Shown here one piece after another: positions 1 through 46,096 of a stretch of 46,096 nt of DNA. The stretch spans positions 1 to 46,096 of the forward strand of contig DASVNL010000056.1 of the NCBI GenBank assembly GCA_036383875.1. Direction: 5' to 3'. The stretch is from Thermoanaerobaculia bacterium. GTDB lineage: Bacteria; Acidobacteriota; Thermoanaerobaculia; Gp7-AA8. A program made the translations under genes and the position numbers. Position 1 is the stretch's first letter, and every line of letters starts with the position of its first letter. The notes below the pieces were generated by a model. It searched no databases. It had not been told where the DNA came from and worked only from the letters and a program-made list of their open reading frames with translations.

Positions 1-3000
1 ATCGGGTCCGGTTGGTTGAAGCGGCTCCACGCGGAGCGGTACCAGCGGAAGATGTTGTACACCTGGCCGGTGCCCCAGTTGTCTTCGATGGCTTCCTGGC
101 CGGGGAGTCTCAGGCGTTGCTGCATCTCTCCGCCGATGCGGTATTCGTAGACGCGGCCGTAGGGTTCGTATTCGGCTTGCCAGACGACGTCGGGACCGAT
201 CATCTGCAGCAGGGGGGTGCCGAGGTGGTCGGTGAAGGTGTAGCGGAAGAGGGAGGTGTCTTCTTCCATGCGGCCCAGCGGCCACCAGTCTTCATCGGAG
301 TCCTGGGCGACTGGCATGGCGCCGAGATAGTAGAGCGTCGTGGCGAGGACTTTGCCGGGGAGGGTGTGGACGTAGGTTTGGAGTTTGAGCTCCGGCGTGT
401 ACAGCGAGACGCGCGACCACGGCGTGGACGTTTCGAAGAGCCCGAGGTATTCCTTCACGCGGATGCCGCGTCCGTCGTAGATGTAGTGCGCGTTGTCGAA
501 CGACACCAGATTGCGGGGACTGATGTCCGCCGGCTCGTTGCCGGCGCTGTCGTACGTCACCGATGCGCTGTTCACCGTCGCGAGCTTCGACGTCGTGCCC
601 GAGTACGTGAACGTGATGTTGCGCAACGAGTCGAGATACAGCGAGGTGATGTTCCCCGCGACGTCGTACGTGTACGACCCGCTGCCCCACAGAGCGGAGC
701 CCGTATTCGCCGTGATCAGGCGATTGAGGTCGTCGTACGCGAAGTCGCGGTCGTAGTCCGCGTCCACTGCGTCGTCGATCGCGAGGATGTTGCCGGCGTC
801 GTCGTAGTCGTAGTCGTACTCGGCGATCGTGGTCGACGACAGCACGAGCTTGTTCTCGAGCGGGCGATAGCGCGAGTCGTGCGTCACCGTCTTCACCGCG
901 CCGTTGCCGTACGTCAGCGTCTTGAGCGGTCCGAACGGCAGATACGCGACGTCGGAAATGATCGTGTTCGAGTACACGGTGATCCCGATCGGACGATCTG
1001 CGAAATCGAACGTGTACTCCCCGACGCCGATCGTTTTGCGATTGCCGTTCTCGTCGTATGCGTAGTTGTTCCCCAGGAGCGTCGTGTCGTGGGATTCCTG
1101 CCGCAGCAGGCCGCGGCGTTCGTACTGATACGTCGTGATGCCCGACGGATCCTCCATCGACGACAGCCGTCCGATCCCGTAGTCGCCGGACGTCGCATCG
1201 TCGTACGTCCAGATCACGTCTTCCGTCGTGAGACTCGTGCGTGCGGACGACGCGGTCAGCGGGCGATTGAGCAGGTCGAACGTCTTCGTCGTCGTCGCGC
1301 TGTTCGCGTCCGTCGTCGACGTGTTGTTGCCCGCCGCGTCGTACGAGTACGACGTCGTTCCGGAGACCGGACTGCTCTGCGTCTGCATGCGGCCGAAGTC
1401 GTCGAACGTGTACGTCGTGACGCTCGACTTCGGATCCGTCACCGAGACGAGATTGTTGTCATCGTCGTACGCGTAGGACGTGACGATGTCCGAGCCCGAG
1501 ATCAGCGTGCGCTTCTGCGTGACCGACAGGAGGCGGTTGCGGAAGTCGTACGCGTAGAGCGTGTTTGCTGCGGAGTGGCGCTCGTCGCGCACGCCCGCGA
1601 GATTGCCGCGCGAGTCGTACGAATACGCGCTGAACGACGAGTCGGGATGTGTATTCGTGATCAGGCGCCCCGATGCGTCGTACGTGAACTCATCGCTGCG
1701 ACGCGTGACCCACGTCGTGCACGGATCGGCCGGTGTCGTGCAGTCCTGCGCCGCCTCTTCCGTCTTGCGTCCGACCGTGTTCAGCGTGAACAGCATCCGT
1801 TCGTGTTCGTCGCCGGTGTCGTCGACGCGGATGCTTTCGAGCAGGCGATTCGTGCCGTCTTCGTAGACGAAGCGCACGCCGTTGCCGCGCGGATACGTCG
1901 TCGACGTGAGGCGGTCGCGACTGTCGAAGACGTGCGTCGTGACGTAGTCGGCCGGCTCGTTCGGGTCGGAGTTCTGTTCCGACGTGATGGTCAGCGTGCG
2001 GCCGCGATCGTCGAGCGTGCGCGTCGTTTCGACGCCGTTGGGATCGACCTTCGAGCGCGGCGTGCCGTAGACGTCGTAGTCGTCGAACGTCGTCGTCAGT
2101 GCCGCCGTCGTCGTCGAGTACGCGCTCGACTGATAGAGCCGTCCGCGGCGATTGAGGTCCGTGTCCGTGTCCGAGTAGTACGACAGCGTCGTCTTCTGAT
2201 TCGTGCGCGGTCCGCCCTTCTCGGTCACGCGATGCTTCGAGTCGAACGTCGTCGTCGTGACGTACGACGTCGCGCTCGAATCCGTCGATCGCAGATAGCC
2301 CGTCGTCGTCGTGGTCAGCACGGTCTCGCCGGAGTTCCACGAATATGTCGTCGTCTTCGACTGGCCGCTCTTCGCGACGCTGTCTTCCGTCACCGACGTG
2401 ACGAACGACGGCCAGCTCGTATGGCCATACGCGAACGTCGTCGTGTGCTCTTCGGTCTTTCCGACCGCTTCCGTCGCGGTGAGGATCTGGCCGTTCGCGT
2501 TGTACGTGAAGCTCGACGTCACACGTTCGTCGGTGCCGCCGGAGCCGGTCTTGTCGAGGCCGACGGTCTTGGTGAGGATGTGATTCTCGTCGTCGAACGT
2601 GAACGTCTGCGCGTCCTCCGCGACACCGCACGATCCGCAGTTGCCGACCACGGACGTCGCGAGATAACGGCCGCTGCCGACTTTGAGCGTGTAGACGGCG
2701 TCCTGCGTGACGCCGCTGTCGATCGTCGTCGTGACGGTGGTCTGCGTCGTCGAGTCGTAACTCAACTCGACGAGATCGCGCGCGTTCGTTCCGGGTGAAG
2801 GCGCGGAGCCGGTGTTCGTATCGCCGGACCACGACGACGTCGCGCGGCCTTTCGTGTCGTACTGATGTCCTTCGAGCACCGCGCCGGAATCATCCATGAC
2901 CAGTGCGACCGCAGACTTGCCGGTCGTGTAGGTGGTCCACGCGAACTGACGCCATGGAGTCGTGCTCGTATGCAGCGGATCGAAGATCTTCTCGAGGCGA

Positions 3001-4220
3001 TTCGAGCCGTCGTAGGCGAAGCGCCACTGATTGCCGTCGCCGTCGGTGATCGACGTGAGCAGGCTGCCGCTGTAGCCCAATGTCCACGAGCGGCCGAGGG
3101 TGTCGGTGAGGCCGGTGAGATTCGTACCGGTGTACGACGCGGTGAGTGCGTTGCCCCAGCGATCGGTTGTCTTCCGCCAGAGCCCCGACGTCGAATCGAC
3201 TTCAGTCACGGTGCCGTTGAGCTCCGTCCATTTGTAGCGGCCCGCCGATGTGTCGTTCACGACGAGGCCCGTCGTTTCGCCGGGACCGATGGGCTTCCAG
3301 CGCTCGCCGATGCCCGGATGGTTCTCGAGCGCGAAGAACACGCGCGTGCCGTCGGGCTTGCGCCAGACGCGGACGCTGGAGTGATTCGTCGCGAGCATCG
3401 ACTGCGCGAATGTGTGCGTGAAGCCGGGGCCGAGTGCACCGACGTTGGTCTCGAGCGAGTTGTACGTGATCGAGAAGTCGAGGGAGCCGCCTGGCTCGTC
3501 GACCGTGAAGAGCGGCTGATTGAAGTACATGTTGCCCGAGCCGACGTTGACCGGCTGGCCCGCGCCCGGCGAGACGCCGCCGCTCGGACCAGTGCCGCCG
3601 GTGCAGGTCGGGCACGGACCGATGTCGGGAATCGGCGAGCAGGAGGAACTGCCGCTGCCGCCGACGAGATCACTCGACACGGCGTACGTCGAGAAGGTGT
3701 CGCTCACGATGTACACCGCGCGATACATGCGGCATTCGGTGTTCATGTCGGTGAAGGTGACTTTGCCGTGTTCCCAGTACGGAGGCACGGTGTGCACGAC
3801 GCCGATGCGATTGCCGGTCACGGGGTCGAGCGCGACGACGTCGATGCGATACGGAATCGCGTTCGGCTCGTTGGGATAGAAGAAGTCGGGCGGATTGCAG
3901 TACGCGTTGCGCGTGAAGTACTCGAGCTCCACGGTCGTGGAGTTGATGACGCGCAGGATCGGCGGCGTCAGATACTGACCTGACGTGTAGCCGATCGAGC
4001 ATCCGCAGTAGTAGAGCGGGTAGCCCGACTGGTCGCATCCCGAGTCGTGGTAGAAGCCGTCGCCGACTTTCGTATGGCTGAAGATCTCGCAACTCGAGCA
4101 TGAATATGTCCCGTTGAACGTGTAGGGATTCGAGCTGCTCGGCTCATATGCCGCGAGCGGGAAAGTGAGGAGGCATGCGAGGACCAGGAAGAGACCGAGG
4201 AACGACTGACGGTATTTCAT
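1..4220 (-). CDS. RHS/YD-repeat protein with N-terminal signal peptide; the 3' end runs off the left edge of the window (partial)
   Basis: Not in the supplied ORF track because there is no stop inside the window. Hand translation of the minus strand from the ATG at 4220 (AAGGAG 6 nt upstream) gives MKYRQSFLGLFLVLACLLTFPLAAYEP, then a Cys-rich N-terminal region, then GQPVNVGSGNMYFNQ. YD-type repeats follow (FAYDGSNRL, YSYDSRGNL, YAYDDDNNL, YAYDENGN). At the window edge is the RHS core end DHLGTPLL...LRLPGQ...YNIFRWYRSAWSRFNQPDP. No stop-bounded ORF is listed in this frame, which fits one open frame. Confidence 0.85.
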   Translation of the reverse strand, partial: MKYRQSFLGLFLVLACLLTFPLAAYEPSSSNPYTFNGTYSCSSCEIFSHTKVGDGFYHDSGCDQSGYPLYYCGCSIGYTSGQYLTPPILRVINSTTVELEYFTRNAYCNPPDFFYPNEPNAIPYRIDVVALDPVTGNRIGVVHTVPPYWEHGKVTFTDMNTECRMYRAVYIVSDTFSTYAVSSDLVGGSGSSSCSPIPDIGPCPTCTGGTGPSGGVSPGAGQPVNVGSGNMYFNQPLFTVDEPGGSLDFSITYNSLETNVGALGPGFTHTFAQSMLATNHSSVRVWRKPDGTRVFFALENHPGIGERWKPIGPGETTGLVVNDTSAGRYKWTELNGTVTEVDSTSGLWRKTTDRWGNALTASYTGTNLTGLTDTLGRSWTLGYSGSLLTSITDGDGNQWRFAYDGSNRLEKIFDPLHTSTTPWRQFAWTTYTTGKSAVALVMDDSGAVLEGHQYDTKGRATSSWSGDTNTGSAPSPGTNARDLVELSYDSTTQTTVTTTIDSGVTQDAVYTLKVGSGRYLATSVVGNCGSCGVAEDAQTFTFDDENHILTKTVGLDKTGSGGTDERVTSSFTYNANGQILTATEAVGKTEEHTTTFAYGHTSWPSFVTSVTEDSVAKSGQSKTTTYSWNSGETVLTTTTTGYLRSTDSSATSYVTTTTFDSKHRVTEKGGPRTNQKTTLSYYSDTDTDLNRRGRLYQSSAYSTTTAALTTTFDDYDVYGTPRSKVDPNGVETTRTLDDRGRTLTITSEQNSDPNEPADYVTTHVFDSRDRLTSTTYPRGNGVRFVYEDGTNRLLESIRVDDTGDEHERMLFTLNTVGRKTEEAAQDCTTPADPCTTWVTRRSDEFTYDASGRLITNTHPDSSFSAYSYDSRGNLAGVRDERHSAANTLYAYDFRNRLLSVTQKRTLISGSDIVTSYAYDDDNNLVSVTDPKSSVTTYTFDDFGRMQTQSSPVSGTTSYSYDAAGNNTSTTDANSATTTKTFDLLNRPLTASSARTSLTTEDVIWTYDDATSGDYGIGRLSSMEDPSGITTYQYERRGLLRQESHDTTLLGNNYAYDENGNRKTIGVGEYTFDFADRPIGITVYSNTIISDVAYLPFGPLKTLTYGNGAVKTVTHDSRYRPLENKLVLSSTTIAEYDYDYDDAGNILAIDDAVDADYDRDFAYDDLNRLITANTGSALWGSGSYTYDVAGNITSLYLDSLRNITFTYSGTTSKLATVNSASVTYDSAGNEPADISPRNLVSFDNAHYIYDGRGIRVKEYLGLFETSTPWSRVSLYTPELKLQTYVHTLPGKVLATTLYYLGAMPVAQDSDEDWWPLGRMEEDTSLFRYTFTDHLGTPLLQMIGPDVVWQAEYEPYGRVYEYRIGGEMQQRLRLPGQEAIEDNWGTGQVYNIFRWYRSAWSRFNQPDP

Positions 4221-4306
4221 GGACGACTCCTTCGATCCTTCCACTATTCCGTGTTGCCATCTATCCGTCTAGAGACATTCGGTGACGTGCTACCTTCGTA
4301 TCAGCC

Positions 4307-5956
4307 ATGTGTCAGGTTCGGACGGCCGTACTCCTTGCTGCCTTGCTGTCGATGCCCCTGTGGTCACAAGCGACATTCGCGCAGGCGCCGCTCGTCGAGT
4401 CGATCGAGGTGCGCGTCGTGAACGTCGATGTCGTAGTGACGAATCGCGCGGGCGTGCCGGTCACGGGGCTGACCGCGGACGACTTCGAATTGCTCGAGGA
4501 CGGGCGCAAGCAGCCGCTCACGAACTTCTACGAAATCGAGTCGAGCGAAGACGGACAGACGACGCGCACGAAGGATGGCGCGGAGCTGCGACCGCGACGC
4601 TTTTTCTTTTTCATCGACGCGAGCTCGCTCTATCCGCAGGTGCGCGATGAGCTGGTGACGTCGCTGCGCCACTTCGTCAGCGAACAGATGCGCCCGGACG
4701 ATCAGGCGTCGGTGCTCGTGTGGAACGGGCAGATTCACGTGCTCTCGCCGCTGACGAAGAGTCGCAGCGAAGCGGATGCGGCGCTGCAGAAGGCGAGCAC
4801 GCTCGCGACGAGCGGTGCGGTGCGCAACGAAGTGAGTCGCATTCAGTCGCGCTGCGCGAAGGCACTCGAGCTCGGACGCGCCGGACGTCTGCCGATGCGC
4901 GCGGCGTATCTCGACTGCATCAACAACGCGAACGACGAGACCGACGCGACGGTCGCGGCGTCGCGACGCATGCTCAACGCGATGCGCGTGACGCTGGCGA
5001 TGATGGGCGGCGTCGACGGGAAGAAAGTGATGGTGGTGGTCGGCGCGCAGTTGCCGAAGAAGCCGGGCGTCGAAACGTTTCTCTGGGCGAACTCGCTGTT
5101 CACGCCGTTCCTCACGGGCTGGGACGCGCCACGCGCGCGCTACAACGAGGATCGCCCGCTGGCGATGGACGTCGCGGATCTCGCGAACACCGCGAACTCG
5201 GCAGGCGTGACGATGTATCTGATGAATGCGCCGATTCCCGCCGATCCGATCAGCGCATCGCACGACTACGGCGTGTCGGATCAGGGAATGGATTTCTTTC
5301 ACAGTGCGAACACGGGCGAGGCGTTCGCCGAGCTCGCGCGACTCACGGGCGGGATGTCGGCGGATCATCGCTTCAACTCCGACGCAATGTTCCAGGCCAT
5401 CCGACGCGATCTCAGCTCGTACTACTCCCTCGGCTACAAACCAAAGGAGCACGGCGGCGCGCCGCGCCACATCACCGTGCGCGCGAAGAATCGCGAGTAC
5501 ACGGTCCGCGCGCGGCAGACGTTCATCGATCGCACGGCGACGGAGCAGATGAACGACCGCGTCATCGCGAACGTGTTCAACCCCGCGCCGAATCCGGACT
5601 GGCCGATCCTGGTGCACATCGGCGCGCCGGAGCGCCAGGGCTCGACCGCCAAGGTCGCGCTCGAAGTGGTGATCCCGCCGAGCGCAATCACGTTGTTGCC
5701 GCAGGAGAAGATTCTCACCGGCGGATTCACGGTCTGGATCGCGGTCGGCGACAAGCGCGGCGCGCTGTCGACGGTCTCGCGCAGCCCGCAGATCGTCGAC
5801 GTGCCGCTGAATGAAGAGAAGACGTTCCGCTCGACGCCGATCGTGTTCACGGCTCAGGTGACGGTCCGGGCCGGCGAGAACCTCGTGTCGATCGGAGTGA
5901 CGGATCGAATCACGGGGACGGCGGGGTTCGGACGGGCAGTGGTGAAGGCCGAGTAG
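4307..5956 (+). CDS. secreted VWA-domain protein of the acidobacterial VWFA-related type (TIGR03436-like)
   Basis: 549-aa ORF with signal peptide MCQVRTAVLLAALLSMPLWSQATFAQA. The family-typical N-terminal block IEVRVVNVDVVVTNRAGVPVTGLTADDFELLEDGRKQPLTNF is followed by FFFFIDASS (VWA beta-1 region). GC3 is high in this frame. The overlapping antisense ORF 4364..7972 is an Arg/Asp/Glu-rich shadow. Confidence 0.85.
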   Translation: MCQVRTAVLLAALLSMPLWSQATFAQAPLVESIEVRVVNVDVVVTNRAGVPVTGLTADDFELLEDGRKQPLTNFYEIESSEDGQTTRTKDGAELRPRRFFFFIDASSLYPQVRDELVTSLRHFVSEQMRPDDQASVLVWNGQIHVLSPLTKSRSEADAALQKASTLATSGAVRNEVSRIQSRCAKALELGRAGRLPMRAAYLDCINNANDETDATVAASRRMLNAMRVTLAMMGGVDGKKVMVVVGAQLPKKPGVETFLWANSLFTPFLTGWDAPRARYNEDRPLAMDVADLANTANSAGVTMYLMNAPIPADPISASHDYGVSDQGMDFFHSANTGEAFAELARLTGGMSADHRFNSDAMFQAIRRDLSSYYSLGYKPKEHGGAPRHITVRAKNREYTVRARQTFIDRTATEQMNDRVIANVFNPAPNPDWPILVHIGAPERQGSTAKVALEVVIPPSAITLLPQEKILTGGFTVWIAVGDKRGALSTVSRSPQIVDVPLNEEKTFRSTPIVFTAQVTVRAGENLVSIGVTDRITGTAGFGRAVVKAE

Positions 5957-5957
5957 C

Positions 5958-6101
5958 GGTTGGCGGTTCGCGAGCCTTCGGCTCGCTGGCGGTTGGCAGT
6001 TGGCGGTGGGCCTCCGCCCGGCCACGTTGAATTTTTCGGTCTCGGTTCTCCCGCCAACCGCCAACCGCCAGCGCGCCGACAGGCGCGCGAAACCGCCAAC
6101 C
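5958..6101. repeat. composite palindromic intergenic element built from (G/A)GTTGGC heptads, copy 1
   Basis: Outer 11-bp perfect stem: GGTTGGCGGTT 5958-5968 with AACCGCCAACC 6091-6101. Side hairpin 5970-5986 (GCGAGCC-ttc-GGCTCGC). Inner stem 5987-6006 with 6051-6070, 20 positions with 1 mismatch. Side hairpin 6071-6088 (GCGCGCC-gaca-GGCGCGC). The element starts 2 nt after the VWFA stop codon (TAG 5954-5956). Confidence 0.8.
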
Positions 6102-6127
6102 CACACTACAATCCCCCCGGTCCAATC

Positions 6128-8479
6128 GTGCTCCTCCTTCTCTATCTCCTCACCGGCCTGGCGTTGCTCTGGCTGATCGGGCGATTCGTGCGTCCGGTCT
6201 CGTGGGCGGCAGCCGCTGTGTTGATTGCGATGCCGCTGGCGATCGTCGGGGCGGCGGTCGTGACGGGGGGCGTGTATGGGCCGCTCGATCATTCGTTTCA
6301 GGACGAGCCGTTGAAGGCGTTCGGCGCGCAGTTCGGCGTCACCGGTGCGGCGAAGAACGCGTCGTCGATCGACATCTTCTCGGAGTTCTTTCCGTGGCGG
6401 CGGATGGTGCAGCTTTCCTTCGCACGTGGCGAGTGGCCACTTTGGAATCCGTACAACCTCGCCGGACATCCACTGGGCGCCGAAGTGCAGTCCGCGCCGT
6501 ACCTGCCGTTCACGTGGATCGCGTGCTTGTTGCCCGCGGCCGTGAGCCTCAGCTACACCGCGGCGATCGGACTCTTCATCGCCGCGGTTGGCGCATTTTT
6601 GTTCGCGCGTGAATTGGGGTGTCGCGAATCGTCGGCGCTCGTCGCGGCGGCGGGGTGGGGATTCGCGTCGTGCAACGTCCTCTACATCCTCACCGCGATG
6701 GGGATGGCCACCGTCTTCCTCCCGCTGATCCTCTTGGCATGCGCGCGCGTCGTGCGACATCCGGGCGTCGCGTCGTGCGCGATGCTGACCGTCGCGTTGT
6801 CCCTCACGATTCTCGCGGGACATCCCGAGTCGCTGTTCCTCAACGTCATCATCGGCACGATCTACGCGCTCTTCGAGCTCGCGCGCAATCGTGCAACCGC
6901 GTTGCGCGGGATCGCGACGGCGTGCGTCGCGGGTGCGCTCGCATTCGGCATCTGCGCGATCTCGTTGTTGCCGCTCATCGAGGCGATCCCGCAGTCGAGT
7001 GAGTTCCTGCTCAAAGGACACATGATGGGCGAGCGCTCGCAGCGAGTGTCGAGCGCGGAAGTGCTGGCCAATCTCGCGACCGATCTCTACCCGCATCTGC
7101 ACTTGCGCGAGTGGGCGCAGCCGAAGCTCGGACGCATCGGCGCGGAGACCGCGGCCGTCGGCAGCTTGCTCATCGCGCTTGCTGTCTACGCGATCTTCCG
7201 CAGGCGTTCCGCGGAGACGTGGTTCTTCGCCGCGGTCGCGCTGTTCTGCATGCTCGCGGGCGCGCGCTGGAGTCTGATCGCCGACGCCGCGATGCATCTC
7301 CCTTTGCTCGAGATCACGATGCTGCATCGCCTCGCGTTCTCCGCCGCGCTCTTCCTCGTGATGCTCGCCGCCCTCGGCGTCGAAGAAATGCTGCGTCGCG
7401 ACGATCGCACCATCGCCGCGCTGGCCATCGCCGTCGTCTTCGCCATCCTCGGCGGCGGAATGCTCTGGTTGAACCGCAACGTCGTGCTCGCGATCACCGC
7501 CGCGGACTACGGCAAGTACCGCGTGTTCGCGGAGTTGTTCTTCCCGATCGTCGCGATCGTGCTGCTCGCGGTGAAGCGCGTGCCGATGCGCGTCGCGATG
7601 CCGTTGCTGCTCGCGCTCGTGATCGGCCAGCGCGCGCTCACGGAGATCGACACGTTTCCGACGTTCCCTGCGAAGGCCGCGTACCCGGAGTTGCCGTTGC
7701 TCGAGCCGCTGAAGAACGTCCGCGAGCCGTTCCGCCTCGTCGGCGCGGCGACGGCGTTTCCGCCGGCGACGAACATCTTCTACGGCCTCGAAGACCCGCG
7801 CGGCTACGACGCGCTCACGCTCGACGAATTTCAGCGCACGTACCGTCTGTGGTGCCGCCGTTACGGCATCTGGTACAACCGCGTCGACGATCTCACGCGA
7901 CCGTTCCTCTCGATGCTGAACGTGCGCTTCGCGGTGCAACACGAGTCCGCGCCGATTCCGAACGGCTGGCATTCAGTGAAAGTCGATCGCGGCGCGCGGC
8001 TGATCGAGAACGAGCACGTGCTCGACCGCGTGTTCATCCCGCGCCGCGTGCAACCAACCGGCGCGCACGCGATGGAGATCGTCGATCGGATGGACGACAT
8101 CCGCGATTTCCGCGAGCTCGCGTACATCACGTCGCGCGACACGCTCGACTTTCCCGAAAACGGTCCTGGCCTCATCACCCTCCGCTCCCATCGCCTCGGC
8201 GGCGAGTACCGCTTCGACGCAACCATGCAGCGCGAAGGGTGGGTGGTGATTTCGGAGTGTGCGTGGAAGGGGTGGCGCGCGTACGTCGATGGCGAACGCG
8301 TCCCGCTCCGCCGCGCCAACGCCGCCTTCCTCGGCATCCGCGTGCCCGCCGGACAACACGCCGTGCGTGTCGTGTATTGGCCGTCGTCGTTCGTAACGGG
8401 TCGCGCGATTACCTTCGCGACGCTGCTCGCGATCGTGATCGTCGCGATCGTTCTGCGCGTGCGTTCACGTCGCGCGTGA
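6128..8479 (+). CDS. polytopic membrane protein, YfhO-like (putative glycosyltransferase-type membrane protein)
   Basis: The ORF-track frame 5960..8479 begins inside the repeat element. A GTG at 6128 starts the hydrophobic N-terminus VLLLLYLLTGLALLWLIGRF. There are many predicted TM segments and the block FFPWRRMVQLSFARGEWPLWNPYNLAGHPL. A C-terminal soluble domain is followed by a final TM (ITFATLLAIVIVAIVL). The family call comes from overall architecture only. Confidence 0.65.
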   Translation: MLLLLYLLTGLALLWLIGRFVRPVSWAAAAVLIAMPLAIVGAAVVTGGVYGPLDHSFQDEPLKAFGAQFGVTGAAKNASSIDIFSEFFPWRRMVQLSFARGEWPLWNPYNLAGHPLGAEVQSAPYLPFTWIACLLPAAVSLSYTAAIGLFIAAVGAFLFARELGCRESSALVAAAGWGFASCNVLYILTAMGMATVFLPLILLACARVVRHPGVASCAMLTVALSLTILAGHPESLFLNVIIGTIYALFELARNRATALRGIATACVAGALAFGICAISLLPLIEAIPQSSEFLLKGHMMGERSQRVSSAEVLANLATDLYPHLHLREWAQPKLGRIGAETAAVGSLLIALAVYAIFRRRSAETWFFAAVALFCMLAGARWSLIADAAMHLPLLEITMLHRLAFSAALFLVMLAALGVEEMLRRDDRTIAALAIAVVFAILGGGMLWLNRNVVLAITAADYGKYRVFAELFFPIVAIVLLAVKRVPMRVAMPLLLALVIGQRALTEIDTFPTFPAKAAYPELPLLEPLKNVREPFRLVGAATAFPPATNIFYGLEDPRGYDALTLDEFQRTYRLWCRRYGIWYNRVDDLTRPFLSMLNVRFAVQHESAPIPNGWHSVKVDRGARLIENEHVLDRVFIPRRVQPTGAHAMEIVDRMDDIRDFRELAYITSRDTLDFPENGPGLITLRSHRLGGEYRFDATMQREGWVVISECAWKGWRAYVDGERVPLRRANAAFLGIRVPAGQHAVRVVYWPSSFVTGRAITFATLLAIVIVAIVLRVRSRRA

Positions 8480-10933
8480 GATCGCGTCGCGCATCGCGTG
8501 TGCGAGCGAGGCGACGTCTTCGTGCAACACCGTCATGTGCTCGCCGTCGACTTCGACGACGTCGAGGTTTGCGCAGTAGCGGTTCCAACCGAGGTCGCGA
8601 TGCAGGGCGTCGGTGCCCCAGCCGTGCCGGGCGATGAAGAGCGTCACGCGTCCGGAGTACGGCTGCAACGCGTCGCGCTTGCGTACGGCGGAGTACAGCA
8701 CCTGCAGCGGCGGCACGACCGGCGGCTCGGCGTAAAGCGAGAAGCCTTTGCCCCGCAGCCAGCGCGTCATACCCATCAACCTCCGTCCAATGGCACCAAG
8801 GTACCGTGGTGTGTGGGTACGCGGGTGGTGCACGAGCAGGTCGAGATGTTTGGCGAGCCGCTTCCACTTCGGACCCAGCGTCGTGTCGAGCGCCGTGTCG
8901 ATCATCCCTGCGAACGCAACGTGCTGACCCGCGAGTGAGAGTTGCCGCGCGACGTCGAGCGTGACCATGCCGCCTGCGGAGTAGCCCGCGATGAAGTACG
9001 GACCTTCGGGCTGGATCGCGCGGATCGCGTCGACGTAGCACGCGGCCATCGCGGGGAACGTCTTCGGGAACGTCTCGGGGAGAAAGCCGTCGTGCGTGAG
9101 TCCGATGACGGTCTGCTCTGCGCCGAGACTCGCGGCGAGTTTGCGATAGGCGATGACGCTGCCGCCTTTGCCCGAGACGAGGAACAGCGGATGCGCGCTC
9201 GTGCCTTGTTGCACGGTCACGGCGAGACGATCGCGATCCGTGCGCGTGCGCAGGTAGTCCGCCATCTTCGTGACGGTGTTGAGCTCGAGGAGTGCGGAGA
9301 GCGCGAGGTTGCGGCCGAGGAGGCGTTTCACTTCGGCGACGAGATAGGCGGCGACGATGGACTCGCCGCCGTGGTCGTTGAAGAAATCATCGTCGGGTGC
9401 GACGGCGGCGTTGAGCACGCGCGACCAGATGTCGAGCAGCGTGCGCTCGATCTCGTCGCCGTCGTGATGTGTGTCGTCGATGACGATCGTCTCGACGCGA
9501 TCGCGCAACGCGTGACGATCGACTTTGCCTGCGCGCGTCATCGGGATCGCGTCGATCGCGTGAATGCGCGACGGGATCAGGTACGCGGGGATGTTGTCGC
9601 GCAGCGCGGCGCGGATGTCGCGCGGAACGCACGGCGCGTTGTCGCGCATCACGACGTACGCGACGAGATGCGACTCGCCGTCCGCGTCCTGTTTGCCGAC
9701 CGCGACGGCTTCGCGCACGTTCGCGTACTGCAGCAGCGCCGACTCGACTTCGAGCGGATCGATGCGGCGTCCGTGAATCTTGAGGCGTGAGTCTTTGCGG
9801 CCCACGAAGTAATGCAGGCCGTCGGCGTCGCGCTTCACGAGATCGCCGGTGTGGAACGTGCGGTGGCCGGACGTCGAATCGAACGTAAACTTCTGCGCGG
9901 TCAGTTCGGGATCGTTCCAGTAGCCTTCGACGACATGCGGACTGGTGACGATCAACTCGCCCGGCTCGTTGTCCGCGACTTCATGGCCGTCTTCGCCGAC
10001 GAGACGCAGCGCGACGTTCGGACGTGGACGTCCGATCGGTACGAGCGGGCCGGGCACGGGCGTGTCGTGCGTGATGCTGATGTGCGTGACCATCCCGGTT
10101 TCGGTCGCGTTGAAGCCGCGCTCGAGCGTGCAGGTGCGCGGGAATCGCGCCTTGAACGCTTCGACGTCGGCGATGGTCATCACGTCCGCGCCGATCCGCA
10201 GTTTGCGAATCGTCGAGAGGTCGAGGTCCGCGGGGATGACGCGCATGAAGCGGCGGAACAGCGCGGGCGTGAGGGTGAGGATCGAAACGCGCTCGCGCGT
10301 GATGAACGCGGCGAGGTCGTCGAGCGTTTCGGTGCGCGCGTCGTAGGCGCAGAGCGTCGCGCCGTTCATCAGTGAGCCGAGGATTTCGTACGTTGCGCGG
10401 GCGAAGCCGGGGAGGGCGGTGTAGCTCACGCGCTGGCCGGCCTCGCGTCCCGTGACGCGCGCCTGCGCGACCATGCGCTCGACGAGTCCGCGCTGTTTGT
10501 GCGCGACCGCTTTCGGTTTGCCCGTCGTGCCGGACGTGAAGATGAGTTGCACGATCTCGTGCGGCTCGCGCGCGATCGGTTCAACGGATGCATTCGCGAG
10601 CGGGACGACGTCCGCGTCGGCGATCGTGATCGACGCGTTGCTCGCGGCACGGATCGCGTCGAGGCGCTCCGCGGGTTCGCTCGCGTCGAGGATCACGAAG
10701 TAGTGGCCGGCTTTGAGTGCGCCGAGGAGCGCGGGGACGAGCGCGATGGCGTCGCGCATCACGAACGCGATCGGACGATCGAGCGGTGCGTCGCGCGAGA
10801 CGAGCATCGCCGCGACCGCGTCGGACCAGCGATCGAGATCGCGATACGTGTACTGCGCGCGCGGCGACGTGAGCGCGGCGACGTCCGCGAATTCGCGCGC
10901 GGCGTTGCGGAAGGCGTCAGCGACGGATGTCAT
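8465..10933 (-). CDS. stand-alone NRPS-like enzyme: adenylation - thiolation (PCP) - thioesterase (A-T-TE)
   Basis: A-domain cores: LIFTSGTTGKPKAV (A3), FNATETG (A5), HTGDLV (A7), GRKDSRLKIHGRRIDPLEVE (A8), PMTRAGKVDR (A10). Carrier motif FFNDHGGESIVAAYL. TE motifs LFLVSGKGGS and GYSAGG, plus a C-terminal VDGEHMTVL. The ATG at 10933 overlaps the permease stop (ATGA); an alternative ATG lies at 10942. The ORF-track N-terminal extension to 11713 overlaps the permease gene and is rejected. Confidence 0.9.
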   Translation of the reverse strand: MTSVADAFRNAAREFADVAALTSPRAQYTYRDLDRWSDAVAAMLVSRDAPLDRPIAFVMRDAIALVPALLGALKAGHYFVILDASEPAERLDAIRAASNASITIADADVVPLANASVEPIAREPHEIVQLIFTSGTTGKPKAVAHKQRGLVERMVAQARVTGREAGQRVSYTALPGFARATYEILGSLMNGATLCAYDARTETLDDLAAFITRERVSILTLTPALFRRFMRVIPADLDLSTIRKLRIGADVMTIADVEAFKARFPRTCTLERGFNATETGMVTHISITHDTPVPGPLVPIGRPRPNVALRLVGEDGHEVADNEPGELIVTSPHVVEGYWNDPELTAQKFTFDSTSGHRTFHTGDLVKRDADGLHYFVGRKDSRLKIHGRRIDPLEVESALLQYANVREAVAVGKQDADGESHLVAYVVMRDNAPCVPRDIRAALRDNIPAYLIPSRIHAIDAIPMTRAGKVDRHALRDRVETIVIDDTHHDGDEIERTLLDIWSRVLNAAVAPDDDFFNDHGGESIVAAYLVAEVKRLLGRNLALSALLELNTVTKMADYLRTRTDRDRLAVTVQQGTSAHPLFLVSGKGGSVIAYRKLAASLGAEQTVIGLTHDGFLPETFPKTFPAMAACYVDAIRAIQPEGPYFIAGYSAGGMVTLDVARQLSLAGQHVAFAGMIDTALDTTLGPKWKRLAKHLDLLVHHPRTHTPRYLGAIGRRLMGMTRWLRGKGFSLYAEPPVVPPLQVLYSAVRKRDALQPYSGRVTLFIARHGWGTDALHRDLGWNRYCANLDVVEVDGEHMTVLHEDVASLAHAMRDAISRAT

Positions 10934-11682
10934 TGCTGCCATGGCGTGACTCGGCGCAGCAGCGCCTGGATGATCGCGTTCACGGTGATGCCGATGATCG
11001 AGATGATGACCACACCCGCGTACAGGTTCTCTGTACGCATCGTCTGCAGCGCGAGCCAGATCACCGAGCCGATGCCCGGACTCATGACCGTGAACTCGAT
11101 GGCGATCGTGACGAGCAGGCCGAGGTTCGTGGCGATGCGGATGCCGTTGAGGATCATCGGCAGACTGCCGGGCAGCACGACATGACGAAACGTGTCGAAG
11201 CGCCCGCCGCCGTAGTTGCGCACGACTTCGAGATAGAGCGGCGAGATCGCGCGCGCGCCGGCGGATGCGTTGATGAGCGTCGGGAAGAAAACCGTCAGCG
11301 CGATCGACGCGATCTTCGCCCACTCGCTCACGCCGAAGATGACGATGAAGAGAGGGAAGAGCACGATCTTCGGCAGCGGATGGATCGCGGAGATGAACGG
11401 ATCGACGACGCGGCGCAGGCGCGGCAGCCAGCCGATGCAGAGTCCGAAGAGGATGCCCGGGATCGAGCCGGCGATGACGCCGCCGAAGAATCGCAGCAGT
11501 GAGATGCCGATGTTGTGAAACAGATCCTGCCGCACGAGCGTCACCAGCGCTTTGGCGATGAGTGACGGCGGCGGAAAGATCAGCGAATCGATCCAGAGCT
11601 TGCGCGCGGCGACCTCCCACAGCGCGATCAGCGCGACCGCGATCGTCGCGGCAAGGAGGCGGTCTTTCGTGCTGTCGCTCAT
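10930..11682 (-). CDS. ABC transporter permease, NitT/TauT (SsuC/TauC-like) family
   Basis: 250-aa ORF with about 6 TM segments and a binding-protein-dependent permease layout (LLRFFGGVIAGSIPGILFGL, EAA-loop-like region NASAGARAISPLYLEVVRNYGG). It shares 4-nt ATGA overlaps with both neighbours. Confidence 0.9.
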   Translation of the reverse strand: MSDSTKDRLLAATIAVALIALWEVAARKLWIDSLIFPPPSLIAKALVTLVRQDLFHNIGISLLRFFGGVIAGSIPGILFGLCIGWLPRLRRVVDPFISAIHPLPKIVLFPLFIVIFGVSEWAKIASIALTVFFPTLINASAGARAISPLYLEVVRNYGGGRFDTFRHVVLPGSLPMILNGIRIATNLGLLVTIAIEFTVMSPGIGSVIWLALQTMRTENLYAGVVIISIIGITVNAIIQALLRRVTPWQQ

Positions 11683-12452
11683 GTCGGCACCGCCAGGCTC
11701 TCGCGCACTTCAAGCTCGAGGAGGCTCCAGATGCGTTGCCGCAGCGCGACCGCTTCCGCGCTCGCGAGGACTTCGAACGTGCGCGGTCGGGCGAACACGA
11801 CCGGCAACTCGGCGCGAATCGTTCCGGGCCGTCCGCTCATCACGACGATGCGATCGCTGAGCAGGATCGCCTCGTCGATGTCGTGCGTCACGTGGACGAC
11901 GACGCGGCGGTGTTCCTGCCAGATGCGCAGCAGTTCCTGTTGCAACACGAGGCGCGTCTGCGCGTCGAGCGATCCGAACGGCTCGTCGAGCAGGAGGATC
12001 GCAGGGTCGGCGACGAACGCGCGCGCGATGCCGACGCGCTGGCGCATGCCGATCGACAACTCATGCGGACGGTGATGCTGAAACTTGCCGAGACCGACCT
12101 GCTCGATGAAATGTCGCGCGCGTGCGAGTGCGGTGGCGCGCGGGACGTTTTGAAAACGGAGGCCGAGGGCGACGTTTTCGAGGACGTCGTACCACGGCAA
12201 GAGTCCGTGGTCCTGAAACACGAGCGCGGTCTGGAGTTTGTCCGGCGTCGCGTCGGAGAACGTGACCGTGCCGGCGCTCGGAGTCACGAGGCCGGCGAGG
12301 ATTTTGAGCAGCGTCGTTTTGCCGCAGCCGCTCGGACCGACGATCGACACGAACTCCGCGGGCCTCGCCGCGAGGCTCACGCCTGCGAGGGCGATGGTCC
12401 GCGTCGATCCGCTGCCGTAGTCTTTCTCGATCGCGTCGAGGACGAAGGTCAT
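11679..12452 (-). CDS. ABC transporter ATP-binding protein (SsuB/TauB/NrtD-like)
   Basis: Walker A GPSGCGKTT, Q-loop VFQD, signature LSIGMRQRV, Walker B ILLLDEPFGSLD and H-loop VTHD. The start MTFVLDAIEKDYG at 12452 overlaps the SBP stop (ATGA). The ORF-track extension to 12605 is rejected. Confidence 0.9.
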   Translation of the reverse strand: MTFVLDAIEKDYGSGSTRTIALAGVSLAARPAEFVSIVGPSGCGKTTLLKILAGLVTPSAGTVTFSDATPDKLQTALVFQDHGLLPWYDVLENVALGLRFQNVPRATALARARHFIEQVGLGKFQHHRPHELSIGMRQRVGIARAFVADPAILLLDEPFGSLDAQTRLVLQQELLRIWQEHRRVVVHVTHDIDEAILLSDRIVVMSGRPGTIRAELPVVFARPRTFEVLASAEAVALRQRIWSLLELEVRESLAVPT

Positions 12453-13444
12453 CGATCTTTCTGCGCGGCCTCGACGAACGCCGGGTTCCACCACTGCGCG
12501 ACGGTCATCGGTGCGTCGAGGAGTTTCTGCTGCAGTGCCCAGTCGAGGAACGGCTGCACGCGCTCGGGGCGAATGCGGCCGTCGTCGTAGAACGCGGTCC
12601 AGCACATGTTGCGCACGATCGGCTCGTCGAGCTTCGTGTGCTTCGTCAGGATGGCCACGTTGCGATCGGTCTTCCCCTGGTTGTACTGCCTCACGCCGCG
12701 CAGGTACGCGCGCATGAACGCGTGTCCCGTCGCGGGCTCGTCTTCGTTGAGCCGCTTGCCGTAGACGAGCAGCGCGTTCTGATGCTCCGGCTCGATCTCT
12801 TCCGCGCTCGCGACGATCTTCGCCCAGCCGTCATGCAGGATGCCGCTGAGGTTCGGCTCGGTGGTGAGGCGCACGGCGTCCATCTTGTCGCGCGTCGTTG
12901 CGGGCGTGCCCGAGGGAAGCTGAATCATCGTGACGTCTTGCAGCGTCGCGCCGCGCGACTGGAGCAGTCGCAACGTGAGGAATTCGTTCAAGCCGCCGCG
13001 CGTGAGCGCGATGCGCTCGCCGCGCAGCTTGCCGCCGTTCGCCGCGATGCGCTCGGCCGTCGCGATCGGCGCGATGAACGCGTCGGCGACGCAGTTGGTC
13101 GTCGAGTGGCCTTTGTCGGCCACGACGCGCATGTGACCCGTGCGCGCGATCATGTTGAACACGCCGGAGCGCACGCCCGACGAAAGCACATCGAGCTTGC
13201 CGGCGGCCGCCGCGGCGACGGCGGAGTTCGAGTCGAGCGTCGCGATTTCGATGTCGATGCCTTCCTGCGCGAAGAATCCTTCCTCCAACGCGATCATGAG
13301 CGGCGCGTAGGTCAGCGAGGGATTCATGTTCATCACGACCTTCGCGAGCTTCGGCTTCGGCGCCGGTGCGGGCGCTTCTTTTTTGCACGAGAAGGCGGCG
13401 ATGATCGCGATGATCGCGATGGCGATGCGCTTGTTCAGACTCAC
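12449..13444 (-). CDS. ABC substrate-binding lipoprotein, NMT1/THI5/SsuA-like (NitT/TauT family)
   Basis: The GTG at 13444 gives VSLNKRIAIAIIAIIAAFSCKK (lipobox AFSC). The mature part reads LAKVVMNMNPSLTYAPLMIALEEGFFAQEGIDIEIATLDSNSAVAAAAAGKLDVL, typical of this SBP family. The GTGA overlap with the receptor stop is at 13441-13444. The ORF-track extension to 15097 is an out-of-frame shadow over the receptor gene. Confidence 0.85.
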   Translation of the reverse strand: MSLNKRIAIAIIAIIAAFSCKKEAPAPAPKPKLAKVVMNMNPSLTYAPLMIALEEGFFAQEGIDIEIATLDSNSAVAAAAAGKLDVLSSGVRSGVFNMIARTGHMRVVADKGHSTTNCVADAFIAPIATAERIAANGGKLRGERIALTRGGLNEFLTLRLLQSRGATLQDVTMIQLPSGTPATTRDKMDAVRLTTEPNLSGILHDGWAKIVASAEEIEPEHQNALLVYGKRLNEDEPATGHAFMRAYLRGVRQYNQGKTDRNVAILTKHTKLDEPIVRNMCWTAFYDDGRIRPERVQPFLDWALQQKLLDAPMTVAQWWNPAFVEAAQKDR

Positions 13445-15465
13445 GGTTTGCTCCACGACGTGACGCGGATTCCGGCGGTGAAGGTGCGCGGCAGGCCGGT
13501 GCGGAACGAGGTCGGGGTGAGGGCGAAGTAGTAGCCCTGATCGAACACGTTCTCGAGTGTCGCGTAGACGTCGATCCACGGGCGCACGGTCTGCGAGACC
13601 GCGAGGTCGATGACGCGATGCGCGGGCGAGACCGCGAGGTTCGCGGCTTCGCCGTACTGGCGGCTCAGCACGCGGCCGCGCGCGTCGATGGTGGTTCCGC
13701 GATCGCCGCGGAATCGCACGCCGAGCGATCCGATGTGCTTCGAGACTTCGGGAATCATGTTGCCGACGATCGCGGGATCCGGATCTTCGATGATGGTCGA
13801 ATCGGCGTAGGTGTAGCCAGCGTTCATCGACCACTGCCGCGCCAGTCGCGCTTCGGCGATGAGCTCGAAGCCCTGCGCACGCGCGGTGCCGAGGTTCACG
13901 GTTTGAAAGACGTTGGCCGGAGCGCCGGCGAGGTGTGCGCGCGAGACGAGTCCGTCGATCGTGCTGCGATAGACGTTCATCTCGACGCGGCCATGGTCGC
14001 CGGCCCACTCGTATCCGAGCTCGCCGCCGACGAGCGTCTCCGGCTTGAGGTACGGATTGCCGAGGACGAGGCTGTTGCCGGTCTGGTTGTTGCGGTACAT
14101 GTCGCGCAGCGCGGGGGCGCCGAACGCGCGATAGATCGAGCCGCGCACCGCGGACTGCGCGTTGATCGCGTAGCGCACGGAGATGCGCGGATCGAGTTGC
14201 GTCGACGACTGCGACGGATAGATGGTCGCGGCGCCGCCGATGACGGCGTCGGAACCGTTGTCGTTCTTGAAGATGTCGACGCGCGCGCTGGTCAGCACTT
14301 CGACGCGATCGTGCGGACGCCAACTGGTCTGCGCGAAGAATCCGATCGAGGTCTGCTCGCCGGTGACGAGGTTGCGCGCGGTGGTCGCGCCGCTGCGATT
14401 GAACGTCACGCGGCTTTCCTCGGCTTTGGTCTGACGGACGTCCACGCCGACGGAGACGAACGGGAGGACACCCCGACGTTGCAGCGACCACTCGAGCGAG
14501 CCGCCCGCGACGGTCGACGGGATCGTCGCGTCCTGCGAGACGAATTCGGACTCGCGCTGGCCGATGATCGTCGAGTTGACGAGCCGTTCTTTCTGGCGCT
14601 GATAGAACGCGCTGCCGTTGAGGAACGCGTTCGAGCCGAACGCGCGATGTGCGCCCGCGGACGTTTCGAGCACGTCGCGCGCGGTGTAGGTGCCGGGCGT
14701 GCCCTGCGAGATGTCGATCTGCGCGACGCTGCCTTTCGCGAAGGCGGCAGCGGTGTCGGAGAATTTGTAGTCGGCGCGGCCCGCGGTCATCCAACTGTCG
14801 CCCCAGCCGCGCGTGTCGATCGGGCCGGGATTCGGGACGCGCATGTAGCCGTCGGACTGATTGCGGTTGTAGTTCACGCGCACGGCGAGGCTGTCGGTGA
14901 GCGTGCGATCGACGGTGAGGGTCTGGCGTTCGGTGGCGTTGGTGCCGTACGAGACGTCGGCGGTGATCGCGTTTTCTTCGACCGGTTTGGTGATGAGGTT
15001 GATGGTGCCGCCGAGGGCGAAGTTGCCGAAGAGGCTCGTGTTGCCGCCGCGCACGACTTCGACCTGGCGCAGGCTGTCCATCGGAACGCGCTGCCACTGC
15101 ACGATGCCGCTGTAGGGATCGTGCAGCGGGATGCCGTCGAGGAGGACGAGCGCGCGCGTGCCGCCGAGGCCGTGCATCGAGATCTTCTGGTTGTTCGGCG
15201 TCGAGCCGCTGCCGCTGACGATGGCCATGTGCACGCCGGGGATGGTGCGCACGAGATCGTCGACGCTGCGCGCGGGCGCATGCTCGATGTCTTCTTCTTT
15301 GATGGCGGTGGCGCTGACGGGGAGCTCGCTCACCGCGCGCTCGCTGCGCGTCGCGGTGACGACGATGGCCTCGTCGACCTTGGGAGTTTCGGGAACCTGG
15401 TTCTCAGGCGTGGCCGGCTGTTCGCCAGCAATCGCGAACGCGAGCAGGAGGGACAAAACGTACAT
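13441..15465 (-). CDS. TonB-dependent outer-membrane receptor
   Basis: 674 aa. Signal peptide MYVLSLLLAFAIA. Plug-domain motifs DEAIVVTATR, DLVRTIPGV, GTRALVLLDGIPL and VEVVRGGNTSLFG. A long beta-barrel region carries alternating aromatic and polar repeats. Confidence 0.9.
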   Translation of the reverse strand: MYVLSLLLAFAIAGEQPATPENQVPETPKVDEAIVVTATRSERAVSELPVSATAIKEEDIEHAPARSVDDLVRTIPGVHMAIVSGSGSTPNNQKISMHGLGGTRALVLLDGIPLHDPYSGIVQWQRVPMDSLRQVEVVRGGNTSLFGNFALGGTINLITKPVEENAITADVSYGTNATERQTLTVDRTLTDSLAVRVNYNRNQSDGYMRVPNPGPIDTRGWGDSWMTAGRADYKFSDTAAAFAKGSVAQIDISQGTPGTYTARDVLETSAGAHRAFGSNAFLNGSAFYQRQKERLVNSTIIGQRESEFVSQDATIPSTVAGGSLEWSLQRRGVLPFVSVGVDVRQTKAEESRVTFNRSGATTARNLVTGEQTSIGFFAQTSWRPHDRVEVLTSARVDIFKNDNGSDAVIGGAATIYPSQSSTQLDPRISVRYAINAQSAVRGSIYRAFGAPALRDMYRNNQTGNSLVLGNPYLKPETLVGGELGYEWAGDHGRVEMNVYRSTIDGLVSRAHLAGAPANVFQTVNLGTARAQGFELIAEARLARQWSMNAGYTYADSTIIEDPDPAIVGNMIPEVSKHIGSLGVRFRGDRGTTIDARGRVLSRQYGEAANLAVSPAHRVIDLAVSQTVRPWIDVYATLENVFDQGYYFALTPTSFRTGLPRTFTAGIRVTSWSKP

Positions 15466-15510
15466 TGGGAAGAACCTCGGAGACGAAGACTTTGGACGGC
15501 GGGAGTATAC

Positions 15511-15572
15511 GTGGAGCGACAGGCTCTTAGCCTGTCGGCGCGATTCGGCGGGCTGAGAGCCCGCCGCTCCAC
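15511..15572. terminator. nested double-hairpin element immediately 3' of the GGDEF-EAL gene (possible U-tract-less terminator or insulator)
   Basis: The outer stem GTGGAGC (15511-15517) / GCTCCAC (15566-15572) encloses two hairpins: GACAGGCT-ctt-AGCCTGTC (15518-15536) and GGCGGGCT-gag-AGCCCGCC (15547-15565). It abuts the stop codon (TAG, plus-strand cta at 15572-15574). There is no U tract. Confidence 0.4.
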
Positions 15573-17701
15573 TAGACCGCCACGAGGTTGCGTTCCGCGA
15601 GGGGCGACGGCCGGTCGATGAAGAATCCCTGCGCGTAACGCACGCCGAGGGCGCGCAGCCGATCCATCGTCTCGGCGTCTTCGACCCATTCGGCGATGCA
15701 TTCGATCTCGCGAAGCCGCGCCAGTTTCACGAGCGAGCCGATGATCACTTCGCTCGCGGGATCGCTGCGAAGCTGCTGCACGATGCGGCCGTCGATCTTC
15801 ACGTACGTCACCGGCAATTCCTGCAGGTAGGCGAAGCTCGCGACGCCGGCGCCGAAGTCGTCGAGCGCGAGATCGAATCCGCGGGCGCGCAGATCCTTCA
15901 TCGCCTGCACGGCCTGTCGCAATCGGTGAATCACGACGCCTTCCGTGACTTCGAGACAGAGCCGCCGTGGGTCGACGCCGTAGCGTTCGGGGAGGCGGAT
16001 CACGTGTTGGTAAAAGTCGGGATCGTTGAGCGTCGAGCCGGAGACGTTGATGCTCAGTCGGAGGTCGTGTTCGTCCGACTCCGCGAGATGGCGGCACGCG
16101 TGCTCGACGACCCAGCGGTCGATCTGCTCCATGAGCCCGAAGCGTTGCGCGACGGGGAGGAACTCCGCGCTTGGATGCACGCCGCCATCGGACGCGAGTC
16201 GGAGCAGCACTTCATCGAACGGCCGCGACGTCGCGCCGGTGATGTCGACGATGGACTGGCGGTACAACTGCAGCCGTCCGTCCTGCATCGCCATCTCGAG
16301 CTGCGACACCTGCTGAATGGATGAGTGCCAGCGCAGCATCGCCTCGTCGCGTGGGAGGTAGACATGCGAGCGATGGCGGCCGTCTTCCTTCGCGACGTAG
16401 CAGGCGATGTCGGCGCGGCCGAGGACCGCGTCGGCAGTGTCGCCGTCATCGGCGGGGAAGAACGTGATGCCGATACTCACGCCGACGCCGAAGCTCATCG
16501 AGCCGTAGCGAAAGCGATAGCTCGCGACCGCGTCGTGCAAGCGCGTCGCGAGGGCGAGCGCCTGTTCCTCGCTCATGTCGTACGCGATGCACGCGAACTC
16601 GTCGCCGCCGAGTCGCGCGAGGACGGACCCGGGCGGCGCGGTACGCAACAGCTCGACGGAGAGCTCCTGCAACATCCGATCGCCGGCGATGTGGCCGCAC
16701 GTGTCGTTCACGAGCTTGAACTGATCGAGATCGAGATACAGCAGCGCGTGCGCGGATGGCACGCCGCTGAGCACACCGTCGCTCAGTCGGCGTTCGAGCT
16801 CGTGGCGATTCACGAGGCCGGTGAGCGGATCGTGATGCGCGAGTTGGAAGAGGCGTTTCGCGTTGAGCTCGCGCTCGCCCCACACCACCGCGAGGATGTA
16901 GCCCGTCACGGTGGACGTGCCGACGAAGATCACGCGGATGATGCTGCTCATCCGATCGACCGGCGCGCCGACGTGCATCGCGACGAAGATGAACAACAGA
17001 ATCGCGCCGGACGCCGCGGCGCCGGGCATGCCGCCGACGGTCGCGGTGAAGACGACGAGTGGCAGCAGCAGGAAGATCGTCGCGGAGAAACGCTCGCCGC
17101 CGTTCGCGATCAGGATGCCGGCGATGATCAGCAGCAGCGAGACGGCGAGCCAGCGCTCGAACGCTTTGCGGCTGTGAAACGGCCAGCGCCGCCAGCCGAG
17201 AATCAACGGCACAAAGATCAGGATGCTGATCGAGTCGGAGAGCCAGAACGAGAGGCCGTCGGCGATGAGGCGTCGCAGGACGCGCGTCTCGAAGAAGTAT
17301 TCGCCCGCGATGGTCGCGAGTCCGCCGACGATGGGCGCGAGGATCGCGCCGGTGGTGAAGAGCGTGAGATCGCGCAGACGTTGGAGGTCACGCGAGACGC
17401 GGAAGTTCAACATCACCGCGCAGAAGATCGTCGTGACGAGAAGCTCGATGCACGCGACGAGGATCGCGACCCAGAAGTTGTGCGACGCGTTGTAGCTGAG
17501 GACGAACTGCGCGAGGACGATGGCAGGCCAGTAGCGAAAGCCGAGTCCCCACAACACCGCCACGCCGAGTCCCGTCGCCGGATAAACAAGGCTCACCCCA
17601 TTCCTCGGTTGGAGAAAGAGCACGGCGAGACTGAACAGCACGAGACCCGCTGACAGCCCGAGGACAGCGCCGAGATACCGCGCGGAAGCACCGACCCGCA
17701 T
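15572..17701 (-). CDS. MASE1-GGDEF-EAL membrane signalling protein (c-di-GMP turnover)
   Basis: 709 aa. The N-terminus is a multi-TM MASE1-like sensor. GGDEF domain: HHDPLTGLVNR and RLGGDEFA. EAL domain: FDEVLLRL (EVL variant of EAL), LEVTEGV, DDFGAGVASFAYLQELPVTYVKID and IAEWVE. Confidence 0.9.
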   Translation of the reverse strand: MRVGASARYLGAVLGLSAGLVLFSLAVLFLQPRNGVSLVYPATGLGVAVLWGLGFRYWPAIVLAQFVLSYNASHNFWVAILVACIELLVTTIFCAVMLNFRVSRDLQRLRDLTLFTTGAILAPIVGGLATIAGEYFFETRVLRRLIADGLSFWLSDSISILIFVPLILGWRRWPFHSRKAFERWLAVSLLLIIAGILIANGGERFSATIFLLLPLVVFTATVGGMPGAAASGAILLFIFVAMHVGAPVDRMSSIIRVIFVGTSTVTGYILAVVWGERELNAKRLFQLAHHDPLTGLVNRHELERRLSDGVLSGVPSAHALLYLDLDQFKLVNDTCGHIAGDRMLQELSVELLRTAPPGSVLARLGGDEFACIAYDMSEEQALALATRLHDAVASYRFRYGSMSFGVGVSIGITFFPADDGDTADAVLGRADIACYVAKEDGRHRSHVYLPRDEAMLRWHSSIQQVSQLEMAMQDGRLQLYRQSIVDITGATSRPFDEVLLRLASDGGVHPSAEFLPVAQRFGLMEQIDRWVVEHACRHLAESDEHDLRLSINVSGSTLNDPDFYQHVIRLPERYGVDPRRLCLEVTEGVVIHRLRQAVQAMKDLRARGFDLALDDFGAGVASFAYLQELPVTYVKIDGRIVQQLRSDPASEVIIGSLVKLARLREIECIAEWVEDAETMDRLRALGVRYAQGFFIDRPSPLAERNLVAV

Positions 17702-17732
17702 TTTGGACGGTCGGAGTTTACAGCGGATGCTC

Positions 17733-18332
17733 TTAGCGGTGATCCGGCGCCTGCACGAGCAGCGAGAGCGGTGCGCCGCCGAGGTTGTGTTGCACGGTCG
17801 CGTGGATCTGTCGCGGCGCGTGCTTCGAGACGAGGCCGAACACGTATGTGCGATCGCCGTTGCCCGGCGCGCTGCCGCCGCCGACGGATGGGTTGAACGT
17901 GAACGTCACGATGTTCGCGGACTTCGTCGCAGTCGCGGGTGCGACATTGCCGATGCCGAGACCCTTCGAGACGACGAACAGGTGCTCGGCTGTCGCGTCG
18001 CCGTTGAAGTCGATCGCGTTGACGGGTCCGAAGTCGAGGGAGAGCGATGTGATGAACGGAATTGCGGTGACGCCGACGACGTCGCGAAGGTCGAGGCTGT
18101 ATTCGTAGACGTAGAGTCCGGCGGCCGGTGTACCGGCGGTGGCACGATAGACGCGCGAGCGAAGCGTGCCGCTCGTCCAGACCGGCGTGTCGAGATCGGC
18201 GACGCGCGCTGTGCCGAAGACGGGCGTCAGTTGCGCGCGGCTGACACTGACTTTCGTGAGTTGCGCCAGCATCGACGGCGCGAGAGCGAGGGCAACGAGG
18301 AGGCAGACCACTGCCAGCGGGAAACGTTTCAT
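17733..18332 (-). CDS. secreted hypothetical protein (beta-rich, no recognised domain)
   Basis: 199 aa. Signal peptide MKRFPLAVVCLLVALALAPSMLAQ. A perfect AAGGAG lies 7 nt upstream of the ATG. GC3 bias is coding-like. I recognise no motif. Confidence 0.7.
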   Translation of the reverse strand: MKRFPLAVVCLLVALALAPSMLAQLTKVSVSRAQLTPVFGTARVADLDTPVWTSGTLRSRVYRATAGTPAAGLYVYEYSLDLRDVVGVTAIPFITSLSLDFGPVNAIDFNGDATAEHLFVVSKGLGIGNVAPATATKSANIVTFTFNPSVGGGSAPGNGDRTYVFGLVSKHAPRQIHATVQHNLGGAPLSLLVQAPDHR

Positions 18333-18378
18333 CGAGAAACTCCTTCGCCGCAGTAGTGCAACAGTCAGGAAGAACGTT

Positions 18379-20001
18379 TCACGCGCCCTTGCGCATGGTC
18401 CAGAGCAGATGACTCAGATACGAGCGCCGCGACTCGCCGGTGGTCACGATGAGGAGTTTCGTGATCTTCAATTCGAGCGCGTCGGTGTAGAGGAGGATCA
18501 GCATCTCGCGGATGAAGCTCGTGTTGAGCGTGACGTCGTTGTCGGTGCCGACGCCGAGGCGCAGGCCCTTCTTTTCCCACCACGAGAACGGATGGTCTTT
18601 GTAGTCCGCGAGCGCGCCGGTGAGTCGCTTGTTCGATGACGGGAGCGACACCAGCGTGAGTCGCTTGTCGATCATCCGGTTGAGCACGTCGTGCTGATAC
18701 GTCTCGACTTCGCGCGCGTGGTGGAACTTCGTCTTCGTCGCGGATGTGAGCTCGGTCTGCGTGAGCGCATCGCCGCGCAGCAGTTTGTCGCGAATCTCTT
18801 CGCGTCCGGACCAGTCCATGTCGACGAGCTCGGAATGTTCGCGCGAGCCTTCGTGGATCGCGCCGCCGCGGCCGTTCTCGACGAAGATGCGATTGAGCAG
18901 CGAGTGGAAGTAGAAGTTCGGATTGATGCCGAGGCTGAGTCCGTGCTCGATGGCCTCGACATGCCAGATGTTCATGGCGTTGTCGACGGCCTGCACGCCC
19001 TGGCGCAACGTGTTCCACGTCTCGCCATGGTGGCTGCGCGTACGGAAGCCGTATGCCTGCAGCTTGCGCATGCCGACGCGCAGTTCCTGGAAGTGGCGCT
19101 TGCGATAGAAGCCGCGCTCGTCGCCGACCGTGTCGATCTCCGTGACGACGTCGGCGAGCTCGGGATGTTTTTTTACGAGCTCGATGAGCTGCCGCACCTG
19201 ATCGTCGAAGTGTTCGCGCTTGGTCGCGAATCGCGTGGCGTCGAAGAATCCGGGCTCTTTGCGGAAGCTCGGCGAGAGGATGAATTTGAACGCGGGGACT
19301 TCGCTCTGAAACGCGCGGAAGCCTTCGTACAAACCGAGGATCACGTCTTCGGCGGTGAGGTCGCTGATGCCGGGGATTTGTTCGGCAGAGTCGGTGGTCT
19401 CGCGGAAGAGCGTGAACTTCAGTCGCAGCGAGCCGACATTCGCCGTGCGATAGAGCCGGCTGGCCATGTGATACGCGGCGTCACGATGCGCGTCGCGCGT
19501 GGTGAGGATGAGCTTCGCGAGGTAGAGGATGCGCAGGTAGCGGTCGAAACGATCTTCGTCGCCGAGGCGGATGAGGCGGTCGACGTCGGCGGCGTTGCGG
19601 ATCGGCAGCGCGTCGACGCCGTACACCTCTTTGATCTTCGTCACGTACGTCTGGCAATTCGGACCGCTGAGCAGCGCTTCGAGTCGCGGCCAGATGAACT
19701 CCGCGTCGAGCGAACCGGTGAGATGAATGTGCTCGTCGTGAAACGGAATTGGGAAGGCTTTGAAGAACGCGCCGAGTGCGTGCGAGACGGGATGTTCGAG
19801 CAACCGCTCGATCGGCGCCTGACTCACGCGGAACTGGCCGATCAGCGAGTGGAACTCGCGGAGCGCGTTCGCCAGATCGGGCTCGTTGGCCAGCTGCGGC
19901 GACCCATGCGCGAGCATGAGCGTGTCGTCGAGGGACAGTCCGGACGTCTCGCTGATGAGCTGCGTGAGAAAGCGTGTCAGCCGGTCGTGCACGAGAGCCA
20001 T
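18379..20001 (-). CDS. adenosine/AMP-deaminase-fold metallohydrolase, divergent
   Basis: Start MALVHDRL at 20001, 4 nt after the upstream stop. Ordered motifs match the ADA fold: DEHIHLTGSL (HxH), SHHGE (HAGE), IEHG (GHG), VSLPSSN (CPxSN) and GTDND (TDDP). The ORF-track extension to 20139 is rejected. Confidence 0.75.
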   Translation of the reverse strand: MALVHDRLTRFLTQLISETSGLSLDDTLMLAHGSPQLANEPDLANALREFHSLIGQFRVSQAPIERLLEHPVSHALGAFFKAFPIPFHDEHIHLTGSLDAEFIWPRLEALLSGPNCQTYVTKIKEVYGVDALPIRNAADVDRLIRLGDEDRFDRYLRILYLAKLILTTRDAHRDAAYHMASRLYRTANVGSLRLKFTLFRETTDSAEQIPGISDLTAEDVILGLYEGFRAFQSEVPAFKFILSPSFRKEPGFFDATRFATKREHFDDQVRQLIELVKKHPELADVVTEIDTVGDERGFYRKRHFQELRVGMRKLQAYGFRTRSHHGETWNTLRQGVQAVDNAMNIWHVEAIEHGLSLGINPNFYFHSLLNRIFVENGRGGAIHEGSREHSELVDMDWSGREEIRDKLLRGDALTQTELTSATKTKFHHAREVETYQHDVLNRMIDKRLTLVSLPSSNKRLTGALADYKDHPFSWWEKKGLRLGVGTDNDVTLNTSFIREMLILLYTDALELKITKLLIVTTGESRRSYLSHLLWTMRKGA

Positions 20002-20005
20002 GCTA

Positions 20006-20710
20006 TCAGCGCAGTTTGGCGAGCTCCTTCGCGATCTCTTTGTGCAGTCCCGGTTGCGCGCCGTAGATCGTGCGGACGACGTTGCCGTTCGCGTCAGCGA
20101 GGATGAGCGTCGGCACGGCGGGCGGACCGTCGAACGCATCGCGGATCGGCTGCGTGCCTTCGACGTAGCGGCCCGGTGGTCGAATTTTCGCGAGGACGGC
20201 GTCGACGTCTTTGCGATCGGATTCGATGGCGATGCCGACGAGCGTCACGGCGTTCGGATCCATCTGCTTCATCCACTCGAGTGTGTGGAGACACGGCGGG
20301 CACCACGTCGCCCAGAACTCGACGAGCACGGGCTTGCCTCGCAATTGTTGAAACGTGAACTTGCGGCCCTGCAGGTCGGTGAGTGCGATGTCGGGGAGAG
20401 CGCGGTGCTGCGCGTTCTTCGTGATGGTCAACGATGGCAGCGCGTGTCCCGCGAGGCGGAGATCGATGAGACGCTGAAGGTCGGCCTGAAAGCGCCGGCG
20501 ATTGGCGACGTCTTTCCACGGGATGTACTTGCCGGTCTCGGGACCGCCCCACGCGTAGAAGTCTTCGGGCCGCGCGACGAGCGCGTCATCGACGAAGATC
20601 GCCGGGTACTTGTCGACGCCGAAGCGATCGGCGAGCGGCGACGCGCCGAGGTCCTGGACGGCGAAGCGCGCACGATCGCCGTACTTCGCAACGATTTCCT
20701 TCGCCAGCAA
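20006..20710 (-). CDS. TlpA/ResA-like thiol:disulfide oxidoreductase (WCPPC); probably the continuation of ORF 20732..21583 rather than an independent gene
   Basis: The C-terminal domain has LQGRKFTFQQLRGKPVLVEFWATWCPPCLHTLEWM (WCPPC encoded at 20291-20305). The first ~45 residues (LLAKEIVAKYGDRARFAVQDLGASPLADRFGVDKYPAIFVDD) are only the second half of another thioredoxin fold. The listed TTG start is just the first start-like codon after an in-frame TGA. Confidence 0.75.
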   Translation of the reverse strand: MLAKEIVAKYGDRARFAVQDLGASPLADRFGVDKYPAIFVDDALVARPEDFYAWGGPETGKYIPWKDVANRRRFQADLQRLIDLRLAGHALPSLTITKNAQHRALPDIALTDLQGRKFTFQQLRGKPVLVEFWATWCPPCLHTLEWMKQMDPNAVTLVGIAIESDRKDVDAVLAKIRPPGRYVEGTQPIRDAFDGPPAVPTLILADANGNVVRTIYGAQPGLHKEIAKELAKLR

Positions 20711-20727
20711 ACTTGCCGGATCGGAAA
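20695..20727 (-). promoter_or_regulatory. candidate bacterial SECIS-like hairpin 4 nt downstream of the in-frame UGA (20734..20732)
   Basis: RNA reading: UGA AGCC [UUUCC] GAU [CCGGCA] AGUU [UGCUGG] CGAA [GGAAA]. The lower stem is 5 bp, then an internal loop, then a 6-bp upper stem with one G-U. The apical loop AGUU has G at its second position. The loop lies about 21 nt from the UGA. Confidence 0.3.
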
Positions 20728-20731
20728 GGCT

Positions 20732-21583
20732 TCACGTGTACGGCCAGCGGACGAGCGTGACCGTGACGAGCTGCGGCTTCGGCGCGCGTGACGGCGCAGC
20801 GTTGCGACGTTGCGCGAGTTGTGTGAGTGCCGCCGGGATCGCGTCCTCGGTCGCATTCACTTCGACGAGTGCGAGTGCGGCGCCTTCGAGATATCCGCGC
20901 TCGAACAGTTCGCGTGCTTCTTTCAACTTCGCGCTTGCGCGGATGCTCGTGCGTCCGCTCGGATCGGACGCGAACTTCGCCGACGTCTCCCGCTCGCGTG
21001 CTTCGAGCTCGCTCCGAACAACCTCGGCACGCGGCACGTCACGCGAGCCGGCGTCGGCGGGCAACGTCGCGAGGAAGTCGCGGAATCGCAGGTTCCCTTC
21101 GGCTTCCGCGAAGTAGAACAAGCCCGACATCGGCGCGGACGTTTTGCCGTACGGCAGGCTCGCACGGAACAACTTCTGCGCGCGATTCGTCGCGTTCTGC
21201 ATCATCGCGCGACGCAGCAGCGAGCCGCGCACGTCCGGCGGATTCGCCTCGAATCGCGCGCGCTCTTTCGTCCACAGCGTTTGCAACGCGGCGAAGTCTT
21301 CGCTCGCGCGTTTCTCGCGTTGCAGCATCGCGAGGAGCTCGATGCCGATGAACGCCTCGCGCATTCGCACGAGCCGCTGCTCGCTCGACGTCGCGGCGCG
21401 CGCGGATGCGAGTCGCGCGCGATGTCCTTTCGGGATGGCCTGCAGTTCGTCGGGGAGTTTCGCGGCTTCGACCGACTTCAACTTCGCATCGAGTCGATCG
21501 ACCTCGGACGTCAGCCGTTGATCGAGATTCGGCGCGCAGGAGAGCGCGAAGAACGCGATCGCGACGAACGTCCGGCGAAGCAT
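20732..21583 (-). CDS. lipoprotein with helical N-terminal domain, ending in the first half of a thioredoxin fold at an in-frame TGA
   Basis: Lipobox MLRRTFVAIAFFALSCAPN. About 260 aa have no recognised domain. The C-terminus KPQLVTVTLVRWPYT stops exactly where a Trx WCxxC motif is expected. It is in the same frame as ORF 20006..20710. Confidence 0.7.
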   Translation of the reverse strand: MLRRTFVAIAFFALSCAPNLDQRLTSEVDRLDAKLKSVEAAKLPDELQAIPKGHRARLASARAATSSEQRLVRMREAFIGIELLAMLQREKRASEDFAALQTLWTKERARFEANPPDVRGSLLRRAMMQNATNRAQKLFRASLPYGKTSAPMSGLFYFAEAEGNLRFRDFLATLPADAGSRDVPRAEVVRSELEARERETSAKFASDPSGRTSIRASAKLKEARELFERGYLEGAALALVEVNATEDAIPAALTQLAQRRNAAPSRAPKPQLVTVTLVRWPYT

Positions 21584-21633
21584 TGCAAGCGCAAGGCTAC
21601 GCGGGGTTCGTCGCGATCGCGGTCACGAATCGG

Positions 21634-24930
<3,297 letters not shown>

Positions 24931-24989
24931 GGGGGGATGGTAATGCGGGGCGGGGTCGCGCGCGTTACCGAAATGGAATGGGTTGGATG

Positions 24990-25074
24990 TTTGGCGGTTG
25001 GCAGTTGGCGGTTGGCGGGAGGCCCCCAACCACCACGGCTTCGCTTCTAACTGCCAACCGCCAACCGCCAACTG
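24990..25074. repeat. GGTTGGC-heptad palindromic element, copy 2
   Basis: Perfect 17-bp stem CAGTTGGCGGTTGGCGG (25002-25018) with CCGCCAACCGCCAACTG (25058-25074), and a 39-nt loop. The arms consist of (G/A)GTTGGC heptads as in copy 1. It lies 2 nt from the stop of the minus-strand JAMM gene (stop at 25077-25079). Confidence 0.8.
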
Positions 25075-25076
25075 AA

Positions 25077-25532
25077 TCATCCCCACATCTCACACGCCTC
25101 GGTCGCGACGTCGCCACCCACCCAATCCCGCCTCACCAACTCCTTCGTCGTGCGATCGGGATCGACGCGGGCGATTGACGTGCGCGTGATCACGTAGATC
25201 GGGAGGCCGGTGCGGGCGGCCTCGTTGATGTCGTGTTGCGAGGGCTTGGGCATGCCGTGCGGGTGGGTGTGCGCGATGGCGACGGTGTTGGGCGGGACGG
25301 GGCCGCGGTAGCTGGCTTTGCGGCGCTGCTGCGTTGCGGGCCAGAGTTTGTAATCGAGGTTGCCGGCGTCGTCGCGCGTGAGGAACAGCGCGCGCTCCGT
25401 GTCCTTCGCCGCGGTGTGCGAGGCTTCGTAGAGATCGGAGAAGATCGGCATCATCTGGCGCCGCGTCAGATCGCATTCGGCACGCGTGGCGCTCAACTGC
25501 AGAACGAGGAGAACGGCGATCGCGATGTTCAT
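25077..25532 (-). CDS. small secreted protein with a JAB/MPN (JAMM) metalloprotease motif
   Basis: 151 aa. Signal-like N-terminus MNIAIAVLLVLQLSATRA. AHTHPHGMPKPSQHD fits H-x-H-x(7)-S-x(2)-D exactly (encoded at 25230-25271). An upstream Glu (TERALFL) is also present. Confidence 0.7.
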   Translation of the reverse strand: MNIAIAVLLVLQLSATRAECDLTRRQMMPIFSDLYEASHTAAKDTERALFLTRDDAGNLDYKLWPATQQRRKASYRGPVPPNTVAIAHTHPHGMPKPSQHDINEAARTGLPIYVITRTSIARVDPDRTTKELVRRDWVGGDVATEACEMWG

Positions 25533-25618
25533 GCATGTATGAATGCGCGAACGGCCGTGTTGTTGCGTACGACGCGTGCGGGTTCGGTCGCGGAGTGATG
25601 GCGGAGATGTGAACGCCG

Positions 25619-25978
25619 TTACGACGACTTCGCGAGCGCGGCGCGAATCGCCTCCATGCGTTTGCGATTTACGCCGAGGTCGGAGCGGCCGACGCGGGAT
25701 GCGGAGCGGAAGCGGATCGACTTCGTGGCGTCGTCCGCGACGAAGATGCCGTCGTCGACGAAGCCGAAGAGCGCAGTGCGGAACTCGGCGCGAATCGCGT
25801 TCGAATCCGCCTCGACGATCTTCGTCCGCGGCATCTTCTTCAGCACATCCAGCAACCGCCGCATCGCCTCGGCACTCGTGCCTTTGTACGCAAACGGCGC
25901 GATCGCATGCGTCTTGTCCGTCGCTTCAGTCGACACGCAGTTCGGTGTTTTCGGGCACGGCTTCAGATTCGCCTTCAT
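25619..25978 (-). CDS. DUF1499 family protein
   Basis: The start MKANLKPCPKTPNCVSTEA at 25978 overlaps the upstream stop (ATGA). The CP.(T/S)PNCVS signature and ~119-aa size are typical of the family. The ORF-track extension to 26650 overlaps the DUF1295 gene out of frame and is rejected. Confidence 0.8.
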   Translation of the reverse strand: MKANLKPCPKTPNCVSTEATDKTHAIAPFAYKGTSAEAMRRLLDVLKKMPRTKIVEADSNAIRAEFRTALFGFVDDGIFVADDATKSIRFRSASRVGRSDLGVNRKRMEAIRAALAKSS

Positions 25979-26751
25979 GGTTTCGGAATCCAGGGGATGA
26001 ATGCGCTGGTGGTTTGTTGGTAGCGGCGATATGCATCGCCCTTCGACTTCAGCGACTGCGCTTCCGTTGCGGGAATCCCCGTCACTTTGTAGAGGAACCA
26101 GAGCATCAGCAGCGGACAGTATGCGGCGATCCAGCCGTACGGACTCGCGCACGCGAAAATCAGCCACGCGATCCAGACCAGCCACTCGAAGAAATAGTTC
26201 GGATGTCGCGAGTAGTGCCACAGCCCGCGATCCATCACCTTGCCGTGATTCGCGGGATCGGCGCGGAAGCGGCGCAGTTGCGCGTCCGCGATCGACTCGC
26301 CGATCACGGCGATGACGAACAGCGCGGCGCCCGCGAGCTCGAGCGGATGGAGTCGCGGCGTCGCATTGCGCGAGGCGAGGAGCACCGGCACCGCGAGCAC
26401 GACATTCGTCGCGCCCTGAAACCAGAAGAAGAACAGCATCTTCGTGTTCGCACGCGCGCCCCATTTTTCGCGCAACGCCGCGTAGCGCACGTCTTCCTTC
26501 TCGATGTGTCCGACGACGCGTTTCCAGAGATGCGATGCGAGTCGCAGACTCCAGAACGTCATCAGTGACGCGGCGAACACGCGTCGCACGATCCAGCCGT
26601 CCGAGCCGATCGCGTAGAGCCACGCGAGGAGCGTGAACATCGCGGACCACGCGACGTCGACGATGCCCGCGTTCGTGAGTCGCACGCTGATGATCCAGAC
26701 GATGGTCATCACGACGATCGTGGTCAGCGCGGCGAGGGCGATCAGGATCAT
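25975..26751 (-). CDS. DUF1295 family membrane protein (steroid 5-alpha-reductase / ICMT-like fold)
   Basis: 258 aa and multi-TM. It carries GLWHYSRHPNYFFEWLVW, the characteristic SRHPNYF(G/F)E block. Confidence 0.85.
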   Translation of the reverse strand: MILIALAALTTIVVMTIVWIISVRLTNAGIVDVAWSAMFTLLAWLYAIGSDGWIVRRVFAASLMTFWSLRLASHLWKRVVGHIEKEDVRYAALREKWGARANTKMLFFFWFQGATNVVLAVPVLLASRNATPRLHPLELAGAALFVIAVIGESIADAQLRRFRADPANHGKVMDRGLWHYSRHPNYFFEWLVWIAWLIFACASPYGWIAAYCPLLMLWFLYKVTGIPATEAQSLKSKGDAYRRYQQTTSAFIPWIPKP

Positions 26752-26756
26752 TTCGC

Positions 26757-26762
26757 TACACT
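26757..26762 (+). promoter_or_regulatory. -10-like hexamer TACACT 6 nt upstream of the DUF2277 ATG (leaderless-type geometry)
   Basis: The sequence reads cgcTACACTctacgcATG. The divergent intergenic region is only 17 bp (26752-26768). On the other strand TAGAGT lies 8 nt from the DUF1295 ATG. Confidence 0.3.
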
Positions 26763-26768
26763 CTACGC

Positions 26769-27038
26769 ATGTGCCGGAACATCAAGACACTTTTCAACTT
26801 CGAGCCGCCCGCCACGGACGCGGAGGTTCGCGACGCCTCGCTGCAGTTCGTCCGCAAGCTCGCCGGCTTCACGAAACCGTCGAAGGCGAACGAGGAAGTG
26901 TTCGACCAGGCCGTCGAGGACATCTCCGCGATCGCGCGGAAGCTGATCGACTCGCTCGTCACGACCGCGGAGCCGAAGGACCGCGAGGTCGAGGCCGAGA
27001 AGGCGAGGGAGCGGTTTCTGGCGTCTCGCGCAAGGTGA
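26769..27038 (+). CDS. DUF2277 family protein
   Basis: 89 aa. The N-terminus MCRNIKTLFNFEPPATDAEVRDASLQFVRKLAGF is the recognisable conserved start of this family. Confidence 0.85.
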   Translation: MCRNIKTLFNFEPPATDAEVRDASLQFVRKLAGFTKPSKANEEVFDQAVEDISAIARKLIDSLVTTAEPKDREVEAEKARERFLASRAR

Positions 27039-27153
27039 ATCCTGAGGCGAAAGCCGCAGGATCTCCTGTCCCACAGCGAGGGCCGTGATTCAGGCTGCGA
27101 GGAGAGGCTCTCGCTGGGGCACAGGAGATCCTTCCCGCGTCGCGTCAGGATTC
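27037..27153. repeat. long imperfect palindrome (about 117 bp) starting at the DUF2277 stop codon
   Basis: Outer arms GAATCCTGAGGCG (27037-27049) / CGCGTCAGGATTC (27141-27153). Inner arms AGGATCTCCTGTCCCACAGCGAG (27058-27080) / CTCGCTGGGGCACAGGAGATCCT (27110-27132), 23 bp with 2 mismatches. Confidence 0.7.
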
Positions 27154-27246
27154 CCGCACAACGTTGGCACACTTCCTGATTTCTCACGAGCGTCCGGTGG
27201 TAGTGACACTACCGCCTAACAATCTTGAGAGGGGATGAGGTGCAGC

Positions 27247-30200
27247 ATGACGTCGTACTTGCGGGGTAAGTCCTTGCTCGTGTTGGGATTCGCGCTGTTC
27301 TTGACGGGCAGTGCGGCGGCTCAGGTGACCGTTTCCGCGAAGTTCAATTCGGCCTACGGCTGGGTGAAACCGGGGGAGACGTATCCATTCATCGTCGAGG
27401 TTTCGGGAGGCGCGACCGGCGCGGCGAACGTCGCCGTCCACGTGACGCTGCCACCGTCCGCGATCTTCGTCAGCGCCATTCCGCCGGCGAACTCCGGAAA
27501 CGGCACGACCGCCTCGCCGCTCGTGTTCAACATCAAAGTCCTGACGCCGAACGGCACCGGCCGCATCCTCGTGCGAGCCCGCGCCGCGACGCTCGCGGAG
27601 GATCCGGAGATCATCTGGAAAAACCTCTCCGCGTCGGCGAAGGTCGCCAGCATCTCCGGGATCCCGCAGAACGGCGCCATCGCGAAAACCACCGGCCCGA
27701 AAGTCACGACACTCTCGACCGCGCGCTACGGCGAGCGGCCGTTCCCCGTCGTGATGGTTCAGTACCAGGACATCAAACGCTGCACCGGACCCGGCGCGCC
27801 GTATCCCGAATGCACGGGAAATCACACCGCCGCCGCGCTCGACGCCGCCGTGAACTCGCGCACGTCGGGCAAGAGTCTCTGGCAGCTCTACAACGACATG
27901 TCGTTCGGCCAGCTCTCGCCGGCCGGCAGCGTCCGTCCGAAAGTCGGCACCGCGAACGCGACGTTCGATCCGCTCTACAACCACAAATTCTCGACACTCA
28001 CGCCGTCCGGCGTCTGCACCGGCGCGACGCTCGCCGCGGTCAAGGGCACGCCGCTCTACATGAACCGCATCGAGAACGGCTGGTACGTGCTGCCCGGTAC
28101 GCAGGGCTACTACGGTGCGGACAAAACGGGCCACGCACTCGCCGGCGCACTCACCGGACAGGGACTGCTCTTCGGTGTCGATGATGCCTGCGGTCCGACC
28201 GGCAAGATCGTCTACGACGCGGCGTCGCTCGCCGATCCCGATCTCGACTACAACGACTTCGACACCGACAAAGACGGCGTCGTCGATTTCTTCAACCTGA
28301 TGTTCGCCGGCGACGGCGGCAACGGCAGCACGAGCGTGACCGGACTCAATAACGTCTGGCCGCACAAGTCCGACCTTCGTTATTACTTCACCGACGCGGA
28401 CGGCGAAGCCGGCTACGTTTCGAACGATCAGCTCCGCAATCACGAAGGCGCGGCGATGTTCTGGACGAACGCGACGCGCAAAGAGATGACCACCGCGAAC
28501 ACCGGCCTGCCGGTCTACGTGAAGGTCGGACCGTACAACGTCAATCCTGAGTCGGCCGTCGAGGCGATGTCCGTCATCGCACACGAATACGGCCACTCCC
28601 TCGGTCTGCCCGATTTCTATTCGACGGGCACGCGCGAGACGATGGGCTCGTGGGAGCTCATGGGCTCCGACCACGCGCAGTTCATGACCATCTTCTCCCG
28701 TCAGGACCTCGGCTGGATCGTTCCCGTCGACGTCGAAGACGGGGCGTACACGCTTCGCGAGTCGAAGAAAGATACCGGCACGATCACCTGGAAGCGTCCC
28801 GACGGCACGCCGTACACGCTGACGGGCGAGGGGATTCACAACGCCGACGCGCTGCGCGTGCAGCTTCCGAAAATTCAACTCATCGACAGCGTGCCGTCCG
28901 GCGAACGCGCGTGGCACTCCGGGGCCGGCAACGACTTCGGCTGCCCGGGCCATACGCTCGATGTGTTTCTCCCCGAGCTCGAACAGAACGCGAGCGCATC
29001 GGCGATCGCACTGAAGTTCAAGTCGCTGTACGAAATCGAATGGGACTGGGACTTCGCGTTCGTCCTCGCGTCGACTGATGGTGGCCGCACGTGGAAGTCG
29101 CTGCCATCGAAGAATGGGACGACGCTCAGCAACTGGAATCCGAACAACGCGACGTGCTACTCGCAGTACGCGAACGGCATCACCGGCGTCTCCGGCTCCG
29201 CCAATGCGCTCACCAACACCGATCGCCACCTCGGCACGTACGCGACGCCGCAGTGGATCGACGACGAGTTCGACCTCACCGAGTTCAAAGGCAAGAGCCT
29301 CATCCTGCGATTCGCCTACTCCACCGATCCCGCGGCCGTGAAGCGCGGCTGGTTCATCGACGACATCGCCGTCACCGCCGACTCGCGCGAGCTGTATCGC
29401 AGCGACTTCGAGACCGACGAGCACACGCGGCTCTTCCCGAACGGCTTCTCGCGCATCAGTTCCGCCGACGGTCTCGACGCGGATCACGCGTACTACATCG
29501 AAGTGCGCGATCGCGTGAGCTGGGACAAAGACGGCAAGGGGCAGAGCGAGCGCGGTGAGCCGACGTGGGCGCCGGGCGTCGCGGTGATGTACACCGACGA
29601 GAATCACGGCTACGGCAACACGGGCGCGGACGGGGTGCCCGCGCAGACGGTCGTCGACTCGCAGCCGCAGCCTGGCAACGAGACGCCGAACCTCGACGAC
29701 GCGGCATTCACGACCACGCCCGGCGACAACGAATTCAACGGTTGCACGCACGTCGACAACTACGTGCCCTCCGACGCCGAAACGTGGAAGCTGCCGAACG
29801 GACTGCGACTCACGGTCACGTCGCTCACCGGACTCTCGAACAACGGCGTGACCACGAACGCGACGGCGACAGTCATCGCGAACGTCGAACCCGATTGCAA
29901 CTTCGTGAACGCCGCACCGGTGCTGCGACTCCGTCGCGGGTCAGAGGATCCGGACACGGACGGCGCCGTCGAGCTGGAGTGGGATCGTCCCACCGGCGCG
30001 AGCGGTCCCGATGAAGTGCAGGAAGCGACGCTGCTGACGACGTTCGTCAACGACGACGCGGAGAATGGACTCGGCGCGTGGACGACCGCGGTCTCCGGCA
30101 GCGGCGCGCACGCATGGGAAGTCTCGCAACTGAAGAAAGCGTCCGGCACGTATTCGTTCTGGGGCCGTGTCGATGAGAACGCGCTCGACGTCTCGACGAG

Positions 30201-30720
30201 CCTCACGCTCGCGCAGCCGGTCGTCGTGCCCGCGGGCGGCAGCGCATCGCTGACGTTCTCCGACTGGCACGTCAACGAAGGCGACGATCGCGTTGCGGTC
30301 GAAGTCTCTGACGACGGCTCGACCTGGAAGCCGGTCTACGAAAGCGCGCGCTCCGAGCTCGCGCCTGATGCGGCCGTTGCATTCGCAACCGAATCGCTGA
30401 CGTCGCACGTCGTCGACCTCTCAGCGTACGCAGGCCAGACGATTCAACTGCGCTTCCGCATGATCGCGGGACCGGAGAATCGCGCCGCCTCGACGCCGCT
30501 GGGCTGGTACGTCGACGACATCCGCATCGACGGCGCGAACTGGACGGACGTCGGGACGTCGAACACGCCGTCGTACACACGCCTGGGCGTCGTCACCGGC
30601 AAGTACTACTACCGCGTTCGCACGATGTACGGCGTCGGCTCCGTCGGCGTTCCGAGTCCGTGGTCGAACATCGTCAGCGCGAACGTGGTCTTCGAGAACG
30701 GAGTCGAGCCCGTGCCCTGA
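27247..30720 (+). CDS. secreted M6-family (immune inhibitor A / InhA-like) zinc metalloprotease with large C-terminal extension
   Basis: VIAHEYGHSLGLPDFY carries the HExxH motif (HEYGH at 28582-28596) plus the family-typical GLPD(F/L)Y. Signal peptide MTSYLRGKSLLVLGFALFLTGSAAAQ. The ATG at 27247 has GAGGT 5 nt upstream. The in-frame ATG at 27235 (ORF track) has no usable spacer. Confidence 0.85.
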   Translation: MTSYLRGKSLLVLGFALFLTGSAAAQVTVSAKFNSAYGWVKPGETYPFIVEVSGGATGAANVAVHVTLPPSAIFVSAIPPANSGNGTTASPLVFNIKVLTPNGTGRILVRARAATLAEDPEIIWKNLSASAKVASISGIPQNGAIAKTTGPKVTTLSTARYGERPFPVVMVQYQDIKRCTGPGAPYPECTGNHTAAALDAAVNSRTSGKSLWQLYNDMSFGQLSPAGSVRPKVGTANATFDPLYNHKFSTLTPSGVCTGATLAAVKGTPLYMNRIENGWYVLPGTQGYYGADKTGHALAGALTGQGLLFGVDDACGPTGKIVYDAASLADPDLDYNDFDTDKDGVVDFFNLMFAGDGGNGSTSVTGLNNVWPHKSDLRYYFTDADGEAGYVSNDQLRNHEGAAMFWTNATRKEMTTANTGLPVYVKVGPYNVNPESAVEAMSVIAHEYGHSLGLPDFYSTGTRETMGSWELMGSDHAQFMTIFSRQDLGWIVPVDVEDGAYTLRESKKDTGTITWKRPDGTPYTLTGEGIHNADALRVQLPKIQLIDSVPSGERAWHSGAGNDFGCPGHTLDVFLPELEQNASASAIALKFKSLYEIEWDWDFAFVLASTDGGRTWKSLPSKNGTTLSNWNPNNATCYSQYANGITGVSGSANALTNTDRHLGTYATPQWIDDEFDLTEFKGKSLILRFAYSTDPAAVKRGWFIDDIAVTADSRELYRSDFETDEHTRLFPNGFSRISSADGLDADHAYYIEVRDRVSWDKDGKGQSERGEPTWAPGVAVMYTDENHGYGNTGADGVPAQTVVDSQPQPGNETPNLDDAAFTTTPGDNEFNGCTHVDNYVPSDAETWKLPNGLRLTVTSLTGLSNNGVTTNATATVIANVEPDCNFVNAAPVLRLRRGSEDPDTDGAVELEWDRPTGASGPDEVQEATLLTTFVNDDAENGLGAWTTAVSGSGAHAWEVSQLKKASGTYSFWGRVDENALDVSTSLTLAQPVVVPAGGSASLTFSDWHVNEGDDRVAVEVSDDGSTWKPVYESARSELAPDAAVAFATESLTSHVVDLSAYAGQTIQLRFRMIAGPENRAASTPLGWYVDDIRIDGANWTDVGTSNTPSYTRLGVVTGKYYYRVRTMYGVGSVGVPSPWSNIVSANVVFENGVEPVP

Positions 30721-30781
30721 GTGAACTGACATCGAACATACCGGCGGCCCTCATCCCCACACCCATCCAGTCGCCGGTGGC

Positions 30782-30817
30782 GAGGGCGGTCCCACAGACG
30801 GACCGCCCTCGTTTTTT
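30782..30817 (+). terminator. canonical intrinsic terminator after the M6 protease gene
   Basis: GAGGGCGGTCC-cacagac-GGACCGCCCTC is a perfect 11-bp GC-rich stem, followed directly by GTTTTTT. It lies about 60 nt after the stop at 30720. Confidence 0.8.
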
Positions 30818-30836
30818 CGCCGTATCATTCGCGACC

Positions 30837-34071
<3,235 letters not shown>

Positions 34072-34079
<8 letters not shown>

Positions 34080-35271
34080 TTGACCGTCGCCAGTTCGTGG
34101 CCGGCGCGATGATCGCCGGCAGCGCTTCGATGAGGGAAGGCGTATCGACATACGTCTTCCTCTCGAGCACCCAGCGATACGACGCCGCCCAGTCCTCGAA
34201 CATCGCGTACGGCGCCGTCCCTTCGAGCTGAATCGGCACGATCGGCGTCGTGCGCAGATGCGGGACGATCGTCGCCAGCTCGTGCGGAATGCTGCTCGGA
34301 TGCGTGAGGTCCGCGATGATGAAGCGCGACATCCGCGCGAGCGTCTCGATCGTCCCGGTGATGTCCTTGCTGGCCGGTTTCTCGAAGTCGAAGATCACCG
34401 GCGTGAAGTTCATCGTGCGCAGCGCGTCGCGAATCGCATCGAGCACGGCTTTGCGCTCTTCGATGAAGCGCCCGAGGATCAGCACCATCTTCGACGTCAC
34501 GCCGTCGATGACCTTGCGGATCTTCTTGTTCTCGATGAGCAGGTAGATGAACTGCGCGATCTCGATGTCGTCGCACGTGATCGGCGGATCGCTCGGCGTC
34601 GTGATGACGATGTCCTGCTGCGTCGCGTCCGCGAGCTCGACGTTCCACGCGGACAAGCCGAAGACTTTCGTGCCGACGAGCGTCGCCCCGGTGAGGTCCG
34701 CGTTCACGAGCGCACTCATTTCGAGCGACGCATTCGTAAAGTCCGTGCCGCGCGCGGTGGCAAGGATCAGTTGCGACGCCGAAAAGTTCGCGCCCGTGCA
34801 ATCGGCGCCGGAGAGATCGGCCATGTGCAACGTCGCACTGGTGAGATCGGTGCCGCGCAGATTCGACTTCACGAACTTCGCGTCGACGAGGATTGCGCGC
34901 TGCAGGTTTGCGCCGGCGAGATTCGCGCCGCTGAAGTCGGCCTTGTGACAATCGGCATCGCTGAAGTTGGTGTGCGTGAGATCGACACCCGCGAAGTTCG
35001 CATCCCACAGATACGCGTTGAAGAAACCACACGCGTCGAGCCGCGTCTCGCGAAGATCGCAGTTGATCAATCGCGACTCCGCGAACAGCGCACCGTAGCA
35101 GTTCGCACCACGAAGATCGGCGCCGGTGAGGATCACGCGCAGGAAGCTCACGCCGCTGAAGTCGTAGCCGCGAAAGTCGCGGCCGGTGAAGTCTTCCTCG
35201 ATGATCGTCGGGCGCGTGTCGGAGTTTTCGGCGCGCCACGCGCTCCATGTTGCTGCGGATTCGAGATTCAT
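34072..35271 (-). CDS. pentapeptide-repeat protein with a C-terminal alpha/beta (TIR-like?) domain
   Basis: 399 aa. About 200 aa are A(D/N)LxX-type pentapeptide repeats (GADLRGANCYGALFAES, GANLAGANLQRAILVDAKF, GADCTGANFSAS). The C-terminal domain reads KMVLILGRFIEERKAVLDAIRDALRTMNFTPVIFDFEKPASKDITGTIETLARMSRFIIADLTHPSSIPHELATIVP. Its ATG overlaps the kinase stop (ATGA at 35268-35271). Confidence 0.8.
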
Positions 35272-37970
35272 CGCTGCACCACTCCCTCGAACGTGAGCGT
35301 CGCCGGCTTCTTCGTGCGTGCGCTCTCCTCGAACGCGCGCAACATCTGCTCATTCTGGATGAGCCACGGATCGCCAGTGCCTTTCGCGCTCGTCGCGAGG
35401 TCGAACGCGCGCTCGTACTCGCCGCGTGCGTAGGCAAGGCGGCCGCGCAGAAGTCGCGTGCGTCCGTTGGGGCGCCAGCTCTCCGCGAGATCCAGCTCGC
35501 GTGCCGCGTCGTCGAGACGTCCTTCGCGAATGCGCGTGTACGCGATCGCAAGATGCAAATCGCGCTCGACTTCGGGATCGCCGAGGCCTTTGACTTTCTG
35601 CGCGGCGAGCGCGTTGTAGCGATTGGCGGCGGCGAGCTGTCCGAGCTTCGCGTGGGCGGTGCCGAGGTTCGAGAGGATGATCCCTTCGACGCGCGGATTC
35701 CCGACGCGCGCTGCGACCTCCGCGGCTTCCACCGTCGTCTTCACCGCCTCCGCTTCCTTGCCCTGCGCCCATAGCCACAGGCCGAGATTCGCGAGCGCGT
35801 AGATCTCCGTCGCGGTGTCGCGAATCTCACGCGTGAGGACGAGTTGCCGCCGCGTCAGCTCCTCAGCGCGCGCGAAGTTTCCGCTGTCGCCTTCGCCCGT
35901 CGCGAGATTGCCGTAGATCGTCGTGAGCAGATAGCGATCGTTGATGCGTTCCCCGATCACGAGAGAGGCGTTGTACTGCGCGATCGACTCGGCGAGTTGA
36001 TTCGCGGAGGAGGCGAGCACGCCGAGGTCGTTGTGCACCTGCGCCTGCAACTGCTGGTTGCCAGTTTCCTTCGCGATGCGCAGGCTCTCCGACAGATGCG
36101 ACTTCGCGGTGTCGAGATCGCCCTGACGCCACACCGCGCGAGCCAGCGCGCCGTGCGCGGCCGACTCCAACTCGCGATCGCCGAGCGCGCGCGCGAGCAC
36201 GAGCGCCTCCGCGCTACTGGCTTGTCCCACCTTGTACGCGCCGTCGTCGATCGTCCAGCGCGCGCGTTGCAGTAACGCCCGCGCGATCATCTCGCGATCG
36301 TTGCGGCGTCGCGACTGCGCGAGCGCCTCGGTGAGCAGCTGATCGGCGCGCTGATTCTCCGCCATCGCCTTGAGGCAATCCGCGAGCTGCATCTGCGCCG
36401 CGAGAAACGCCGGATCGCGATCGACGCACAACGTGAAGTAGTGCGACGCGACGAGCGGGCCGCGTGTGCGCAGCTCCTCGACGCCCATCGCGTAAAGCAT
36501 GTTCGCCATGTTGTCGAGCGAGTAGCGCGATCGCACCGACGTCGCGGTCGCCGCGGGATCGATGCGCTGCACGAGCGCGACGGTCATCTGCTTCGCCGCT
36601 TCCATCAACACCGTCGACGTCGCCTCGCGTGGTTCTTCCGCGCGATCCGCCGTGAGCGCCGCGTACCGGATCGTGTACTTGCCGTCGTCGCTCACGACGG
36701 TCGGCGCGATGAGCACGTCCGCACCGACTGCCGCAAGCAACGCGCGACGTTGCGACTCGGAGATTGTTGCGCCGGTGCGCAGGTTCTTCGTCGCGCGCAA
36801 CACATCCTCCGCCGAAATCACATCCGCGCCGCGCCCGCGCTGCATGCCCTCTGTGACGAAGTCCGCGAGGCCACGCTCGATCCAGCGCAGCGACGCGTCG
36901 CCGGTTTCGTTGCGGAAGGGGAGGATCGCGATGCGGCCGCTCGTCTTGTTCGCGAACAGCGAATGCGTCGTGCCGAGCCTGCGCGTCGCGAAGACGACGC
37001 AGCCGATGACGACCAGCGCGAGCAGGATCGCGACGCTGCCGATGACGCGACGCCGCACGCGCGCCGGACGGTCGCGAATGCGCTCGAGCTCGCGCGCGAC
37101 GTCCTCGGCGGTCGGACGATCCGCGGGATACGGCGCGAGCATGCGCTTCAGCAGCGCCGCAAGCGAGCGATCTCGAATCGTCGTGAGGTCCGTCTCCGCG
37201 CGACGCACGCGCATCAGCAGATCGTTCACGCCTTCGGGGCTGCCGTAAATCGTGCGGTCGCGCGTGAGCAATTCGTGCAGCACGATGCCGAGGGAGTAGA
37301 TGTCGCTCGCTTCGTTCAGCGCGAGACCGCGCGCCTGCTCGGGCGACATGTAGTGCAGCGTGCCGACGAGACTGCCCGCGGACGTGCGCGTCTCGCCGGT
37401 TGCGGTGGTCGAGACGGGGCGACCGAGGACGGCGGTTTTTTCGTAGTCGTCGGCGATGATCTCGGCTTCGGTGAGCGGATTCGCCTGCTGCTCGGGACCG
37501 ACCGGACGCGCGAGGCCGAAGTCCAGCACCTTCACGTTGCCGGACGGCGTGAGCATGATGTTGTCCGGCTTGAGATCGCGATGCACGATGCCGCGCGCGT
37601 GCGTCGTCGCGAGCACGCGCACGACCTGCAGCGTCACATCGAGTGCCTGCATCTTCGTGATCGTCGCGAGCCGGTCGCGCAACGTCTGGCCGTCGACGAG
37701 CTCGAGGACGAGATAGTCGCCGTCCTCGCGTTCGAGCACGTCGTAGATGCGGCAGATGTGCGGATGATCGAGTTGCGAGAGCACGCGCGCCTCGCGCAGA
37801 AACCGGCCGCGAATTGCGGCGCTGTATCGCTTGTCCGCGTGCACGACTTTGAGCGCCACCGCGCGCTCGAGCTTCTCATCCCAGCCGCGATACACCTCAC
37901 CCATGCCGCCGGAGCCGAGCAGCGCGTCGACGCGAATGCGACCGATCCGCGTGCCGGGAGGGAGGGACAT
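35268..37970 (-). CDS. transmembrane Ser/Thr protein kinase with extracytoplasmic domain and TPR-repeat C-terminus
   Basis: Kinase motifs [31 protein letters not shown] and [10 protein letters not shown]. One TM segment ([19 protein letters not shown]). [13 protein letters not shown] marks a TolB-N/CsgG-like module. About 450 aa of TPR-like repeats follow. Confidence 0.9.
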
Positions 37971-37976
37971 GCCGAG

Positions 37977-37982
37977 ATTCTA
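37977..37982 (-). promoter_or_regulatory. -10-like hexamer TAGAAT 6 nt upstream of the kinase ATG (leaderless-type geometry)
   Basis: The minus strand reads cctcTAGAATctcggcATG. There is no Shine-Dalgarno sequence. Confidence 0.3.
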
Positions 37983-37996
37983 GAGGACGCGCGCGC

Positions 37997-38002
37997 TACA
38001 CT
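37997..38002 (+). promoter_or_regulatory. -10-like hexamer TACACT 9 nt upstream of the response-regulator ATG
   Basis: The sequence reads gcgcgcTACACTctcatccgtATG. The same CGCTACACTCT string occurs at 26754-26764. There is no Shine-Dalgarno sequence. Confidence 0.25.
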
Positions 38003-38011
38003 CTCATCCGT

Positions 38012-38695
38012 ATGGCAACGATCCTCGTAGTCGAGGACGAGCTGCTCATGCGGCGAACGCTGCTCGAGCTGCTCGAACGAGAGGGGTTTGAAGTGACGAC
38101 GGTCGGGACCGTCGCCGCAGCCATGGGCGAGGTCAATCGCCGCGGCTTCGATCTGATCCTGCTCGACATCGTGCTTCCCGACGGCGACGGCCTCGCGGCG
38201 TGTCGCCGCATCCGCGAGCGGCATCGCATGCCCATCGTGATGCTCAGCACCAAGCGCCAGCTCGAGGATCGTGTGGCCGGACTGGAAACGGGCGCGGACG
38301 ACTACATCGTCAAACCGTTCGAGCCTGCCGAAGTGACCGCGCGCATCCGCGCGCAACTGCGTCGCGCGAATCAGCTCAACAACGGCGAAGTCGTGAAGGA
38401 CGTCATTCGTGCCGGACGTCTCACCGTCGATTCCTCCCTGCAGGATGCACTCGTGGATGGAACTGCGGTGGGACTGACGCACAAGGAGTTTCAGCTGCTG
38501 CATCTGCTCGCATCGCGCGCGGGCAAAGCAGTCAGCCGTGACTTTCTGATCGATCAGCTCTGGTCCGAGGACGAGCTCGGCTCGGACAAAAACGTCGCGG
38601 TGTACATCCGGCGCATCCGCCAGAAAATCGAGAAAGATCCGGACGATCCGGAGATTCTGCTGACCGTGCGTGGCTTCGGCTACCGACTCGCCTGA
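38012..38695 (+). CDS. OmpR/PhoB-family response regulator (REC + winged-helix DNA binding)
   Basis: MATILVVEDELLMRRTLLELL...DLILLDIVLPDGDG...TGADDYIVKPF forms the receiver. LTHKEFQLLHLLASRAGKAVSRDFLIDQLW...VRGFGYRLA forms the trans_reg_C-type output. Confidence 0.9.
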   Translation: MATILVVEDELLMRRTLLELLEREGFEVTTVGTVAAAMGEVNRRGFDLILLDIVLPDGDGLAACRRIRERHRMPIVMLSTKRQLEDRVAGLETGADDYIVKPFEPAEVTARIRAQLRRANQLNNGEVVKDVIRAGRLTVDSSLQDALVDGTAVGLTHKEFQLLHLLASRAGKAVSRDFLIDQLWSEDELGSDKNVAVYIRRIRQKIEKDPDDPEILLTVRGFGYRLA

Positions 38696-38731
38696 GCGCA
38701 GGTAACCTCACCGTAACCTCGGCGCCACAGG

Positions 38732-41080
38732 ATGCATGCGAGTCGCATGATTCCGCCGCCGCAGATCCCCGCTGAACGAGCGCGCCTGGAAGCACTGGAG
38801 CGTTACTCGATCCTCCATACGACGCCTGAAGAGGCGTTCGATGAGATCGTCGGCATGGCGTCGGACTTCTGCGCAACGCCGATCGCGCTGATCAGTCTCG
38901 TCGACGGCACGCGCCAGTGGTTCAAAGCGCGTCGTGGACTCGATGCGCCGGAGACGTCGAAGGACATCTCATTCTGCGCGCACGCGATCGCGGAGCAGGG
39001 GGTGTTCGTCGTCCCCGACGCGCGGCACGATCCGCGCTTCGCGGACAACCCGCTCGTCACTGGTCCGCCGGACATTCGCTTCTACGCCGGCGCGCAGCTC
39101 ACCACGCCCGACGGCCACAACCTCGGCGCGCTCTGCGTCATCGACCGCGAACCGCGCGAGCTCTCGGTCGTGCAGCAGACCGCGCTGCGCTCGCTCGCTC
39201 GCCAGGTCATCGTGCAACTCGAGCTGCGACGCGAGATCGCGGAACGTTCGAAAGTCGAGCGTGAGCTCGATCAGTTCTTCGATCTCTCGCTCGACCTGCT
39301 CTGCATCGCGAGCTTCGACGGCCGCTTCAAGCGGCTCAATCCCGCATTCGAATCCGTCCTCGGCTACACGGTCGGCGAGTTGCTGCAGCAGCCGTTCCTC
39401 GACTTCGTCCATCCCGACGATCGCGCAATCACGCTCGACGAGCTGAGCAGCCTGCATCGCGGCGTGAAGACGTCGTACTTCGAGAATCGCTTCACGTGCA
39501 AAGACGGCACGTCGAAGTGGATCTCGTGGACCGCGGCGCCGTTGGCGGCCGAGGGATTGATCTATGCGGCGGGTCGCGACATTACGAGCTTGAAAGTGTC
39601 GGCGGAGGAACTGCGGCGCAGCGAGGCGCGGACGCGATCGATCATCGAGCATTCACTCAGCGGCCTGATCACGTCCGACCATCGCGGCATCATCCAGAGC
39701 GTCAACCCCGCGGCGCAGCGCATGTTCGGCTACAGCGCGCCGCAACTCATCGGCAAGAGCGTGTCGACGCTCATCGACGTGCAATACGCGAGCGACGACG
39801 AGTGCCTGCGCGATTTGTGCGAGCGCGCGCTCGGCCGCGTCACCGAGTGGCGCGGACTGCGCCGCAATCGCGAGGCGTTCCCGTGCGAGCTCTCGCTCTT
39901 CGAGTTCTCGCCCGGCGACACGCATCGTCACTTCGCCGCGCACATCCTCGACCTCTCGCAACGTCAGGAAGTCGAGCGCATGAAGCAGGACTTCGTCTCG
40001 ACCGTGAGTCACGAACTGCGCACGCCGCTCACCTCGATTCGCGGCTCCCTCGGCCTGCTCGCATCCGGCGTCATGGGCGAGTTGAATGACGAGGCGCGGC
40101 AGATGGTCGCCGTCGCGGAACGCAACTCCGTGCGCCTCATCGCGCTCATCAACGACATCCTCGATTTCGAAAAGCTCGAGCGCGGGAAGATGGAGATGGA
40201 CATCCGCCCGATGCCGCTCATGCGCATGCTCGAGCGCGCGATCGAGACCATCAGCGCGTTCGCGGTGCAGGAGGGCGTGACGATCGAGTTGCGCTGTCCG
40301 AATGCGCTCGTCGCGTGTGATGAAACGCGGCTTGGGCAGGTGATGCTCAACCTTCTCTCGAACGCGGTGAAGTATTCGAATCGCGGCAGCACCGTCGTCG
40401 TCTCCGCGATCGTCGATGCGAACGGCGCTGAAGTGCGCGTGCAGGATCGCGGTCGCGGCATCGCGCCCGAGATGCAGCATCGCCTCTTTCAACGCTTCCA
40501 GCAGGTCGACTCCAGCGACGCGCGCACTAAGTCCGGCACGGGACTCGGCCTCGCGATCTGCCGCGCGATCGTCAATCAACATGGCGGCCAGATCGGCGTG
40601 CAGAGTCGCGAGGGCGAGGGGAGCACGTTCTGGTTCCGCCTGCGCAGCGCCGTCGAATCCGCCGAGCATGCGTCGCGTGCGCGTCCCGATCTCGACGTGC
40701 TGATCATCGAAGACGACACCGAACTGCTCGACGTCATGGCGCGACAACTCGCCGCCGACGGGCTCGACGTGCGAACCGCACGATCCGGCTGGGCCGCGCT
40801 CGCGGCGATCGGCGAGCAGGTGCCCGCGCTCATCGTGCTCGACGTCGACCTGCCGGACATCGACGGATTCGGCGTCGTCGCGGAGTTGCGCAATCATCCG
40901 AAGCATCGCAATGTGGCGATGCTCGTCTACTCCGGCATGGACCTCACGACCGCACAGCGGAACCGATTGCAACTCGGCCCGACGCGCTTCCTGATGAAGA
41001 GCCGGTCGAGCGACGGTGAGTTTCGCGCGGTGGTGGCGCAGTTGCTCGACACGATGCGCGCACGGGAGCTCGCGGGATGA
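38732..41080 (+). CDS. hybrid sensor histidine kinase: GAF - PAS - PAS - HisKA - HATPase - REC
   Basis: The GAF region has ERYSILHTTPEEAFDEIV...FYAGAQLTTPDGHNLGALCVID. Two PAS-like segments follow. H-box FVSTVSHELRTPLTSIRG, N-box LLSNAVKYS, G-boxes DRGRGI and GTGLGLAI. C-terminal receiver VLIIEDD...LIVLDVDLPDIDG. Confidence 0.9.
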   Translation: MHASRMIPPPQIPAERARLEALERYSILHTTPEEAFDEIVGMASDFCATPIALISLVDGTRQWFKARRGLDAPETSKDISFCAHAIAEQGVFVVPDARHDPRFADNPLVTGPPDIRFYAGAQLTTPDGHNLGALCVIDREPRELSVVQQTALRSLARQVIVQLELRREIAERSKVERELDQFFDLSLDLLCIASFDGRFKRLNPAFESVLGYTVGELLQQPFLDFVHPDDRAITLDELSSLHRGVKTSYFENRFTCKDGTSKWISWTAAPLAAEGLIYAAGRDITSLKVSAEELRRSEARTRSIIEHSLSGLITSDHRGIIQSVNPAAQRMFGYSAPQLIGKSVSTLIDVQYASDDECLRDLCERALGRVTEWRGLRRNREAFPCELSLFEFSPGDTHRHFAAHILDLSQRQEVERMKQDFVSTVSHELRTPLTSIRGSLGLLASGVMGELNDEARQMVAVAERNSVRLIALINDILDFEKLERGKMEMDIRPMPLMRMLERAIETISAFAVQEGVTIELRCPNALVACDETRLGQVMLNLLSNAVKYSNRGSTVVVSAIVDANGAEVRVQDRGRGIAPEMQHRLFQRFQQVDSSDARTKSGTGLGLAICRAIVNQHGGQIGVQSREGEGSTFWFRLRSAVESAEHASRARPDLDVLIIEDDTELLDVMARQLAADGLDVRTARSGWAALAAIGEQVPALIVLDVDLPDIDGFGVVAELRNHPKHRNVAMLVYSGMDLTTAQRNRLQLGPTRFLMKSRSSDGEFRAVVAQLLDTMRARELAG

Positions 41081-41442
41081 AGGTCCTGGTCATCGACGAC
41101 GAAGAAGACGTGCGCTTCGTCGCGCAACTCTCGCTCGAGCGCGTCGGCGGAATGACGGTCGTGGAGGCGTCGAGCGGGGAGGAAGGCGTCGCGCGCGCAC
41201 GCAGCGAACAGCCCGATTTCATCCTCCTCGACATGATGATGCCGGGCATGGATGGCGCCGCGACGTTCCGCGCTTTGCGCGCGTCGGATGAGACCGCCTC
41301 GATCCCGGTCGTCTTCCTCACCGCGAAGGCCATGGCTGCCGAAGTGCAGCGTCTGAAGGACCTCGGTGCGAAGGGGGTCGTCCTCAAACCTTTCAATCCG
41401 ATGACACTCGCGGCCGAAGTCGCGGCTATCCTGAAGGCATGA
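41077..41442 (+). CDS. single-domain CheY-like response regulator
   Basis: 121 aa with MKVLVIDDEEDVR...FILLDMMMPGMDG...VVFLTAK...VVLKPF. It shares ATGA overlaps with both neighbours. Confidence 0.9.
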   Translation: MKVLVIDDEEDVRFVAQLSLERVGGMTVVEASSGEEGVARARSEQPDFILLDMMMPGMDGAATFRALRASDETASIPVVFLTAKAMAAEVQRLKDLGAKGVVLKPFNPMTLAAEVAAILKA

Positions 41443-42998
41443 CCGAAGGGTTCGGGACCGACCTTCAGGCAAGATTTCGTGAAACCACCCGCGTGCGATT
41501 GCAGGAAATGCGGTCGCATGTCGCCAAGCTCACGAAGGAACCATCCGACGACGCAGCGATCGCCGGACTGGCGCGCGCGTTCCACGCGCTCGCCGGACTG
41601 GGCGGAACGTATGGATTCCCACGCGTTTCCGAGCTCGGCGACGAAGCCGAGTCGTCGATCGCGCACATTGCGCGGCCAGTGCCGGATTCGTTGCTGCAAC
41701 GCTGGCGCGAGATCCTCGACGCCGTCGAGGCGGAGCTCGAGGCGAAGCCCGTCGTCGTGCCGGAGCCGGCGCTGTCGTTCGACGTGCTGCTCGTCGAGCG
41801 CGACGCGGAGTTCGCCGCGACGGTGCGCGCCGCGCTCGAACAGGAGCGCGTGTCCGTGCGCCAGTGCGAGACGCGCGAGGAAGTGCTCGCGGAGCTCGAC
41901 TATCGCACGCCGGACGTGTTGATCCTCGACGTGCAGGATTCCGCGCTCGTCGAAGACTTGCGCAAGTCCGCGGGAGGCGAGAACGCGGGCATCGTCGCGC
42001 TCGGCGACGCCTCGGATCTCAGCGGCAAAGTCCGCGCGTTGCGCGCGGGCGCGAACGTGTTTCTCCCGAAGCCGGCCGACATCCCGCTGCTCGTGCGTCG
42101 CGTCACGGCGTTCCGCGAGCGGCGCCGTCGCGCACCGGCGCGCGTCCTCGCAGTCGAAGACGATCCGACGCAGAGCATGATTCTCCGCAAGGTTCTCGGC
42201 GACGCCGGCTACGCAGTCACCGTGTGCAGCAACGCCTCGAACTTCGAGGACGTGCTCGCGGCAGTCGCGCCGGATTTGTTGCTCATGGACATTCATCTCG
42301 ACACGGGCGACGGCGACGTCAGCGGCTTCGATCTCGTGCGTGTCCTTCGACAGAACGAACAGTTCTCGCACCTCCCGGTGATCTTCGTCTCCGGCGATCA
42401 GGAACGCGGTGCGCTCCTCGGCAGCGCGATGTCGGGCGGCGACACGCTCGTGTCGAAGCCGGTCGACTGGGCGCTGCTCCTCTCGCACATCGCGTCGAGT
42501 CTCGAGCGTGCGAGTGCGCTGCGCGATCGCACGGATCGCGACGCGCTCACCGGCGTGTTCACGCGCGCGGCGTTCACCGCGCGCGCGAATGAACGACTCG
42601 CAGCGCGCGGTCCGCGTCCGCCGCTCGTCGCGATCCTCGATCTCGATCACTTCAAGCGCATCAACGACACGTACGGGCATCTGCAGGGCGACGCGGTGTT
42701 GCGCGCGCTCGGCTCGTGTCTGCGTCGCGGCGTGCGGCAGAATCAGGATCTCGCCGGACGCTACGGCGGCGAGGAGTTCGTGCTGCTGCTCGAAGGAATC
42801 TCAGTCGACGACGGCGTGAAGTTGATCGAGCGTCTTCTCGGCGAGTTTTCGAGCGTCGAGCACGTGCCCGGGCTCAAGGTCTCGTTCAGTGCGGGCGTCG
42901 CGGTGTACGCGGATTCGCTCGAGTCGACGCTGCGTCGTGCGGACGCGGCGTTGTATGAGGCCAAGCGGGCAGGGCGGGCGCGCGTCGTTCCGGCGTAG
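41439..42998 (+). CDS. Hpt - REC(-like) - REC - GGDEF diguanylate cyclase
   Basis: Hpt motif RAFHALAGLGGTYGF. The first receiver-like domain (VLLVERD...VLILDV) lacks the usual acidic pair. The second is a canonical receiver (VLAVEDDP...LLLMDIHL...SKP). GGDEF domain: DALTGVFTR, DLDHFKRINDTYGH and RYGGEEFVLLL. Confidence 0.9.
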   Translation: MTEGFGTDLQARFRETTRVRLQEMRSHVAKLTKEPSDDAAIAGLARAFHALAGLGGTYGFPRVSELGDEAESSIAHIARPVPDSLLQRWREILDAVEAELEAKPVVVPEPALSFDVLLVERDAEFAATVRAALEQERVSVRQCETREEVLAELDYRTPDVLILDVQDSALVEDLRKSAGGENAGIVALGDASDLSGKVRALRAGANVFLPKPADIPLLVRRVTAFRERRRRAPARVLAVEDDPTQSMILRKVLGDAGYAVTVCSNASNFEDVLAAVAPDLLLMDIHLDTGDGDVSGFDLVRVLRQNEQFSHLPVIFVSGDQERGALLGSAMSGGDTLVSKPVDWALLLSHIASSLERASALRDRTDRDALTGVFTRAAFTARANERLAARGPRPPLVAILDLDHFKRINDTYGHLQGDAVLRALGSCLRRGVRQNQDLAGRYGGEEFVLLLEGISVDDGVKLIERLLGEFSSVEHVPGLKVSFSAGVAVYADSLESTLRRADAALYEAKRAGRARVVPA

Positions 42999-43021
42999 TT
43001 TGTGTTAAAACCGCGCCTCTT

Positions 43022-43516
43022 ATGTGGACCGCCCGACGCATTTTGAAAGAGCTCGCCGACGCCGATCGCCGGCGCGCGATTCTCGCCTCGTTCTGGAAGT
43101 ACGCCGATCAGCAGCAGAAGCTCGTCGTCCAGATGCACCTCGCCAAAGCCCTGCACTTCCGCGATGAAACGATCCGGAAGATGCCGCCCGAAAAGAAAGC
43201 CGACCTCCTCGCGACGCGCATCGGCATCGCGGAGTTCGAACAGTTCTTCGAGATGGCGCTCATGCACTACCACACGCACGAGAAGAACGAGATGATGGCC
43301 GCGTTCCTCGACCGCTGGAACGTCCCGCACGACAACGGCTCGATCGAGACCGACGACTACACGCCGCCGACGCCGGACCAGGTCCGCGAAGCCGCGAAGG
43401 AATTGGAGTCGACGTACGACCGCGCGGACATCCGAACGTATCTCGCGACCGCCGGCCTGCTCATGGCCGACCAGTGGCGCGACGGCACGTGGCCCGTCGT
43501 CGACGAGATGGTGTAG
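43022..43516 (+). CDS. hypothetical cytoplasmic protein (no recognised domain)
   Basis: 164-aa ORF with coding-like composition and GC3 bias. I recognise no motif and there is no signal peptide. Confidence 0.6.
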   Translation: MWTARRILKELADADRRRAILASFWKYADQQQKLVVQMHLAKALHFRDETIRKMPPEKKADLLATRIGIAEFEQFFEMALMHYHTHEKNEMMAAFLDRWNVPHDNGSIETDDYTPPTPDQVREAAKELESTYDRADIRTYLATAGLLMADQWRDGTWPVVDEMV

Positions 43517-43534
43517 CGACTATAAACTCGTGGC

Positions 43535-44458
43535 GTGAACATCCGCGGATGTCTCGCTGTCTGGGTTGTCTGCGCGGCATTGACCGCGCCGGTCGCAGGA
43601 CAGGCGCTGACTCCGGACTTCGTGCACGGCGTCGACTATCGCTTCGAGCGGATGGAAGCGACGCGTACCGTCAAAGACGCGAAGGATCGCGGCAAGATCA
43701 AGCTCGTCACGCTCGTGTACCGCCCGTTGAAAACGGATCGGCACGAGGTCGCGTTTTTCAGCCACGGCTCCACCGGCGGTGAGATCCGTTCGCCCAAGGA
43801 ACCGTGGGAAGGGCCGCCGCTCTCCGTCATTCGCTTCTTCATCGCGCGCGGATACACAGTGGTCGCGCCGATGCGTCGCGGGCGAGGCGAGTCATCCGGC
43901 ACGTACGTCGAGGAGTGCGCGATCTACGCGGGTGAATGCACGCTCGCGCAGCAGACCGCGATGCTCGATCGCACGGTCCGCGAAGCGATGCTCGATTCGT
44001 TCGCGGTGCTCGATCAGGTCGTGTTCGGACGAATCGTTCCGCGCACGTCGAAGATCCTCTTCGTCGGCGTGTCCCGAGGCGGATTCCTGTCGCTGATGCT
44101 GGCGGGCGAGAGGCCGAATCAGGCGAAGGCAGTCGTCAACTTTGTGGGAGGCTGGCTGTCGATCGGAGACAAATACTCAGAAGCCGATAACCAGCAGCGG
44201 ATGTCCGCACAAGCGGAATGGTTCCGCCGCGCCGGGAGCAGTCGCGCGGTTCCGTCGCTCTGGATCTACGCTGCGCGCGACGAGTTGTACGGCGAGACCA
44301 CGACACGCGAGTTCTTTCGGAACTACCAGCAGGCGGGCGGATCCGGCGAGTTCGTGTTCATCCGCGAACATGCGCTTCCGAACGGTCACTTGATCGCCAG
44401 CAACCTTGCAGCGTGGGAAGCGGCCGCGAACAAATTTCTCACCAGCCTCGCCCCCTAG
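43535..44458 (+). CDS. secreted alpha/beta-fold hydrolase (dienelactone-hydrolase/esterase-like)
   Basis: The GTG start gives the signal peptide MNIRGCLAVWVVCAALTAPVAGQA. HGSTGG fits an oxyanion region. The nucleophile elbow is GVSRGG (GxSxG). A C-terminal NGH is a candidate catalytic His. Confidence 0.75.
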   Translation: MNIRGCLAVWVVCAALTAPVAGQALTPDFVHGVDYRFERMEATRTVKDAKDRGKIKLVTLVYRPLKTDRHEVAFFSHGSTGGEIRSPKEPWEGPPLSVIRFFIARGYTVVAPMRRGRGESSGTYVEECAIYAGECTLAQQTAMLDRTVREAMLDSFAVLDQVVFGRIVPRTSKILFVGVSRGGFLSLMLAGERPNQAKAVVNFVGGWLSIGDKYSEADNQQRMSAQAEWFRRAGSSRAVPSLWIYAARDELYGETTTREFFRNYQQAGGSGEFVFIREHALPNGHLIASNLAAWEAAANKFLTSLAP

Positions 44459-44524
44459 ACTTCAGCATCAACTGACCGTTCGCTGAGCGCCTTCCAGCAT
44501 GCAACGTGCAGCGAAGTTTGGGCG

Positions 44525-45010
44525 ATGACGAAGAACCAACGCATTGGCGCGATGGCAGTGTTCGGCGGAGTCGTGGCCGGCGTCGCGATGCTCGGAGGTC
44601 TTTTCAATCCCGGACGTGGCGCGACGCGCGAGTGGTATCGCGAGCTCGAGAAGCCAGGCTTCACTCCGCCCGACGCCGCGTTCGCACCCGCGTGGATCAC
44701 GCTGTACGTGCTGATCGCCATCTCGGGGTATCGCGTGTGGCGCACGGATGAAGGGCGCGATCGGACGAACGCGTTGGCGTTGTGGACCACGCAGTTGGCG
44801 CTGAACGGCGCGTGGAGTCCGTTGTTCTTCGGTGCGAAACGACCGATGCTCGCCCTCGGCGACATCGTGCTGATGCTCGCCGCGATCGCGTCGTACACCG
44901 CGACCGCGCGGAAGGTCGACAAACCTGCCGCGTGGATGATGGCGCCGTACCTCGGCTGGGTCGCGTTCGCAACGGCGCTCAACGCCGAGATCGTGCGCCT
45001 CAACGAATAG
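44525..45010 (+). CDS. tspO: TspO/MBR family tryptophan-rich sensory protein
   Basis: 161 aa with 5 TM segments. It carries WYRELEKPGFTPPDAAFAPAWITLYVLIAISGY, LALWTTQLALNGAWSPLFFG and APYLGWVAFATALN, the characteristic TspO blocks. Confidence 0.9.
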   Translation: MTKNQRIGAMAVFGGVVAGVAMLGGLFNPGRGATREWYRELEKPGFTPPDAAFAPAWITLYVLIAISGYRVWRTDEGRDRTNALALWTTQLALNGAWSPLFFGAKRPMLALGDIVLMLAAIASYTATARKVDKPAAWMMAPYLGWVAFATALNAEIVRLNE

Positions 45011-45014
45011 CGCC

Positions 45015-45581
45015 CTACTTGATCTCCAGCACGCTCCACGACGTGCCGTCCCAGATCAGCGTCGCCTTCGACGTGCGCGGCGTCGCGTAGCGTTCGGCGA
45101 GCATCCCGGTCTTGAACGTCTTCCCGACTTCGTTCGCGGCCCAGTGCCACGTGAAGTCGGCGGACGCGGTGCCGTCGGGGTTCGGCGTGACTGCGGTGAC
45201 GTCGCCCATTTCCTTCTTCGCGAGTGGGACGACGTCGAGGATGCCGTTCTCGCGCATGAGGAAGCGCTTGTCGCCGCGCGACTTCTCCGTCAGCGCGACC
45301 GTGCCGCCGTCCGTTGAGATCCAACCCGCGGCCGCGAGCTCTTTCGCCGACGCGCGCACCGGCTCGCTCGCGGTCGCGAGATTCACCGGAGTCGTGAATG
45401 CGGCGTTGGTGAATTCGAATTCGCCGAGGGTGGCGGAGTTGGCGATGAGCTCCTTCGTCTCGGCGATGGAGGGAGGCGGCGGAGTCGTGGGCTTCGCGGA
45501 CTCCGTGGCCGTCGCAGCGGGTTGTTCGGCTTTGCAGGCGGCGAGAACGAGAAAGGCGAGGGCAACGAGCGCGCGCTTCAT
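45015..45581 (-). CDS. lipoprotein, hypothetical
   Basis: MKRALVALAFLVLAACKAE carries the lipobox LAAC. A Pro/Thr-rich linker follows. There is no recognised domain. Its ATG overlaps the pseudouridine synthase stop (ATGA at 45578-45581). Confidence 0.7.
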   Translation of the reverse strand: MKRALVALAFLVLAACKAEQPAATATESAKPTTPPPPSIAETKELIANSATLGEFEFTNAAFTTPVNLATASEPVRASAKELAAAGWISTDGGTVALTEKSRGDKRFLMRENGILDVVPLAKKEMGDVTAVTPNPDGTASADFTWHWAANEVGKTFKTGMLAERYATPRTSKATLIWDGTSWSVLEIK

Positions 45582-46096
45582 GCGCGGAGTGTAGCCAACT
45601 CCTCGCGCGTCAGCTCGCGTGTTTCGCCGGCGGGAAGATCGCCGAGGAGGACATCGCCGATCGCGACGCGCGCGAGTGAGACGACCTTCGCATCCAGCGC
45701 CTCCACCATTCGCCGCACCTGACGATTCCGCCCCTCGGTGATCGTGATCGCGAAGACCGTCTTTCCGCCCGGATCGCGCAGACGCTCGACGATCGCCGGT
45801 CGCGTCGGACCGTCGCGCAGCTCGATCCCGTCTCGCAGGCGCTGGAGTTGCTCCTCCGGCAAGTGCTTCGACGCCTTCACGTGATACGTCTTCGGCACGT
45901 GATAGTCGGGATTCGTCATCCGCTCCGCGAACGCCGTGTCGTTGGTGAGAATCAGCAGTCCGCTCGTGTCGAGGTCGAGCCGTCCGACCGGAAAGAGGTA
46001 GCGATCGCGATCCGGAAGGAGGTCGTAGATCGTCTTCCGTCCCTCGGGATCGCGGTACGTCGTGAGATATCCCGCGGGCTTGTGCAGCAGCAGATA
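45578..46096 (-). CDS. pseudouridine synthase, RsuA/RluB/RluE/RluF family; the 5' end lies beyond the right edge (partial)
   Basis: The ORF track lists only the internal-Met fragment 45578..45919. The frame stays open to 46096 and reads YLLLHKPAGYLTTYRDPEGRKTIYDLLPDRDRYLFPVGRLDLDTSGLLILTNDTAFAERMTNP...KTYHVK...GRNRQVRRM. It includes the catalytic GRLDxxTSGLL motif. Confidence 0.85.
   Translation of the reverse strand, partial: YLLLHKPAGYLTTYRDPEGRKTIYDLLPDRDRYLFPVGRLDLDTSGLLILTNDTAFAERMTNPDYHVPKTYHVKASKHLPEEQLQRLRDGIELRDGPTRPAIVERLRDPGGKTVFAITITEGRNRQVRRMVEALDAKVVSLARVAIGDVLLGDLPAGETRELTREELATLRA

Follow-up and report, generated by a model that had tools for sequence, protein, structure and literature searches.

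The window, the whole 46,096-nt stretch of Thermoanaerobaculia DNA that was analyzed (GenBank assembly GCA_036383875.1, contig DASVNL010000056.1), carries on its minus strand five genes chained by GTGA or ATGA start/stop overlaps. In order of transcription, these encode a TonB-dependent receptor, a lipoprotein substrate-binding protein, an ABC ATPase, a permease, and a stand-alone NRPS-like A-T-TE enzyme (Table 1). The five open reading frames, their order, and the four overlap junctions are as a preliminary description of the DNA had claimed; frames, sequence, and domain calls agree, and HMM annotation confirmed the receptor, NMT1/SsuA binding protein, ABC_tran, BPD_transp_1, and A-T-TE domains. 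The A-T-TE gene has an alternative start, an in-frame ATG at 10942, 9 nt further upstream, which would give a 13-nt overlap. The database copy of the protein has 825 aa, and gene callers disagree over the same start in two related loci, L317 and L318. Whichever start is used, the A-T-TE gene overlaps the stop codon of the permease gene.

The 7-kb operon stretch contains no C domain, MbtH, PPTase, exporter, or DNA-binding regulator, as had also been noted. Downstream lies a convergent YfhO-like gene; upstream lies a MASE1-GGDEF-EAL gene on the same strand, across a 106-bp gap that holds a strong hairpin (−53.4 kcal/mol, z-score −4.86). None of 200 shuffles folded equally well, the hairpin arms are unique within the window, and no Rfam family matched. 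The hairpin is likely a terminator that separates the operon as its own unit. Ten of 13 related loci have a (G/C)(T/C)TATACT box 40 to 60 nt 5′ of the receptor gene, and the copy in the window is a candidate promoter element.

Table 1. Features of the operon and its upstream region, in window coordinates
Feature	Position	Strand	Basis or remark
Long hairpin between upstream GGDEF-EAL gene and operon promoter	15511..15572	-	RNA fold
TATACT, -10-like box (candidate), ~40 nt 5′ of receptor start	15504..15509	-	Read from sequence
GAGGT, likely ribosome-binding site of receptor gene	15474-15478	-	Read from sequence
TonB-dependent outer-membrane receptor, 674 aa	13441..15465	-	Pfam Plug + TonB_dep_Rec barrel
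Junction receptor/binding protein	GTGA 13441-13444	-	Read on minus strand
Lipoprotein substrate-binding protein, NMT1/SsuA/TauA/ThiY fold, 331 aa	12449..13444	-	Pfam NMT1, NMT1_2; TIGR01728
Junction binding protein/ATPase	ATGA 12449-12452	-	Read on minus strand
ABC ATPase, 257 aa	11679..12452	-	ABC_tran 3.7e-31
Junction ATPase/permease	ATGA 11679-11682	-	Read on minus strand
ABC importer permease, NitT/TauT type, 250 aa	10930..11682	-	BPD_transp_1 3.7e-23
Junction permease/A-T-TE	ATGA 10930-10933	-	Read on minus strand
Stand-alone NRPS-like A-T-TE enzyme, 822 aa (825 aa from 10942)	8465..10933	-	AMP-binding, AMP-binding_C, PP-binding, Thioesterase
A core	9917-10912	-	Pfam
Arg179 codon (Arg182 in 825-aa numbering), specificity-code position 236	10397..10399	-	HMMER alignment to LgrA
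Second Arg codon, in LRIGAD, near position 299	10196-10198	-	Present in 45/47 homologues
A C-terminal subdomain	9524-9751	-	Pfam
A10 Lys codon	9524-9526	-	Invariant, 47 homologues
T domain	9251-9442	-	Pfam
Carrier Ser codon	9359-9361	-	Invariant, 47 homologues
TE	8468-9190	-	Pfam
TE Ser, Asp, His codons	8978-8980, 8897-8899, 8537-8539	-	Invariant, 47 homologues

Receptor and importer genes

Domain searches of the receptor identified a plug (2.9e-26) and a barrel (4.6e-41). The protein has a signal peptide and a TonB-box-like AIVVTATR at residues 33 to 40, and an N-terminal signalling extension is absent. Its scores lie under all curated receptor subfamily cut-offs (for PqqU, 82 vs. a cut-off of 1200), and its closest solved structures are the catecholate receptors PiuA, CirA, and PirA, plus BtuB, all weak matches (≤91 bits) that mostly span the plug domain. 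The binding protein begins with a lipobox-like AAFSC, in which Cys19 is at least 90% conserved among 41 homologues; Cys117 and Cys280 are invariant in the homologue alignment. In Foldseek searches, its AF2 model (pLDDT 93) matched thiamin, sulfonate, taurine, FAMP, nitrate, and PQQ binding proteins with TM ∼0.7 at 12 to 20% identity. The binding-protein family (164 matches at E ≤ 1e-5) is restricted to the cassette's own lineage, and all permease homologues with inspected context belong to the cassette.

The importer combines an NMT1/SsuA-fold binding protein with a TauC/SsuC-type BPD_transp_1 permease and a TauB-like ATPase, which places it in the NitT/TauT family. SsuABC, TauABC, ThiXYZ, NrtABCD/CmpABCD, and the PQQ binding protein PqqT share these fold and protein families, whereas the cassette components score under every orthologue cut-off and are joined by a TonB-dependent receptor and an A-T-TE enzyme. 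Specifically, the binding protein scored 66 bits against the TIGR01728 SsuA family (cut-off 163); the best NCBIfam matches of the ATPase were taurine, nitrate, and SaoA ATPases, all sub-cut-off (TauB, 214 vs. 357); and those of the permease were SaoP, TauC, and SsuC, likewise under the curated cut-offs (TauC, 119 vs. 342). With scores below the curated equivalog or subfamily cut-offs, the components do not qualify as orthologues of Ssu, Tau, Nrt, ThiXYZ, or PqqU/PqqT.

The A-T-TE enzyme and its substrate pocket

The adenylation domain (AMP-binding, 6.2e-56; AMP-binding_C, 9.7e-16) contains the FTSGTTGKPK A3 loop and the GKVDR motif. The carrier domain (PP-binding, 1.8e-11) has an HGGES motif with invariant Gly-Gly and Ser, the predicted site of phosphopantetheine attachment, and the thioesterase (1.6e-22), with a fold like EntF-type TEs, retains an invariant GYSAGG Ser, Asp, and GEH His. 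The catalytic residues are intact and all invariant, so selection keeps the enzyme functional. Pfam searches found no Condensation domain in the enzyme. The structures closest to its AF2 model (pLDDT 88) are the NRPS termination modules EntF, AB3403, SrfA-C, and ObiF1, minus their C domain (Foldseek E 1e-48 to 1e-54). The A-T-TE part of these modules is alike in fold, domain order, core motifs, carrier Ser, and TE Ser-Asp-His. In contrast, the cassette enzyme lacks a condensation domain, partner modules, an MbtH gene, and Asp235, has Arg236, and is encoded in an importer operon. A known primary-metabolism ligase, which the preliminary description had considered as a way for its proposal to fail, is not what the last gene encodes, given these structural matches and scores below every NCBIfam equivalog cut-off.

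In amino-acid-activating A domains, Asp235 holds the α-amino group of the substrate. The specificity code of the cassette enzyme, mapped by sequence alignment only, reads A-R-Y-A-R-G-G-M-V-K. Position 235 is Ala, and A, T, I, V, or G across the family; at position 236, all 47 aligned homologues carry Arg, as does every listed family member with the motif. The pocket carries a non-amino-acid signature: Asp235 is missing and the TIGR01733 score is 270 vs. a cut-off of 317, which does not fit an amino-acid-activating A domain, including that of A-T-TE enzymes of the MysE/Ava_3855 type. From the missing Asp235, the invariant Arg236, and the Arg near position 299, the predicted substrate is an anionic acid, not an amino acid. 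Pockets of Asp- and Glu-activating A domains carry Lys or His, and it is by analogy with these that the Arg pocket is read as fitting an anionic acid. Arg236 occurs only in the Thermoanaerobaculia family; distant cassettes have other non-Asp pockets.

The published code for aromatic α-keto acids, V-A-E-F-S-G-G-A-C-K, does not match the mapped code, which at the level of the code sets the cassette enzyme apart from quinone and furanone synthetases that dimerise such acids. The fungal atromentin and terrequinone synthetases and the bacterial ralfuranone synthetase RalA, non-reducing NRPS-like enzymes that dimerise aromatic α-keto acids, are likewise stand-alone A-T-TE enzymes with non-amino-acid substrates whose TE alone forms the product (PMC9047271). 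These enzymes sit with tailoring genes, whereas the cassette enzyme sits with an importer.

Conservation of the cassette

The A-T-TE family comprises ∼90 homologues of 44 to 78% identity, is sharply bounded, and comes nearly entirely from Thermoanaerobaculia. Upstream sequence is available for 16 family loci, and in 15 of them the gene lies directly after the ATPase-permease genes (the window, L317/L318, L150, L001, L059, L060, L063, L153, L155, L156, L062, L064, L151, and L152); in L003, a family member on a 5-kb contig, a surface-repeat protein replaces the upstream ABC genes. In every family locus with gene calls, the ATPase and permease genes overlap by 4 nt, and the permease and A-T-TE genes overlap or are ≤31 nt apart, except in L064. 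All 12 loci with enough flank have the receptor-binding protein pair ≤4 kb away, in three gene orders. The pair relocates as a unit in L062 and L064, stands alone in L146, and is subject to duplication: L145 has two pairs in tandem, L230 four binding proteins, and L155 a second receptor. These pairs behave as swappable front ends and the enzyme keeps to the cytoplasmic entry step; the invariant unit is ATPase-permease-A-T-TE. No tailoring, precursor, or C-domain gene is conserved across the loci. Linkage and gene content are conserved: the survey of relatives, set beforehand as the test of the preliminary description, found the genes syntenic down to 44% A-T-TE identity, rearranged orders included. 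Its recurrence in relatives means that chance does not account for the arrangement.

A more distant version, its A-T-TE at ∼32% identity, occurs in Holophagales, other Acidobacteriota, and Gemmatimonadota. The A-T-TE gene is likewise directly 3′ of the permease gene in L147, L194, L222, L230, and L233, and in L147 the ATPase-permease junction is not the 4-nt overlap. In L194 (Gemmatimonadota), the transport genes sit between an amino-acid-type second A-T-TE gene and a C-A NRPS; in L222 (Holophagales), the next gene after A-T-TE, beside the same transport genes, encodes an MsbA/HlyB-like exporter. The claim that the importer is the enzyme's only partner therefore holds for the Thermoanaerobaculia form and fails at these two loci.

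Possible roles of the cassette

The best reading, which we favor tentatively and at less than even confidence, is that import is coupled to activation of the incoming acid, which the TE then remodels. The conserved linkage of the enzyme to the ATPase-permease core speaks for this reading, as does the lack of any conserved partner gene for secretion or assembly in the loci surveyed. In this scheme, the receptor and its partner lipoprotein would catch a scarce extracellular anionic organic acid and pass it over the outer membrane and periplasm, and the ATPase-permease core would move it into the cytoplasm. The co-translated A-T-TE enzyme would adenylate the carboxyl of this non-α-amino acid, gripped by Arg236 and probably also by the Arg near 299, and its carrier domain would receive the acid as a thioester. 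The Ser-Asp-His TE may then release the acid as a remodelled product by cyclising it, condensing it with itself (oligomerisation), or passing it to an acceptor in the cell, so that an exogenous compound would be salvaged or rebuilt. The importer type, NitT/TauT and equipped with an NMT1-fold binding protein, suits a small organic anion as cargo; the ligands of solved relatives are sulfonates, taurine, nitrate, bicarbonate, thiamin precursors, and PQQ. The non-amino-acid pocket also fits the "imported carboxylic acid" of the preliminary description. We infer that the imported compound is anionic and is the A-T-TE substrate, and that the TE acts as proposed; a purely hydrolytic TE would render the pathway futile, so other, unproven TE chemistry must be assumed. 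In vectorial acylation (FadL-FadD) and in Mpl with MppA/Opp, an ATP-dependent ligase activates an imported acid upon entry. These serve as working analogies, the enzymes being a CoA ligase and a Mur ligase without carrier domain or thioesterase, whose genes are not in one operon with a receptor.

The extra NRPS genes of L194 and the exporter of L222 point instead towards biosynthesis of a secreted compound. The restriction of Arg236 to the Thermoanaerobaculia family and the replaced ABC genes of L003 also count against the import reading. The preliminary description offered two roles, activation or remodelling of an imported acid and import of a precursor for a TE-released product; both are import-based proposals, and they leave out the standard reading of an NRPS with a TonB-dependent receptor, a secreted chelator and its re-uptake. 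In such a minimal metallophore (or other shared good) system, the main rival reading but a doubtful one in our judgment, the A-T-TE enzyme would turn a non-amino acid of the cytoplasm into a small chelator, for instance through TE-catalysed self-condensation, an exporter encoded elsewhere would secrete it, and the receptor, binding protein, and ABC genes would retrieve the loaded form. An NRPS with an adjacent TonB-dependent receptor is the accepted predictor of siderophore-type clusters (PMC10875860). Siderophore clusters with their own receptor and ABC importer resemble the cassette in setting an NRPS-type enzyme beside receptor, binding protein, and importer, the closest solved relatives of the receptor are catecholate-siderophore receptors, and the extra pairs or receptors of L145 and L155 recall multiple receptors pirating foreign siderophores. 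However, those receptor matches are weak and plug-centered, and the importer is not of the FecCD/Peripla_BP_2 type. Among the 12 Thermoanaerobaculia cassettes with enough flanking sequence, none has an adjoining exporter; the closest exporters lie 8 to 9 kb off, in L062 and L063 only. An AT-rich Fur-box-like palindrome, the sign of metal-responsive control looked for, was found 5′ of the receptor in none of 13 loci, a weak point since the operator of the host lineage may differ. Moreover, the enzyme is linked not with the receptor, which bears the specificity, but with the generic ABC core, and a lone, single-module A-T-TE enzyme without precursor genes could make very little.

It is improbable that the cassette serves Ssu/Tau/Ats-like uptake of organosulfur or other small-anion nutrients, with the A-T-TE enzyme as the first catabolic activation, as in sulfoacetate-CoA ligase. 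The binding protein, permease, and ATPase do score best against the SsuA, TauC/SsuC, and TauB families, with SsuA and TauA among the top fold matches, yet all these family scores lie far under the curated cut-offs. Pseudomonas sulfate-ester uptake genes are accompanied by TonB-dependent receptors, and a gene with an FGE-sulfatase domain lies directly 5′ of the receptor in L059, but at that locus only; the cassette has no conserved desulfonating oxygenase (SsuD/TauD type), reductase, or sulfatase, and a TE end gives neither the aldehyde nor the CoA ester that such pathways require. Linkage without functional meaning, with the A-T-TE gene carried in a transporter operon by inherited synteny, is very improbable: the phylogeny is narrow enough for some common order by descent, and the closest relatives (the window, L150, and L317) also share flanking genes, but the cassette is retained while flanks differ wholly between most loci, its five genes stay together in three orders, the contigs bearing the binding-protein, permease, and A-T-TE families largely coincide, and the coupling of ABC genes to A-T-TE recurs in the distant version.

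No description of a cassette of TonB-dependent receptor, NitT/TauT ABC genes, and A-T-TE enzyme was found in the literature, in keeping with the earlier remark that the combination was not a recognized system. The cassette matches no described system and keeps its combination despite altered gene order. Within import-coupled activation, it is conceivable, if speculative, that the enzyme does not build from cellular precursors but captures and rebuilds compounds in the cytoplasm, firmly coupled to a two-membrane importer. An imported anionic acid, such as a piece of a chelator or cofactor of another organism left by its breakdown, would be activated as a thioester when it enters, and the TE would then re-cyclise or re-oligomerise it into a usable compound. 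This would be an undescribed use of an NRPS-type enzyme.

Five genes and their predicted transcription unit

Five ORFs occupy 8465-15465 on the minus strand of the window, encoding in order a TonB-dependent receptor, a binding protein, an ATPase, a permease, and a stand-alone NRPS-like adenylation-carrier-thioesterase enzyme (A-T-TE). The junctions are GTGA at 13441-13444 and ATGA at 12449-12452, 11679-11682, and 10930-10933; the ORFs, junctions, and domain assignments were all found to be those of the overlapping five-gene operon claimed in the preliminary description. The receptor carries a signal peptide and a TonB-box-like AIVVTATR, and the binding-protein N terminus has a lipobox-like AAFSC, the Cys of which is at least 90% conserved among homologs, in which two further Cys residues are invariant. 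An in-frame ATG at 10942, 9 nt upstream, is an equally possible start for the A-T-TE; the database copy is 825 aa long, gene callers disagree on the same start in the related loci L317 and L318, and the permease stop is overlapped with either start.

The receptor start lies 106 bp past the end of the upstream MASE1-GGDEF-EAL gene. The gap holds a hairpin (fold −53.4 kcal/mol, z-score −4.86), present as a single copy in the window, which is an imperfect inverted repeat with 22-nt arms directly after the MASE1-GGDEF-EAL stop. It lacks a T-run and matched no Rfam family, and is probably a terminator. Beyond it lie TATACT and then GAGGT. At the other end, a YfhO-like gene is convergent with the A-T-TE gene, overlapping it by 15 nt at its stop, and within the operon no internal promoters or terminators scored above shuffled expectation. 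Taken together, the hairpin, the TATACT/GAGGT elements, the convergent neighbor, and the lack of internal sites fit a predicted single transcription unit from ∼15500 to 8465. The same convergent YfhO-like arrangement is seen in L317. A 1202-aa ORF on the strand opposite the YfhO-like gene has no Pfam match and looks like a shadow ORF.

In 10 of 13 related loci, the receptor start is preceded at a distance of 40-60 nt by a (G/C)(T/C)TATACT box; those named are the window (15474-15509), L001, L059, L060, L064, L145, L150, L153, and L155. Single or repeated CGTCC(A/G)A motifs often come after the box, and the L060 leader contains two copies of the direct repeat ACTCGTCCAACGTC. Judged from its sequence, this region may serve as a leader or an operator; an Rfam scan of the whole window and the leader returned no riboswitch or other family, only chance-level microRNA/sRNA models. 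Away from the operon, L060 and L317 have in common with the window a Sortilin/BNR protein and an adenosine-deaminase-like gene.

Features of the window and of related loci (L-numbers) in other genomes
Feature	Locus and coordinates	Strand	Remarks
TonB-dependent receptor	window	minus	Plug and barrel domains (Pfam/NCBIfam)
Binding protein, NMT1/SsuA-like	window	minus	Pfam/NCBIfam
ABC ATPase	window	minus	Pfam/NCBIfam
BPD_transp_1 permease	window	minus	nearest SaoP, TauC, SsuC (Pfam/NCBIfam)
A-T-TE, 822 aa	window	minus	AMP-binding, AMP-binding_C, PP-binding, Thioesterase domains (Pfam/NCBIfam)
GAGGT	window 15474-15478		
TATACT	window 15504-15509		
Hairpin	window 15511-15572		
YfhO-like gene	window 5960-8479	plus	
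1202-aa ORF	window 4364-7972	minus	
Large Sortilin/BNR-repeat protein	window 21634-25086	minus	
Large Sortilin/BNR-repeat protein	window 30660-34079	plus	
InhA-like M6 peptidase	window 27235-30720	plus	
Ser/Thr kinase with TPR repeats	window 35268-37970	minus	
GAF-PAS hybrid histidine kinase	window 38732-41080	plus	
MASE1-GGDEF-EAL	window 15572-17701; L150:2727-4943; L317:4042-6192		upstream; window and its two closest relatives
FHA-GGDEF	L002:4770-5816; L156:14599-15486		downstream
DUF11 neighbors	L001:99-3254; L153:899-3016; L002:2676-4766; L156:12425-14530; L003:12-2495		
Transport genes upstream of A-T-TE	L222		Holophagales
Cassette with four binding-protein paralogs around one receptor	L230 (25-6400)		Acidobacteriota
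Transport genes upstream of A-T-TE	L233		
Transport genes upstream of A-T-TE	L194		Gemmatimonadota chromosome CP070758
MsbA/HlyB-like ABC exporter	L222:10469-12445		
Second A-T-TE	L194:29-2683		
C-A NRPS	L194:11505-13544		extends past edge of stored locus
A-T-TE clade P0102	L149:4581-12733		
Polysaccharide deacetylase	L147:3555-4313		

Conservation and modularity of the cassette

The A-T-TE has ∼90 homologs of 44-78% identity, nearly all labeled Thermoanaerobaculia or Acidobacteriota, and outside this family identity falls sharply to ∼30%. The synteny on which the preliminary description had made its reading depend is present in these relatives, rearranged orders included, nor does homology place the last gene among known primary-metabolism ligases. 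All five genes keep a single order in ten distinct loci (the window, L317/L318, L150, L001, L059, L060, L063, L153, L155, and L156; the L060 contig is also that of L004, L061, and L154). L062 is rearranged to ATPase-permease-A-T-TE followed by receptor-binding protein, and in L064 a receptor-binding protein pair converges on ATPase-permease-A-T-TE. Contig ends interrupt the cassette in L151, L152, and L002, the remainder being consistent with the pattern, and on the 5-kb contig L003 a DUF11-repeat surface protein, not ABC genes, is encoded directly upstream of the A-T-TE. A metagenome scan returned only seven loci.

The association also holds in the reverse direction. The binding-protein family is small (164 matches at E ≤ 1e-5), and long contigs with the binding-protein and permease families are largely the A-T-TE contigs; the only long permease contig absent from the A-T-TE list (411 kb, L317) encodes the enzyme too. 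Receptor-binding protein pairs are also found apart from the remaining three genes, two in tandem in L145 and one in L146. These free-standing pairs and the rearranged orders indicate a cassette of two tight sub-modules, one of receptor and binding protein and the other of ATPase, permease, and A-T-TE, in which the A-T-TE stays with the cytoplasmic entry step. Flanking genes vary among most loci, and a search for additional shared neighbors across the family loci found none that is general.

Large DUF11-repeat surface proteins adjoin the cassette on either side in five related loci; the C terminus of that in L003 (IPTLSSLALL...RNR) resembles what we take to be an IPTL-CTERM sorting tail. Cyclic-di-GMP signaling genes are likewise frequent neighbors. 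A role for the DUF11 proteins and GGDEF genes was considered; they are neighbors in only part of the family.

Substrate pocket and transport proteins

Each part of the cassette (TonB-dependent receptor, NitT/TauT ABC importer, NRPS-like A-T-TE) is of a known kind, but none reaches any orthologue cut-off. A literature search found no description of the three in combination, which bears out the earlier statement that this is not a described system. The cassette is sharply bounded, conserved, and uncharacterized, and it has a distinctive Arg-bearing pocket.

Among 47 aligned A-T-TE homologs, the A10 Lys, the carrier GG-S Ser, and the TE Ser, Asp, and His are invariant. The AF2 model (pLDDT 88) best matched the EntF, AB3403, SrfA-C, and ObiF1 termination modules minus the C domain; this fold search confirmed the fold and indicated no ligand, and a PDB sequence search with the TE returned generic relatives only. 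In the HMMER alignment to LgrA, FARATYE falls opposite the FDxS A4 motif. Position 235, elsewhere the α-amino-binding Asp, is Ala in the window and A, T, I, V, or G in the family, position 236, residue 179 of the window enzyme, is Arg in 47/47 homologs, and a second Arg, residue 246 of the window enzyme, in LRIGAD near position 299, is found in 45 of the 47. The approximate, alignment-mapped specificity code reads A-R-Y-A-R-G-G-M-V-K. In such codes, a pocket Lys or His recognizes acidic amino acids. From this analogy, the Arg pocket, and the missing Asp235, we infer that the substrate would be an anionic acid, not an α-amino acid.

The binding-protein AF2 model (pLDDT 93) has the NMT1/SsuA/TauA/ThiY fold, with TM ∼0.7 and 12-20% identity to binders of thiamin, sulfonate, taurine, FAMP (a pyrimidine precursor), nitrate, bicarbonate, and PQQ. 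The fold search distinguished no ligand class among these, and a PDB sequence search with the binding protein returned generic relatives only. PQQ uptake was rejected, as similarity to PqqU/PqqT is far under cut-off and not the best match. The receptor is below every curated subfamily cut-off, and its nearest solved structures in the PDB sequence search, catecholate receptors and BtuB, are weak matches only.

Distant cassettes and proposed function

The most distant binding-protein match (35% identity) lies in L147, a binding protein-ATPase-permease-A-T-TE operon whose enzyme is ∼32% identical to that of the window. Enzymes related to the L147 type occur widely, with no transporter, in cyanobacteria, Streptomyces, and further groups, and a subset (L222, L230, L233, and L194) has the same transport genes directly upstream. 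These distant cassettes likewise lack Asp235, but they lack Arg236 too. A neighbor-joining tree of the A-T-TE clades was star-like, neither supporting nor rejecting monophyly of the transporter-linked enzymes. In addition, another A-T-TE clade, P0102, has genes for a CUT1-type sugar ABC importer and for a polysaccharide deacetylase in divergent orientation to it, and a polysaccharide deacetylase gene also lies 1.3 kb upstream of the L147 cassette; A-T-TE enzymes may, these arrangements hint, pair with importers more generally.

We tentatively favor import-coupled activation of an acid. The enzyme keeps to the generic ABC core even as the front ends that bear specificity change position and increase in number, the importer family transports small organic anions, the pocket is suggestive of an anionic acid, and no exporter, precursor, or tailoring gene was found conserved with the Thermoanaerobaculia cassette. 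Such a route requires productive TE chemistry, whereby the TE would then, conjecturally, cyclize, oligomerize, or transfer the activated acid. The binding protein should bind the substrate or product of the A-T-TE.

The main rival, in our view a little less likely, is a minimal system in which a metal chelator is produced, exported, and taken up again; an NRPS adjoining a TonB-dependent receptor is normally read in this way (PMC10875860). Two distant loci favor it: in L222 the exporter gene overlaps the end of the A-T-TE gene, and in L194 the transport genes sit between a second A-T-TE, which TIGR01733 marks as amino-acid type (441 bits, over the cut-off), and a C-A NRPS. However, the importer is of an unlike type, the Thermoanaerobaculia cassettes have no exporter, and no iron box is visible upstream of the receptor gene in 13 loci. 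An organosulfur nutrient operon is improbable, and meaningless hitch-hiking of the A-T-TE gene highly so.

Most often, stand-alone NRPS-like enzymes end up classed as cryptic "NRPS-like" clusters with the product unassigned, and the genomic context here gives a concrete, testable handle on A-T-TE function. Import-coupled activation, if true, would represent a new logic in carrier-protein enzymology, salvage by thioester activation; chelator retrieval, if true, would represent a minimal metal-chelator system using an importer family not previously tied to metal uptake. An assignment of function could cover the whole family of ∼90 Thermoanaerobaculia proteins, relatives of which occur in Holophagales, other Acidobacteriota, and Gemmatimonadota; these soil lineages are abundant and little represented in culture.
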